Shown here in pieces: positions 1 through 64,000 of a stretch of DNA of 64,000 nucleotides. The stretch spans positions 64,001 to 128,000 of the forward strand of contig CAVSGM010000009.1 of assembly GCA_963727485.1 (NCBI GenBank). The letters are read 5' to 3'. Both the position numbers and the translations under genes were made by a program. The stretch is from an uncultured delta proteobacterium. GTDB taxonomy: Bacteria > Myxococcota > Myxococcia > SLRQ01. Below the pieces are notes generated by a model. That model saw nothing but the letters and a program-made list of their open reading frames with translations, was not told where the DNA came from and searched no databases. The number at the start of each line of letters is the position of its first letter. The first letter of the stretch is position 1.

Positions 1-287
1 TCGACCGCGAGCACGGAATCGGGGGACGGCTCGGATCGCAGACGGCGCTCCGCGGACCGCCAGCCGTCCCGGAGCCGGTTGCGGGCCACCGTGAGCAGCC
101 AGCCATCCGGGTTGGACGGAACGCCCTGGTCGGGCCAGGTGCGCAGGGCCCGCTCCAGGGCGTCGGCGAGGGCGTCCTCGGCGGAGGCCACGTCACCCGC
201 GCCGGCCAGGAGGGCCAGGAGCCGGCCGTAGCTTCGCCTGGCCGCCCCGGCCGCGGCGGACCGTGCGGAGTGCCCGATTGGGCTCAT
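1..287 (-). CDS. ECF RNA polymerase sigma factor, N-terminal part (ECF42/DUF6596-like); runs off the window edge
   Basis: Manual translation from ATG at 287, which overlaps the YCII stop (ATGA): MSPIGHSARSAAAGAARRSYGRLLALLAGAGDVASAEDALADALERALRTWPDQGVPSNPDGWLLTVARNRLRD, a sigma region 2 pattern. Not in the ORF track because it is truncated. Confidence 0.85.
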   Translation of the reverse strand, partial: MSPIGHSARSAAAGAARRSYGRLLALLAGAGDVASAEDALADALERALRTWPDQGVPSNPDGWLLTVARNRLRDGWRSAERRLRSEPSPDSVLAV

Positions 288-655
288 TGGGTCCAGGCGC
301 CGTCCACGAACGAGGTCGACGCCGCGCGCACCTCCACCACGCCATAGCTGGCCCCGGGGCACTTCTCGGCCCAGCCAATGGCGGCGTCGACGTCGGGGAC
401 CTCAATGACGAAGACCCCGGCCAGGGCCTCCCTGGTCTCGGCGAAGGGCCCGTCCTGGACCTGGAGCGCGCCCTGGCGACGCGTCACCGTGGTCGTCTCG
501 GCGGCGGGCCGGAGGACCTCGGCGGCCACCAGCACGCCGGCCTCCTCGAGGGCCCGGCCGTAGAGGCCGAAGGCCTCCATCATCTGATCGATGACCTCCT
601 GGGAGACCTCCCCTTCGGCCGGCTCGTGGTTGTGCAGCAGCAGCGCGTATCGCAT
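284..655 (-). CDS. YciI/DGPF family protein
   Basis: MRYALLLH...DGPFAETREALAGVFVIEVPDVDAAIGWAEKCP...VEVR; GGAGG SD upstream; the usual partner gene of ECF42-type sigma factors. Confidence 0.9.
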   Translation of the reverse strand: MRYALLLHNHEPAEGEVSQEVIDQMMEAFGLYGRALEEAGVLVAAEVLRPAAETTTVTRRQGALQVQDGPFAETREALAGVFVIEVPDVDAAIGWAEKCPGASYGVVEVRAASTSFVDGAWTQ

Positions 656-794
656 GGTTGCCTCCTGGGCTCGAGTATGGCCCCGGTGCGGGGCCGTCGC
701 TCCCATGACGATCGAGGGGACCGCGACTCGTCACCGGCTCGCCAACGCCATGGTTGCGACGGCGCCACCGCCGGCGAGACCACGCGGCCCACTC

Positions 795-2928
795 TCAGGG
801 CGCCATCGGCTCGAGCCCGCCGGTCTGCACCTGGGCCTGCTGCTTGTGGTCCCCGGGCGTCCGCAGCTTCCCCTCGACCCGCACCCGCGTGAACGTGCAC
901 ACCGCGTCCACGCACCCGATGCCCGCGCGCCCGGCGAAGAACTTGGGCAGCCGGCCCACGTCGGCGCTGCCGATCTCCTTGCCGTCCACCGAGGCGTGGA
1001 TCGTCTTGCCCTCGATCCACAGGGCCAGGTGGAGGTCCGAGCCGAGCTTCGGCGGCGGGAGGTCCGAGCCGCCGGAGAACGTCCCGTAGTGGTGCCCGTC
1101 GCCGAGGTTCCACACCACGTTGTAGCCGCCATCGTCGCCGGCGGTGGCCACCACGGTGAAGAACTGGCGCTTGTTCCGGTAGAGGTAGAGCTTGGCCGCG
1201 GGCGGGGTGTCCACCGCGCGGATGGAGAGCTGCTTGACCAGCTCGTCGGTGCGCTGGGCGGAGATGTTGGCGTCGCCTGGGGGCTGGTCGGCGATGTGCA
1301 CCGAGGCCTCGATCCGGAACCCGTCGGCGCGGAAGTTCTTGGCGGCGAGGAACGCCCGCGGGGTGCGCGCCGCCTGGGCCAGGCCCTTGCCGTCCTCGAA
1401 CACGTCGTAGACCAGGGCGCCGGGGTCGTGCTCCCAGTCGCCCCGGAAGGCGTACCAGTCGATGGTGCCGGCGACGTCGTGGACGAAGTCCATGTCGTAG
1501 ATGGTCTTGCCGTCGCCGGTCTCTTCGAGGGCGAGCGGCACGGTGACGATGCCGTCGTCCTCTTTGGGGGGCGTCTGGTCCGGCGCACCCGCGGCGGCGG
1601 CGGGCTGGCCCTCGATGCGGCTCGCCAGGAGGCTCCGGACCTGCTGGCGCCCCGAGTGGCCGAGGATGAACCAGCTGCCCGCGGCGAGGACCACGATGCC
1701 CCAGAGCGCCATCATCCCAAAGGTGCGCAGGCGGCTGCGGACGTGCTCGACCACGCTGGAGTTGTGCGAGACGGTGGTCCCGGGGACCGTGCCCGAGACG
1801 CCCGCCTGGGCCGTGGGCGCGGCGGCGGCCAGGGCCCCGGGGCTGTCCGGCGAGGTGCCGAGGGCCGGGGCCATGGGCGTGCTGGTGAGCGCCGAGGTGG
1901 CGATGAGGGCCTCGAGGTCGTCGCCCACCGCCGAGGCGCGCTGGTAGCGCTGGTCCCGGTCGCTCTCCAGGGCCTTGAGGACGATTCTCGTCGAGGCGGG
2001 TGTCGAGCCCCTGGAGCCGCTCGCTGGGGAGGCGGAAGTGGCCCATGGGCACCTCGCCGGTGAGCAGCTCGTAGAGCATCACGCCGAGGCTGTAGAGGTC
2101 GGCCCGGGCATCCACGTCCCGGGCGCTCTTGCGCTGCTCCGGGGCCATGTAATGGAAGGTGCCCATGGCCATGTCGGTCTTGGTGAGGTGCTGGTCCGGC
2201 GACACGCCGACCATGCCCGCCAGCCCGAAGTCGGCGACCTTCACGTGCCCCGAGGCGTCCACCAGGATGTTCTCGGGCTTGAGGTCCCGGTGGATGATGC
2301 CCTTGCCGTGGGCGAAGTCGATGGCCCGGCACACCTGGACGATGATCTTCACCGCCGACTGGGGGTCCATGGCGCCGCCGGCGATGAGCTCCCGGAGGCT
2401 CCGGCCGTCGACGTACTCCATGACGAAGTACCAGGTCCCCTCCACGTGCCCCCGGTCGATGATGCTCACGATGTTGGGGTGCGAGAGGTTGGCCAGCGCC
2501 GAGGCCTCCTTCTCGAAGCGGGCGACGAAGTCCTCGCTCTTGGCGAGGTGCCGCGCCAGGACCTTCACCGCCACCTCGCGGCCCAGCGAGAGCTGGCGCG
2601 CCAGGTACACCTCGCCCATGCCCCCGCGGCCAAGCGTGCGCAGGACCTCGTAGCCCGGGAGGTCGAGGCCCTGGCTGATGGCGGTGGCGTCGGTGGCGAA
2701 CTCGGCGTCGGCGGCGGACTCCGGGACCGGGAGCGGCTGGGCGGCGGCGCTCCCGGCGGCGGACGGTGGCGCGGTGTGCACCGGCGCCTCGCTCCCGGGC
2801 GTCCCCGAGACGTCGTCGCGCTCCACCGGGAACCGGATGCCGCACCGGGAGCACCGGACCTTCTGGCCGCTGACGAAGATCGAGACGTCGTGCTCGGTCT
2901 GGCAGCTGGGGCAGCGCTGCTTGGCCAT
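795..2928 (-). CDS. Membrane Ser/Thr protein kinase with N-terminal zinc ribbon and extracytoplasmic beta-sandwich domain (about 710 aa, one apparent +1 insertion at about 1985)
   Basis: CPSC..CSRC, LGRGGMGEVY, VAVK, HRDLKPENIL, DFG, GTFHYMAPE. Removing one base of GATTC at 1983-1987 restores LDEIVLKALESDRDQRY and joins ORF 795..1928, which carries a TM helix (MMALWGIVVLAAGSWFIL). Confidence 0.88.
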
Positions 2929-4637
2929 CAGTCGGTCTCCCCGTGGACCCGGTGGATGGGCACCGGGCGGGCCTTGCCCTTGACCTGCTTCTCCGGGAGG
3001 GCCTCGAGGACGAAGCCGTCGCCGAGCGCCGCGGCGGTGTCCTCGGAGACGATGACCTCGCCCCCGGCGGCGACGTCGCACAGGCGGCTGGCGAGGTTCA
3101 CCGCGTCGCCGATGACCGTGTACTCCAGGCGCCGGCTGGAGCCCATGTTCCCCACCACGCACTCGCCGGTGTTCACCCCGATGCCCACGGCGATGGGGGA
3201 CCGGCCGGCGGCGACCCGGCGGGCGTTGAACTCGGCGGTGCGCCGCTGCATCTCCAGGGCCGCCTGGGTGGCCCGGGCGGCGTCGCCCTCGCCGGCCACC
3301 GGCACCCCCCACAGCGCCATCACCGCGTCGCCGATGAACTTGTCGAGGACCCCCCGGTAGTCGAAGACCACCTCGACCATCTCCTCGAAGTACTCGTTGA
3401 GCATCGAGACCACCTCCTCGGCGGGCAGGGTCTCCGAGAGGCTCGTGAACCCCCGGATGTCCGCGAAGAGGATGGTGGCCCGGACGCTGCTCCCACCCTT
3501 CTTGAGGTCGAGCTCGCCGGCGGCCGCCTGCTGCACCAGGGCCGGGGAGAGGAAGCGCTCGAGCTGGCCCCGGGTCTTCTCCTCGTGGCGGATCTGCTCG
3601 AGGAGCTCGGCGTTGTGGAGGCTCGCGGCGGCCTGGGAGGCGACGGCGCCGAGGATGTCGAGGTCCTTGGGGGTGAAGGCCGAGGTGCGGCTCTGGGAGT
3701 CGAGGTAGACGATGGCCCGGACGTCTTCGCGCACGATGACCGGCACCGCCAGCACCGAACGCACCCCCCGGGCCACGATGGACTCGCTGCCGGAGAAGCG
3801 GTCGTCGGTGACCGCGTCGTTGGAGAGCACGCCCTCGCCGGTGCGCGCCACCTGCTCCACCAGGGTCCGGGAGACGTTGATCTCCGCCTCGCCGGTGAGC
3901 GACTCGGCGAGCGCCACGTCGAAGGCGCCGTCGTCACCGGGGACCAGGATCACCCCGTTGTCCGCGGGCAGCCACTGGAGCGCCAGGCGGAGGATGAGCT
4001 GGAGCAACGACTCCCGGTCGACGACCGGGCCGACCTCCTGGTGGAAGCGGAAGGCGATGCGCAGGCGCTCGTAGTCCTTCTTGAGGAGCTCGGCGTCGGT
4101 GATCTCGCCGGCCGGGAGGAAGACCGCGCTCTCCTCGGTGGGGGTCGGCTTCACGCTGGCGAGGACCTGGGTCACCGAGGGCGCCTGGACCACCGTGAGG
4201 CTCCGGCGCTGCTCGGGAGCGTCCTGGGTGCGAAAGACCAGGCGCGAGGCGCCGACGCGGATCTCGTCGCCGTCCCGGAGCTTGAGCTCGTCGACCCGGC
4301 GGCCGTTGACGAAGGTGCCGTTGGAGGAGCCCAGGTCCCGGAGCATCCAGGCGCCCTGCTCGAAGCGCACCGCCGCGTGGTGCTTGGAGACCTCCCGGTC
4401 GGCGACCACCACCTGGTTGTCGTAGTGCCGGCCGAGGCCCGCGCGCTCTTTCACCGGGAACTCCGCCGAGAGGCCGTCGGGGGAGTAGAGGACCAGGGTG
4501 GCCGGGGGCGCCACGGGGACGGGGGTGCCGGTCATGTCGGCGACGACGCCGGCGAGATCGGCGCCGCAGGCCGGGCAGGCATCCGGCAGCCTCGGTCCCA
4601 GGATGGGGGTACGACAGGAAGGGCAGGATGCGCGCAT
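2928..4637 (-). CDS. Class III adenylate cyclase with zinc ribbon, FHA and GAF domains
   Basis: CPSC..CPAC; FHA motifs GR/VSKHHA/SSNGTFVNG; GAF (SVLAVP..IVYLDS..FTPKDL); cyclase motifs LFADIRGFT, DKFIGDAVMA, EYTVIGDAVNLASRL. The stop overlaps the kinase start (TGATG). Confidence 0.92.
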   Translation of the reverse strand: MRASCPSCRTPILGPRLPDACPACGADLAGVVADMTGTPVPVAPPATLVLYSPDGLSAEFPVKERAGLGRHYDNQVVVADREVSKHHAAVRFEQGAWMLRDLGSSNGTFVNGRRVDELKLRDGDEIRVGASRLVFRTQDAPEQRRSLTVVQAPSVTQVLASVKPTPTEESAVFLPAGEITDAELLKKDYERLRIAFRFHQEVGPVVDRESLLQLILRLALQWLPADNGVILVPGDDGAFDVALAESLTGEAEINVSRTLVEQVARTGEGVLSNDAVTDDRFSGSESIVARGVRSVLAVPVIVREDVRAIVYLDSQSRTSAFTPKDLDILGAVASQAAASLHNAELLEQIRHEEKTRGQLERFLSPALVQQAAAGELDLKKGGSSVRATILFADIRGFTSLSETLPAEEVVSMLNEYFEEMVEVVFDYRGVLDKFIGDAVMALWGVPVAGEGDAARATQAALEMQRRTAEFNARRVAAGRSPIAVGIGVNTGECVVGNMGSSRRLEYTVIGDAVNLASRLCDVAAGGEVIVSEDTAAALGDGFVLEALPEKQVKGKARPVPIHRVHGETD

Positions 4638-4832
4638 TGCTTTCCCGGCAGAAGTCGGCCGCGTCCGGACGGCAACGGTACCACGCGCCCGGCCCGCCCT
4701 CAAGACGGCGTCCACGGGAATCCGCCAACGGTTCCGGGGACTTGGGCGCGGCAGCCCCCCCTGCCCCGCCGGAACCCCGCGCGGTGGCGCTTGCTGCGTC
4801 GCGCCGGGCCGCATACAAGGCACGGGCCCACC

Positions 4833-6419
4833 ATGCGCATCAAGGAGAAGCCAGAGGACTTCGTGGTCCGGGAGGCCTACCGCTTCGAGAAGACGAAGCG
4901 CGGGGAGTACTTCGTCTACCTGATGGACAAGCAGAAGCTGTCCACCTTCGACGCGGTGGGGCGCATCGCCAAGGCCCACAAGCTGCGGCCCTCGGAGGTG
5001 AGCTTCTGCGGCCTCAAGGACAAGCAGGGGCGCACCGAGCAGATCGTCGCGGTCCACGGCCTGCGCATCGACGTGCAGGAGCCGGACCTGCGCCTCAAGT
5101 TCCTCGGGCGCACCGACGCGCCGCTCTCGGCGAAGAACCTCACGGCGAACCGCTTCGTGGTCACCGTCCGCGACCTCACCGTCGAGGAGGCCGAGCGGGT
5201 GCCCGCGTCGGTGCGCGAGGTCCGCGAGCTGGGGGTGGTGAACTACTTCGACTCCCAGCGCTTCGGATCGGTGAAGCACGGCCAGGGCTTCCTCGCCAAG
5301 GACCTCGCCTTCGGGCGGGTGGAGCACGCGCTCCACGGGCACATGGCCCAGCCCTCGCCCCTGGACCGGAGCGAGGACGCCAAGGTGAAGGCGTTCTGGA
5401 AGCACAACTGGGGCAAGTGGACCGCCCGCTGCCCCTACGCCGGGGTGGCGCGGTACCGCCCGGTGCTCTACCGGCTCAAGGAGCGCCCCGGCGACTGGGC
5501 CTACGCCTTCCAGGCCATCGACAAGCGCCGCCGGGCGATGATGGTCTTCGAGTACCAGAGCTACATCTGGAACGAGGCGGTGCGCCGGTACCTCCTCGGG
5601 CGCCTCGGCGGCGACGGGCACCTGGCGCTCCGGTACCAGGCGGGCCGGCAGGTCTTCCCCCGCCGGGTGCGCGAGCCCGAGCGGTTGAAGGCCCTGCAGC
5701 AGATGGGTTTCCCCCTGGTGGCGCCCGACTCCAAGTTCGACGACCCGGAGGTCGAGAAGGCGGTCCTCGACACCCTCAAGCGCGAGCACGTCACCCTGGC
5801 GCAGCTCGGCCTCCCGGCGATCCCCGACATGGGCTTCAAGCACGAGCTCCGGCCGCTGATGGTGATGCCCGGGAAGCTCTCGGTGGTCGACCCGCGCCCC
5901 GACGAGCGCAACCGCGGCCGGCTCAAGGTGACCCTGGCCTTCACCCTGCCGCCGGGGGCCTACGCGACCCTGGTGGTGCGGCGCACGCTCTGGTTCGCCC
6001 TGCGCGACGTCCTCGACCCGGGCGGGCCCATCCCCGAGCCCGAGCCCGGCTTCGTCCCCGAGGCGCTGGTCCACGACCTGCAGCAGATGGCCAACCGCGC
6101 CATGCGCAGCCGCCGCCGGCCCCCGCGGCCGAGCCACGGGATCGAGGTCGAGACCCTGGCGGCCAGGCGGGTGCGTGCCGGCGCCAAGGCCAAGGCGGAG
6201 GGCCCCGGCAAGCAGGCGCCTCGCCCGGGAAAGCCTGCGGCCGCCGACGCCAAGGCGCCCCGGGCCCGGCCCCCGCGTGGCGGGCCCCGGAAGAACCCGG
6301 GGACCAAGCGGCCCGGGGACGGGACGCCCGCCGGCAAGCGTCCTGCGGGCAAGGGCCCGGGCACCAAGCACCCCGGCGGCAAGCGCCCCGGGGGCAAGCC
6401 CAAGGGCCCCAAGAAGTAG
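4833..6419 (+). CDS. truD: tRNA pseudouridine(13) synthase TruD with a basic low-complexity C-terminal tail
   Basis: MRIKEKPEDFVVRE, GLKDKQGRTEQ (catalytic Asp), NRFVVTVR, NYFDSQRFG, FTLPPGAYAT. Confidence 0.92.
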   Translation: MRIKEKPEDFVVREAYRFEKTKRGEYFVYLMDKQKLSTFDAVGRIAKAHKLRPSEVSFCGLKDKQGRTEQIVAVHGLRIDVQEPDLRLKFLGRTDAPLSAKNLTANRFVVTVRDLTVEEAERVPASVREVRELGVVNYFDSQRFGSVKHGQGFLAKDLAFGRVEHALHGHMAQPSPLDRSEDAKVKAFWKHNWGKWTARCPYAGVARYRPVLYRLKERPGDWAYAFQAIDKRRRAMMVFEYQSYIWNEAVRRYLLGRLGGDGHLALRYQAGRQVFPRRVREPERLKALQQMGFPLVAPDSKFDDPEVEKAVLDTLKREHVTLAQLGLPAIPDMGFKHELRPLMVMPGKLSVVDPRPDERNRGRLKVTLAFTLPPGAYATLVVRRTLWFALRDVLDPGGPIPEPEPGFVPEALVHDLQQMANRAMRSRRRPPRPSHGIEVETLAARRVRAGAKAKAEGPGKQAPRPGKPAAADAKAPRARPPRGGPRKNPGTKRPGDGTPAGKRPAGKGPGTKHPGGKRPGGKPKGPKK

Positions 6420-6517
6420 GCGCGGGCGGCCCCAGCCGGCTACGCGCGACGGTCCCGCCTGGCCTCTCGGGTCAGGGTCGTTGTGAAAGCGTGCGGCCGT
6501 CCGGTAGCGTGACGACC

Positions 6518-8308
6518 ATGTCCGAGCTTCGCCCCCGTCTCGCCCACGCCCTCGTCGCGGTGATCCTGCCCCTCGCCCTCGCCGCCTGCGGCAGCCCGCA
6601 TGGCACCGGCGGCGGCGACGGAGGCGCGCCCCCCGACGGCGGCGGCGGCCAGGCGACCGACGGCGGGACGTACGACGGCGGCACGACCGACGGGGGGACC
6701 GCGAGCGACGTGCCGGTGCTGCCCACCGGCCCCTTCGTCTCGCCCCTCGGCATCCCCAAGCCCGCCTTCGGGATCGACGAGCCCTCGCCTGCGGCCCCGA
6801 GCGGTTGGCCCGACACCGCGGTGCCGGACCACTACTACGTCGACATGTCGAGCGCGAAGGCGACCGACACCGACAACCCCTACGGCACCCCGGCGCTCCC
6901 CCGGGCCACCTTCCCGCCGGCGCACACCTTCCCCGCGGGGACGGTGATCGAGCTCCACGGCGGCGTCTACGACAGCCTGTCGTGGCTGGTGTGCAACGGC
7001 ACCAAGGCCAAGCCCTGCTTCATCCGCGGGGCCTCCCGGAGCGACCGGCCCGTGGTCTCGGCGACCCTCCAGCTGCGCGACAGCACCTACACCATCGTCG
7101 AGAACATCGACTTCAAGGGCGGGACCGGGAGCGCGGTGAGCGTCTGGGGCCACTCGGCCTACGTCGCCGCCCGCTACAACCTGGTGCGCGACAAGACCTG
7201 GGTGAGCAACTCGGCGGGCTTCGGCACCTCGCCCCAGCCCGGCGACCACCTGCACGACATCGTGTTCTACCGCAACGCCGTCTCCAACCTCGGCGACTGG
7301 ACGGTCACCGCCACCGACCCCGACTTCCACGGGTTCACCCCCGGGACCTGGGGTCGCGACGCCTCCTCGGGCACCGAGGCCGACCACATCTGGGTGCTCC
7401 AGAACACCTGCTACCACCTCAGCGGCAACTGCGTGCAGGTCAACGCCGGCAACGGCGCCGGGGCCTACGCCATCCTCCACCACGTCTACGTGGGCGGGAA
7501 CATCTCCGGCCCCAACCGCCAGGCGGGCTTCTGGTGCAAGCAGGCCACCGACGTCATCTTCTCCCAGAACGTCGCCTACGGCGGGCGCATCCACGGGAGC
7601 CAGCCCGGTGGCGGCGGGGGCTACCAGTACAACCCCGACTACGTCTGGTTCATCTTCAACGACTTCTACGACAACACCTTCGGCGTCCGGCAGTCGGACA
7701 CCTCGGGCGGCGACCCGAGCCACACCGCGTTCATCGTCGGCAACTACCTCCACGACAACGACGTCAGCTCCGACCAGATGCACTGGGGGAGCCCCACGGG
7801 CTGGGGCATCACGCTGTGGCAGGGCAACCAGACCCGCTACGTCGTCGACAACACCATCGTGAACACCCGGGGCGGCATCGAGCTCATCTTCGCGGGCCCG
7901 ACCACCGTCGCCGGCAACGTCATCGCCACCAGCTACCCCGACACGCCGATCTTCCGCGTCCAGGAGTCGGCCACCGCGGCGGTGACCACCGTCGGCGCCA
8001 ACCTCTTCTACGCGGGCGCACAGACCCCGATCTACACCTGGGGCAGCACCACCCCGATCCAGGGGCTCTCCGCGTTTCAGACCGCGAGCGGCCAGTGCAG
8101 CGGGTGCATCGAGGCCGACCCGAAGTTCACCGACGCCGCCGGGGGCGACCTCTCACTGGCCGCGGACAGCCCGGGCCGGGACACCTCGGCGCGCAGCCAG
8201 GTCTACGCGATCTTCGAGCAGCGCTACGGGATCTCCATCGACGTGGACCACGACGGGAACCCCAGGCCCGCCGGCGGCGGGTGGGACTTCGGCGCCTACG
8301 AGCGGTGA
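6518..8308 (+). CDS. Lipoprotein with right-handed parallel beta-helix repeats (pectin-lyase-like) and a choice-of-anchor-Q-like C-terminus
   Basis: Lipobox LAAC, DGG linker, repeated Asn-ladder strands (IVENIDF, FSQNVAY, IVGNYLHDN, VVDNTIVN), ending DHDGNPRPAGGGWDFGAYE. Confidence 0.75.
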   Translation: MSELRPRLAHALVAVILPLALAACGSPHGTGGGDGGAPPDGGGGQATDGGTYDGGTTDGGTASDVPVLPTGPFVSPLGIPKPAFGIDEPSPAAPSGWPDTAVPDHYYVDMSSAKATDTDNPYGTPALPRATFPPAHTFPAGTVIELHGGVYDSLSWLVCNGTKAKPCFIRGASRSDRPVVSATLQLRDSTYTIVENIDFKGGTGSAVSVWGHSAYVAARYNLVRDKTWVSNSAGFGTSPQPGDHLHDIVFYRNAVSNLGDWTVTATDPDFHGFTPGTWGRDASSGTEADHIWVLQNTCYHLSGNCVQVNAGNGAGAYAILHHVYVGGNISGPNRQAGFWCKQATDVIFSQNVAYGGRIHGSQPGGGGGYQYNPDYVWFIFNDFYDNTFGVRQSDTSGGDPSHTAFIVGNYLHDNDVSSDQMHWGSPTGWGITLWQGNQTRYVVDNTIVNTRGGIELIFAGPTTVAGNVIATSYPDTPIFRVQESATAAVTTVGANLFYAGAQTPIYTWGSTTPIQGLSAFQTASGQCSGCIEADPKFTDAAGGDLSLAADSPGRDTSARSQVYAIFEQRYGISIDVDHDGNPRPAGGGWDFGAYER

Positions 8309-9225
8309 CGCCGGCTCCGCGCCGCCATCCACTCCGCCACGTACCGCCACACCGGCCGCGAGCGCTCGCCCGTGACCAGGCCCATGTGGTCCGGGTCCCA
8401 CGAGAGCCCCAGGTCACCCTTCCCCACCCGGCGCGCCTCGAGCTCGGCGCCGGTCGCCAGGCGCGCCCAGTTCAGCGCCCCCACCGGGTGGGCCATGAGC
8501 TTGTCCCCGGCGCCCACCAGCGAGAGCACCGGCCCCCTGACCCGCGCCATCCCCGCCGTGTAGTCCACGCCGTCCCGCGAGGCCCAGCGCTCGCGCAGCC
8601 AGAACCCGCAGGTGTCCTCGATGTACGCCTTCGCCTCATCCGCCGGACCGATGCCAAGGCGCTTGCTGGGGAACCGCCCGGCCACCCGCGTCGCCGCCAG
8701 GAGCCCGAAGATCGCCGCGGTCTTCTTGACGCGCATGCGCGGCGAGGGCTCCAGCGAATGGAGCCAGATGTTCGACGAGAGGAGCACGTGCCCGTCGGCC
8801 GCCGGCAGCCCGGTCCCCGCCCCGGCGAGCGACACGTGGCCCCCCAGCGAGTGGCCGACGCTCCACACGAAGTCGTCCGGACGCCGGGCGCGCACCGCGC
8901 CGAGCAGCGCGGGGACGTCGTAGCGGACCAGGTCGTCGTAGGTCCACGACCCGCCCTGCTCCGGCGTCGGCCCCGAGGCCCCGTGGCCGCGCCAGTCGGC
9001 GAGCCACACCTCGAAGCCCGCGGCGCGCAGGGCCGTGGCGAAGCCGGCGCCGTCCGGGCGCTCCATCGACCGCCGGTCCACCATCATCGCCGGGAGGAGC
9101 AGCGCCGAGGCGCGCCGGGGCCCGAGCGCCGGCAGCCGGAGCACCGAGAGCCGCCATCCGTCGGCGGCCACGACTTCCACCGCCTCGGGCTCGACCCCAG
9201 GGGGCATGTCGGCTACCGCCATCAT
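8296..9225 (-). CDS. Alpha/beta-fold hydrolase
   Basis: DWRGHGAS, GHSLGG nucleophile elbow, GAGDKL, DHMGLV. Start uncertain (9225, 9222 or 9207). Confidence 0.85.
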   Translation of the reverse strand: MMAVADMPPGVEPEAVEVVAADGWRLSVLRLPALGPRRASALLLPAMMVDRRSMERPDGAGFATALRAAGFEVWLADWRGHGASGPTPEQGGSWTYDDLVRYDVPALLGAVRARRPDDFVWSVGHSLGGHVSLAGAGTGLPAADGHVLLSSNIWLHSLEPSPRMRVKKTAAIFGLLAATRVAGRFPSKRLGIGPADEAKAYIEDTCGFWLRERWASRDGVDYTAGMARVRGPVLSLVGAGDKLMAHPVGALNWARLATGAELEARRVGKGDLGLSWDPDHMGLVTGERSRPVWRYVAEWMAARSRRHRS

Positions 9226-9264
9226 CGCCCTTTCCGCCGGCGCCGGCTGCGATATAACCCGCTC

Positions 9265-9759
9265 ATGGCGACTACCTTCTCCATCGAGCACACTTGGCCC
9301 GTCGACCGCAGCGTGGTCATCGAGCACCTCTTCGACGACGCCCTCGGCGACAAGACCAACGAGGCGATCAAGTCCGCCGACCGGCGGCGCCTCTCCGTCG
9401 AGGAGCGCGACGGCAAGACGGTGCAGCGCTTCGAGGTCAAGGTCAAGGAGGTCCCCGCCGCGGCGCGGAAGGTCTTCAAGGCCCTGGAGTGGGTCGAGGA
9501 GTCCACCTACGACCCCAAGACCGAGCGCTTCGCCTGGCGCATCCTGCCCACGGTGATGAAGGACAAGATCACCTGCGACGGCGAGCTCTGGTACGACGCC
9601 GCCGGCGAGGGGAAGACGCGCCGGGTGGTCACCGGCCGGGTCCAGATCAAGGTGCCGCTGGTGGGCGGGACCATCGAGAAGATCATCGTCGACCAGCTCA
9701 AGCGCAGCTACGAGGACGCCTCCAAGGCCGAGAGCGCCTACTTCCAGGCCCAGTCCTAG
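9265..9759 (+). CDS. DUF2505-like (START/SRPBCC-fold) protein
   Basis: 164 aa ending GRVQIKVPLVGGTIEKIIVDQL; strong GC3 codon bias. Confidence 0.75.
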   Translation: MATTFSIEHTWPVDRSVVIEHLFDDALGDKTNEAIKSADRRRLSVEERDGKTVQRFEVKVKEVPAAARKVFKALEWVEESTYDPKTERFAWRILPTVMKDKITCDGELWYDAAGEGKTRRVVTGRVQIKVPLVGGTIEKIIVDQLKRSYEDASKAESAYFQAQS

Positions 9760-9780
9760 CGCGCCGGGCCAGGCGCGCGG

Positions 9781-10056
9781 CTACGAGAGCCGCTCGTCGA
9801 GGTACTGCCGGACCTTCCCCTCGATCATCCCCTTCATGGGCCGGAGCATCAGGCTTAGGGATATCTCCACGTCCACCACCTCGTCGGTGACGGCGATGAA
9901 CCCGTTGGCGCCCTTGCGCTCGAAGCGCAGGACGTCGCCGTCCCAGTGGGCCTTCGCCTGGAGCCGCTCCTTGAGCTTCTCGGCGACCTGCTCGGCGACC
10001 TCCCGGGCCTTCTCCTTCCCGAGGGCGTGACTGCGCTTCACCTGGATGTCGGCCAT
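9781..10056 (-). CDS. Polyhydroxyalkanoic acid system family small protein
   Basis: MADIQVKRSHALGKEKAR...WDGDVLRFERKGANG...LSLMLRPMKGMIEGKVRQYLD, the characteristic pattern of this 90-aa family. Confidence 0.85.
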   Translation of the reverse strand: MADIQVKRSHALGKEKAREVAEQVAEKLKERLQAKAHWDGDVLRFERKGANGFIAVTDEVVDVEISLSLMLRPMKGMIEGKVRQYLDERLS

Positions 10057-10069
10057 GGGCGTCAGTATA
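10057..10069 (-). promoter_or_regulatory. Probable -10 box (TATACT) for a leaderless transcript
   Basis: TATACT at 10069-10064, then 7 nt, then ATG 10056; no SD sequence. Confidence 0.5.
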
Positions 10070-13000
10070 GGCCGGTGACCCGGAGGAAGGGACCGCTTTC
10101 GTTCCGGTCGAAGCGCGCGAGCTCGTCGTCCCCGAAGTGGGTGAAGTTCCAGCCCGCCCCCAGGCGCAGGTTGTCGTTCACCCGCCACGCGGCCTCGAGG
10201 AGGAAGCCGCTCTTCAGCGACCCGATGAGCCCGCTCTGGCTCGACGCCCCCGCCAGCACCCACAGCATCCGGTACTCGCCCGAGAGGTCGAGGTGGTCGG
10301 TGAGGTGGAGGTCCAGGCGGTTCACCCAGAGGATGGTGTGGGCGAAGGTCTGCGCCGGCCTGACCGCCGCCGCCTCGCCGAGGCCCCCGTCGATGCGGGT
10401 GAGCTTGTAGGCGAGCTTCTCGGAGAGCGCCAGGTGCCAGGGGGTCTCGATGGTCGGCGCCAGCGACAGGACGTGGCTCGTCTGCCGGTCCGCGGTGCCC
10501 GCCTGGAGATCCAGGGGCCGCTGGTCGATGAGGTAGGTGTACTTGAACAGCACGTTCACCCAGTCGTAGCCCACCGGCCGGAAGGCGGCGCCGGCGGTCG
10601 ACTCCATCCACAGGGCCTCGTAGAGGTTCCGGTCGACGTTCCGGGTCCCCGACCAGTTCAGGTGCCCGATGAGGGACAGGTCGCGGGTGAAGCGCCAGGC
10701 CACGTTCCCCAGCACCACCCCCTGGAGCCGGGTGGCCACCCCCGGGAGCGTGCCCACCAGCTTGGGATCCGCCGCGTCGTAGCGCAGCTCGAGGCGCAGG
10801 CTCCCCTTCACCGCGTCCCGCAGCAGCTCCACCGAGGCGTTCGCCGCCGTCCGGCTGGTGGCCCCCGGGTAGAAGGTCCCCGCGGGGTTGGCGCCGGCGG
10901 CCTCGAAGGGCGGCACCCCGTCGACGCGGCCGGTGGTCGAGATCCGGCCGGTCACCGGGTCGATGGTGGTCCCGGGGATCGCCGTCGCCGTCCCACCGTC
11001 CGCCGCCGCCTGGGCCCCGAGCACCTGGGACCGCTCCAGACCGAAGCCCAGCTTGATGCCCTTCAAGGGCTCGAAGTGGTTGGCGATGCCGAAGACCGCC
11101 CGGCCCATGGTCCCACTCATCGCCCCGTCGAGCTGGTACTCGCCGTAGGCGCGGGTCCCGCCCCCGAGGCTCTGGTCGGCGCCGAGGACACTGGTGAGCT
11201 GGGACCCGCCGTCCGGCAGCAGCGTCATCCGCTCGTTGGCGTAGACGTGGCTCTTGTCGCCGGTCTTGACCCGGATCCCGAGGATGCCGCTGTTGGCCCC
11301 GTCCCACCGCGCCTGGGCCGCGAGCGTCAGGGCCAGGGCGTCGGTGAGCTTGTAGCGCCCGCCGGCGGTCGTCGTCATCCGCGAGGCGACGTCACTGAAG
11401 TACCGGGCGTCGCCGCCGAGGGTGAGGTCCTGCTGGAGGAGCAGGGTCAGACGCTGGGTGAGGTCGTACTCGCCGCCGAGCGACAGGACGTGGGTCCCCA
11501 GCGTCCCGTTCACCGGGTCGTGGACGATGACCCCGTTCCAGGTCGCCTGGGCGCGCCACTTCTTCGCCGTGTGCCGCCACCCGAGCTGGAGGAAGGTGCG
11601 ACCGATGAGGCGCAGGTCGGTGGCGCCCGAGGCCCCGCCGCCGGTGGGCACCTGGCTCTCGGTGTAGTCGACCCGCCCCACCACCTGGTCGTGCTTCGAG
11701 GCGTCCCAGGTGAGCCGGGCCCCGGCGCGGCGCTGCCCCTGATCCAGGAGCCGCGAGCTGGTGTAGAAGCCGTAGTCGTCGAGCTCGAGGTGGGCGTCGA
11801 GGCGGAGGATGTCCTTCTTGGCGCCGAGGAGGTCCCCGAGGGTCAAAGCCCCGTCGAGCTTGAACGCCGTGCCGCCGTTTCGGCACTGGGCCTGGAACAT
11901 CGCGGTGCCGGTGCACTGGGGCGAGAGCGCCGAGTAGGTCAGGCCCCCGTCGGCGGAGTAGTAGCCCGCGGCGTCGGTGCCGCTGGAGTGGGCGAGCTCG
12001 GCCTTGAGGAAGCTGTGGGGCGCCGGGGTCAGGGCCGCGCTCACCCCCACCAGGCTGTAGGGGTCGGCGCCGCCGCCGTTGCCCTGGGCCAGGGCGCCGG
12101 CGCCCACCGTCACCAGGTGCTTCCAGCTCTCGTGGACGTAGCCGCCCCCGGCGAGGTGGCTGGAGTCGGGGCTGGCCCGGTAGCTGTAGTCGGCGACCAG
12201 GAACGCGGGGTTCCCGGCCAGGGTGCTGGTGAGATCCGCGGCCCCGAGCCACCCGCCGTCGGCCACCGAGCTCAAGGGCTGGTTGAGGATCACCTGGCCC
12301 TCGGCGTAGCGGACCACGTAGTCGACGTTCCGCTGGAGGTAGCGGGTGGAGAGGAGCGCCCCGGTCGACCGGTCGCGGATCTCGACCCGCAGCCGCTCGC
12401 TCCCCTCGACCACGTCCCGGTCCTTGAGGAAGTAGAGGGACCCACCGGTGCCCTGCATCACCACGTGGCCGTAGCGCAGCCCGGTGTCGCCGTCGGACAT
12501 GAAGGCGTCGGCGCGGGTGCGGAAGTCCTTGGCCAGGGTCTGGTCGAGGTGGAGCTGGGCGCCGTAGAAGGTGCGCTCGTAGCGGAAGAGGCCGCCGGTG
12601 CCCAGCGCGGTCTGGAAGTTTCCGAAGCGCAGCTTGCTCCGGTCCGCCTGCACCGAGACGTAGAGGGGCCCGTCGGCGGAGACGTCCTGCACCTCGGCGC
12701 CGCTGTCGCCGTAGATGGCGTAGTGGGCCCCGGGCTGCACCAGGTCCTGGAAGTAGGTCTGCTGCCGGCTCTTGGAGGTGTCCACGTGGAGGGTGAGCTT
12801 CAGGTCCTTCCAGGGGCCGAAGTCGCCGTGCCACCGGCCCTTCCCGTAGACCACCGCGCGGCCGTAGAGGTACACCGGCCCCAGCGCCACGCTGTTGTAC
12901 GGGGTCACGCCGGGGAGCTCGGCGCCGGTGGTCCCGGCCGCCGTGTCCGCGGCGGCGAGGAGGACGAAGCCGTCGGGGGCGCTGACCACCTTGCGCTCGA

Positions 13001-16000
13001 AGTCGACCTCGTCTCCCTTGGGATCGGTGACCTTCAGGTGGAGGACCGAGGCGCCGCGCTTCAGGGGCACCACCGCCACGAAGTGACCGCCGTCGGCGAG
13101 CTTCAGCGTCCGGCCGTCGACGGTGACCGTGTTCCCCGGCGCCGTGACCCCGAGGATGGCCAGGTGGTCGCCGTGGATCACCGCGCCGTCCGGGGGCAGG
13201 CGCACCCGGGTCTGCGCCACCGGGACGGTCTTGGCGTCCACCTCGGCGAGGGTGCGGGTGACCAGGGCCTGTCCCGGGGGCTTCGGCGGGACCCGGGAGA
13301 GGGTCGACGCCGGCGCGGGCGCCCCGAGGCGGGTGCCGCCGCTGGCAGGTCCGCCGCCGGGGCCGTCGTCGGCGGGGCCGGCGGCGAGCGCCGAGGAGGT
13401 CGCGGCGGTTGCCGGCGCGGCCGACGCCACCGCCAGCGGCGCGGCCGTCCCCGGCGCGGGCGCCCCAGGCGAGGCCCCGGGCCCGCCCCCGAGGCGCGTC
13501 CCCGACCCGGGACGGGCCTTCGCCGCCGCAGGCGTCGCGGCCGTCGCGGCCGTCGCGGGCGCCCGGGCGGTCGTCGCCGGCGCCGCCACCGTGAACGTCG
13601 CCCTCCGCCCGTGGGGCCCGGTGACCGTCACCGGCACCGCCCCACCCTTCGGCGTCGCCGTCGCCGTGAACGTGTCTCCCTGACGCACCGCCGCCTTCCC
13701 GGCGACGGTCACCGCGGCCTTCGCCGCCGGCGGCCCGGGCACCCGGGGCGACCCGGCCACCAGGCGGATGACCACCCGGCGGTTCTTGGCCTTGTTCCGG
13801 GGCGTGAGGTTCGGCACCAGGGGCTGGCTGTCGCCGACGCCCACCGCGTGGATCCTCGTCCTCGGCACCCCGTCGGCCTCGAGGATCCTCGCCACCTGCG
13901 CCGCCTGGTCCTGGCTGCGCTTGCGAGCGGCCTGGGGGCCTCCGGCGTTGTCCGTGTGGGCCACCACCTCGACCCGGGCCGCGTGCCGCGCCGACGCCGC
14001 CACCGACGCCAGCCTCAGCCGGCGCATCGGCGGGATCCGGGTCCCGAGGAAGAGCCCCCGAGGGTCCGCACCGTCGCCCCCGCTTCCACCGCGAAGCCGT
14101 GGGCCGGCGAGCGCGCGGTGTCGCCAGGGGCCGTCTCGACCTCCAGGTGATAGAGGTAGCCGGCGCCGGGCCGGAGCACCCCGCGCCCGTGGCGATCCCG
14201 GGCCGTCCAGTGCACCCGGGCCGGCACCGCGCCCTTCCCCGAGGCCTCGCCCACGCGCCGCCCCCGGGTGTCGGTGACCACCAGCGCCCACCGGGAGACC
14301 TGGGCCGGGGCCGTGGTCTCGAACTCGAGGGGCCGCGCCGGCCGCCGGTGGCGCCCGAGGCGGATCACCGGGTGCCCGCGGAGGTGCGCCCCGACCCCGA
14401 GCAGGGGCTGGGCCACGGGCTGGCCGGCGACCCGGAGCGCCGGGGCCCCGGAGGCGGGCAGGCGCACCGCGATCGTCACCGTCCCGGCCGGCCCCGGCTG
14501 CTTGCCCTTCGCCGACGCCGAGGCGCCGTCCGAGGCGGCCTGCTCCGCCGAGGCCAGGGTCACCGCCGGGGCCCCGACCCACCCGCCGGCCGCCTCGGCC
14601 GCGGCCTTCCGGTACCCGGGCAGGGCCTCCAGGTGGACCTCCCGGGCCTGGCCCGAGGCGTCCACCGCGGTCACCAGGTCCGCGGGCTTGCCCTCGGCGT
14701 CGAGGGCCACCGCGGCGCCGAAGGTGGCGCCGTCGGCCCGCCGGATGCCCAGCACCAGCTCCCCGTCCCCGGGCATCGCCAGGGTGGTGTGGAAGCGCCC
14801 GCCGGCGTCCGGCGCCAGCCCCTTGGCGCCGGTGAGCGTCACCTTCGGCGCGAAGGTCAAGGGCATCACCGGCGGCGTGGTGTCCGGGACGTGGGCGTAG
14901 ACGTCCACCCGGCGGTTCCGCTCGCGGTTGCGCCGGCCGATGTTGGGCACCAGCGGCACCGACGACCCGCGGCCGACGGCGACGACCCGGCCCGAGGCGA
15001 GGCCCTCGCGCTCGAGCCAGCGCTTCACCTGCGCCGCCCGGCGGTCGGTCAGGGGCTTCGCCCGGGCGCCGTAGCCGTCGTCGACGTGGACCTCGATGTG
15101 CCCCACCGCCTGGGGGTGGGCCTTGAGCCAGGCCACGAAGGGCGCCAGCTCCCGGCGCAGGAGGCGCGTCGGCCGGGTGCCGAACGGCGAGAAGCTCGCC
15201 CCGGGGAGGCTGCGCTTGAAGGGCTTCACCGGCGCCGGGTGCCGTCCCACCCCGAGGACGCGCACCGGGCTCCGCGCCGCCCGGGCCCGGGGCCCCTCGA
15301 CGAAGAGCCAGGCCGCGTAGGTCCCGTGGACGCCCGCGGCCTGCCAGGTGAGCGTCTCCGGCGGCCGCCCGGTGCCGCCGAAGGTCTTCACCACCGGCCA
15401 GGTCTCCGGCCGGTCCCCAGCGCCCTGGGCCGGCACCTCGACCACCGCCAGCTGCCAGTCGAGGACCGGCGCCGAGACCTTGGTGTGGAAGGTCACCGCC
15501 CCCGCCGGGAGGTCGGCGAGGCCCAGCTTGTCGGCGCCGGTCACCGTGAGGTCCGGGTGGAGCACCTCGAGGGGCTCGCCGGCGACCGTCGCCGCCAGGG
15601 CCTGGGCCGACCCGGTCACCGCCACCGTCGGCGGCGCCTTGGGGGCCATCACCTTCACCGTCTTGGGCGTGGACTCGGGCTGGTCGCAGCGCACCGGGAA
15701 GTTGAGCACCGTGTCGAGGCCGGCGGTGAGGTCGTAGGTCTTCGCCGGCGGCCCGAGGCGCGTCACCCCCGGGGGCAGGGTCCCGGGGTCGAGCTTGAAC
15801 ACCCGCAGCCCCGGGAGGAGCCGGTGGAGGTGGTACTTCCCGCCGGCGTCGGTCTCGGCGTAGTGGCCGTCGTCGACGTAGATGCGCACCCCGGGGAGGC
15901 CGTAGTCGCCCACGTCCTGGACCCCGTCCCCGTCGTCGTCGCAGAAGACCTTGCCGTAGACCGTGCCCTCGTCGAAGAGGGGATCCGGGACCACCCGCAC

Positions 16001-19000
16001 CGGCGCCTCGGCCTGGCCCAGCGGCACTCCGTCGAGGAGCGCCGAGGCCCGGTTCACGTGGAGGCCCTGGGCGGCGTCGGCGGCGACCACCAGGGTGTAG
16101 CGCACCTCGAGGCGCTGCCCCGCCGGGAGGTCGTAGGGCCCGAAGCTCGAGATCTGCCCGGGCACCGGCCCGTTCTTCCCGGGGGCGTCGCGCTCGGGTC
16201 CTGCGCGCTCGCTCGTGCAGCTCCCGCTCGCCACCTGGTCCAGGCGCGGGCAGGTGCGCTGGGTGCTCCCGTCGGGGGTGGGCACCAGGCGCGCGGCCAC
16301 CGCCGACCCCTCGACGAAGCGGAAGCCGTCGGGGACCAGGTCCTGGACGGTGACCCCGCCGGAGACCCCGCCGGGGATGACCTTGAGAATCCTCGCCGGA
16401 GCGGTTGGTCACCGTGACCGTGTAGGGCACCAGAATCACCGGTGGTCGCCGTGGCCTTGGCGGCGACCTTGGTCACCGTCACCAGGTCCGAGACCGAGTC
16501 CAGGGGGAGGTGGTCGTGGGTGATGGCGTCGGCGGCGGTGCCGATGTGGAAGCGCAGGTAGTAGGTGGTGTCGCCGGTGGGGTCGGGCCCCGGGCTCGAG
16601 ACCACCGGGCCGCCGGGGGCGAAGCCCGGGGTCGGGGGCACCGACACCGAGGGGAAGGCGAGCTGGGGCGCCGGGGGCACCACCACCACCCGGTAGGCCA
16701 TCGCCGGATCCGAGGGCGGCACGTCGAAGCGGTAGAAGCCCGCCGCCGCCCCCGCCGGGGTCTGTTGGCCCTGCTGGCCCATGGCGAGGCAGGCGGCGCC
16801 CACCGGCCGGGGCAGCGGGTGTGCCGCCGAGGCGCCGAGGGTCGGGTCCTCGACGAGGTCCACCGGGCTCTGGTCCGGGTCGCAAGGCAGCGGCGCCTTG
16901 CCCACCTGGTCGTCGTCGTAGAGGAGGTAGACGTGGGCCCCGGCGATGCCATCGGAGGTCCGGGCCTTGTACACGACCCCCGAGGGATCGATGAGGCCGT
17001 CCTCCACCTCCACCGCGTTCGGATCCACCGCGGGCCCCTGGGCCTCGCCCAGCTGCACCCCGGTGGGGGAGACGAAGCGCAGGTGGTAGGCCTCGCCCGG
17101 GGGCAGCCCCAGGAGGGTGAAGTCGCCGCGGTCGTCGGTGACCGCCCGGTCCACGACCTTGGACGGATCGCCCTGGCGGTAGGCGAGGACGGTGAAGCCC
17201 GGGAGCGCCACGTCGGTCCCGGCCTCGAAGCGGCCGTCGCCCTTGCCCAGGTCCTCGTAGACCTTCCCGGCGTAGCCCCCGTCCCCGGGGAGCCCACCGA
17301 CGATCTCCTTCACTGGCGGGAGGTCGAAGCCGTCCACGTGGTCGGACTTCACCCGGGCCACGTTCTCGATGGTGGCGCCGTCGGGGACCTGGCCGTCGAG
17401 GCGCACCAGGAACGGGATGCGCAGGCTGGCCCCCGGGGCCAGCGGCGAGGTGACGGTGAACACCACCTGTCCCCGGTGGTGGGCGCCGGCGGGGGGCGCC
17501 GCGAGCTTGCCGATGACCCCGGCGGGGGCCTCGTTCTGGACGAAGGTGGTCCGCGCCGGGAGGTCGTCGGTGACCACGACGCCCGTCGCCGGCACGTTGC
17601 CGGTGTTGCGCACCACCACCGTGTAGCGGACGAGATCGCCCTCCCGGAGGCGGCCGCCGTTCACGTCCTGCCCGGCCTTCACCGAGGTCGAGAGGTCGTG
17701 GACCGGGATGGCGCCCACCGGGAACACCGTGGGCTGGTCGCCGGGGGTCGAGGGGTCGGCGTCGGTGCGCACCATCACCTGGGTGCCGTCGGGGGTGGTG
17801 GCGGCCACCGTGCCCTGGTTGACCACCGTCGACGGCGCCCCATCGACGACCTTCACCTGGAAGGCGAGGTGGGCCTGGCCCCCGGCGGCGATGCTCGGCA
17901 CCGTGACCGTGACGCCCCCCGGCCCCGCCGAGCCCGCGTCGTCGCCCGGGGCGTCGGTGAGCGCCTGGCCGCCGAGGGTGAGGGTCCCGGGGACGTAGGT
18001 GGTCCCGGTGGGGATGGCGTCGCTGACCTGGACGTCCTTGGCCTCCACCGTGCCCCGGTTGGGGACCACGATGTCGTAGCGGACCACGTCCCCGGGCTCG
18101 ACCACCCCCGGGGTGTTGGCGTCGACCACCAGCTTCCAGGTCTTCCAGGCGGGCGAGAGGAGCACCCGCTTGCCCACCACGATCACCGTGGGGTCGCCGG
18201 GGATGGAGGTGGTGGGATCGTCGGTGCCCACCGGGGCGTTCTGGTCGCCGGCGAGGACGCCCTGGTTGGAGATGACCGTGCCGCCGGGGGTGCCATCGTC
18301 GACCCGAACCTGGAACACCACCGTCGCGAGCTCGTCGGCGGGCGCCTGCCCGTCGTCGGCGAGGACGGTGCCGTCGGGGGTGCCCGCCCGGGGCGAGCGC
18401 ACCGGGAGGCCCGTGGCCAGGGGGAAGGTGCCCCCGGCGCCGTCGGCCACCGCCGCACCGTTCAGGGTGGTGGAGCCGGCGACGTAGTGGGTGCCACCGG
18501 GGATGGCGTCGGTGAGGCGCACCCCGGTGGCGTTCTCGGTGCCGTCGTTGACCACCTGGATGCGGTAGGCGAGGACGTCCCCGGGGGCGACGTCACCGCC
18601 GTTGAGATCGGTGACGGTCTTGGTGCTGTGGGAGAGCCTCGGCGCCGAGAGGACCTTCACCTCGGTGGCGTCGTGGGGCGCCGGGGTCGCCGGGTCGTCG
18701 GTGGGCCAGGGACGGTCCCCGTTCTCGACGTCGTGGAGGACCGCCTGGTTGGAGATGACGGTGCCGTTGGCCAGCGGCCTGGCCACGGTGGCGTCGATCA
18801 CCAGGGTCACCGAGTCGCCCGGGGCCAGCTTCGCCAGCGCCGGGATCTCGGTGGAGGTCCACTGGGCGTCGCGACCCACCCGGTGGGACACGGGGGTCGT
18901 CCGCACCTGGGTCAGCGACGGATCGAGGAGATCGTCGATGACCACGTCGGTGGCGTAGGTGTTCCCGGTGTTGGTGTAGGTGATGGTGTAGCGCAGGGCG

Positions 19001-22000
19001 TCGCCGGGGACGACGTCGCCGCCGTTGAGATCCTCGACCTTCTTGGTGGCGGTGTCGAAGGCCGGCGCCGAGGTCACCGTCACCCGGGTGGGATCCTGGG
19101 GCGCCGGGGTCGAGGGATCGTCGGTGAGGACCGGCTGGGCGAGCTCGGCGGCGGTGATCTTCGCCTGGTTGGCGATGACCGTGCCGTTCTTCAAGAGCGG
19201 CGCCACCTTGGTGGTGAAGGTGAGCTTCGCGTCGCTCCCGGCGGCGACGGTGCCCACCTGCCAGGTCACGGCGCCCCCGCTCAGCGTTCCGCCATCCGCC
19301 GGCTGCACGTCCACCAGGTCGGGATCGAGGGGATCGCTGACCACGACCCCGCTCGCCGGGTGGGAGCCGGTGTTCTTCACGTCGAGGGTCCACCGGAGGA
19401 CGTCCCCGGGCTCGACCTTCCCGCCGTTGACGTCGGTGACGGTCTTGGTGGACGTCGAGAGGTCGGGGATGGAGACGGTGATCACCGTCGGGTCGCCAGG
19501 AGCCGGGGTCGAAGGGTCATCGGTGACCGCCGGCTGGGCGAGCTCGGCAGCGGAGATCCGCGCCTGGTTCACGATCCGGGTGCCGTCGGGGGACACCGGC
19601 CGGATCCGGGCGGTGAAGTGGAGGGTGACGTCGCCGCCGGCCGCGGGGCTGACCTTCGCCAGGGGCGGCGTGGTCGCGGGATCCCAGACCACCCGGCCCC
19701 CGCGCACCTGGCCCCCGTCGGCGGGGACCACGTCGGTGAGGCTGGGGTCGATGGGATCGACCACCTTCACCGAGGTGGCGTAGGTGTTCCCGGAGTTGTG
19801 GATCACCAGGGTGTAGGCGAGCCGGTCCCCGGGCTCGACCAGGCCCCCGTTCACGTCGCGGACGGTCTTGGTGCTCGCCGAGAGGATCGGCGCCGCCACC
19901 ACCGTCACCGTGGTCGGGTCCCCGGGCGCCGGGGTCGCCGGGTCGTCGGTGGGCCAGGTCTTGGCGCCCCAGTGGGCCACGGCCTGATTCGGGATCTTGG
20001 TGCCCCCGGCGGTCAGGGACTTCACCTTGGCGGTGAAGTGGACCACCCGGGCGTTGGCCGAAAGCGGCGCCAGGTCGGCGGCGGGCCAGGTGACAGTCCG
20101 GGTCGCCGCGGCGAAGGTCCCGCCGTCGGCGGGGACCACGTCGACCAGGTTCGGGTCCACCACGTCGGTGATCGTCGTCCCCCGGGCCAGCATGTCGCCG
20201 GTGTTGGGGACGGTGACGGTGTAGTCGAGGGTGTCGCCCGGGGCCACCTCGCCGCCGTTGGCATCGACCACGGTCTTGGTCGCCGTGGAGAGATCCGGCG
20301 CCGCCTTCACCGTGACCTTCGTCGGGTCCGAGGCCGCCGGGGTCGAAGGATCGTCGGTCTTCACCGTGCCGGCGAGGGAGGGCCCGGTGATCCGCCCCTG
20401 GTTGGCGAGGACCGTCCCGTCGTCGAGGGGGAAGGCGGCCTTGGTGTCCAGGTGGAGGACCACGTTCCCCGCGGGCGCCAGGTCCACCGCCGGCACCTGC
20501 CAGGTCACGGTGCGGGTGGCGGCGTCGTAGGTGCCCCCGCCGTCGGCGCCCACGAACACCAGGTTCGGATCGACCGGGTCGGTGACCGTGACCTTCCGCG
20601 CCACCATGTCGCCCTGGTTCACCAACGTCAGGGTCCAGCGCAGGGCGTCGCCCGGGCGCACCGCGCCGCCGTTCACGTCGGTGACGGTCTTGGTGCTCGC
20701 CGTGAGGTCGGGGGCCGCGTGGACGGTGACCTGGGTGGGGTCGCCCGGGGCCGGGGTCGCCGGGTCGTCGGTGGGCGTCGGCTGGGCCAGGCCCTGGGCG
20801 GAGATGGCGCCCTGGTTGGAGATGACCGTCCCGTCGTCCAGGGGCCGCACCACCTTGGAGCCGAAGGTCAGGACCACCTGCTGCCCCGGGGCCACGCTCG
20901 CCAGGGCCGCCGTGGTGGTGGCGTCCCAGTGGACGCTGCCGCCGGTGAGGCGCCCGCCCTGCCCCGGGGCCACCGAGGTGAGGTCCGCGGACACCGGGTC
21001 GTCCACGGCCACCTGCCGGGCGACGGCGTCGCCGGTGTTCTTCACCGGTGATCGTCCAGGTGAGGGCGTCGCCCGGGCGCACCTGGCCGCCGTTCACGTC
21101 GGTGACCGTCTTGGTGGAGGTGGTGAGGTTGGCGCCGCTGACCACCGTGACCTTCGTGGGGTCGCCGACCTGCGGCGTCCGCGGGTCGTCCGAGGGCGCC
21201 GGCTGGGCGAGGTTCGTCGCCTTGACGAAGGCCTGGTTGGCGATGACCGTCCCGTTGTCCAGCGGCGACACCACCCGGGCGGTGAGGGTCAGGGTGTGGT
21301 CGCCACCCGGCGACAGCCCCACGTCCCCGAGGGGCCAGGTCACGGTGCGGGTCGCCGCGTCGTAGGCGCCCCCGGCGGACGCCGAGACGAAGGTGAGGCT
21401 CGGGTCCACCGCATCGGTGACCGTGGCCGCGTGGGCCACCGCGGTCCCGGTGTTCCGCACCACCACCGTGTAGACCAGCTGATCCCCGGGCCGCACCGGC
21501 GCCCCGTTGGGATCGGCGACGGTCTTGGTGGTGGTGGTGAGGTCCGGCGCCGACTTCAGGGTGATGACCGTGGGGTCGTGGGGCGCCGGGGTCGAGGGGT
21601 CGTCGGTGAGCACCGGCCCCGGCGCGCCGGTCCAGGTGATGGACGCCTGGTTGGAGACGGTGGTGCCGTCGTCCAGGGGCTTCACCACGTCGGCCTGGAG
21701 GTGCAAGGTCGCCTGGGCGCCCGGCGCCAGGGCGCCCACCTGCCAGGTCACCGTGTGCCCGCTCACCGTGCCCCCGTCCGCCGGGGCCAGGCCCGTGAGC
21801 CGCGCGGAGACCGGGTCGGTGACGGTCACCGCCGGCGCCGTCTGGGTGCCGGTGTTCTTCACGGTGACGACGTAGCCGATGCGGTCCCCGGGGCTGTAGG
21901 TCCCGTCGCCGTTGCGGTCGGTGACGAGCGAGACGGTCTTGGTGGAGGTGTCGAGGACGGGCCGGGAGACCACGTGGACCACCGTCGGGTCCGGCGCGGC

Positions 22001-25000
22001 AGAGGTGGCCGGGTCGTCGGTGACCACCGGCCCCGGGAGGTCGCCGGAGCCCACGGTGGCCTGGTTGGCGCAGTTGGTGCCGTTGGCGGTCCCCGGGGCG
22101 ATGGTCGCCCGGAACACCAGCACCGGGCTCACCCCCGGCACCACGTCGGCCAGCGCCGGGGTGGTCGAGGCGTTCCAGGTGATCCGGCCGCCGGCGTAGA
22201 CCCCGCCCTGCTGGGGCTGCACCGCGGTGAGGCAGGCGGCGATGGGGTCGGTGACCGTCACCTGGCGCACCGGCGCGTCCCCGGTGGCCTCGAGGGTGAG
22301 GTGGTACTCGAGGACGTCCCCGGGCATCTGGGCCCCGCCGTTGAGGTCGGTCCAGGTCTTGCTCGCGTAGAGGGACGCGGTGCTCTGCACCGTGATCCGG
22401 GTGGGGTCCCCAGGGGTCGGCGTGGCGGGATCGTCGGAGCCCACCGGCGAGGCGAGCTCGGTGGCGTGGACGAAGGCCTGGTTGGAGATGACCGTCCCGT
22501 TGGGGAGCGGCGTCGCCACGGTGGCGTCGAAGCCGAGCTGCACGTCGCCCCCGGGCGAAAGGCCCACGGTGCCCAGGGTCCAGGTGATCCGGCCGGCGGC
22601 GAAGCTGCCCCCGTTCCCCGGGGTCACGGCGGTGAGGTTCGGATCGATGGCGTCGGTGACCACCACCTGGGTGCCCTGGGCGTTCCCGGTGTTCCGGACG
22701 GTGAGGGTGTAGTGGACCCGGTCGCCGGGCCTCAGCTGCCCGCCATTGAGGTCGGTGGCCGTCTTGGTGGTGCCGGTGAACACCGGGGCGCTGACCACCG
22801 TGACCTTCGTCGGATCGTCGACGGCCTGGGTCGCGGGATCGTCGGTGGGCACCCCGCCGGGGATCTGGTCGCAGGCCACGTTCGCCTGGTTGGCGATGAC
22901 CGTGCCGTCGACCGTGGGCGTCTGGACGGTGGCGTCGAACACGAGGGTGGCCTGGCCGCCGGGGGCGACGGTGGCCAGCGCCGGCGTGGTGGCTGCGTTC
23001 CAGGTGATCTTCCCGCCGCCCTGGAGGCCGCCCCGCATCGGCTGCACCTGGACCAGGTGCGCCGGGAGGGGATTGGTGACCACCACGTTGCTGGCCGCCT
23101 GGGTGCCGGTGTTCTTGACCACCAGGGTGTAGCGCAGCACGTCCCCGGGCTCGACGTTCCCGCCGTTGAGGTCGACGACGGACTTGGTGCTCTGGGAGAG
23201 CACCGGCCGGTTCACCACCGTGAGGCCGTTGCTGGTGACCCGCACCGGGTTCTTCAGCTCGTCGGCGGCGAGGCTCGCCGAGTTGACCACCAGGGACCCG
23301 TCAGCGGCGCTGGTCCGCACCTTCACCGAGAACCGGAGGGTCACCGTGCCCCCGCCGGCGGCGACCACGACCTTGGGGGTGACCAGCTGACCGCTCCCGA
23401 AGGCGCCGCCGGTGGACGAGCAGGTGGTCCCGGTGGGCGCCTGGAGGAGCACGCACCCCTGCACCTGGGCCGGGAGGTCGTCGGTGACCACCACGTGGGC
23501 GTCGCGGTTCCGGGTGTTCTTGATGGTGACCACGTAGTCGACGGTGTCACCGGGGACGAGCGGCGCCCCGTTGGCGTCGACGGCGGTCTTGGTGGAGCTG
23601 GCGAGGTCCACGCCGTAGTCGAGGGTGACCACGGTGGGATCGGGGCTGGCGGTGGTCGCCGGATTGTCGGACACGTAGGGGCGGGTGAGGTACGGCGCCG
23701 AGACCGAGGCCTGGACCGGCAGCTTGAGCCCGTCGATGTCGTAGCTGGCCACCCCCTCGGCCAGCAGCTGGGCGGTGGTGTCGATGGTGACCTCGAAGAT
23801 CACGTCGACGCTGAAGTTCCCGGGGACGGTGATCCCGTCGACCTTCACGTACCCGGTGCCGTTGGCGCCGCCGGAGCCCGCCGACGCGTCGGTGGCCCCC
23901 GAGGGCACCACCACCACCGAGAGGCCACGCACGTAGCGCGGGAGGTCGGCGCGCACCGAGATGTTCCGGGCCTGCTGGCTCCCGGCGTTGGTGAGCTTGA
24001 GATCGTAGCGCAGGTGGTGACCGGGGACGGTGGGCGTCCCGTCGAGATCGGTCACCGAGAGGGTCGGCGGCGCCTGGAGGTTCGGGGCGCTGACCGTGGT
24101 GCAGGGGCTGGTGGTCAGGGACTTCGCCGAGGTCTGGTCCGAGTCGACGGTGGCGGTGTTGCAGATCTGGGTTCCGTCGGCGACCCCGCTGTTGATCCGC
24201 ACCTCGAAGGTGAGGGTGTGGCTGGTGGTGGTGCCGGCGCGGTAGTCGACCGTGCCCAGGTTGAGGCCCGCGGCCACCGGGCTCGCCCCCCCGACGTCGG
24301 CCAGCGGCTGGCCGTCGAGGTTGGTGGAGCCCCGGACGTAGGTGGTGGTGGACGGCAGGGCGTCCTTGACCACGGTGTTGGTCGCCGCCTGGGACCCGGT
24401 GTTCTGCACCTTCACCGTGTAGGTGAGGGTCTCGCCCACGGCGGCGGTGGACTTGTCGACCACCTTTCCGGTGCTCCCGCCGAACTGGGGCGCCACCGTG
24501 TCCACCGCCAGGAGCACGTAGCCCAGCGCAAAGAACTCGCCGTTGCCGCTCCCGTCGACGATGCCGTCGCCCGAGCCCGGCTGGATGGTGGCCCGGGTCT
24601 GCCCCGGCTTGATGAGGTTGAGGCCGGTGGGCCCGAGCTCGAAGCTGTCGATGTCCACGCCGTCGAAGGGCACGGCGGCGTTGGGCACGGTGCTGTTGAA
24701 GAGGTTGTCCGGGGGGTTGGAGGGGATGGACTGGAGCTTGTTGGTGGTGCCGTCCTGGCCGGTGAACCGCATGAAGTCGGCCCAGGTGGCGTCCAGCGGC
24801 GGGCTGCCGAGCTGAGGGTCGCCCTCGAGGCCGAAGAAGGTGATCTCGGCGGCGGCGGGGCTGCCTACCCGGAAGCCCGAGAGGGTGATCGGCGGGCTGA
24901 TGCCGCTCGAGACCGCGTCCTCGTCGCAGGCGTAGAAGCCGTCGTAGAGGTTGAGGTTGCGCACCTTGTTGTAGGAAGGGCTCGACCAGACGACGACCAT

Positions 25001-25618
25001 CGACCACCCGGCGTAGGCGGCCTCACAGCCCGGATCGGAGATGTCGCAGCCGTTGGAGAGGGTCCCGGTGACCCCGACCTTGGCGTCCACGCCATTGACG
25101 TTGTAGACGCCGTTGACGTCGCCCCCCTGCCGGGAGACCACCGCCCGGACCACGCTGGTGACGTCCTTGCGGCAGTAGAAGAACTGCTCGCCATCGCTGC
25201 CCAGGCTGCGGCAGGCGTCGGCGGTGAGGTGGGTGAGCAGCCCGTCGGGGGTGTAGAAGTCGAAGGTGGTGTCGGTGCTGCCGTCGATGCGCCCGGAGTA
25301 GAACACGTAGGCGCCCTCGACCTTGGCGTCGAGGGGGATGCCCTGGAGGGTGGCGCCGGTGTAGTCCGGGGTGAGCAGCAGCGAGTTCACCCGGGGGTCG
25401 GCCTGGTAGCTCATCAGCGTGTTGCCGATGGCGGTCGCCGAGCCCTGGACGGTGAACTGGTGGTAGAGGCTCGGGGGCTGGCCGGTGACCATGGCCCGGG
25501 CCACCGCCGGCACCGCCATCAGCGCCAGGGCACAGGCCAGGAGCCGGGCGCGCGTGGCGACGGACCGGCGCCCCGGATCGGCCGGGTCCCCCGGCGCTCT
25601 GGCCTCATCGAGCCTCAT
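10062..25618 (-). CDS. Giant (about 5,184 aa) envelope protein: signal peptide, N-terminal head domain, about 18 DUF11/isopeptide-type Ig repeats, SdrD-B-like domains, two OmpA-like domains, Ala/Pro linker, large C-terminal beta-barrel; four apparent single-base indels
   Basis: ORFs 19517..25645, 16054..21045, 14015..16300 and 10062..16439 join in frame after fixing +1 at about 21047, +1 at 16433-16437, +1 at 16387-16391 and -1 in the C-run at about 14056-14060 (15557-3+1=15555 nt = 5185 codons). GGGAG SD precedes ATG 25618; the protein ends GPFLRVTGLY. Confidence 0.82.
16030..24495 (-). repeat. Coding tandem array of about 130-aa domains (STKTVTDxNGGxVxPGDxLxYT...TDDPxTPAPxDPT): 17 contiguous copies plus one after the SdrD-like region
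   Basis: Counted by eye from the translations; unit about 380-450 bp with diverged nucleotide sequence. Confidence 0.85.
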
Positions 25619-25688
25619 CCCGCTCCCAACCGCCACCCGGGGCACGCGTCCTGGCCGATCCCCGGCCCCGGCGTCGCAGCAGCGGGCG

Positions 25689-25716
25689 ATTATATCGGCC
25701 CGGGCGGGCCGATCAA
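25689..25716 (-). promoter_or_regulatory. Sigma70-type promoter of the giant gene with an inverted repeat in the spacer
   Basis: Minus strand TTGATC-16 nt-TATAAT; 9-bp arms ATCGGCCCG (25694-25702) and CGGGCCGAT (25705-25713). Confidence 0.65.
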
Positions 25717-25726
25717 AAAGGAGAAC

Positions 25727-25924
25727 TCACATCTCCCGGAGCCGCAGGCGCCCCCCGTCGCTCACCTTCACCCGGAAGTCCGCGCCACAGTAGTAGCAGC
25801 GGACCTCGTCGCCGTCCCCGAAGCCGTCGTCGTAGGGGTTGTTGGCGTCGCAGGTGGGGCAGTCGAAGTCGGTGAACCGCTTCCCTGCCTCCTTGTCGTC
25901 GTGCTCGCTGTCGTCGGGTGCCAT
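25727..25924 (-). CDS. Small acidic zinc-ribbon protein (65 aa)
   Basis: CPTC...CYYC; GGAGG SD upstream. Confidence 0.75.
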   Translation of the reverse strand: MAPDDSEHDDKEAGKRFTDFDCPTCDANNPYDDGFGDGDEVRCYYCGADFRVKVSDGGRLRLREM

Positions 25925-25961
25925 CGAGGCCTCCTTCCGGGGTCGCCGGCGTTCGGGGCGG

Positions 25962-26462
25962 TCACCAGCGGTCGAGGAAGTCCTCGAGGTCGCCGGCCGC
26001 GCCTTCGCATCGCTTCCGCGCGGCCTCCAGGGCCGCCCCCACCTCGGGGCGCCCGCCGGCCAGGGGGGCCAGGGCGCTCGCAGGGATCTCCAGGACCTCC
26101 GCCTCCGAGGCGGCCGCCGCGCTCACCCGCCGGGTGGGCCCCCCGAGGGCGGCGCCGGCGCCGAAGACGTCGCCCGGGGCCAGGGTCACCGCCGGGACCG
26201 CCGCCGCCGCGTCCCCGGCGAGGATGGCCACCTCGCCGCGGAGGAGGAGGAACACGCTCCCGGCCGGATCCCCCTCGCCGTAGAGGCGCGCGCCGCGGGC
26301 CAGGCGCCGCACCCTGCCCTGCCCCAGGCGGGCGTGGGCCTCGTCGCCCAGGGCCTTCACCAGCGCCACCCGGGAGAGCAGCGGGTCGTCGAGGACCAGG
26401 TCGCCCCCGTCGATCCGCTTGAGCCCCAGCCGCAGCACCGGCTTGCCTGGATCGTCACTCAC
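25962..26462 (-). CDS. Stand-alone cyclic-nucleotide-binding (Crp-type cNMP) domain protein
   Basis: LYGEGDPAGSVFLLLRGEV...LAPGDVFG...RRVSAAA..EAEVLEI; GTG start with AGGAG SD; no HTH. Confidence 0.75.
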   Translation of the reverse strand: MSDDPGKPVLRLGLKRIDGGDLVLDDPLLSRVALVKALGDEAHARLGQGRVRRLARGARLYGEGDPAGSVFLLLRGEVAILAGDAAAAVPAVTLAPGDVFGAGAALGGPTRRVSAAAASEAEVLEIPASALAPLAGGRPEVGAALEAARKRCEGAAGDLEDFLDRW

Positions 26463-26470
26463 GTGGGCTC

Positions 26471-28609
26471 CTACTTGAGGGTGACATCCGCCGCCGGCTT
26501 GGTGCGGTAGTTGGCGTCGACGTAGTCCATCAGCTCGAAGAGGCTGTCGGCGTAGGGCGTCTGGTCGGCGCTGCCCATGCCGGTCCGGTTCACGTAGAAG
26601 CTGCCGGCGTGGCACTCCCGGTGCCACTTTGAGCCGAAGGTCTTCCCCGGAGTCTCGTCGCAGTCGCGGTTCCCCTGGTCGTCGACCATGCAGCACCGCC
26701 CGTCGACGTAGACGACGATCATCTTCTGGAGGAGACCGTCGGCCTCGTAGCCGTCGATGACCAGGTTCAGGGCGCCCATCCCCTGGGGGTCCTGGCCGTA
26801 GCCGTGGAGGAAGTAGAGCACCGGGTAGGTGAGGTCGGCGTTGGCCGGGTCGTCGTAGCCCGGCGGCAGGGCGATGAAGAAGTCGCGCTTCGAGCCCAGG
26901 GACGCGCTGTCGTAGGAGAGCGTCTTGCTGAGGGTGTCGAAGTTCCACTGGGTGACCGGGGCGTAGTCGCCGTCGGGCCACCGGGCGCTCAGCCAGTCGA
27001 AGAAGGTGTTGAACCGGTTGATGACCTCGGTGCCGGTGCCCACGTGGGCGCCGTCCCCGCTGCGCCACTGCTTGTCGGTGGCGCCGACGGTGCCGTAGAG
27101 GAGCAGGGACCGCCCCGGGACCTTGGCGAGATCGAGGTTCTGCCAGGCGTAGGTGCCGTTCCAGTCGCCGGAGAGGCTGGGGAGCGCGGTGAAGTCCTGG
27201 TACCAGCTCGAGGCCTTCGGCCGCCTCGCCGAGAGGGCTCCGAAGACCTGGCTGGCGTTGACCCCGAAGTTGAAGATGTCGCGGATGCCCCCGTCGAGGT
27301 AGTAGCCGACCCGGTGGACGGTGGCGTCGCTCCAGTTCTCGATGGCGGTGCGGGCGTCGTGGGCGAAGAAGTTCTTCTCGTTCGCCGACATGTCGTACTT
27401 CCCGTTGCCCTCGCCGAAGTCGCCGGTGTTCGGCACCCCGTCGAGGCCGTCGTCGGCGTAGGTCTCGCCCTGCTCCCACTTGAAGTCGTGCTCGGTCCCG
27501 GTGGGGTTGGTCTGCCAGCTGTAGTCGTCGCCGTTGGGGTCGGGGTCGGTGCTCGGGTCGTAGGGCCCGGTGGCGCCGGCGGCGACGCAGCCGCCCTTCC
27601 CGTCCTCCTGGGGATTGGCGCAGCCGTCGACCCCCGTGTCCTCGAAGCGCTCGGCGGCGTTGACGATCAGCGGCTCGCCGTAGTCGCGCTTCCCGTCGCC
27701 GTCGTAGTCCACCGCCAGGGCGATGCGGATACGCTGGTGGTGGGGCTGGCAGGGATCGTAGGCGCCCTTCTCCGAGTAGTAGACGTCGGGCCACTTGGCC
27801 TTGAGGGTGCTCTTCGAGGGGGTGATCGCAGGGCCGTCGGCGCCGCAGAAGGCGTCCGGGGTCTGGCCGGAGCAGAAGTCCACGGGCTGGCCGGTCTTCT
27901 GGCAGACGGTGATGGGCTCCTCGCCGTCACAGAAGGTGACCGCGTCGAAGCGTCCGTCGGGGTTGTACTCGGCGTTGTAGACCGGGTGGGTGCCGCCGTG
28001 ATCCGTGCCCTTGATCACCACCGGGTTGGCGCAGGTCCAGCTGTCGTCGACCCCCGGCGGGAAGAAGGGGCTCGCGGCGTTCTCGTAGGCGGGGTTGCCC
28101 AGCGCCAGGGAGAGGTCCTCGAAGAGGTCGATGTAGGCGCTGCGATCGAAGGTGCCGCCGTTGTCGTCGAACCACCAGTCGTTGAAGCTCGAGGGGTGCT
28201 CGAAGGGCTGGGTGGTCGCCGGGTGGATGGCGCAGGCCTCGATGGTGGCCTTGTCGTCGAGGATGCTCGTGTCCCCGGGGTGGTCCTTCAGGAGCTTGAG
28301 GTAGTCCTGGTAGGTGCAGAAGCCGCCGAGCTCCTGGGTCTGGAGGAAGTGGAGCATGTAGGCGGCGTCGAAGGGCCCGCCGAGGGCCCCGAAGGCGTCG
28401 AAGCGGTCGGCGTGCTCGGGGCCGACCGCCGAGGTGCCGATGGCGCCCATGCTCACCCCGGCGAGGGCCCGGAAGGTGTAGTGGCGGACCTTCGGCTGGG
28501 TCTTGCCGCCGGTGCCCCCGTCCGGGGTCCCGCCTCCCTGGTTGGGGCCGCAGGCGGCGACGAGACCCGAGAGGAGGACGACGGGGAGGAGACCGGCAGG
28601 CACACGCAT
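26471..28609 (-). CDS. Lipoprotein esterase-like alpha/beta hydrolase with permuted motif order and a large Cys/Asp-rich insert
   Basis: Lipobox VAAC; RALAGVSMG near the N-terminus; YYLDGGIRD; GDGAH; C-terminal LPPGY...YPVLYFLHGYG. Confidence 0.75.
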   Translation of the reverse strand: MRVPAGLLPVVLLSGLVAACGPNQGGGTPDGGTGGKTQPKVRHYTFRALAGVSMGAIGTSAVGPEHADRFDAFGALGGPFDAAYMLHFLQTQELGGFCTYQDYLKLLKDHPGDTSILDDKATIEACAIHPATTQPFEHPSSFNDWWFDDNGGTFDRSAYIDLFEDLSLALGNPAYENAASPFFPPGVDDSWTCANPVVIKGTDHGGTHPVYNAEYNPDGRFDAVTFCDGEEPITVCQKTGQPVDFCSGQTPDAFCGADGPAITPSKSTLKAKWPDVYYSEKGAYDPCQPHHQRIRIALAVDYDGDGKRDYGEPLIVNAAERFEDTGVDGCANPQEDGKGGCVAAGATGPYDPSTDPDPNGDDYSWQTNPTGTEHDFKWEQGETYADDGLDGVPNTGDFGEGNGKYDMSANEKNFFAHDARTAIENWSDATVHRVGYYLDGGIRDIFNFGVNASQVFGALSARRPKASSWYQDFTALPSLSGDWNGTYAWQNLDLAKVPGRSLLLYGTVGATDKQWRSGDGAHVGTGTEVINRFNTFFDWLSARWPDGDYAPVTQWNFDTLSKTLSYDSASLGSKRDFFIALPPGYDDPANADLTYPVLYFLHGYGQDPQGMGALNLVIDGYEADGLLQKMIVVYVDGRCCMVDDQGNRDCDETPGKTFGSKWHRECHAGSFYVNRTGMGSADQTPYADSLFELMDYVDANYRTKPAADVTLK

Positions 28610-28699
28610 GACCGCCAGCCTACCAGGGGGCCGGCCCCCCGGACCAGCCATGGCGCTCGCCCCCCCAGGCGCTAGCGTCCCGGTCGCCCGGGCCCGGGG

Positions 28700-29728
28700 T
28701 CACGCCTCCAGGTGATCGATGATCGCCTGGGCGATGGCCTCGGTCCCCAGCTCGCCGCCGAGGTCCCGGCTCTTCATGCCCTCGGCGAGCGCCGCGTCGT
28801 AGGCCCGGCGGATCCGCCCGGCGACCTCCCGGCTCTCGGGGTCGCCGTGGCGATCGGCGAGGTGGTTGAGCATCATCACCGCCGACATCAGGAGCGCCAG
28901 GGGGTTGGCGAGGCCCTGGCCGGCGATGTCCGGCGCCGAGCCGTGGACCGCCTCGAAGACCGCGTAGTCGTCGCCGATGTTGGCCCCGGGGACCACGCCC
29001 AGGCCCCCGACCAGGCCGGCGCAGAGGTCGCTGACCACGTCGCCGTAGAGGTTCTCGCACAGCAGCATGTCGAACTTCGTGGGGTCCTGCACCAGCTTCA
29101 TGAAGCCGGCGTCGATGATGACCTCCTGGTACTCGATCTCCGGGTGCTCCTCGGTGTGCACCTTCCGGGCGCAGCGGAGGAAGAGGCCGTCGGACATCTT
29201 CATGATGTTGGCCTTGTGGAGCACCGTGACCTTCTTGCGGCCCCGCTCCTTGGCGTAGCGGAAGGCCCAGCGGCTGATGCGGGTGCACGCGGCCTCGGTG
29301 GCGACCTTGAGGCTCGTGACCACGCCCTTGGTGATCTCGTTCTCGATGCCGCTGTAGAGGCCCTCGGTGTTCTCGCGGATGACCACGATGTCCACGTCGT
29401 CGTAGCGGGTCTTGACCCCGGGCATGCTGCGCACCGGGCGGACCGCCGCGTAGAGGTCGAGGGCCTTGCGCAGCTGCACGTTCACCGACTGGAAGCCCTC
29501 GCCCACCGGGGTGGTGCACGGGCCCTTGAGGGCGATGCCGTGCTCCCGGATGGCGGCGAGGGTCTCCTCGGGGATGAGCTCCTTGCCGCGCTCGAGGGCG
29601 GCGAGGCCGGCGTGGCGCTCGATCCAGTCGATGCGGGCGCCGGCGGCGTCGAGGATCTTCTGGGTGGCGGCGGCGACCTCGGGGCCGATGCCGTCGCCGG
29701 GGACGAGGACGATGCTGTGCCGGGCCAT
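28700..29728 (-). CDS. Isocitrate/isopropylmalate dehydrogenase family protein (NAD-dependent IDH-like)
   Basis: PGDGIGPEV, RENTEGLYSG, HKANIMK, NLYGDVVSD, FEAVHGSAPDIAG. Confidence 0.93.
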   Translation of the reverse strand: MARHSIVLVPGDGIGPEVAAATQKILDAAGARIDWIERHAGLAALERGKELIPEETLAAIREHGIALKGPCTTPVGEGFQSVNVQLRKALDLYAAVRPVRSMPGVKTRYDDVDIVVIRENTEGLYSGIENEITKGVVTSLKVATEAACTRISRWAFRYAKERGRKKVTVLHKANIMKMSDGLFLRCARKVHTEEHPEIEYQEVIIDAGFMKLVQDPTKFDMLLCENLYGDVVSDLCAGLVGGLGVVPGANIGDDYAVFEAVHGSAPDIAGQGLANPLALLMSAVMMLNHLADRHGDPESREVAGRIRRAYDAALAEGMKSRDLGGELGTEAIAQAIIDHLEA

Positions 29729-29819
29729 TTCGGTTACCTCTCGGATGCGGGGGGGACCGGGTGCGAGGCGCCTATCTAGCGTCGATGGCGCGCCGCGTAA
29801 AGCCGGGCACCCCGCCCCG

Positions 29820-30524
29820 TCAGAACCGCTCGACCCAGGGCCGCAGGTCCAGCTCCTGGGTCCACGCGGACCGGTGCTGCCGATGGAGGTGGAGGTAGCT
29901 GTCGGCGATGGCGTCCGGGGAGAGGAGCGCGTCCTCGGGGCGCTCGGCGGCCAGCCCGGCGAGACGCTCGGAGGCGACCTGGCCGTCGAGGATCACGTGG
30001 GCCACGTGGACCCCGTCGGGGTGCATCTCCCGGGCGAGGCTCTGGGCCAGGGCCCGGAGCCCGAACTTGCCCACCGCCAGGTTGGCGAAGCCGGCGCTCC
30101 CCCGGAGCGACGCGGTGGCCCCGGTGAAGATCAGGGTCCCCCGCCCCGCCTCGCGCATCCGCCGGCCGGCCTCCCGGCCCACCAGGAAGCCCCCGAGGCA
30201 GCCCACCCGCCAGGCGCGCTCGAAGGAGGCCACGTCGGTCTCCAGCACCGTCCCCGGAGCGTAGCTCCCGGCGTTGTAGACGGTGAGCGACGGGGTCCCG
30301 AGGTCCGCCTCGACGTCGGCGAAGAGGCGCCGGACCTCGGCGTCGAGGGTGGCGTCGCAGGCGTAGGCCCGCCCCCCGAGGTCGGCGGCGAGGGGCCCGG
30401 TGGTCTCCAGGCGCCGGGCCGCGAGCGCCACGGCCATGCCCGCCTCGGCGAAGCGCCGCGCCAGGGCCGCGCCCAGGCCCGGCCCCACGCCCACCACCAC
30501 CGCCACCTCGCGCTTGTCACTCAT
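29820..30524 (-). CDS. SDR family oxidoreductase
   Basis: VVGVGPGLG, YNAG, FTGATAS, GKFGLRALAQSLARE, ELDLRPWVERF. Confidence 0.9.
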   Translation of the reverse strand: MSDKREVAVVVGVGPGLGAALARRFAEAGMAVALAARRLETTGPLAADLGGRAYACDATLDAEVRRLFADVEADLGTPSLTVYNAGSYAPGTVLETDVASFERAWRVGCLGGFLVGREAGRRMREAGRGTLIFTGATASLRGSAGFANLAVGKFGLRALAQSLAREMHPDGVHVAHVILDGQVASERLAGLAAERPEDALLSPDAIADSYLHLHRQHRSAWTQELDLRPWVERF

Positions 30525-30535
30525 GCCCGCGGACG

Positions 30536-31744
30536 CTAGGTGGCGGGGGGCGCCGGCGCAAGGCGCCGCTGGACCAGGCGCTCGAGGGCCTGGGGCACGC
30601 GCTGGGCGAGGACCAGGAGATCGCCGATGTCCGTGGTGACGTAGGCCCCGTCGCCCCCGTCGAGGTAGATCCCGAAGACCACCCGGCCCCGGTAGTGGAC
30701 CGGGAACAGGCCCGCCGTCAGGGGCCGGGCGCCGCCGAGGGTCTTGAGGAAGCGCCGGTGGACCGGGTGGTCGGCCAGCGGCCCCAGGAAGTGGCCCCCG
30801 GTGTCCGAGACCAGGCCGAAGCAGGTCCCGGGCTCGGCGGGGGCGACCAGGGTGGCGAGGCGCGCCGGGACGATGCCCGCGCCGCCGCCGACCCAGCCGG
30901 TCCACACCCGGGCCTGGTGGAGGAGCACCGCCACCCGCTCGCCCTTGGAGCGGGCGAAGGCCACGAGGACCTCGCCCACCTCCCGGCGCCCGGTGGCGGC
31001 GTCGAGGCGGCGCAGGGCCTCGGCGAGATCGGCGATGGGGGGCGGGGCCTCGGACAGCTCGTGCTCGGCCCCGAGCTCCAGGACCTCCCCGCCGGCCTCC
31101 CCGGGCCACTCCGGCGCCGGCGGCGCGTCGGCCCCGGGCTCCCGGGCGTAGAGGGCCTCGAAGGAGGCCTCGGAGATGAGGTCCTCGGCGGGCCCGGCCT
31201 CGGCGGCGCTGGTCGCCTGCTTCAGGTGGTGGGCCCGGCGCTGGTCCACCAGCTCGAAGCGGGCCTGCCGGGGGAGCTGGTAGAGCTGCCCCAGGAGGCG
31301 CTCCAGGGGCACCTCCCCGAGGAAGTGGGGGACGACCCGGGCCCGGGTCGTCCGGGCGACGCCCTCGAGGGCCTTGAGGTCCCAGGGCTCGCAGGTGGCC
31401 ACCTGGAGGGTCCGGTCGTCGCCGGCGAAGGGGATGAGCCGGAGCCGGGCCACCAGGCCCCGGGGCAGGCGCGCGAGGACCTCCCGGGGCGCCGCCGCCA
31501 CCGCCCGGGGGTCGGCGGGCGGGAGGCCCAGGAGGGTCGAGGCGAGGCGGGTGAGGACCCGGCCGTCGGCCCGGCCCAGCTCGTAGAGGGCCGTGGCCAG
31601 GTGGCCCCCGAGGACCACCTGCTGGCCCAGGGCGGCGTCGAGATTGGCCGGGGTGACCTGCCCCTCGTCGAGGAGGGCCTGGGCCAGCCTGGCCTCGAAG
31701 CGCTCCCGGAGCGCCTGGGTCGGGTCGCCGGCGAGAGGGATCAT
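30536..31744 (-). CDS. MshEN/T2SSE_N-domain protein without an ATPase domain, with a C-terminal GAF-like region
   Basis: RLAQALLDEGQVTPANLDAALGQQ..GGHLATALYELG; LPRGLVARLRLIPF..LQVATCEP; no Walker motifs. Confidence 0.7.
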   Translation of the reverse strand: MIPLAGDPTQALRERFEARLAQALLDEGQVTPANLDAALGQQVVLGGHLATALYELGRADGRVLTRLASTLLGLPPADPRAVAAAPREVLARLPRGLVARLRLIPFAGDDRTLQVATCEPWDLKALEGVARTTRARVVPHFLGEVPLERLLGQLYQLPRQARFELVDQRRAHHLKQATSAAEAGPAEDLISEASFEALYAREPGADAPPAPEWPGEAGGEVLELGAEHELSEAPPPIADLAEALRRLDAATGRREVGEVLVAFARSKGERVAVLLHQARVWTGWVGGGAGIVPARLATLVAPAEPGTCFGLVSDTGGHFLGPLADHPVHRRFLKTLGGARPLTAGLFPVHYRGRVVFGIYLDGGDGAYVTTDIGDLLVLAQRVPQALERLVQRRLAPAPPAT

Positions 31745-31782
31745 CGGTTCCAGGATAGACGCTCCCCGGGGGCCGGGGTAAC

Positions 31783-31814
31783 CAAAGAAAAAGGCCCCGG
31801 TCTCCCGGGGCCTT
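31783..31814 (-). terminator. Intrinsic terminator after the Phi-1-like gene
   Basis: 10-bp stem AAGGCCCCGG (31791-31800)/CCGGGGCCTT (31805-31814), 4-nt loop, T-rich tail on the minus strand. Confidence 0.8.
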
Positions 31815-31837
31815 CTTCGTTCACGACTGGCGAAGCG

Positions 31838-32779
31838 CTAGTACGACAGGGCGCAGTAGCCGCCGGCCGCGTTCACCCAGTTCTGCTGGATGAGGTAGTC
31901 CATGCCGCCGAGGTTCATGTTGGCGCTGGCGCCATTGGCGGTGGTGTACTCGGTCCCGAAGGTCCAGGCGCACTTGTCGGCGTTCTCGGAGCCGCGCTTG
32001 TCGTACCAGGCGTTGAGGTCGGGGTCGCTGGTGGCCTCCTCGAACTCGTGGGCGATGATCGAGGCCATGCCGTCGGCGCCGGCGTTGCCGTTGGGGCCGG
32101 TGGTCTGGGCGGCGCAGGACGAGGGGCACTGGTCGGGGTTGCCGATGAAGGCGTACTTGATGTCCGAGCCCGAGATGGTGCCGTGGGTGTGCCAGCCGCA
32201 GTACTTGCTGCAGAAGCCGCTGGTCTCGGTCACGTCGGCCGAGGTCAGGACCATGTAGAGGCCGCTGGTGTCCATGGGCAGGGCGCCGCTGGAGATGGCG
32301 CTGGAGACGATGGTCTGGATGTTGGCATCCGACAGCGCGGTGCCCTGGGAGTAGCTGTCCGTGGTGGACCCGGCCAGGGTGGCGGCGTTCGAGATGTGGT
32401 CGCTCGAGCCGTCGTAGTAGGTGGTGTTGATGTTGTAGTACGGCGACCCGCCGATGTTGTTGGCGAGGTTGTCGAGGATGGTCGGGGCGCTGTTGCCGGA
32501 CCAGTTGCCGTACCAGATGTAGTAGATGTGGGTGGTCCCGAGCATCACCGGGCCGCCGTGGTAGTCGATGCCGTTGCTGGCGGTGTGGTGGCCACCGCCA
32601 CCGCCGCCGCCGCCGTGGGCGCCGCCCTTCTGCCAACCGCGGACGTGGTCCTTGCCGTTGGGGGCGAGCTCGCTGTGGATGGCCTGACCATTGGTGCCGA
32701 GCTGGGCGGGCATCTCGGCGGTCCCGCCGCAGGCTGCGACGAGGGCGCCGGCGGCGACGATGAGGAGGGTATTGCGCAT
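31838..32779 (-). CDS. Lipoprotein of the phosphate-induced protein 1 (PHI-1/EXORDIUM)-like family
   Basis: Lipobox VAAC; YHGGPVM..IYYIWYGNW; FCSKYCGWH; PNGNAGADGMASIIAHEFEEATSDP..NAWY; ENADKC; YLIQQNW. Confidence 0.82.
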   Translation of the reverse strand: MRNTLLIVAAGALVAACGGTAEMPAQLGTNGQAIHSELAPNGKDHVRGWQKGGAHGGGGGGGGHHTASNGIDYHGGPVMLGTTHIYYIWYGNWSGNSAPTILDNLANNIGGSPYYNINTTYYDGSSDHISNAATLAGSTTDSYSQGTALSDANIQTIVSSAISSGALPMDTSGLYMVLTSADVTETSGFCSKYCGWHTHGTISGSDIKYAFIGNPDQCPSSCAAQTTGPNGNAGADGMASIIAHEFEEATSDPDLNAWYDKRGSENADKCAWTFGTEYTTANGASANMNLGGMDYLIQQNWVNAAGGYCALSY

Positions 32780-32996
32780 AGGTTGCTCCCGGTGAGTGGG
32801 TAGATAGGTCGACACGTGGCTTGTAGCCAAGCTTCGGGTCACTCGGCAACGCAAGACGGCCCCGAAGCCCCGGAATTACATCCCTGTAAGGTGACCTGAT
32901 TCAGGACAGGGTGAGCGGACATGCACACGCCACACCCCAACCCCCGGCAGCTTTTTGGGGGTGGTCCCTCCCCGGGGGATGCCTAGCATGGGTTCC

Positions 32997-33350
32997 ATGA
33001 ACCGACGCCAATTCCTCTTGCGGGCCGGGGGTCTGCTGGTGACCCTGCCCGCCGCCAGCGCCCTCGCCCAGGGCTCCGGCCGGGGCCAGAGCGCGCCCCG
33101 GCTCCTCGTCTTCACCTCCACCGTCACCGGGGACCACGACCACACCGTGAGCCTCGGCCGCTGGACCCTGGCGCACCCGCCTGCGATGGGGGTCTCCGGG
33201 AAGACCTCCGAGAACAGCCACCATCAGCACGAGGTCTTCCTCAGCGCCGACGACCTGGCCGGGCTCAGGGCCGGGAAGACGGTGATCCGCCAGACCACCA
33301 CGGTGGTCGGCCACCACCACGAGTTCCTGTTCCGCCTCCCGGCGGCCTAG
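32997..33350 (+). CDS. Small Tat-exported His-rich putative metal-binding protein
   Basis: MNRRQFLL twin-arginine signal with an ALA cleavage site; three HxH motifs (DHDH, HHQH, GHHH). Confidence 0.72.
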   Translation: MNRRQFLLRAGGLLVTLPAASALAQGSGRGQSAPRLLVFTSTVTGDHDHTVSLGRWTLAHPPAMGVSGKTSENSHHQHEVFLSADDLAGLRAGKTVIRQTTTVVGHHHEFLFRLPAA

Positions 33351-33351
33351 A

Positions 33352-35574
33352 CTAGAGCGACGCGATCCAGTCGGCGAGGGCCGCCGCCCCGGCGGGCGGG
33401 GGCACCCCGGCGCCGAGGGCGTCGAGGGCCCCGGCCGCGGGCCCGGGATCGGCCCCGGCCTCGGCCCAGGCGAGGATCCGGCCCACGTCCGGGCGCGCGT
33501 CCGCCGGCGGCGGCGTCGCCACCCGGAGGGCGTCGGCACCGGCGACCAGCACCACGGCCCGGCGATCCACCACCCGGGCCCGGGTGGGACGCAGGGGCCC
33601 CGGGTGGTCCACCAGGGCCCGGGCCACGTCGGCGGCGAGGCGCAGGGCCAGGGGCCTCGGTGGCCTCGCCCCGAGGACCTCGGCGAGGGGGCGACCCTCG
33701 ACGAAGGCCCAGACCACCAGGTCCCCGTCGGCCTCGAGGTCGAGGAGCGCCTGGAGGTTGGGGTTCCCCGCCCGGGCCAGGGCGCCGAGGCGGGCCCGGT
33801 AGGCCTCGGGATCGGCGTCGGGGATCCGCTCGAGGACCACGTGCCGGGGAATCAGCGTGTCCCGGGCCAGGGCCACCCGGTCGCCGAGGGGGCGCACCAC
33901 CGACCACCGCCCCGAGGGCGCCGAGCGCGGCGCCCCGGGGCCCACCGGCACCGCGCCCTCCCCCATCGCCGACGCCGAGGCGACCCCGGTCGGCGAGGGG
34001 CCCGTGGCCGCCGCCGACGGCCCCGCGGGCAGGGGCAGGGCCTCGAGGGCGGCGGCGAAGGCGTCGGCGTCGGGGAAGCGGCCGGCCGGGTCCACCGCCA
34101 GGGCCCGGGCGAAGAAGGCGTCGACCTCGGCGCCGAGGCCCGGGACCCGGGCCGACGGAGGCGCCGCCCCCCGGGCCTGGGCGGCGATCACGTCGGGCCC
34201 GGCGAAGGGCAGCTCGCCCACCGCCGCCCGGTAGAGGGTGGCGGCGAGGCCGAAGAGATCCGACGGCCCCCCGAGGGCGTCCCCGGCGAGCTGCTCCGGG
34301 GACATGTAGGCCATGGTCCCGAGGAGGGCCCCGGTGACCGTCTGCTGGAACGAGAGGAGGTGGGCGGCCCCGAAGTCGCAGAGGTGGGCCCGGTCGGCGC
34401 CGTCGAAGAGGATGTTCTCGGGCTTCACGTCCCGGTGGAGGATCCCCCGGCGGTGGGCGGCGCCGAGGGCCCCGGCGATGGCCACCCCCAGGGCCCGGAC
34501 CTCGGCGAAGGGCAGGCGCCGGCCCCCGCGCACCCGCTGTGCCAGGGTGCCGCCGGGGAGGAAGGCCATGGCCAGGTAGCCCCGGGCCGGGTCGGCGTCG
34601 ACGATGCGCACCAGGCTGGGGTGGGACAGGGCCCGGGCGATCCGCGCCTCCCGGAAGAACCGGTCCACCGCGTCGCCGGTGGCCGAGCCCCGGGCGAGGA
34701 GCTTGAGGGCCACCCGGTCCCCGGTGGCGAGCTCGGTGGCGAGGTAGACCTGTCCGGCCCCGCCGGCGCCGAGGAGCCGCTCGAGGCGGTAGCGCCCGGC
34801 CACCGTGCGCCCGGCCTCGGTCTCCTCGCCGGTCTCCTGGAGGTCCTGGGCCAGGCGCGCCAGGAAGGTGCGGTGGTCCGCCGGGGGATCCGGGAGGGTC
34901 GGCGCCAGCTCGGCCCACACCGCCTCGCACGCCGCCGGGTAGCCGAGGGCGGCGAAGGCCTGGAGACGGAGGACCTGGGCCGCCTGGCCCCGGGCCCCGC
35001 CCCGCCGGGCCACCGCCTGGGCGAGGCGGCCGGCGTCCTCGGGGCGGCCGAGGCGCAGCTCGACCCGGGCCAGGGCCAACGCCGCCGCGTCCACCTCCGC
35101 CACCGGGGCCACGCCCCGGATCCCCGCGAGGTGGGCCTCGAGGGCCTCGGCGGCCTCCCGGGGCCGGCCGAGGAAGGTGAGCAGCCTCGCCGCCGCGCGG
35201 CGGTCCCCGGCCCGGGCGTAGGCGGCGGCGGCGCCGGCCAGATCCCCGGCGAGCTCCAGGAGGCCCGCGGCGGCGGCGTCCCGGCCCGCGGCGACGCAGT
35301 CGGCGGCGAGCCGGCGCCGCACCGCCCGTCCGTCGGGGGCGCCGTCGAGGGCGCGGCGCCGGTCCTCGGCGGCCGCCTCGAAGTCCCGGGCCAGGAGGTG
35401 GGCCCGGTGGGCCCGGAGCAGGTCGCCGCCGTGGCGGGCGCAGGTGGCCTCCCGCCCGGGCAGGGACAGGCGGGCATAGAGATCGGCGGCCTCGCCGTGG
35501 CGCCCCTCGGCGCAGAGGGCCTCGGCGGCCGGGAGGAGCTCGCCCCGGGCGACGAGCGCGCTCACGTCCGCCAC
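33352..35574 (-). CDS. TPR-like repeats + Ser/Thr kinase + degenerate second kinase-like domain
   Basis: LGAGGAGQVY, VALK, HRDVKPENIL, DFG, GTMAYMSPE; GTG start with GGAGG SD at 35581-35585; overlaps the upstream gene. Confidence 0.85.
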   Translation of the reverse strand: MADVSALVARGELLPAAEALCAEGRHGEAADLYARLSLPGREATCARHGGDLLRAHRAHLLARDFEAAAEDRRRALDGAPDGRAVRRRLAADCVAAGRDAAAAGLLELAGDLAGAAAAYARAGDRRAAARLLTFLGRPREAAEALEAHLAGIRGVAPVAEVDAAALALARVELRLGRPEDAGRLAQAVARRGGARGQAAQVLRLQAFAALGYPAACEAVWAELAPTLPDPPADHRTFLARLAQDLQETGEETEAGRTVAGRYRLERLLGAGGAGQVYLATELATGDRVALKLLARGSATGDAVDRFFREARIARALSHPSLVRIVDADPARGYLAMAFLPGGTLAQRVRGGRRLPFAEVRALGVAIAGALGAAHRRGILHRDVKPENILFDGADRAHLCDFGAAHLLSFQQTVTGALLGTMAYMSPEQLAGDALGGPSDLFGLAATLYRAAVGELPFAGPDVIAAQARGAAPPSARVPGLGAEVDAFFARALAVDPAGRFPDADAFAAALEALPLPAGPSAAATGPSPTGVASASAMGEGAVPVGPGAPRSAPSGRWSVVRPLGDRVALARDTLIPRHVVLERIPDADPEAYRARLGALARAGNPNLQALLDLEADGDLVVWAFVEGRPLAEVLGARPPRPLALRLAADVARALVDHPGPLRPTRARVVDRRAVVLVAGADALRVATPPPADARPDVGRILAWAEAGADPGPAAGALDALGAGVPPPAGAAALADWIASL

Positions 35575-37421
35575 GTCGGCCCTCCGAGGTTCCGGGCCAC
35601 CCGCCGGGCCTCCAGGCGCGTGGCCACCCGCTCGAGGAAGCGGTGCACCGGCCCCGGGGGCTCGGCGGCGAGGTGGCGCTCGAGGACCGGCAGGCCCGGC
35701 TCCGAGACGTTGGCCGAGATGGCGACCCCCAGGTCGTCGGCGAGGGCCGGGTCCACCCCCTCCCGGAGGGTGTGGAGGAGGAAGTCGAGGGCGTCGCGGC
35801 TGGGGCCGGCGCGGTCCATGCCCACCACCCGGCCCAGGGCGAGGAGGGCCTCCCGGCGCACCGCCAGGTCGGCGTGGTCGCGGTAGAGCCGGACCAGGGG
35901 CCCGAAGGCCCCGGGGAAGGCGAGGTAGCGCAGCGCCCCCACCGCCGCCTCCCGGACCTCCGGCGACGGGTCCTCCACCGCCCGGTCCACCAGCTCCAGG
36001 CTCCCCCGGAAGGGCAGGAAGCGCAGGGACCTGGCCACCGCCGCCCGGAGCGCCGGGTCCGGGTCGTCGAAGGCCCGGGCGAGGGGTGGCAGGGCCAGCG
36101 GCGTCCCGAGGCGGCCGAGCTCGGCGATGCGGTCCGCCCGGCCATCGGGCCCCTCGTCGCCCCCCGCCGCCCGCCCCAGGCAGATGACCAGGCACCGCCG
36201 CCGGACCACGTCCCAGTGGCGCGGATCGCCCACGGCGTCGGGGACCGGGCTCAAGGGGTCGGCGGCGGCGTCGGCGGCGGTGGCGTCGGTGCGCCAGGTG
36301 TCCGGGTAGGCGGTGTCGTCGGTGAAGTACCCATTGAACGCCCAGACCGCCGGGCGGGCCGGGCCGTCGGGGGCCCGCTCGGCGAGGCGGGCGTAGCGTT
36401 CACGCCGACCCTCGCCCAGGGGCAGGGCCGCCAGCCGGGCGTAGGTGGCCTTCACGGCCCCGGCGTCCCCCCGGCGGTTGTGGCAGTCGAGGGCGGCGAG
36501 GTGGGCGTTCTCGGCGAGCTCGGTGGCCCCGAGGGCCAGGTGCCCCTCGGCGGTGGCGGTGAAGGCGTCGGCGGCCCGGGCGAGGAAGGCGTCGGCGTAG
36601 AGCATCCCGCCCTGCCGGCACCAGCCGCTGGCCTCCCGGAGGACCTCGGCCGCCGCCTGGGTCTCGCCCATCTCCAGGGAGGCCTCGGCCAGGTCGTGGA
36701 AGTACTGGAGGGCGAGGAACCGGTGCCCCCGGTCCCGCATGTAGCGGATGCAGTTGAGGAAGCCCTCGGCGAGGTTCTCGTGGGAGCCGGTCTTGCGGCC
36801 CACGTGGATGAGGGCGTGGTAGCAGGAGAGCGCCCGCTGCCCCTCCCCGGCGCGCTCGGCCCGGTCGGCCTCCTCCTCGAGGAGGACGATGGCCCGGGAC
36901 AGGCGCCGGGCGTCCACCCGGCCACCGGCGTCGTCGGCGCCGGAGAGGGCCTCGTTGAGGAGGGCCAGGGCGGTGAGGTAGGCGTCGCCGGCGGCCTCGA
37001 AGCCCTCGGCGGCCCGGTGCCACGCCTGCCCCGCCCTCCCCGCCTCCCCGGCGGCCTCCCAGGCGGCGGCGGCCCGGGCGTAGGCGCCCACCGCCTCGAA
37101 GGCCTCGGCGGCCGAGCCGTGGCGCCCCGCCCGGGCCAGACACCGGGCGGCGTCGGCGCCGCGCCCGGCCTGCACCCAGGCGGCGTGGGCCCCCACGGGA
37201 TCGAGGAGGTACTCCCGCGCCACGGCGGCCATCGCCGGGTGGCCCGAGGCCTCGGCGGCGTCGGCGAGGGCCAGGAGCCACCCGTCGTAGACCGGGTCGG
37301 CGTGGTGGAGGTCCGCGAGGAGGCTGCGCCAGGCGGCGATGGCGGCGTCGAGGTCGCCGGCCTCGAGGGCGGTGGTGGCGGTGGCCTCCAGGCGTCGGGT
37401 GTCCTCGAGGCTCGGGATCAC
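35562..37421 (-). CDS. TPR/SNAP-like helical repeat protein with C-terminal HEAT (PBS-lyase-like) repeats
   Basis: AAEAFEAVGAYARAAAAWEAAG repeats; DDPDPALRAAVARSL, EDPSPEVREAAVGAL, DLAVRREALLALG; GTG start overlaps the vWA stop (GTGA). Confidence 0.8.
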   Translation of the reverse strand: MIPSLEDTRRLEATATTALEAGDLDAAIAAWRSLLADLHHADPVYDGWLLALADAAEASGHPAMAAVAREYLLDPVGAHAAWVQAGRGADAARCLARAGRHGSAAEAFEAVGAYARAAAAWEAAGEAGRAGQAWHRAAEGFEAAGDAYLTALALLNEALSGADDAGGRVDARRLSRAIVLLEEEADRAERAGEGQRALSCYHALIHVGRKTGSHENLAEGFLNCIRYMRDRGHRFLALQYFHDLAEASLEMGETQAAAEVLREASGWCRQGGMLYADAFLARAADAFTATAEGHLALGATELAENAHLAALDCHNRRGDAGAVKATYARLAALPLGEGRRERYARLAERAPDGPARPAVWAFNGYFTDDTAYPDTWRTDATAADAAADPLSPVPDAVGDPRHWDVVRRRCLVICLGRAAGGDEGPDGRADRIAELGRLGTPLALPPLARAFDDPDPALRAAVARSLRFLPFRGSLELVDRAVEDPSPEVREAAVGALRYLAFPGAFGPLVRLYRDHADLAVRREALLALGRVVGMDRAGPSRDALDFLLHTLREGVDPALADDLGVAISANVSEPGLPVLERHLAAEPPGPVHRFLERVATRLEARRVARNLGGPTWRT

Positions 37422-38902
37422 CGCCCCGCCTCCCGGGCCCTCGACGCCGGAAAGCGGACCCCGTCCCCGCCGGCCAGGGCGCCGACGATGCGCAGGGCCG
37501 CCTGCCGGCGCTGGTGCGCCTCGGCGAGCTCCTCCCGGGTCACCGCCCAGTGGTGGTGGAGCTCCGGGAGGTAGTCGAGGGCCAGGGGCCCGTCGACCAG
37601 GACGTAGATCCCCGAGAGGGTCGCCACCGACGCCAGCTCGGCCACCAGGGACACCGGCAGGTGGCACTGGCCGTGGGTGATGAAGGTGATGCTCGCCTGG
37701 CGCCCGGCGTCCCGGCGCAGGCGCCCGACCTCGTGGAGGAGCGCCTGGAACACCCGCGCGTAGCTGCGCCCGCGCTCCGGGCGGTGGGCCAGGAGGTAGG
37801 GGAGCCGGTGGTCGTGGCCGGTGATGCGCATGGCCTCGTGGAGGCGCGAGTCGAAGAACCGCAGCTGCACCTCCTCGCCGGTGGCGGTGAGCCGGCGGAT
37901 GAGGCCGAGCGCCAGGCCCCGGGCGAAGATGGCCCGGGCCCCGCGCATGGAGGCGCTGCCGTCCACCAGCACCAGGTGGACCCTCCGCTCGTGGTCGGGC
38001 TTGGCCTCCCGGCCGTAGTAGAGGAGCTGGCTCTCGGCGTACTTGTGGGCGAAGACCTCGTCGGGATAGGCGAGCTCGGTGGGCACCAGGTGGTCCGGGT
38101 TCCCCCGCCGGCTCACCCCGGCGACCCCGTCCACCGAGAGCTGCTGGATCCCGCGGCGCCGCCGGGTCTCGTCGAGCTGGGGCAGCAGCTCCAGGGAGAA
38201 GTGGATGACCTCGGCGGCCGCCGGGTCGTCGAGGAGGCGGTAGAGGTCCAGGGCCCCGAGGCCCCCGGCGAGGGACACGTCCCCGGCGAAGATCCCGGCG
38301 AGGCGCAGGGTGTCCACGTCGATGCGCTCGGCGCTGGTGACCACCTGGAAGTGCCGGTCCATGGCGGTGCGCAGGAAGCGGACCCAGGCCTCGGTCCCGG
38401 CCTCGGCGAAGCGGCCCGGGAGATCGTCGAGGTCGTAGGCCCGGGCGTCCACCGGGAGGTCCTGGCCCAGGTGCCCCCGGGCGGCCTGGGGGCCGAGGGC
38501 GTCGAGGACCGGCTCGAGGATCCGGGCCACCAGGGCGGCGACGGCCTCGGGGCCGAGGTCGAGGAACGGCGCCCGGTGGCAGAGCTCGGACCCGGCGAGC
38601 TCCTCGAGGAGCGCCTTCCAGCCCATCACCAGGGGCAGGAGCGGGTGTCCCGGCCCCACCCCGGCGGCCCGGAGGACCTCGGGGTCGGGGCCCAGGCGCG
38701 GGGGCCGCCCGTCGGCGAGGAGGCGGCCGAGGTCGTGGACGAAGACCAGGGGCACGTGGTGGCCGATGCGGTGGACCAGGTTGTGCCACAGGGCGGCCCG
38801 GGCCACCGCGTCGGCGCCGCCCCGCGCCGGGAGCACCGAGAGGACCAGGCCCACCGCGGCCCGCTCCGCCGGGATCGCCGGGGTCGCCGGGGTCGACGCC
38901 AC
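37418..38902 (-). CDS. vWA-domain protein (MoxR partner)
   Basis: GNPDHLVPTELA..FAHKYAESQLLYY pre-vWA segment; VLVDGSASMRG (DxSxS); RFFDS; FITHG. Confidence 0.85.
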   Translation of the reverse strand: MASTPATPAIPAERAAVGLVLSVLPARGGADAVARAALWHNLVHRIGHHVPLVFVHDLGRLLADGRPPRLGPDPEVLRAAGVGPGHPLLPLVMGWKALLEELAGSELCHRAPFLDLGPEAVAALVARILEPVLDALGPQAARGHLGQDLPVDARAYDLDDLPGRFAEAGTEAWVRFLRTAMDRHFQVVTSAERIDVDTLRLAGIFAGDVSLAGGLGALDLYRLLDDPAAAEVIHFSLELLPQLDETRRRRGIQQLSVDGVAGVSRRGNPDHLVPTELAYPDEVFAHKYAESQLLYYGREAKPDHERRVHLVLVDGSASMRGARAIFARGLALGLIRRLTATGEEVQLRFFDSRLHEAMRITGHDHRLPYLLAHRPERGRSYARVFQALLHEVGRLRRDAGRQASITFITHGQCHLPVSLVAELASVATLSGIYVLVDGPLALDYLPELHHHWAVTREELAEAHQRRQAALRIVGALAGGDGVRFPASRAREAGR

Positions 38903-38905
38903 CGC

Positions 38906-40090
<1,185 letters not shown>

Positions 40091-40097
40091 CGGTTCC

Positions 40098-41237
40098 TCA
40101 CTCTAGCGCGGGCCGGCCTTCGGGGTAGCCCATGAGGTGGAGGCCCGCCCCGAGGGTCTCGGTGACGACCGACTCCTCGCTCGCCGTGTCCACGGCCCCC
40201 GCCGCGGCGAGCCACCCGTCGAGGCGCGCCGCCAGGGGGACCCCGAGCTCGTCGGCGGTGGGGAGGCCGAAGACGTCGCCGCCCCGGTGGAGCACCTTGT
40301 AGAGGGCCAGGTACCACCGCCCCTCGCCGTGGCCCGGCTCGGCGACGGTCTCGGGCTCGCCCCGGGTCAGGGCCGCGTGCTGGCCCAGGAGGTGGAGGTG
40401 GTAGAGGGCCTGGAGGAGCCGGACGACCTCGGCCCGGGGGGCGCCGGCGCGGACCCGGACCAGGAGCGCCCGGGTGAGGACGCCGCCGAGGTGGCTCGGG
40501 TCCGGGGCCTGGAGCCAGCGGTAGAGGATGCCCCGGGCGAGGTCCGGGTCGGCGAGCCACCGGGCGGTGGCGCCGAAGGTGAACCTTGGCGCCGGGCGGC
40601 CGGCGGTGAGCAGATCGGTGACGGGGCTGGCGAGGAGGAGCCGGGCCAGGAGGCCCCGCCGGTCGGGGACGCCGAAGGTCTGGACCAGGGGCACCCCGAA
40701 CCGGTGGACCGCCACCTGGCGCAGGCGCGGGAGGCGGGTCATGCGCTTCGGAGGGGTCCGGCCGGGGTAGTGCCGGCGCCCGAGCCAGTAGATGACCTCG
40801 GCGTCCATGCGCTCGGCGTCGAAGAGGGGGCCGATGAGGGTGTGGGCGGCCAGGGCGTCGTCGACGGTGTCCGGCAGGCGCAGGCGGGTGGCGAGCTCCA
40901 GGGTGTAGCCCAGCGCCGCCTCCAGGCCCCCGGGGCGGGCGTCGGCGCGACCGAGCGCCGGGTGACCGAGGGCCACCAGGTTGTGGAGGACCGCCACCCG
41001 GAGGACGTCGGTGGGGCCGAGGGGGAGCGGCGTCGCGAGGGGGACCAGCTCGCCGGCGAGGCGACCCCGGGCCTGGGCGAGGCCGTCGGGGGCCCGGTTG
41101 CGGAGGATGAGGCGCCCGAGGGCCTCGACCTCGTCGGCACCGAGGGGCAGGCCCACCCGCACCCGGCCCCCGGCGAGCCACGCCGGGAGGAAGCCGTCGA
41201 GGACCGCCTGGGCGGCGCCGGTGGCCTCCCGGATCAC
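40098..41237 (-). CDS. Uncharacterised helical protein of the MoxR-vWA locus
   Basis: 379-aa ORF with GC3 bias, translationally coupled on both sides; motifs LHNLVALGHP, ASPVTDLL. Confidence 0.75.
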   Translation of the reverse strand: MIREATGAAQAVLDGFLPAWLAGGRVRVGLPLGADEVEALGRLILRNRAPDGLAQARGRLAGELVPLATPLPLGPTDVLRVAVLHNLVALGHPALGRADARPGGLEAALGYTLELATRLRLPDTVDDALAAHTLIGPLFDAERMDAEVIYWLGRRHYPGRTPPKRMTRLPRLRQVAVHRFGVPLVQTFGVPDRRGLLARLLLASPVTDLLTAGRPAPRFTFGATARWLADPDLARGILYRWLQAPDPSHLGGVLTRALLVRVRAGAPRAEVVRLLQALYHLHLLGQHAALTRGEPETVAEPGHGEGRWYLALYKVLHRGGDVFGLPTADELGVPLAARLDGWLAAAGAVDTASEESVVTETLGAGLHLMGYPEGRPALE

Positions 41238-42700
41238 CCGCCGCCTCCGGTGGGGAACCGGCGTCCCCAGAGGGGAAAGGGCCCGGCGTCGTCGAAGACC
41301 ACCTTGGGCGCCCCGGCCACCTCGCCGGTCTCGGCGACCGCCGCCGGGGGCACCTCCACCTGGGCCACCAGCCGGCGCGAGAGGGGCATGAGGGCCGACT
41401 CGGCGACGGTGAAGGGCGCCGCGTCGCCGCCGGGGAGGACCGCCAGCTCGCCCTGCCCCACCCCCAGGGCCTCGGCGACCAGCGCCGGGGGCAGGCGGGG
41501 GACCACGACCTGTCCCAGGGGCACCAGGACCTGGGCTCCCACCCGGCGCAGCGGCAGGCCCAGGGGCAGCTCCTCCACGGCGCCCTCGCCCACCACCAGG
41601 AGGCCCCGGTCGAGGCTCACCGCCCGGTAGCGCTCGAGGGTCGCCGGCGGGAGGGCGTAGACCAGGTGGCGGAAGGCCGAGAGCTGCCGCGGGGGGATGA
41701 GGAGGGCCTCCGGGGGCCCGAGGCCCCGGTGGTCCGGGGCGAGGCGCAGGGGCACGTCCACCGGCTCACCGGGGTCGGCGGCGGTGGCCCCCGCGGCCTC
41801 GGCGCCCAGGTCGGGCCGCACGCCCCGGCGCAGGGGGAGCCAGCCGAGCTCGCCGTGGATCACCCGGGCCCCCGGGCGGTTGCCCAGGAAGAGCCAGAGG
41901 GCGTCGTCCCCGAGGGCGTCGGCGCAGGCGGCGAGGTCGAAGGGGTGGCGGAAGCCCTGCTCCACCGCGGCCCGGGTGCCCTCGGGGACCAGGAGCCGCA
42001 CTCCCGGGGTGGCGCCCAGCCGATGGCGCACCCGGGGCGGGAGATCCCGGGCCCGGTAGAGGAAGAGCTCGCCGTCGTCGACCTCGGCCCGGACGACCTC
42101 GGCGTCGACGCCGCAGCGCCAGAGGTAGGCCTCGAGGTCGGCCCGGAGCCCCGGGGGCGCGAGGACCAGGAGGGTCTCGGGGTCGAGGCCCCGGCGCCGG
42201 ACGGGCTCGGGGGCGAGGCGGAGGAGGAGGCTGCGCAGGGGCAGGCCCTCGACCACGGCGTAGGGACCCTCGGCGACGCGGCCGTAGAGGACGACGTCGG
42301 CCTCGCCCTCGACCAGGCGGTCCACGTCGTAGCCCAGGGGGCTCTTCCGGTCCCGGTAGCGCACCAGGTGCCGGGCCTCCCCGGTGAACAGCTCCCCGCC
42401 CCCGAGGCCGGCGACCCGGGCCAGGCGGTCGAGGCGCGGGGTGTCCCCGGCGTCGAAGCGGAGGAGGAACTCCACGGTGCCGAGGGCCGAGCGGACCCGG
42501 TCGACGACCAGGGCCGCGTAGAGCTCGGGCTGGGCGAGCTCGCCGGTGAGGGTCGAGAGGGCGGCGACCACCCGGTCCAGGGACGGCAGGAGCATCGCCG
42601 CCACCCGGCCCGTGGCCACCCCCCGGGCGTCCGTCTTCAGCCCGGGCGCCACGAACCGCGTCTGGTGCTGTGCGACGGGGACCAGCAAGACGACGGTCAT
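41234..42700 (-). CDS. Uncharacterised protein leading the MoxR-vWA operon (possibly a ternary-system accessory domain)
   Basis: 488-aa ORF; motifs FTGEARHLVRYRDRKSPLGYD, VEQGFRHPFDL, LVPLGQVVVPRLPP; ends PFPLWG. Confidence 0.75.
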   Translation of the reverse strand: MTVVLLVPVAQHQTRFVAPGLKTDARGVATGRVAAMLLPSLDRVVAALSTLTGELAQPELYAALVVDRVRSALGTVEFLLRFDAGDTPRLDRLARVAGLGGGELFTGEARHLVRYRDRKSPLGYDVDRLVEGEADVVLYGRVAEGPYAVVEGLPLRSLLLRLAPEPVRRRGLDPETLLVLAPPGLRADLEAYLWRCGVDAEVVRAEVDDGELFLYRARDLPPRVRHRLGATPGVRLLVPEGTRAAVEQGFRHPFDLAACADALGDDALWLFLGNRPGARVIHGELGWLPLRRGVRPDLGAEAAGATAADPGEPVDVPLRLAPDHRGLGPPEALLIPPRQLSAFRHLVYALPPATLERYRAVSLDRGLLVVGEGAVEELPLGLPLRRVGAQVLVPLGQVVVPRLPPALVAEALGVGQGELAVLPGGDAAPFTVAESALMPLSRRLVAQVEVPPAAVAETGEVAGAPKVVFDDAGPFPLWGRRFPTGGGG

Positions 42701-42747
42701 TGTAACCTGCCTTTGCCCCGGGGCGAGGCTCTGCCAAACTTGGGGGC

Positions 42748-43908
42748 GTGTCCCTCTGGGCCCGGTTCCGCTCCGCCGACTACCGCGAGGCCCTCGCCGC
42801 CGAGGCGGCGGGGGACCTCGAGCGGGCCGCCACCGCCTTCTCCCGGGCCGGGCGCCCCGGGGAGGTGATCCGCCTCCGCCGGCACCTCGCCACCGGCGCC
42901 GCCGAGCCCGCCGAGCGCGTCCGCCACCTCCGCGCCGCCCTCGCCGTCGCCGAGGGCGCCTACGTCGAGGACGCGCTCCGGACGTCCCTGCGCCAGTCGT
43001 TGGCCCGGGCCCTCGTCGCCACCCGGGACAGCGGCTCCCTGGTCCAGGCGGTGGCCCTCTACCGCGCCGAGGGCGATCACCACGGCGCCGCCGAGGCCCT
43101 CCTGGCCCTGGGGCAGGAGCCCGAGGCCCGGGCGGAGCTCGCCGCCGGGCACCTCTTCGAGCGCCTCGAGCGCCTGGACCGGGCCACCGCCCGCCGCGAG
43201 GCGTCCGAGGCCGCCCGGGACGCCGCCGCCTCCGCCGCCGAGGCCCGGGCCGACGCCGGGGACCGGGCCGGGGCCCTCCACGCCCTCGAGGCCCTCGACC
43301 CGGCGGCGGTCACCGGCGCCGCCCGGGCCCTCCGGGCGCGCCTGGTCGCCGCCCGCCCCGAGGGGCGCCTGGCTCTCGCCGCCGCCGGGACCGGGGCCGC
43401 GGTCACCATCGTGGGGACCCTCCCGGTGGTCCTCGGCCGGGGCCCGGACAGCGCCCTGCCCTTGGCCGACGCCGGGATCTCCCGGCACCACGCCCGCCTC
43501 GACGGCGCCGGGGGCGGCTTCCGCCTCGCGGACCTCGAGAGCCGCAACGGCACCTGGATCGACGGGCTCCCGGTGGGCGCGGGCTTCGAGCTCCCGGAGG
43601 CCGGACGCTTCACCCTCGGGGAGCGGTGCCGGGTGGTCTTCCGGCGCCTGGGCGAGGGGGCCCTGCTGCTGGAGGTGGAGCGGGGGCTCGCCGCCGGGGC
43701 CCGGGCGGTGGTCCTCGGGGGGCCGGCGGAGCTCGCCGGGGTGCTCCCGGGGCTGGCGCCGGTGCGCCTCGCCCTCGAGGGGGGCTGGTTCCGCCTCGCC
43801 GGCGACGGGCTGCGCCTCCAGGGGCGCCCCGTCGCCGGGCCCGTCGACCTCCTGGTGGGGGACCGGGTCGAGGTCGCGGGCTGCGACCTGGAGGTCCGGC
43901 GGCGATGA
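42748..43908 (+). CDS. TPR-like + FHA domain protein
   Basis: FHA motifs VLGRG, ISRHHARL, DLESRNGTWIDG, followed by a second FHA-like beta region (DLLVGDRVEV). Confidence 0.82.
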   Translation: MSLWARFRSADYREALAAEAAGDLERAATAFSRAGRPGEVIRLRRHLATGAAEPAERVRHLRAALAVAEGAYVEDALRTSLRQSLARALVATRDSGSLVQAVALYRAEGDHHGAAEALLALGQEPEARAELAAGHLFERLERLDRATARREASEAARDAAASAAEARADAGDRAGALHALEALDPAAVTGAARALRARLVAARPEGRLALAAAGTGAAVTIVGTLPVVLGRGPDSALPLADAGISRHHARLDGAGGGFRLADLESRNGTWIDGLPVGAGFELPEAGRFTLGERCRVVFRRLGEGALLLEVERGLAAGARAVVLGGPAELAGVLPGLAPVRLALEGGWFRLAGDGLRLQGRPVAGPVDLLVGDRVEVAGCDLEVRRR

Positions 43909-45299
43909 CCGGGGCCACCGGGGCCGACCGGGGCTGGATCCGGGCGCTGTGGGCGTGGCTCACCGAGGCGGCCGATCCCCCCGCCGGCCCGGGCCCCGCC
44001 GGCGGGGCCCTCACGGCCCCCCGGGATCCGGCCGCGCCGCCGCTCCCCGCCCGCCCCGTGGGCCCCGGCCCCGGGCCGAGCCTCCCCCCGGGGCCGGTGG
44101 GGCGCCTCGCCACCGCCGCCGACACCGGGGACGCCGCCGGGGCCCGCCGGGCCCTCGACGCCGCCGTCGACGCCGGCCTCGCCCCCGAGGCCCGGCGCTG
44201 CCTCGCGGCCCGGGACGCCGCCGACGCCCCGGTGTGGCTCCGCCTCCTCGCCGCCGACGCCGCCCTCGCCGACGACCCCGACGCCGGCCGCCGGGTCCTC
44301 GAGGCCCTCGCCGACGCCGGGACCCCGGACCTCGCCGCCGAGGCCCGGCTGCGCCTCGGCGATCTCCTCAGGGACGCCGGGGACCTCGCCGGGGCAAGGA
44401 TGCACTACGAGCGGGCCCTCGCCGTGGACCTGGACCTCCCCCGGGCCCGGGCCCTGGCCGACGCCCTGGGCACCGGCGCCGACGCCGAGGCCGCGGGCGG
44501 CCGCCCCACCCTGGTCCTGCCCCGGGCGCGGCTGGGCCCGGCGGCGGATCGCTACGTCCTCCTCCGGGAGCTCGGCCGTGGCGGCGCCGGCACGGTGTAT
44601 CTCGCCGAGGACGCGCGCCTGGGCCGGCGGGTCGCCGTGAAGGTGCTCCACCCGCGGCCCGGCGAGGCCCCTCCGGCGCGGCTCCTCGCCGAGGTCCAGG
44701 CGGCGGTGGCGGTCGCCCACCCGGGGATCGTCCGGATCTTCGACGTGGATCCCGAGCGGGGGGTGGTGGTCATGGAGCACCTCGCGGGGGGCTCCCTCCG
44801 GGACCGCCTGGTGCCCGGCGAGCCGGTGCCCCCGGCGGCGGCGGCGGGCCTGGCCCGGGGCCTCGCCGAGGCCCTGGCGGTCCTCCACCGCCGGGGCGTG
44901 ATCCATGGGGACCTGAAGGCGGGCAACGTCCTGTTCCGGGGCGGGGCCGGCCTCTCGGAGCCGGTGATCGCGGACTTCGGCCTCGCCCGGGAGGCCGGCG
45001 GCGGCCGGCGGCCCGCGGGGACCCTCGCCGCCATGGCCCCCGAGGTCCGCGCCGGCGCCGCCCCCACCCCCGCCGCCGACGTCTGGGCCCTCGGCGTCCT
45101 CCTCCACGAGGTCCTGGCCGGGCGCCCCCCGATCGCCCCCGGGGACATCCTCCAGGGGCGCCTGACCCCGTCGGCCCTCCCGGAGGCGGTCCCCGAGCCC
45201 CTCCGGCGCCTGGTCGCCGCCCTCCTCGCCGCCGATCCCGAGGCCCGCCCGGCGGACGCCGACGCGGTCCTCGCCCGCCTGGAGGCCCTCGCCGGTTGA
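43905..45299 (+). CDS. TPR + cytoplasmic Ser/Thr kinase
   Basis: ATGA overlap with the FHA gene; TPR ARLRLGDLLRDAGDLAGARMHYERALAVD; LGRGGAGTVY, VAVK, HGDLKAGNVL, DFG, GTLAAMAPE. Confidence 0.85.
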   Translation: MTGATGADRGWIRALWAWLTEAADPPAGPGPAGGALTAPRDPAAPPLPARPVGPGPGPSLPPGPVGRLATAADTGDAAGARRALDAAVDAGLAPEARRCLAARDAADAPVWLRLLAADAALADDPDAGRRVLEALADAGTPDLAAEARLRLGDLLRDAGDLAGARMHYERALAVDLDLPRARALADALGTGADAEAAGGRPTLVLPRARLGPAADRYVLLRELGRGGAGTVYLAEDARLGRRVAVKVLHPRPGEAPPARLLAEVQAAVAVAHPGIVRIFDVDPERGVVVMEHLAGGSLRDRLVPGEPVPPAAAAGLARGLAEALAVLHRRGVIHGDLKAGNVLFRGGAGLSEPVIADFGLAREAGGGRRPAGTLAAMAPEVRAGAAPTPAADVWALGVLLHEVLAGRPPIAPGDILQGRLTPSALPEAVPEPLRRLVAALLAADPEARPADADAVLARLEALAG

Positions 45300-45316
45300 A
45301 CCGGGAGTTCGTCCCG

Positions 45317-45332
45317 TGGCACGGCTGTTGCT
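45317..45332 (+). promoter_or_regulatory. Sigma54 (-24/-12) promoter
   Basis: TGGCACG-GCTG-TTGCT, an exact match to TGGCACG-N4-TTGCW, intergenic and just upstream of the DUF3108 gene. Confidence 0.8.
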
Positions 45333-45344
45333 GAACTACCGCCC

Positions 45345-46169
45345 ATGCCCCCCCGCCCCCACCCCGACCCCGACAGCGCTGTCGCACCGCGCCGCGTCCT
45401 CACCACGGTCCTCGCCGTGCTGGTGGGGGCGCTGGCGGCGCCGGTGCCGGCCCGGGGCGCCCCGGCGGCGCCCCCCCACGCCTTCGGGCCCGGGGAGGTC
45501 CTGGTCTACGACGTCCACTACGGCCCGGTCCATACGGGGAAGGCGCGGATCGCCGTGGGCGCCGACCGGCCCATGGGCGGGAAGCAGGTGTGGCCCATCG
45601 TGGTCCAGGCCCGGACCAACGACGTGTTCAGCCACGTGTTCCCGGTGCGGGACCAGTTCGTGACCCTGTGGCAGCCCAAGGCCGCCGGGAGCCTGGGCTT
45701 CGACTTCCACGCCGACGAGAACGGGCGCCGGCGCTTCACCCGCATGCGCCTCTACCCGGCGAAGGGCCGGGCGGTGGTCGAGCGGCAGGTGCCGGGCAAG
45801 GCGCCCCACCGGGCCCACTACCAGACCGGGCGGGCCGATCACGACGTGGCCTCGGCGGTGTTCTGGCTGCGCACCCGGCCCCTCCACGTGGGCGACCGGG
45901 ACCAGGTGCGGGTGTTCACCGGGTACCGGACCTGGGACCTGGTGGCCCACGTCGAGGGCAAGGAGACGGTGAAGACCGCCGCGGGCACCTGGCACACGGT
46001 GCGCGTCCGCCTCGAGACCCACTTCCACGGCAGGCTTGCGGCGCGGCACGACATCGTGCTGTGGATGACCGATGACCGAGCGCACGTACCGGTGCGGGCC
46101 GAGGCGGAGCTGGTCCTCGGCTCGGTGCAGGCCGACCTCTCGACCTACCTCCCCGGGCTCACCGAGTAG
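45345..46169 (+). CDS. DUF3108-family exported protein
   Basis: Signal peptide; FGPGEVLVYDV, DVASAVFWLR, ETVKTAAGTW, LWMTDDRAHVPVR. Confidence 0.82.
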   Translation: MPPRPHPDPDSAVAPRRVLTTVLAVLVGALAAPVPARGAPAAPPHAFGPGEVLVYDVHYGPVHTGKARIAVGADRPMGGKQVWPIVVQARTNDVFSHVFPVRDQFVTLWQPKAAGSLGFDFHADENGRRRFTRMRLYPAKGRAVVERQVPGKAPHRAHYQTGRADHDVASAVFWLRTRPLHVGDRDQVRVFTGYRTWDLVAHVEGKETVKTAAGTWHTVRVRLETHFHGRLAARHDIVLWMTDDRAHVPVRAEAELVLGSVQADLSTYLPGLTE

Positions 46170-47350
46170 GGCCCTGGGCACGGCCCTGGTGGCCGCGGTG
46201 CTCCTCGCCGGGTGCCACGGCGGCCAGGCGGCCACCGGCGCCACGTCCAAGGGCGGGAGCGCCGCGCACCCCCACAAGGCGGCGAGCGACCTGGCGACCG
46301 GGGGCGGCCCCTCCGCCGACGGCGGCACCGCCGACGCCGGCACCCCCGACGCGGGCGTCCTCCCGGGCGACCGGGCGACGCGGCGCCGGGCCGCCCGAAA
46401 CCTGTTGCGCCAGGGACACCTGAAGGCCGCCGAGGCCACCCTGGAGGCGCTCTGGCGCACCGGGAGCGACGAGGCCTCGCGCACCGACGGCCTCCTCGCC
46501 GCCGCGGCCCACGCCCGCCGCGGCGACGACGACGGGGCCCTGGCCCTCCTCGCCGAGGCCGAGCACCGGGGGCTCCCCGACGGGCACCTCGAGGACCTCG
46601 CCGCCGCCATCGCCAGCGACGTCCCCAACCCCGGGGCCCTCGCCCACCGCCTCGCCGGCGACCCGGCGGGCATCCGCACCCATGTCCGCGCCGCCCTCGA
46701 GGGGGCCCTCTACCAGCGGGCGGGGAAGCCGCGCCTCGCCATCCCCTACTGGGAGCAGGCGGCGCACCTGGCCCCGGACCAGGTGGTCTACTGGCGCCAG
46801 CTCATGCGCCTCTACGCGGTCACCGGGCACCCCCACCGCCTGGAGACGGCCCTGCGCAAGGTCGTCACCCTCGAGCCCCGGTACGTCCCGGCGCGGGTCG
46901 ACCTGGTGCGCATGCTCACCCGCCAGGGCCACGACCCCGAGGCCCGGGCGGTGGCGCTGCCTCCGAAGGGCGCCTACTCGGCCCTCGACCGGAAGGTGAC
47001 CGAGGCCGAGGTCCTCCAGCGGGCCGGCCGCGATCGCGACGCGGTGACCGCCTACCGCCGGATCCTCGCCGGTCACCCCGACGACTGCCGGGCCCGCCTC
47101 GGGCTCGGGCGCGCGCGCCTCGACGCCGGCGAGGTGAAGGCCGGGGCCCGAGCCCTCTACGACCTGGTGGCCCACCGGGTCGGGGGGCGCCCCTGCGACG
47201 TCGCCGAGGCGGCCCGCACCCTCCTCTCGGATCCCCGCACCAAGGCCGGGATGGGCAAGCGCCTCGCCCACCTCGCCGCCCACGGCGGGGGCGCCGAATC
47301 CGGCGACCCTCCGGGCCATGGTGAAGGCGTCCCGGCCGACCGGCCGGTGA
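46072..47350 (+). CDS. TPR-repeat lipoprotein (start uncertain; apparent +1 insertion near the C-terminus)
   Basis: Lipobox LAGC and several TPRs. Removing one A from GAATC at 47296-47300 gives ADPATLRAMVKASRPTGR* with normal GC3 and removes the overlap with the next gene. Confidence 0.68.
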
Positions 47351-47498
47351 ATAGTCGGCCGGGCGCTGCGTACCAACGGGCGTGCCGCGCCTGGCCCGAG
47401 CCGGCAGGGGATGGTCCCCTGGGGCGGGCGCGGCACAACTCCTCGTTTGCACCGGGCGCTCGCCGTGGGCGAGCATGGGTGCCCTGGACGGTTCCCCG

Positions 47499-48515
47499 AT
47501 GCGCCTGACCCTCGTCGTCGCCCTCGTGGCCCTGTGCGCCAGCGGCTCCCGCGCGGCCCGCGCCGCTGCGGGGGACGGCGGCGTGGCGACGCAGGCCGCG
47601 GCAGGGCCCGCCGATGGGGGCGCGAGGGCGCCGGACACGGCGGCGCCGGCCCGCACCTCCCACCCGGCCCAGGCCTCCCACCCGGCCCAGGCCTCCCATC
47701 CGGCCCCCGCCTCCCAGGTGTCGCACGCCTCCCATCCGGCCCCCGCGAGCCCGGGTCCCCGGGGCGTCGCCCCCTGCGGCGGGCCCCCGCCGGCGGCGGG
47801 CCCGGCGCCCTTCGCCCCCGGCGAGCTCCTCCACTACGACCTCGACGTCCTCGGGGTCCGCGCCGGCACCCTGGACCTCGACGTCGCCCGGGACCCGGCC
47901 GGGGGCTACGACTTCGGCGCCCTCGCCCGGTCCAACACCTTCTTCGAGAACATCCGCAAGGTGCGCGGCCAGGCCACCTCCTACGCCTCGGCACGGACCC
48001 TCGAGCCGCGGCGCTACCGCGAGGACGCCACCGAGGACGGGGTGAAGAAGTGGGCCGAGGTCCACTTCAATCCCAAGGACCACCAGGTGGACATCGCCTA
48101 CGCCATCGGCAGCCACCGGCGCCGGGTGCGCTACCCCCTGCGCTACGGCCCCTTCGACGTGCTCTCGGTGGTCTACTACGTGCGCACCCTGCCGATGAAG
48201 GTCGGGGAGCACCTCTGCGTGGACCTCTACGGCAACCGGAAGGTCTGGCGGCTCCGGGGCCACGTCGACGGCGAGGAGTGGATCGACACCCCGGCGGGGA
48301 AGTTCAAGACCTGGCGGCTGGTGGGCGAGGCCTGGCGCCTGGACATGCCCAAGTACCACCGGCCCATCCACCTCTGGATCAGCCAGGACGCCCGGAGGCT
48401 CCCGGTGGCGGTGGTGGGCGAGATCGACCTGGGGCCGGTCCGCGCCCAGCTCTCGCGCATCGGCCCGGCGACCGCCGAGTCCCGCCCGCCCGACTACGGC
48501 GGCGGAACCTGGTAG
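47499..48515 (+). CDS. DUF3108-family exported protein with a repeat linker
   Basis: Signal peptide; FAPGELLHYDL, DVLSVVYYVR, EWIDTPAGKFKT, LWISQDARRLPV. Confidence 0.82.
   Translation: MRLTLVVALVALCASGSRAARAAAGDGGVATQAAAGPADGGARAPDTAAPARTSHPAQASHPAQASHPAPASQVSHASHPAPASPGPRGVAPCGGPPPAAGPAPFAPGELLHYDLDVLGVRAGTLDLDVARDPAGGYDFGALARSNTFFENIRKVRGQATSYASARTLEPRRYREDATEDGVKKWAEVHFNPKDHQVDIAYAIGSHRRRVRYPLRYGPFDVLSVVYYVRTLPMKVGEHLCVDLYGNRKVWRLRGHVDGEEWIDTPAGKFKTWRLVGEAWRLDMPKYHRPIHLWISQDARRLPVAVVGEIDLGPVRAQLSRIGPATAESRPPDYGGGTW
47658..47747 (+). repeat. In-frame 18-bp tandem repeat, five units (SHPAQA-like)
   Basis: TCCCACCCGGCCCAGGCC x2, then three degenerate copies. Confidence 0.8.
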
Positions 48516-48545
48516 CGCCGGCGGGCTTCGGCCCCGCGACGGGCG

Positions 48546-49016
48546 TCAGCGCCGGCGGACGCCGGCGGCGACCTGCACCAGGCGGCGGCGCAGCCCGGAG
48601 AGCACCAGGTGGAGGTGGTCGACCCGCTCGAGGATGGCGGCGTCGGAGGCGTGGGCCATGAGCACGCCGGGGGCGGCCCGTCCCAGGGCCTCGAGGCTCT
48701 CCTGGAAGAAGGCCTCGATGTCCGAGAGGGCCTCGGTGGCCTCGCGGAGATCGTCCTCGACGAAGTGGCAGACGTTGGCGTCGACGCCCCGGGCCCGGAG
48801 CCGGCTGGCGACGGTGCCGCTGGCGTCCCACCGCTGGTCCCGGAGGACGCCGAGGAGGGCCGCCGCGAACTCGGTGTCCTCGTCGGGCCGCGGCGGCGGG
48901 GGGGCGAGGACGGTCTCGGGGGCCTGGGCAGCCGGGCGGCGCGGGGCCGGGCGAACCGGGGCCTCGAGGAAGTCGGGCACCTCGGTATCGACGACGGCTG
49001 CGAGCGCGTTGGCCAT
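48546..49016 (-). CDS. Hypothetical helical protein (156 aa)
   Basis: GGAGG SD, its own promoter, and GC3 bias. Confidence 0.7.
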   Translation of the reverse strand: MANALAAVVDTEVPDFLEAPVRPAPRRPAAQAPETVLAPPPPRPDEDTEFAAALLGVLRDQRWDASGTVASRLRARGVDANVCHFVEDDLREATEALSDIEAFFQESLEALGRAAPGVLMAHASDAAILERVDHLHLVLSGLRRRLVQVAAGVRRR

Positions 49017-49057
49017 GTTTCCTCCAGCGGATGCGGTGACGGCGGGACGTCACGGCC

Positions 49058-49085
49058 ATCGTAGAGGGGGGTCGGCGATCGTCAA
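49058..49085 (-). promoter_or_regulatory. Sigma70-type promoter
   Basis: TTGACG-16 nt-TACGAT upstream of 48546..49016. Confidence 0.6.
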
Positions 49086-49112
49086 CTTTTCGGGCGCGGG
49101 TGGGTCGGGTGC

Positions 49113-49547
49113 CTACTGCACCGCCGCCATGCCCACGACCACGATCACCTTGTTGCCCGCGGTCACCGTCCCGGTGCCGCAGCCGTCGGCGACGAGGTTG
49201 CCGGTGCCGCCGGCGCCGTCGTACCCCAGGACCAGCAGCTCCATCCGCCCGAGGGGCAGGTTGTCGAAGGCCACGGTCTTCGAGGTGTCTCCGGAGGCGA
49301 CCTCGACGGTGACGCTCTTGGCCAGGGTCCCGAAGCCCGAGAGGTCCTGGTAGCTCGCCAGGAGGGCGCTGCAGTCGGTGCTCTTGCCGCTCTTGTCGCT
49401 GCCCCCGAAGGGCGTGGCCACCAGGCTGGCGACGTTCATCCCCTGGAGCGCCTGGGTGTCGACCCCGAAGCGCGCGCCCCCGGGGGCCGGCCCGCAGGCG
49501 GCGGCGAGGGCGAGGACGACCAGGGGGCCAAGGAGCCGGCGGGTCAT
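49113..49547 (-). CDS. Small lipoprotein
   Basis: MTRRLLGPLVVLALAAAC lipobox; ATGA overlap with the upstream gene. Confidence 0.78.
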   Translation of the reverse strand: MTRRLLGPLVVLALAAACGPAPGGARFGVDTQALQGMNVASLVATPFGGSDKSGKSTDCSALLASYQDLSGFGTLAKSVTVEVASGDTSKTVAFDNLPLGRMELLVLGYDGAGGTGNLVADGCGTGTVTAGNKVIVVVGMAAVQ

Positions 49548-50449
49548 CGGATCACCCCGATGGCCCCGCCGTGGTCGGGCAAAGGCGGCCCCGGACGCGT
49601 CGCCAGGTAGACCCCACCTCCGGCCGCGCCGACGACCACCGCCAGCCCGGTCCAGAACCACCACTGGGAGGCGATCCCGGGCTTGGCCTTGGGCTGGTAG
49701 ACCCCGGAGACGTGGACCACGAAGCTCTGGGGCTGCTGGGGCCGGCCGGCGGTGGCGAGCCACTGACCGTCGGCCCCGAGGGCGGCGATGTAGTACTGCA
49801 CCCGGAAGGTCTCCGCCTCCCGCCCGAAGACGTAGGGGATGATGCCGATGTACCGGGTGGGGTCGTTGGGGTCGGGGGTCATGGTGACCGAGGAGTAGTC
49901 CTGGGTCTCGCCCTGCTTGCGGTAGTAGATGTTCACCCGGTCGAGGCGGTGACCCCGGTCGACGACATAGGCGGTGAGCTCCATGGCCTGCCCGGCGTCG
50001 AACCCCGCCGGGCTGTCGTGCTTGATGATGACCTGGGTCGCCGCCCGGAGCGCCACCTTCACCTTGTTGAAGGCGGCGATGAACTTCGGGGGCGTCATCA
50101 GGGGGTTGAGCTTGTAGTCCGGCGCGTGCTTGAGGAGCAGCCGGAACGACGCGTCGGCAAAGCTGCGCTCGCCCTTGATGAGGTAGATGAACCCCATGTA
50201 CTTGTAGCACTCGATGAGCTCGTGCTTGTGCAGGCCGCGGTGCTTCAGGGCGGCCTTGAGCTTCCCGAGGGCCTTGTCGTACTGCAGGTCGTCGTAGAGG
50301 ATCTTCGCCTGGGCGAGGAGATCGGTGGCGACGCTCCCCAGGGTGGCCGGCTGGTCGGGACCTGAGGCCAACGCCCGGGCGCCTGGTGCGGACACCAGGG
50401 CCACGACGAGCACCAAGGCCAGGCGGCGTGCGGTCCGAGGGGACACCAA
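49544..50449 (-). CDS. Exported TPR + beta-sandwich protein with a C-terminal membrane anchor
   Basis: Signal peptide; TPR (YKYMGFIYLIKG..ADASFRLLL); PGIASQWWFWTGLAVVVGAAGGGVYL. Start TTG 50449 or GTG 50446. Confidence 0.78.
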   Translation of the reverse strand: MVSPRTARRLALVLVVALVSAPGARALASGPDQPATLGSVATDLLAQAKILYDDLQYDKALGKLKAALKHRGLHKHELIECYKYMGFIYLIKGERSFADASFRLLLKHAPDYKLNPLMTPPKFIAAFNKVKVALRAATQVIIKHDSPAGFDAGQAMELTAYVVDRGHRLDRVNIYYRKQGETQDYSSVTMTPDPNDPTRYIGIIPYVFGREAETFRVQYYIAALGADGQWLATAGRPQQPQSFVVHVSGVYQPKAKPGIASQWWFWTGLAVVVGAAGGGVYLATRPGPPLPDHGGAIGVIR

Positions 50450-50458
50450 GACTTGACG

Positions 50459-50550
50459 AGCCTAGCGGGCCCTCCGGCGCGGTGTCAACAAAAGCCGTGT
50501 CTCAGCGCAGGGTTGAAGGTTTGACACCCCAGCGGGAACCGCCCTAGCAT
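50459..50550. promoter_or_regulatory. Back-to-back sigma70-type promoters
   Basis: Minus strand: TTGACA (50488-50483)-18 nt-TAGGCT (50464-50459). Plus strand: TTGACA (50521-50526)-18 nt-TAGCAT (50545-50550). Confidence 0.7.
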
Positions 50551-50565
50551 CCCCGGGGGGAAACG

Positions 50566-52881
50566 GTGAGCGAGCGCCTCGGAAAGTACCGACTGCTCAA
50601 GCGCCTCGCCGCCGGCGGGATGGCCGAGATCTGGCTGGCCAAGCAGCACGGCGTCGAGGGTTTCGAGAAGCTCGTCGTCATCAAGCGCATCCTCCCGAAC
50701 CTCGCCGACAACGACGAGTTCGTGCAGATGTTCCTCGACGAGGCGCGCCTCGCCGCCCAGCTCTCCCACCCGAACATCGTCCAGATCTTCGAGCTCGGGC
50801 GGTCCGAGGGCAGCTACTTCATCGCCATGGAGTTCATCCACGGCGAGAACCTCCGGTCGGTGATGAAGGCCGCCGCCCGCGCCGGGCAGCCGATGCCCGT
50901 GAACTACGTGGCCAAGGTCGTCTCCATGGCCTGCGAGGCCCTCTACTACGCCCACACCAAGGCGGACTTCTCGGGGCGGCCGCTCGGCATCGTCCACCGG
51001 GACGTGAGCCCCCAGAACCTCCTGCTCTCCTTCGAGGGGCAGGTGAAGGTGGTGGACTTCGGGATCGCCAAGGCGGCGACCCAGGTCCAGGAGACGCGCA
51101 CCGGCGTCCTCAAGGGCAAGTACGCCTACATGTCGCCGGAGCAGTGCCGGGGCCAGAAGCTCGACGCCCGCTCCGACATCTTCGCCCTGGGCATCGTCCT
51201 CTGGGAGCTCGCCACCGGGACCCGGCTCTACAAGCACAAGAGCGAGCTGATGATCCTCAAGGCCATCACCGAGGAGCCGACGCCGGCGCCCACCGAGGTG
51301 CGCCGCGCCATCCCCGCGGAGCTCGAGGCCATCATCCTCAAGGCCCTGGCCAAGCGCCGGGAGGATCGCTTCCAGACCTGCCACGAGATGCACATGGCCC
51401 TCGAGGGCTTCCTCCACGGCCAGGGCCAGCCCCTCTCGCCGGTGCACCTGGCCCAGTACGTGTCGGGCCTCTTCCCGGACAAGCTCGCCGGGTGGCAGCG
51501 CATCGTCGCCGCCCAGGACGAGGGCGACGGCCTCGAGTCCGAGCTCTTCGACGACCTCGGAGACCTCTTCGACGGCGGGACCCCCTCGAGCCGGGTCTCC
51601 ACCCCGAGCCAGGTCTCCCGGCGCACCGGCGGCGCCGGCGCCCGGCCCCTGGTCGCCGTCACCGGCGACACCGGCACCCAGGCCACCGTCTCGGCGCGCC
51701 CCGGCACCGGGGCGGACCTCGCCGGCGCCCGCACCGGGGTCCGCCCCGCCGGCCCGGGCCACACCCGTTCCCGGTGGCCGGTGGCGGTGCTCTCCGTGCT
51801 CCTGGTCGCCGTCGGCGGAGGCTGGCTCTACCAGTCGGTCCTCGCCCCGAGGCTCAACCGGGCGCCCCCCGTCGACACCCGCACCGCCGACGCCGGGCCG
51901 CCAGGGAAGGCGGGCGGGGTGGCGAGCCTGCTCATCGACACCGAGCCACCCGACGCGCGGGTGGTGGTGGACGGCGTCGCCCGGGCGAGCACCACCCCGG
52001 CCCGGATCCCCGACCTCGCCGTGGGCGCGCACCACCGGATCCTGGTCGAGGCCGCCGGCTACCGCCCCTGGCAGACCGAGATCGTCCTCGACCACGCCGG
52101 GGACGAGCGGCACCTCTCGGCACACCTCGAGAAGGCGCGGCCGAACCTCCCGGCGCCCCACCTCTCGGTGAGCACCGAGCCCGAGGGGGCCACCGTCTTC
52201 GTCGACGGTATCAAGCTCCCCCAGCCGACGCCCCTCGATCTGGACGTCGACGTCGGCCACGCCGGGAGCCTGGTGCGCATCGAGAAGGACGGCTACCAGA
52301 CCGAGGCCCACACGGTGGATCTCGAGCCCGGGACCCGGCCGTCGATCCTGGTCTCCCTGAGGCCCACCAAGGCCGCCCCCGGCCGAGCACCCGCCGGCCC
52401 ACGGCGCGCACCACAATCGGCGCCGCCCCCCCACCACCGCCACCACCCGGCGGGCCCCAGCGCCGCGAGCGGGACCCTGGCGGTGAACGCCCGGCCCTGG
52501 TGCAACATCCGCATCGACGGGAAGCTGGTGGGCCAGACCCCGCTGGTCGGCTACAGCCTCCCCGCGGGCCACCACCAGCTGGTCTGCCACAACCCCGACT
52601 TCGGGGTCAGCAAGACCCGCAGCATCGACATCGAGCCCCACGCCAACGACCGCGAGACCATCGTCTTCGGCTTCGGGAAGCTGGTGGTCAACGTGAAGCC
52701 GTGGGTGCGGGTCACGGTGAACGGCAAGGTCCTCGGCACCACCCCGATGGCGCCGCCGTCCCTCCCCGAGGGGAGCTACCGGGTGGTCCTGGACAACAAG
52801 AACTTCTCGTTCCACAAGACGTACCAGGTGCGGATCGTGGCCGGGAAGGCGCACACCATCAGCGGCAATCTCCTCAAGTAG
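50566..52881 (+). CDS. Membrane Ser/Thr kinase with PEGA domains
   Basis: LAAGGMAEIW, VVIK, HRDVSPQNLL, DFG, GKYAYMSPE; TM helix; four PEGA-like repeats (TEPPDARVVVDG, TEPEGATVFVDG, ARPWCNIRIDG, VKPWVRVTVNG). Confidence 0.93.
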   Translation: MSERLGKYRLLKRLAAGGMAEIWLAKQHGVEGFEKLVVIKRILPNLADNDEFVQMFLDEARLAAQLSHPNIVQIFELGRSEGSYFIAMEFIHGENLRSVMKAAARAGQPMPVNYVAKVVSMACEALYYAHTKADFSGRPLGIVHRDVSPQNLLLSFEGQVKVVDFGIAKAATQVQETRTGVLKGKYAYMSPEQCRGQKLDARSDIFALGIVLWELATGTRLYKHKSELMILKAITEEPTPAPTEVRRAIPAELEAIILKALAKRREDRFQTCHEMHMALEGFLHGQGQPLSPVHLAQYVSGLFPDKLAGWQRIVAAQDEGDGLESELFDDLGDLFDGGTPSSRVSTPSQVSRRTGGAGARPLVAVTGDTGTQATVSARPGTGADLAGARTGVRPAGPGHTRSRWPVAVLSVLLVAVGGGWLYQSVLAPRLNRAPPVDTRTADAGPPGKAGGVASLLIDTEPPDARVVVDGVARASTTPARIPDLAVGAHHRILVEAAGYRPWQTEIVLDHAGDERHLSAHLEKARPNLPAPHLSVSTEPEGATVFVDGIKLPQPTPLDLDVDVGHAGSLVRIEKDGYQTEAHTVDLEPGTRPSILVSLRPTKAAPGRAPAGPRRAPQSAPPPHHRHHPAGPSAASGTLAVNARPWCNIRIDGKLVGQTPLVGYSLPAGHHQLVCHNPDFGVSKTRSIDIEPHANDRETIVFGFGKLVVNVKPWVRVTVNGKVLGTTPMAPPSLPEGSYRVVLDNKNFSFHKTYQVRIVAGKAHTISGNLLK

Positions 52882-52896
52882 ACGGGGGGGGTGCGC

Positions 52897-54692
52897 GTGA
52901 GCGACCGCTTCGGCAGATACCAGCTCCTGAAACGGCTCGCCGCCGGTGGCATGGCGGAGATCTGGCTGGCGCGCCAGTCGGGGGTCGAGGGGTTCGAGAA
53001 GCTCGTGGTCGTCAAGCGGATCCTGCCGCACCTCGCGGCGGATCCACACTTCGTGACCATGCTCCTCGACGAGGCGCGCCTCGCCGCCCGGTTCGCCCAC
53101 TCGAACGTCGTCCAAATCTTCGACCTCGGCCAGGCCGAGGGGACCTACTTCATCGCCATGGAGCTGGTCGCCGGAGAGAACCTCGCCACCTTCGTCCGGG
53201 CGGCCAGCCGCGCCCGCCGCCCGATGCCGGTGACCCTCGCGGCGCGCGTCGTCTCCTGGGCGGCCCAGGGGCTGCACTACGCCCACACGCGCACCGACGG
53301 CGAGGGGCGGCCCCTCGGCGTCATCCACCGGGACGTCAGCCCCCAGAACATCCTCGTCTCCTTCGAAGGACAGGTGAAGGTCGTCGACTTCGGCATCGCC
53401 AAGGCCCGCAGCCAGGTGGAGCAGACGGCGAGCGGCGTGCTCAAGGGCAAGCACGCCTACATGTCCCCCGAGCAGTGCCGCAACCAGCCCCTCGACGCCC
53501 GCAGCGACCTCTTCTCCCTGGGCATCGTCCTCTGGGAGCTCCTCACCGGTGCCCGGCTCTTCAAGCGGGAGAGCGCCCTGGCCACCCTCGCCGCCATCGC
53601 CCAGGAGCCCGTGCCCGCGGTGCGGTCGCGGCGGCCGGAGGTCCCCCTGGCCCTCGAGGGGATCGTGGACAGGGTCCTGCAGCGGGATCGGGAGGCGCGC
53701 TTCGCGACCGCCGACGAGCTCCACCGGGCCCTGGAAGGCTTCCTCCACACCTCCGGCGCCCCGGTGACCTCTGGGGACCTCGCCGCCTACGCCGGCGAGC
53801 TCCTCCCCGAAGCCCGCGTCCGATGGCGTCGGCTCCTCGAGGCCCGTGATCGCGGGGAGGACCTGGGGACCCACCTCCTGGCGGGTCTGGGCCACGCCGG
53901 TGAGTCGGCCCCACCGCCGCCGCTCCGGGCAGAGGGCGGAATCCCGGCGGCCGGGGACGGGGATGGGCAGCCGGGACCTGGAGCTGGCGGACCTCGGCGA
54001 GGCGGGACCGGCGCTCGAGCTCGATGCCCCGCCCGCGCCCGCGCCCGACGCCGACGCGAGCGCGGACGCCGGCGCCGAAGACCCGGCGCCGGGGGTCGCC
54101 ACCCCATCCCCGCGCCCTCGGCGTGTCGGCCGGTGGGTGCGCCTGGCGGGGGCAGCCGCGGTGGTTCTGGCGTCGAATCCTCACCGTCACCGGCTACGTC
54201 CTCGCCCACCGCCCTCGGGGCACCGGGGTGCTGGTCGTCCGGGCCCCCGCCTCGGCGGCACGGGTCCTGGTGGACGGGACCCGGCGAGCGAGCGCCACCC
54301 CGACCGAGATCCACGGCCTCACGGTGGGGGTCCGCCACCGGGTGACGCTGGTGGCGCCCGGGTGCCTCCCCTGGTCCACGGTGGTCACCCTCCACCACGC
54401 CCGGGATCGGGTCACCGTGGACGCCACCCTCGTGCCCCGCTCCCCGCATCCTCGCCCGGCGGAGGTGAAGCTGGTCTCCAAGCCCCCGGGGGCCTCCGTG
54501 AACGTCGACGGCCTCCGGCTCCCGGGCCAGACACCCATGACCGTGGAGCTGACCACCGGCCACACCGGCAGCCTCGTCCGCCTCTCCAAGAAGGGCTTCG
54601 CCGATGGGGTGTGGCGCGCGGATTTGTCCCCCGGCCGGCACGTGGTGGTCGGGGGGAAGCTTCGTCCGGCCCACTGGACCTGGCCGTGGTAA
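52897..54692 (+). CDS. Paralogous membrane Ser/Thr kinase with PEGA domains (about 597 aa; two apparent +1 insertions)
   Basis: Kinase core closely similar to the upstream gene. Removing one A at GAATC 53939-53943 and at 54175-54179 joins ORFs 52891.., 53846.. and 54024..54692 and restores a TM helix (AAAVVLASILTVTGYVL) plus two PEGA repeats. Confidence 0.83.
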
Positions 54693-54704
54693 GGATCGGG
54701 CCCC

Positions 54705-56693
54705 ATGAAGATCCCGCCCAAGACCACCCTGGCCCGCTGGATCCTCGGGGGCGGGCTGCTCCTGGCCGCGGTGCTCTGGCTCCCACGCCTCGACCCCCAG
54801 GCCCGGTCGGCCACCGAGATGGCCTTGATGGACCGGGGCGTGGCCCGGCTCGAAGTGGCGCTCCCCAAGCAGCGCCCGGGCTACGACCGCTACCACTCGG
54901 TCCTCATCTATCGGGGCGACGCGCCCCGGTACGTGGCGCGGATCCGTGAGCGCCTCGGCACCTCGGGGCGCCTGAAGGTCGGCGACACCGGGCAGCCCCT
55001 GGTGGTCGACCTCGACCTCGCCGCCTCGCCGCCCAGGCTCACCCTCGCCTACGCCCCGGAGAGCCGGATCCCGGTGACGGTCTCGGTGACCCACCGCTTC
55101 ATCCCGGCGTGGTCGGTGCTCCCGCCCCTGGTGGCCATCGTCCTGGCCTTCGTGACCTTGCGCCTGGTCTTCTCCCTGCTCACCGCGATCCTCCTCGGGG
55201 GGCTCTTGGCCGTGGGCCCGAACCCCATCGCCTTCGTGGGCCACAGCCTCAAGGTCTACCTGTGGCAGGCGACCTTCTCCGACCCCTTCAAGCTGTGGAT
55301 CCTCGCCTTCACCTGCGCCCTCATCGGCATGGTGCAGGTGTCGACCCGCGCCGGCGGGGTCCAGGGGATCGTCGACCGCATCGCGACCCTGGCCCGGAGC
55401 GCCCGGTCCACGCAGATCGCCACCGCCCTGATGGGCGTGGCCATCTTCTTCGACGACTACGCCAACACCATCCTGGTCGGCAGCACCATGCGTCCGCTCA
55501 CCGACGCCATGCGCGTGTCCCGGGAGAAGCTCTCCTACCTGGTCGACTCCACCAGCGCCCCGGTGGCCGGGGTCGCCATCATCTCCACCTGGATCGGCTA
55601 CGAGGTCGGGCTCTTCACCGACATCGCCCACAGCCTGGGGCTCCACCAGGACGGCTACCAGCTCTTCTTCTCCGCCCTGCCCTACCGGTTCTACTGCCTG
55701 TTCACCCTGGTCTTCCTCGGCATCCTCCTGGGGATGGGCCGGGACTACGGCCCCATGCTCCGGGCCGAGCGCCGGGCCCACCGCACAGGTGAGGTCATCC
55801 GCGCCGGCGCGGTGCCGCTGGCGAGCCGCACCTTCACCGTCCCCGGCCCCCGGGAAGGCGTCCGCCCCCTCGCCCGGGTGGCGGTGGTGCCCATCGCGGT
55901 GGTGCTGGTGGGGACGGTGGTGGGCCTGCTCTGGGACGGCGGCGCCTTCGCCACCCTGGCGGCCCACCCGACGGCCCTGTTCACCGTGGCCCTCTGGCGC
56001 GGCGCCTTCGGGAGCGCCTCCGACTCCACCATGGTGCTCTTCCTGGCGTCGGCCGCCGGGTCGGTGGCGGTCTTCGCCCTGGCCCTGGGGCACCGGCTCC
56101 TCTCGCCGAAGGACGCCGCGGTCGCCTACGGCCGCGGGGTGGCGTCGATGTACCTCGCCATCGTCATCCTGCTTCTGGCCTGGGGCATCAAGGCCACCTG
56201 CGACGACCTCGGGACCAGCTACTTCCTGGTGGCGGGCCTGGAGCACGTGGTGAACCCGGCGCTCTTGCCGATGATCATCTTCCTCCTCGCGGCCCTGGTG
56301 AGCTTCGCCACCGGGACCAGCTGGGGGACCATGGGCATCCTCATCCCCACCGCGGTGCCGCTGGCCTACCACCTGGGCGGGCTGCCGGAGATGTACATCT
56401 CCATGGCCGCGGTCCTCGACGGCGCCATCTTCGGCGACCACTGCTCGCCCATCTCCGACACCACGGTGATGTCGTCCATCGCCTCGGGGTCCGACCACCT
56501 GGACCACGTGCGCACCCAGATCCCCTACGCCCTGACCGCCATGGGCTTCGCCGCGGTCTTCGGCTACCTCTGGGACGCCACCGGGCTGCCCTACTGGGCC
56601 GGGTGGCTGATCGGCATCGCGGGGATGGCGGTGTTCATCCGCGTCGTCGGGCGCAAGGCCCGGGACGAGGCGGCCGCCCCCAGCGCGACCTAG
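54705..56693 (+). CDS. Na+/H+ antiporter NhaC family transporter with an N-terminal extension
   Basis: SVLPPLVAIVLA, IFFDDYAN, SREKLSYLVDSTSAP, FATGTSWGTMGI, GAIFGDHCSPISDTT, DHVRTQIPYA. Confidence 0.9.
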   Translation: MKIPPKTTLARWILGGGLLLAAVLWLPRLDPQARSATEMALMDRGVARLEVALPKQRPGYDRYHSVLIYRGDAPRYVARIRERLGTSGRLKVGDTGQPLVVDLDLAASPPRLTLAYAPESRIPVTVSVTHRFIPAWSVLPPLVAIVLAFVTLRLVFSLLTAILLGGLLAVGPNPIAFVGHSLKVYLWQATFSDPFKLWILAFTCALIGMVQVSTRAGGVQGIVDRIATLARSARSTQIATALMGVAIFFDDYANTILVGSTMRPLTDAMRVSREKLSYLVDSTSAPVAGVAIISTWIGYEVGLFTDIAHSLGLHQDGYQLFFSALPYRFYCLFTLVFLGILLGMGRDYGPMLRAERRAHRTGEVIRAGAVPLASRTFTVPGPREGVRPLARVAVVPIAVVLVGTVVGLLWDGGAFATLAAHPTALFTVALWRGAFGSASDSTMVLFLASAAGSVAVFALALGHRLLSPKDAAVAYGRGVASMYLAIVILLLAWGIKATCDDLGTSYFLVAGLEHVVNPALLPMIIFLLAALVSFATGTSWGTMGILIPTAVPLAYHLGGLPEMYISMAAVLDGAIFGDHCSPISDTTVMSSIASGSDHLDHVRTQIPYALTAMGFAAVFGYLWDATGLPYWAGWLIGIAGMAVFIRVVGRKARDEAAAPSAT

Positions 56694-57208
56694 ATGAGGC
56701 CCTTGAGGCGCTTGACCTGCTCGACCTGGCGCCGGTACTCGATCTCCCAGTCCGCGGTGCCCTCTTCGAGGTGCCGCAGCCGCGCCCGGACCTCGCGGTC
56801 GATGTCGTCCTCGACCTCGAGGTAGCGCTTGAAGACCCCGTGGAGCTTCTTGCGCATGGTGTGGTCCTCGGCGAACACCTCCTCGACGTTGCGCGAGATG
56901 AGGAGGAACTCGAGGATCTGGTTGATCATGTAGTCGACGCCCTCATCGCCGAGCTTGTGCCCGCGGACGTCGGCCATCTCCCGCTTGGTGCGGTTGAACT
57001 GCGAGTAGTCGTAGCCGCGCCGCTCCAGGGCCTCCTTGGTGGCCTGGTTCACCGCCTCCTCGTCGGAGAGGTACTGGCGCATGATGGCCGCGACGTCCTG
57101 CTCGGCGTCGGCGACCCGCATCGTCTCGACCTCGATGTCGCCGTCCTGCATGAGACGGGCGATCATGTCGCGGGCGATGGCGGGAATCACTTTGGGATAG
57201 AGGCGCAT
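56690..57208 (-). CDS. DUF507 family protein
   Basis: MRLYPKVIPAIARDMI... two-repeat pattern ending EDDIDREVRARL..EIEYRRQVEQVKRLKGLI. Confidence 0.78.
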   Translation of the reverse strand: MRLYPKVIPAIARDMIARLMQDGDIEVETMRVADAEQDVAAIMRQYLSDEEAVNQATKEALERRGYDYSQFNRTKREMADVRGHKLGDEGVDYMINQILEFLLISRNVEEVFAEDHTMRKKLHGVFKRYLEVEDDIDREVRARLRHLEEGTADWEIEYRRQVEQVKRLKGLI

Positions 57209-57258
57209 GGGGTACCGGATATACGTCACCCCTCGGAGGTGCGGCAAGGGAAAAGCCC

Positions 57259-59139
57259 CTACCGTTTCGCCGCCCCGGTCCCGGGCTCCGGAGCCGCCCG
57301 GGGGGGCCCGTGGAGGCCCTCGTGGACCCGCTGGGCGAGGACCTCGGAGAAGCCCGGCACCGCGGCAATCTCCTCGAGCGAGGCGGCCCGGAGGCGCTTG
57401 AGGGACCCGAAGTGACGCAGGAGGATCTTGCGCCGCCCGGGCCCCACCCCGGCGATCCGGTCCAGGACCGAGCCCAGGGCCTGCTTCCCCCGGAGCTGCT
57501 TGTGGAAGGTGATGGCGAAACGGTGGGCCTCGTCCCGGAGACGGGTGAGGACGAAGAGCTCGGCGGAGTTCTGCCGGAGCACCACCGGGTCCTTGCGGTT
57601 CGGGAGGAAGACCCGCTCGGGACTCCGGACCACCTCGGCGCCGTCGTCGCCCTGCACCCGGCTCTTGGCGAGGCCCACCACGTCGAGGTCGTCGATGCCC
57701 ACGTCCGAGAGGACCGCCGAGGCGACCGAGAGCTGCCCCTTGCCCCCGTCGATGACCAGAAGGTCCGGGAGATCGCCCTCCTCGAGGCCCCGGAGGAGGC
57801 GCCGGGTCAGGACCTCGCGCATCATGGCGAAGTCGTCCTGGCCCTTCACGCCCTTGATCTTGTACCGGCGGTAGCGGGCCTTGTCGGCCTCGCCGTCGAG
57901 CATGGCCACCCGGCTGGCCACGGGGTTGGTGCCCTGGACCTGGCTGATGTCGTAGCCCTCGATGCGCCGGGGGAGCCGGCGCAGGTGCAGGGCCTGCTTC
58001 AGGCGCCCGAGGACCTCCTCCAGGTCCCGGTCCTTGTGGCGGCTCACCTCGAAGCTGGCCTGGGCGTTGGCCTCGGCGAGCTCCAGGAGCCGCCGCTTCT
58101 CCCCGCGCCTCGGCACCAGGAGGCGCACCCGCTTCCCCCGGCGCTCGGCCAGCCAGTCGGCCAGCGCCTCCGGGGCCTCGACCTCCACCGGGAGCAGGAC
58201 CTCGGCGGGGACGAAGGCCCCGGCCTCGTAGAACTGCTCCACGAACGACCGCACCAGCTCGGCGGTGGGAAACTCCTGGCCCGAGAAGCTGAAGGCGCGC
58301 CCCCCGGAGAGGCGCCCGCCCCGGACGAAGAGGAGCTGGAGCTCGAAGAGCGGCCCCTCCCGGTGGACGCCCACCACGTCCTGGTCCACCCGCTCCTCCA
58401 CCTGCACCACCCGCTGGCGCTCCAGGGTGCGCTCCACGGCGAAGAGCTGGTCGCGGATCCGCGCCGCCTCCTCGAAGCGCGTCGCCGCGCTCATCTCGGC
58501 CATCCGGGCCTTGAGCTTGGCGGCGAGATCGTCCTGGCGCCCCTCGAGGAAGAGGATGGCGTCCTGGACGTGCTCGCCGTAGTCGGGGACCTCGTAGACG
58601 CAGGGGGCCGGGCACCGGCCGATCTGGTACTGGAGGCAGGGGCGCTTGCGGCTCACGATCTCGGTGTCGGAGCAGGTGCGCAGGCCGAAGTGGCGGTTCA
58701 CCACCCGCAGGGTCTCCCGGACCGCCGCGGCGCTGGCGTAGGGCCCGAAGTAGCGCGCCCCGTCCGACTCCGGCCGCCGCCACACCTGGAGCCGCGGGTG
58801 GGGGTGGGCGAGGTCGAGGCGCAGGGTGATGTACGCCTTGTCGTCCCGGAGGAGGACGTTGAAGCGCGGCTTGTGCTTCTTGATGAGCTCGTTCTCGAGG
58901 AGCAGCGCCTCCTTCTCGGAGGTGACCAGCAGGACCTCGAGGTCCCCGAGGAGCTCCGGGAGGAACGGGATGAAGGCCCGCTCGTCGCCCCCGGCGGCGA
59001 AGTAGCTGCGCACCCGGCTGCGCAGGTTCACCGCCTTGCCCACGTAGACCACCGTCCCCCGGCGATCTCGCATCAGGTAGACCCCGGGCGCGGCAGGGAG
59101 CCGCTTGAGCTTTTCGGCGACGCGTTCGGACAGGGGCAT
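57259..59139 (-). CDS. uvrC: Excinuclease ABC subunit C
   Basis: GIY-YIG ([22 protein letters not shown]), [16 protein letters not shown] domain, [24 protein letters not shown], HhH. Confidence 0.97.
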
Positions 59140-59192
59140 GGGATCCGGTTATTACCGGAACCTCGGGGCCGTGGGGATCCCTTCCCGGGCCG

Positions 59193-60011
59193 CTAGTCCC
59201 GAGGGCCCAGGAGGCTGTCGAGGCGGCCCACGCGCTCACCGAGCATCTTCGCCATCACCGCCTGGACGTCGCGGCCGGTGCGCTGGGAGAGCAGGGTGAT
59301 GTCCAGGGCGATCTGGCTGGTCGCCACCTCGGCCGTCGGCGCCGTCTCGCTCACCACCCCCAGGTCGCGGTCGTCGTCGTCCTCGGCCGAGGCGATGAGG
59401 GTGCGCCGGTCGTCGGCCACGATCACCAGCCGGTGCTTCCAGAAGGCCTCGAGCTCGCCCTCGTCCAGCCCGTACGAGAAGACCTCGCCCGGCAGCTCCG
59501 GGAGCGCGGCGTGGGAGAAGATCACCAGGAGCACCTTGCGACGCGCCACCCGGCGCAGGGCGGGCGCCAGCAGCGCGAGCTCCCGGGGCCAGCCGCTGAT
59601 GACCAGGCGCGACCCGGCCCCCCGGATAAGCCGCTCCGCCTCCTCGATCACCCGCGCGTAGCCCCGCACGGTGAAGGCGTCGGGGGCGGCCGGCGAGGCG
59701 TCCAGCCTGGCGATGGCCTCCTCGAGCGCCCCGACCGAGTGCTCGAAGCGCTGGCGGAGGCGGACGACCACCTCCTCGGGCGGGGTGGGCGCGAAGCGCT
59801 CGGGCTTGCCGGCGATGGCCCGCGCCGCCCCCTCGGCCACCAGCTGGCGGAGCACCCGGTACACCGCCGAGCGGGGGATCCGGGCCCGGATGCTCACCTC
59901 GTAGCCGGTGGCGGGGCTGCCCAGGAGCAGCGCGCGGTAGGCGCGCGACGCGTTCAGGCTGAAGCCGAGCCGCACCAGCGCCTCGACGACCTCGGGCTCG
60001 GGCTCGCTCAT
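59193..60011 (-). CDS. TrmB family transcriptional regulator
   Basis: LVRLGFSLNASRAYRALL..PATGYEVS..IPRSAVYRVLRQL wHTH plus a C-terminal effector domain. Confidence 0.87.
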   Translation of the reverse strand: MSEPEPEVVEALVRLGFSLNASRAYRALLLGSPATGYEVSIRARIPRSAVYRVLRQLVAEGAARAIAGKPERFAPTPPEEVVVRLRQRFEHSVGALEEAIARLDASPAAPDAFTVRGYARVIEEAERLIRGAGSRLVISGWPRELALLAPALRRVARRKVLLVIFSHAALPELPGEVFSYGLDEGELEAFWKHRLVIVADDRRTLIASAEDDDDRDLGVVSETAPTAEVATSQIALDITLLSQRTGRDVQAVMAKMLGERVGRLDSLLGPRD

Positions 60012-60080
60012 GGTCCCTGTCTCCCACGAAAGCCGGCGCCGGTGGAGGGATCCGGGCTCCGGCGCCCCTGACCCAGGTCA

Positions 60081-60124
60081 TTGACGGATCCCGGGTGCGA
60101 TAGTAACTCACCTCGGAGTTACTA
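60081..60124 (+). promoter_or_regulatory. Promoter with a palindromic operator, probably for the TrmB-family regulator
   Basis: TTGACG at 60081-60086; perfect inverted repeat TAGTAACTC-N6-GAGTTACTA at 60101-60124 covering the -10/+1 region. Confidence 0.7.
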
Positions 60125-60138
60125 ACGGAGGTCTCCCC

Positions 60139-61560
60139 ATGCGCCCCAGCCTCGCCCTCGCCGCCAGCTTCGCGGCCAGCCTCCTCGCCGCCTGCAGCGG
60201 GACCGGCCTCGGCACCACCACCGGCTCGGTCGCCACCGATGGATCGGTCGCCCTCGCCTCCACGCCCCTCGAGGCCACCACCCTCCCGGCCGGCGCCGAC
60301 CTCTCGACCCCGCCCGGCGCGACCCTCTACTTCGGCCCCGACTGGAAGCAGACCCTCTCGGACAGCCTCTACGGCGGCGCCACGATCCAGGTCGAGGCCG
60401 GCCCCTCGCGCTTCCCCCGGTGCGGCATCAGCGGCACCGTGACCGTGAGCGCGCGCCTCGACGACGGGCGCGTCCTCCAGGCGGTCCTGGACCAGCGGAC
60501 CACCTGGTGGGCCGCGGGCGCCCTGACGATCCCCACCGGCACCCACGCGATGGACCTCTGGCTCCGCTCCGAGCGCGCCGACGGCTGCGTGGAGTACGAC
60601 AGCGCCTTCGGGAAGAACTATCCGTTCGCGGTCCACACCTGGGCGCCGACCGAGGTCCACTTCAACGCCGACTGGTCCGAGCGCGCCGACGGCCCGCTGG
60701 TGGCCGGCGGCGCGCTGGTGGTGGACTACGCCATGGCGCGGCTGCCCACGTGCAGGGGCGTCTACCAGGACCTGCCGACCTGGGACATCCTCGCGCACCT
60801 GCGCTTCGACACCGGCGAGGAGCTGACCCAGACCGTCCTCGACTGGAACGCGCCCGGCGGCGTGCGCCGGACCGCCGCCCCCGGCCTCGCGGTGTTCCCC
60901 ATCCCCGAGGGTGCCCGCCACGTGTCGCTGTGGTTCGAGAACAGCGAGTGGACCCCGGGCTACCCGCTCCCCGCCGGCTGCCCCGGGTGGGACAGCAACT
61001 ACGGCAAGAACTACGGCTACGACGTCGCGCCCCCGGCCCCGAAGGTCGGGTGGGCCGGCAACTTCGACTTCGTGACCTTCCACCGCGCCCCCGCCACGGA
61101 GCTCGGCGACGTCGACCCGGCCTACTACTTCGACAGCTACGCCGGCAGCGAGCTGTCCACCTGGGTGGAGGCCCAGGTCTGGATCCCCGGCGTCACCGAC
61201 CGGTCCTACGGGTCCGCCGACGCCGCCGCCAAGGCCGCATCCAGCCTCATCCAGGCCCGCGCCGTCACCGACGCCCTGGCCGGGGAGGTGGGCGGCTGGG
61301 GCACCTTCCCGCTCCGGTTCGTGCGCCAGCAGGGCCACGACTTCGTCTACGCCTTCGACTTCTGGAAGCTGCGCTACGCCACCTACGTCGACGCCCCGAT
61401 CACCACGGGCCTCTACCACTACTACTTCCGGTTCTCGACGGACCACGGCGCCACCTGGACCTCCGCGGGCGACGACGCCGGCGGGGCGCGCCGGTTCGTG
61501 GTGGCGCCGGCCCTCGACTGCACGCTCTTCCCGGACCACGCCCCGCCGGGCTGCCCCTGA
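60139..61560 (+). CDS. Lipoprotein with two DUF6209-like domains
   Basis: Lipobox LAAC; duplicated FxxDW...R.PxCG...LW(F/L)...(Y/W)DSx(F/Y)GKNY motif; GGAGG SD. Confidence 0.75.
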   Translation: MRPSLALAASFAASLLAACSGTGLGTTTGSVATDGSVALASTPLEATTLPAGADLSTPPGATLYFGPDWKQTLSDSLYGGATIQVEAGPSRFPRCGISGTVTVSARLDDGRVLQAVLDQRTTWWAAGALTIPTGTHAMDLWLRSERADGCVEYDSAFGKNYPFAVHTWAPTEVHFNADWSERADGPLVAGGALVVDYAMARLPTCRGVYQDLPTWDILAHLRFDTGEELTQTVLDWNAPGGVRRTAAPGLAVFPIPEGARHVSLWFENSEWTPGYPLPAGCPGWDSNYGKNYGYDVAPPAPKVGWAGNFDFVTFHRAPATELGDVDPAYYFDSYAGSELSTWVEAQVWIPGVTDRSYGSADAAAKAASSLIQARAVTDALAGEVGGWGTFPLRFVRQQGHDFVYAFDFWKLRYATYVDAPITTGLYHYYFRFSTDHGATWTSAGDDAGGARRFVVAPALDCTLFPDHAPPGCP

Positions 61561-61652
61561 TCCGGCGACGCGCCCCCGACCGGGCGGGCGAAACCGGGTA
61601 TCATCCGGCCTCCGGCCCGGGGGCATCCATCCCACGGCCCGGGGGGAGGACC

Positions 61653-62692
61653 ATGAGCGAGCACACCACCGGGGGCGCCGGCTGCGCCCTCCACCCAGAG
61701 GCGGCGGCCCTCTCGGTCTGCGACCGGTGCGGCGCCTACATGTGCGACGCCTGCAGCGAAGGCGGCCAGCAGCGCCTCTGCCCCACCTGCCGGGCCCGGA
61801 CCGGCGACGCGGCCTTCCCCCTGCGGCGCGACGCCTGGAGCCTCGACGCCCTCTTCGGCATCGCCTGGCAGGGCTTCATCCGGAACATCGGGGCAGCTCA
61901 TCGCCGGCTTCGCCATCCTGGCGGGGGTCCTCATACGTGAGGCCTCGTCTATGTCCCCAGATGGTCTTGATACCGCAGCACCGTCCAGGACCCCAAGGTG
62001 CGGATCAGCCCATCATCGCCGTGGGCCTGATGCTGGTGACCGTGGTGGATCGTCATCGTGGCCATCGGCCTGTGCTGGGCTTGCTGGACATGGCCTTCGA
62101 CGCCGTCGACGGCCAGCCGGTGCGCGTCGAGACCGTCTTCTGGCACGTTCGACAAGCTGTGGAAGCTACGTGGTCCTTCCTCATCGCCTACCTCGGGGTG
62201 GTCTCCCTCGTCCCGGCCTGTGCTGCTTCGAGGGCCTGATGATCCTCGGGGCCGTCGCTCTCGCCACCCAAGGGCAGACGTCGCCGGCAGTCGTCGCCCG
62301 TCGCTGGGCGCCGTGGCCGCGTTCGTGGGCATCCTCTGGATCGCCCTGCCCCTCTACTTCGCCCCCTTCGAGCTGGCCCTCGACGACGACTGCGGCCCCT
62401 CGAGGTCTTCGGCCGCGTTTCACCCTGGCCCGGGGCAAGCGCTGGGCCACCCTGGGCGTGGGGCTTCCTCTCCGGGCGCAAAATGATCGCCGGCCTGTTC
62501 ACCTGCGGCGTCGGGCTCCTGGCCACCCTGCCCTTCGCGGCGGTCCTCTTCAGCGGCCTCTACCTCACCTTTCGCAACGGCTCGGGCCTCCCGCCCCCGG
62601 CGCGCCGGGGCAAGCGCGCCCGGGCCGAGGTCCCCCCGTCCCCACCGGGACCCATCGCCGCCCGCCCCGCGCCGCCGCCGGCCATCGAGTAG
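61653..62692 (+). pseudogene. B-box-like zinc finger + multi-pass membrane protein, copy 1, broken by many frameshifts (pseudogene or poorly polished sequence)
   Basis: CALHPE..CDRCGAYMCDAC..LCPTC; fragments in several frames match copy 2; same C-terminal LTFRNGSGLP motif. Confidence 0.62.
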
Positions 62693-62778
62693 CGCGCCCT
62701 GCCAGGGGCAGCGGAACCCGGTATCATCCGACCTCCGGCCCTGGGGGCATCCTACCCTCGGCGGCCGGGGGGAGGACC

Positions 62779-63765
62779 ATGAGCGAGCACACCACCGGGG
62801 GCGCCGGCTGCGCCTTCCACCCCAGAGGCGGCGGCCCGCGCGGTCTGCGATCGGTGCGGCGCCTACATGTGCGACGCCTGCACCGAAGGCGGCCAGAAGC
62901 GCCTCTGCCCCACCTGCCGGGCCCGGACCGGCGACGCGGCCTTCCCCCTGCGGCGCGACGCCTGGAGCCTCGACGCCCTCTTCGGGATCGCCTGGCGGGC
63001 CTTCACCCGGGGCGGCCTGCAGATCATCGTGGGGTTCCTCATCCTCGAGGCCGTCTACGTGGCCGTGGCCTTCATACCGCAGCTCCTCCTCCCCGCCCTG
63101 GTGCGGGGGCACCCCAGCTCGCCGTGGGCCTGATGCTCGCCGTCACCCTGGTCGACGTCATCGTGGTCATGGGCCTGTTGCTGGGCCTGCTGGACATGAC
63201 CTTCGACGCCCTCGACGGCCAGGCGGTGCGCGTCGAGACCCTCTTCTGGCACTTCGGGAAGCTCGGGCGGCTCCTGGTGCTCCTCCTGATCGTCGGGGTG
63301 GTCGCCATCCTCCCCATGGGCGCCTTCGAGGGCCTGGTGATCCTCGCCGTCTATCTCGGCACCCACGGGCAGACGGCCCTGGCGGTGGGCGCCGGCGTCG
63401 CCTCGGTCGCCGCCCTGGTGGGGAGCATGTGGCTCCTCCTGGCGGTGAGCTTCGCCCAGTTCGAGCTCGCCCTCGACGACGACGTGGGCGCGCTCGAGGC
63501 GCTGCAGCGCGCGTTCACCCTGGCCCGGGGCAAGCGCTGGACCATCCTCGGCGTCGGCTTCCTCGCCGGGCTCACGGGGATGGCGGGGATGCTCCTGTGT
63601 GGCATCGGGATGCTGGCGAGCATGCCCTTCGCCTACCTGGTGATGTCGGGGCTCTTCCTCACCCTGCGCAACGGCTCGGGCCTCCCGGACCCGGTGCGAC
63701 GCGGGAAGCGCGCCCGGGACGGGGTGGTGCCGACGCCGGTCCCGCCGCCCGCGCCGGGCCTCTAG
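62779..63765 (+). CDS. B-box-like zinc finger + multi-pass membrane protein, copy 2 (about 328 aa; +1 and -1 indels in C-runs at about 62821 and 63115)
   Basis: Same N-terminus as copy 1; hydrophobic helices; GALEALQRAFTLARGKRW..GMLLCGIG pattern (DUF975-like). Confidence 0.7.
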   Translation: MSEHTTGGAGCAFHPRGGGPRGLRSVRRLHVRRLHRRRPEAPLPHLPGPDRRRGLPPAARRLEPRRPLRDRLAGLHPGRPADHRGVPHPRGRLRGRGLHTAAPPPRPGAGAPQLAVGLMLAVTLVDVIVVMGLLLGLLDMTFDALDGQAVRVETLFWHFGKLGRLLVLLLIVGVVAILPMGAFEGLVILAVYLGTHGQTALAVGAGVASVAALVGSMWLLLAVSFAQFELALDDDVGALEALQRAFTLARGKRWTILGVGFLAGLTGMAGMLLCGIGMLASMPFAYLVMSGLFLTLRNGSGLPDPVRRGKRARDGVVPTPVPPPAPGL

Positions 63766-64000
63766 GACTTCCCGCCCCGGTCGTGGCGCTGGGACCGCCT
63801 GCGGCCCCGGCCCTTCTTCTCCTTGCCGGCCACCGCGGCGCCCACCCGCAGCACCTCGTCCATCTCGCCGGTCTCGCCCAGGCCCATCTGGGTCTGCTTG
63901 AGGGCGTGGAGCCGGTCGCGGTACTCGGCCGCCTTCTCGAACTCGAGCTTCTCGGCGGCGGCGCGCATCTGCTTCTGCAGCCGCGACACCGCCTCGTCGA
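63762..64000 (-). CDS. uvrB: Excinuclease ABC subunit B, C-terminal UVR domain (partial, window edge)
   Basis: LQKQMRAAAEKLEFEKAAEYRDRL UVR motif at a protein C-terminus, same strand as and upstream of uvrC. Confidence 0.75.
   Translation of the reverse strand, partial: DEAVSRLQKQMRAAAEKLEFEKAAEYRDRLHALKQTQMGLGETGEMDEVLRVGAAVAGKEKKGRGRRRSQRHDRGGKS

Follow-up and report, generated by a model that had tools for sequence, protein, structure and literature searches.

MoxR–vWA ternary types are computational predictions (Kaur 2020, PMC7159879), and the four types set out in the accessible part of that paper are described without kinases, an FHA reader or a TPR–HEAT scaffold as fixed parts. A MoxR–vWA–kinase–FHA cluster is known from Esr, an epibiont-sensing pathway in which the output that was measured is phosphorylation of the FHA protein on Thr, and which the available portion of the preprint describes as confined to Actinomycetes (PMC13622651). 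Here we describe a locus at 33352..45299 of the window (the whole 64,000-nt stretch of DNA analysed) that combines MoxR and vWA genes with two Ser/Thr kinases, an FHA protein and a TPR–HEAT solenoid. A sequence-only reading had proposed a cytoplasmic sensing and defence module akin to the ternary systems; the kinship and the co-occurrence of the genes were borne out, while the defence label was weakened. No described system was found to match the locus gene for gene, and no published account of the cluster was found in a search of mainly open-access papers, sections of Kaur 2020 included; Figure 1-source data 1 of that paper may list such loci.

All eight ORFs were recovered at their original positions, with the junctions and domains first read for them. 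Six lie on the minus strand: A (41234..42688), B (40098..41237), the genes for a MoxR AAA+ ATPase (38906..40090) and a vWA protein (37418..38902), H (35562..37421) and K1 (33352..35574, or starting at 35565). Their junctions are −4 nt for A/B, +7 nt for B/MoxR, +3 nt for MoxR/vWA, −4 nt for vWA/H and −13 nt for H/K1, the last becoming −4 nt if K1 begins at the next GTG. On the plus strand, F (42748..43908) overlaps K2 (43905..45299) by 4 nt (ATGA), and the divergent ORF starts on the A and F sides are 47 nt apart. The ORF junction check thus agrees with a tight minus-strand run placed head-to-head with an ATGA-coupled F/K2 pair. Using a simple hydropathy scan, no convincing TM helix or signal peptide was found in the locus proteins (maximum 19-residue KD 1.27–1.77), as had been proposed; the accompanying claim that the three other kinases of the window do carry a signal peptide or TM helix was not borne out for the ORF at 52897-54345, which shows no TM segment as read (maximum KD 1.27).

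Gene A is real, but its proposed length of 488 aa is not the likely one. The protein probably starts at TTG 42688 (484 aa), because homologues begin there and ATG 42700, from which the longer ORF runs, falls within a conserved −10 box. This predicted sigma-70-type hexamer (42699..42704, minus strand) lies immediately 5′ of A. The motif TAnnnT occurs 5–11 nt 5′ of the A start in 44 of 50 A loci, compared with 93 of 330 other first-in-unit genes, and the A transcript is predicted from sequence to be near-leaderless from a sigma-70-type −10 box.

Components of the locus

The coupling of a MoxR gene to a vWA gene was confirmed by family and motif matches. The window MoxR scores 263.7 bits against PF20030 (bpMoxR) and carries the GxxxTAKS P-loop common to the FtsH and beta-propeller ternary types; GPPGTAKS is present in 55 of the 58 MoxR compared, and the Walker B and Arg-finger motifs, intact in the window protein, are kept in all 58. 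It had been called RavA-like, and it is indeed related to RavA, yet it is no member of that family, scoring 191.5 bits against an NCBIfam equivalog cut-off of 681. Module MoxRs form a clade of their own, apart from the FtsH-type MoxR and from MoxRs grouping with the bpX5/bpX6-linked one. The vWA protein consists of a helical N-terminal domain and a vWA domain with an intact MIDAS-type DxSxS motif, a type also found in most orthologues. While the window protein has no Pfam match of its own, 8 of 11 vWA members match PF19997 (ivWA; best E 2e-6), and hhalign aligns the two families at 94% over 124 columns, indicating a remote relationship. All 11 aligned vWA proteins stop ~20–30 residues past the vWA domain, with no effector fusion; no beta-propeller follows the domain, and no propeller family was matched by the eight proteins or the vWA members.

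A is, by its family matches, a remote fvmX7/bpX2 relative: its orthologues exceed the fvmX7 cut-off in four of five genomes, the window's A falling below it, and 5 of 12 A-family members tested exceed the bpX2 cut-off. Together with GxxxTAKS and ivWA, this supports the kinship with ternary systems. The predicted structure of A, modelled as a whole protein, has two ferredoxin-like alpha/beta domains (pLDDT 88.2). Searches for solved relatives came back blank in ESM Atlas, with nothing usable among PDB sequences, nothing at E ≤ 0.001 in Foldseek and a best VIA Z of 5.8. Kinship with the YpbH C-terminal domain or ACT/PII-like domains is a lead only, as the scores tie with unrelated ferredoxin folds. 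B (379 aa) is predicted to be mainly helical with a protruding beta-hairpin (pLDDT 91.8). It has no Pfam family (38 members searched) and no relative among PDB sequences, and its ESM Atlas leads are all under 0.9; Foldseek gave no fold match at E ≤ 0.001 and VIA-align a best Z of 5.9, which does not in itself amount to a new fold. B does not match as a fragment of the long canonical fvmX7 protein, and its identification as fvmX6 was dropped, fvmX6 not being found in the genomes searched (G000, G128, G402, G403).

H (619 aa) joins a TPR-like solenoid to HEAT repeats matched in Pfam, and only TPR and HEAT were seen in 35 members. K1 and K2 match Pkinase and F matches FHA in Pfam. K1 comprises an N-terminal helical solenoid, an intact HRD Ser/Thr kinase domain whose activation loop has two conserved Thr, Thr412 and Thr414, and a kinase-like C-terminal part (hhalign 82%) from which the Gly-loop, the catalytic Lys, HRD and DFG are all missing, in agreement with its earlier assignment as a pseudokinase. 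A Thr in the K1 linker was rejected as an FHA site, being kept in three family-f1 sequences and lost in Polyangia. F combines a helical solenoid, an FHA domain and a C-terminal beta region in an architecture that is constant across orthologues, and the pThr-binding G-R, S-x-x-H and N-G-T residues of its FHA domain are invariant in 8/8. K2 carries TPR and a Ser/Thr kinase domain in which HGD replaces HRD in the window and the activation loop is short; K2 proteins are mostly non-RD. Thr202 in its linker is a candidate phosphosite, with a linker Thr kept in only 11 of 16.

Conservation across Myxococcota

The seven genes K2, F, A, B, MoxR, vWA and H are arranged in the same head-to-head way at 13 loci, which come from two classes (the window included, and some of them near-identical relatives). 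Eight-gene synteny had been suggested as a check; the conserved unit is seven genes, not eight, as K1 lies beside the others only within the window's family. K1 adjoins the cluster in G128 and G283, and full-length, unlinked K1 orthologues occur in eight Polyangia genomes (G401–G407, G623). Where the clusters are broken up, the genes are still co-resident, usually with one copy per genome, and sub-pairs outlast the break-up: A–B are adjacent in 8 scattered loci and F–K2 in 4, and B adjoins A wherever A was whole enough to check. The vWA gene has H as its most constant neighbour, found at 65 of 80 vWA loci; H, which had been proposed as a sensor, is among the most conserved parts of the module. 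A lipoprotein gene 3′ of H in ~30 Kofleriaceae-type loci was considered as a ninth component and set aside as local synteny, since it matched nothing in G000 and nothing next to H in the other classes.

Loss of company between the kinase, FHA and HEAT genes and this MoxR–vWA pair in other genomes had been named as grounds for refutation, and the genes were found to accompany it. Among hand-picked genomes, the 21 others with a strong vWA match contained A in 21, H in 19 and full-length F in 14, whereas A, H and F were all absent from 20 with a weak or no vWA match, including two of the window's own family. A, H and full-length F were each present in all seven Polyangia genomes examined; five H-negative Polyangia genomes gave no vWA or A match, in searches run without a positive control. 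All 11 genomes of family f25 are positive, as are three of five in the window's family, and the H gene occurs in 168 of 251 Polyangia-class genomes. The module was not found in 172 and 67 sampled genomes of two large families, apart from one weak match. Mean identities over the 13 loci, measured on whole proteins, form an even series between 66% for MoxR and 39% for B, and close relatives share 93–99% identity in all seven genes, with constant lengths. The vWA is encoded in at least 539 genome stretches; even so, B belongs to no known family and the families linked to A are all remote.

A possible phospho-switch and its alternatives

The co-occurrence and layout of the genes, catalytic and binding motifs that are intact, the single copy, uniform conservation and the lack of detected membrane parts form the direct base on which we propose, at something short of an even chance, that the locus encodes a lineage-wide, vertically kept cytoplasmic phospho-switch around a MoxR–vWA remodeller, sharing its descent with the ternary systems of the FtsH and beta-propeller types. 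The helical solenoids of H, F, K1 and K2 would bring these proteins together, and K2 (mostly non-RD) and K1 (RD, with activation-loop Thr) would phosphorylate threonines within the complex, which F would bind, locking an "on" state. The vWA metal site may grip a peptide belonging to H or to a client, while the MoxR ring may pull the complex apart or reset it, with the A–B pair as a putative adaptor or ligand sensor. The cue would probably be a signal of stress or threat from within the cell, and the output an altered state of a host protein rather than nuclease or peptidase killing. The co-occurrence counts favour the phospho-switch, as does the likeness of the H, K1 and F solenoids (hhalign 87–88%), but H–F reach only 13%, and the likeness may reflect Ala-rich helical composition. 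Other findings count against it. F was not detected in 7 of the 21 strong-vWA genomes, K2 is not beside F in G283, and at E ≤ 1e-60 K1 was absent from 13 other-class system-positive genomes and from 4 of 12 Polyangia; the kinase arm may therefore be an accessory to a chaperone of five genes. Nor was any linked input, substrate or output gene found, the other neighbours being lineage-specific.

A broader reading, which we hold tentatively and think possible rather than probable, is that of an ancestral Myxococcota surveillance machine, a fifth MoxR–vWA ternary type whose AAA+ ring would assemble and reset an all-solenoid kinase–FHA platform in the cytoplasm. Once a conflict system, it would have been domesticated as a core signalling pathway, and its loss from the families to which the usual model myxobacteria belong would explain why it was overlooked. 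If so, it would be an intracellular counterpart of Esr without a toxic effector, and fvmX7 and bpX2 would be forms of a single adaptor, ancestral in this MoxR clade.

Of the competing explanations, the strongest, though in our estimate unlikely, is a housekeeping chaperone in which MoxR–vWA with A, B and H would mature or repair one specific complex, the kinases and FHA protein merely tuning it. Such roles have precedents in RavA–ViaA and NorQ–NorD, as far as the accessible accounts of these go, and a single-copy, lineage-wide set that tolerates scattering and has a sigma-70-type −10 box 5′ of A would fit them, yet none of the lineages shows a linked client gene and the nearest relatives of A, vWA and MoxR are predicted conflict systems. 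The five-gene core layout (A, B, MoxR, vWA and H) is kept better than the kinase arm, with all five genes in 36 of 80 loci, many of them cut by contig ends, and A and vWA persist even in two 2.8-Mb genomes (f33); F–K2, however, stands head-to-head with A in both classes, and the two large families grow without the module.

We consider it doubtful that the locus is a conflict system, as Kaur 2020 uses the term, directed against phages or parasites, with solenoids that sense an invader, a MoxR–vWA pair that switches the complex on, and the kinases or the pseudokinase as effectors or decoys. The first criterion given in the accessible part of that work (PMC7159879) is a highly variable component, which is absent here, given the even identities, although the module does have an inactive kinase domain and repeat scaffolds, which are among the effector traits it names. 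Esr, as far as the preprint text available goes, shows that a cluster conserved throughout an order can be defensive (PMC13622651). Common descent with both the FtsH and the beta-propeller type and the absence of the module from whole families and from two of five genomes in the window's family would also suit a conflict system. PADLOC, however, gave generic kinase matches only, no vWA relative was found in the viral contigs or plasmids searched, the window holds no tRNA and the GC of the locus is not below that of its flanks. Defence islands do not usually disperse over separate loci while every gene is retained. The module is dispersed in this way yet stays complete, with no hypervariable component, and is lineage-wide and single-copy rather than sporadic. 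Because many uncultured myxobacteria keep a single, slowly changing copy, a core signalling machine is likelier than a fast-changing anti-virus island.

Very improbable is a chance neighbourhood, in the window genome, of two or three unrelated units (a five-gene chaperone, F–K2 and K1): F–K2 and K1 do sit apart from the core in the majority of Kofleriaceae-type genomes and kin share gene sets, so that co-occurrence overstates coupling, but F–K2 faces A in Myxococcia and several Polyangia lineages, F is missing from all 20 vWA-weak or -negative genomes and K1 from 9/9 module-negative genomes tested.

The inheritance pattern challenges the assumption that all these ternary-system relatives are arms-race systems. 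As the module is soluble and single-copy and each of its arms has catalytic residues that can be mutated (Walker B, MIDAS, kinase Lys, FHA Arg), the remodelling target of this MoxR clade and its coupling to phosphorylation are directly testable.

Comparison with known systems

By sequence, the locus is a new subtype, related to the ternary systems of FtsH and beta-propeller type, because both defining third components are absent and its MoxR forms a separate clade; the third components conserved in the operon are A, B and H. As first read, family searches of the eight proteins gave no FtsH-like ATPase, STAND NTPase or beta-propeller, and neither these proteins nor the B, H and vWA alignments had a Pfam match to VMAP or inactive STAND families. 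An FtsH-type AAA+ third component is missing from the eight proteins, and no recurrent FtsH-type neighbour was seen, judged by eye, in the 32 commonest neighbour clusters of 81 loci, whereas it is present in control loci L159 and L209. According to section 21 of PMC7159879, as far as accessible, the FtsH simple type shares with the module a GxxxTAKS MoxR, a vWA behind a helical N-terminal domain and an fvmX7-like gene; the order fvmX7-like gene, MoxR, vWA is also common to both, as in the canonical locus G401:C89. The locus lacks the FtsH-type ATPase, fvmX5, fvmX6, the fvmX3-analog and radical SAM, and has B, TPR–HEAT, FHA and two kinases instead, with an intact DxSxS. Both systems occur at separate loci in G401, and their MoxRs fall in separate clades.

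With the beta-propeller type, as given in the available part of section 22 of PMC7159879, the module shares the bpMoxR match, the bpX2-like A and the lack of a conventional effector. It differs in having no vWA-trailing propeller, no bpX5 or bpX6, and no membrane-spanning third component with TM, TPR and propeller, H being TPR and HEAT only with no TM by hydropathy. RavA–ViaA shares a related MoxR and a downstream vWA partner, whereas the module MoxR lies far under the family cut-off, is shorter and has five or six extra dedicated partner genes.

Esr, compared by its description in the accessible preprint text, likewise clusters MoxR, vWA, a Ser/Thr kinase and an FHA protein. It has in addition a secreted Ig-repeat/beta-propeller surface sensor, a transglutaminase and a phosphatase, none of which was found in the module's eight proteins, and its sensor and output domains vary, whereas the FHA protein of the module is constant in architecture. 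The logic of the proposed phospho-switch would be analogous to that of actinobacterial Esr, minus the surface sensor, and by this analogy the idea that the output is phosphorylation has an experimental precedent in Esr (PMC13622651), as far as the available text describes it.

Gene layout and protein parts

Using an ORF list together with a codon-bias gene caller, we recovered all eight genes named in the sequence-only reading. On the minus strand lie A (41234-42700), B (40098-41237), MoxR (38906-40090), vWA (37418-38902), the TPR-HEAT gene H (35562-37421) and the kinase-pseudokinase gene K1 (33352-35574), with junction gaps from A to K1 of -4, +7, +3, -4 and -13 (or -4) nt. The plus strand carries F (42748-43908) and the TPR-kinase gene K2 (43905-45299), which overlap by 4 nt, and 47 nt separate the divergent ORF starts. 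Pfam bore out the MoxR, HEAT (H), FHA (F) and both kinase assignments, and the window's genome holds one full-length copy of each gene. No convincing membrane helix was found in the eight proteins on a simple hydropathy scale, which is not a trained predictor, in agreement with the earlier claim that they lack TM helices. The same reading had ascribed a signal peptide or TM helix to three other kinases in the window, and for TM helices this fails for the kinase at 52897-54345 (plus), which as read has no TM segment and whose C-terminal third resembles the wrong frame, making a frameshift possible. In a zinc-ribbon-like Ser/Thr kinase gene at ~795-2920 (minus), the kinase domain and the TM-bearing C-terminal part are in different frames; a frameshift near 1980 is probable and might be an indel of the assembly.

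Of 58 MoxR proteins, 55 have an intact Walker A, and none has lost Walker B or the Arg-finger motif; most vWA proteins retain a DxSxS-type motif. The FHA residues that bind phosphothreonine are kept in 8/8 F proteins. K1 is an HRD kinase in which the activation-loop threonines Thr412 and Thr414 (window numbering) are both conserved and the second kinase domain is dead. K2 retains Lys, Asp, Asn and DFG, the Arg of HRD is often replaced, and its linker Thr is present in 11 of 16. The solenoids of H and F each align with that of K1 at 87-88%, but with each other at just 13%. AlphaFold2 gave confident models for B (pLDDT 91.8) and A (pLDDT 88.2). B belongs to a large family that has no name, with 633 representatives when clustered at 50%. 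It is modeled as helical with one long hairpin, and the model has no clear match; the A model appears to contain two ferredoxin-like domains (match Z <6).

In 44 of 50 loci, a count inflated by related loci, A has a TAnnnT hexamer 5-11 nt upstream of its start codon, compared with 93/330 other first-in-unit genes, 40/309 operon-internal genes and 4% of shuffles; it also precedes F in 7/14. The motif predicts a primary-sigma promoter and a near-leaderless transcript for A, and its position shifts the window's probable A start to the TTG at 42688. Across the 81 + 16 fetched loci, TAnnnT lies directly 5' of the start codon in 28% of first-in-unit genes, which suggests that these myxobacteria commonly make leaderless transcripts.

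Clustering, distribution and inheritance

All eight genes occur in identical layout in G128, from another genus of the window's family; in G283, of the same family, six share one contig and F adjoins the A start on another. A vWA-alignment search of species genomes turned up at least 539 confirmed stretches, the best 80 of which come from MAGs named Polyangia, Kofleriaceae, Haliangiales, Sandaracinaceae, Myxococcales or Deltaproteobacteria. Within 10 kb of these 80 vWA genes, many of whose loci are cut by contig ends, we found H in 65, MoxR in 50, B in 39, A in 37, F in 8, K2 in 6 and K1 in 1; the whole core (A, B, MoxR, vWA and H) is present in 36, and vWA is alone in 12. Among 16 further loci fetched around H on long contigs, five hold all seven genes other than K1. 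Altogether, 13 loci, the window counted, show K2-F head-to-head with A-B-MoxR-vWA-H, including groups of two and three loci that are 93-99% identical. The eight-gene synteny put forward earlier stands for seven genes and not for K1, which was found at full length in 10/36 genomes (G128, G283, G401-G407 and G623).

Several neighboring features were noted. Loci L084-L144, from Kofleriaceae-type genomes, keep the core order with unrelated genes inserted between members, which looks like a point midway through operon break-up. In one Polyangia lineage (L066, L074, L076, L078, L079 and L085), a conserved uncharacterized protein of ~155 aa separates vWA from H, and a 304-aa Cys-rich lipoprotein with no Pfam match lies 3' of H in 30/81 loci (L083-L144) and is absent from the window's own genome. 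Directly 3' of K2 (45345-48515, plus), a TPR protein whose start resembles that of a lipoprotein sits between two DUF3108 genes; such genes were not seen beside the system in other genomes. A 700-aa secreted esterase-like gene 3' of K1, at 26471-28651 (minus) in the window and at L030:16848-18965 in G128, is conserved chromosomal context in the window's family.

Among 401 genomes sampled from the window's phylum, 27 gave vWA matches (22 strong), including 11/11, 2/2 and 1/1 members of families f25, f20 and f28 and 3/5 of the window's own; f2 gave one weak match in 172 genomes and f3 none in 67. In f25, f28 and f20, vWA and the orthologous MoxR each stand alone, at different loci. We then used a panel of 48 author-chosen genomes (21 with strong vWA, 5 weak, 15 negative and 7 Polyangia). 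The 21 strong genomes yielded A in 21, H in 19 and full-length F in 14; each of the three turned up in all 7 Polyangia, and none of them in any of the 5 weak or 15 negative genomes. This supports the earlier proposal that HEAT and FHA genes accompany vWA, both being missing from all 20 weak or negative genomes, though kin are not independent and the counts overstate the coupling. Among the matches listed, kinase matches reach into the TPR part of K2 in 22/24 system-positive and 0/4 negative genomes, and some of these may be K1-like. In Polyangia, H occurs in 168/251 genomes, as a single match in all but five (the count includes the unpublished G644); neither vWA nor A was found in five H-negative genomes. 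A-B adjacency is kept in 8/9 scattered A loci of other classes, with no adjacent B seen in G109, and F-K2 is still paired in four Polyangia loci apart from the core.

Quick trees of vWA and H, with long branches flagged, were compared for 50 of the 78 loci holding both: 31/47 splits are common (at most two at random) and the strong splits do not conflict. As vWA and H are neighbors, the matching trees show co-inheritance. The vWA tree groups Kofleriaceae/Haliangiales, Sandaracinaceae and the window's family, from which we infer probable vertical descent of the module. No vWA relatives were found in viral contigs or plasmids, and no tRNA within the window; GC is 74-80% over the locus (2-kb bins) versus 70-79% elsewhere. 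Common neighbors in Kofleriaceae resemble what we take, by eye, to be housekeeping genes (RlmN-, Ndk- and SucD-like).

A possible signaling switch and its alternatives

We tentatively favor, at somewhat short of even chances, the MoxR-vWA kinase module being a conserved signaling switch. Motifs, layout and distribution are what was observed; the parts would fit a sequence of write, read and reset steps. The kinases would phosphorylate threonines within a solenoid-held complex, F would read them, vWA and MoxR might remodel or reset the complex, and A-B may act as adaptor or sensor.

A housekeeping chaperone with regulatory kinases is a doubtful reading. A classical anti-invader system we consider unlikely. 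A PADLOC check suggested by the sequence-only reading returned kinase-domain matches only. Mean pairwise identities in the 13 complete loci (MoxR 66, vWA 53, K2 48, H 47, A 44, F 40 and B 39%) leave no component hypervariable, whereas hypervariability is, in Kaur et al. 2020, the first trait used for conflict systems (PMC7159879). Should the cue be a threat, the anti-invader and switch readings would coincide in part. Chance adjacency is very improbable, as it hardly accounts for sub-pairs outlasting break-up or for a layout common to two classes.

Relation to known MoxR-vWA systems

The nearest experimental precedent for the signaling switch is Esr, a MoxR-vWA-kinase-FHA cluster whose FHA protein, according to a preprint, is phosphorylated on Thr in response to an epibiont (PMC13622651). 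As described there, Esr further includes a surface sensor along with a transglutaminase and a phosphatase, none of which is seen at the window locus. We found no description of the present cluster in the literature covered, although Figure 1-source data 1 of Kaur 2020 may list such loci.

Sequence kinship points to the ternary systems. The window MoxR scores 263.7 bits on bpMoxR (Pfam) and shares the GxxxTAKS P-loop reported for FtsH and beta-propeller ternary systems by Kaur et al. 2020 (PMC7159879). Of 55 A homologues found, 12 were scanned with Pfam, and the cut-off was passed by 6/12 for fvmX7 and by 5/12 for bpX2. In the window, A itself matched bpX2 alone (E 0.015). Aligning the A profile with a canonical fvmX7 protein gave a probability of 79%. 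Two homologues in the A alignment A1 (P0003 and P0039) passed both cut-offs over overlapping regions, suggesting that the Pfam families fvmX7 and bpX2 are homologous. In the vWA family, 8/11 members match ivWA, and vWA aligned with a canonical ivWA protein at 94%.

Two loci, L159 (G401:C89) and L209 (G125:C15), are canonical simple-type FtsH ternary loci in genomes that also carry a window-type system. Their FtsH bears a Peptidase_M41 domain, their fvmX7 protein has ~700 extra residues, and in L159 WGR-domain genes come next. In a FastTree of 48 MoxRs, the 24 of the window's system form one clade with moderate support (0.876), outside which fall three FtsH-type MoxRs and 17 grouping with a bpX5/bpX6-linked MoxR, system type being Pfam-confirmed for L159, L207 and L209 only.

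The G401 FtsH locus reads fvmX6, fvmX5, FtsH, fvmX3-analog, fvmX7, MoxR, ivWA, and the window has its counterparts of the last three in the same order, with B inserted. As the sequence-only reading had observed, the window locus has neither the FtsH of the one type nor the propeller of the other, and so belongs to neither. We judge the MoxR-vWA kinase locus to be a fifth type of MoxR-vWA ternary system, one that seems to be inherited as a core machine would be.
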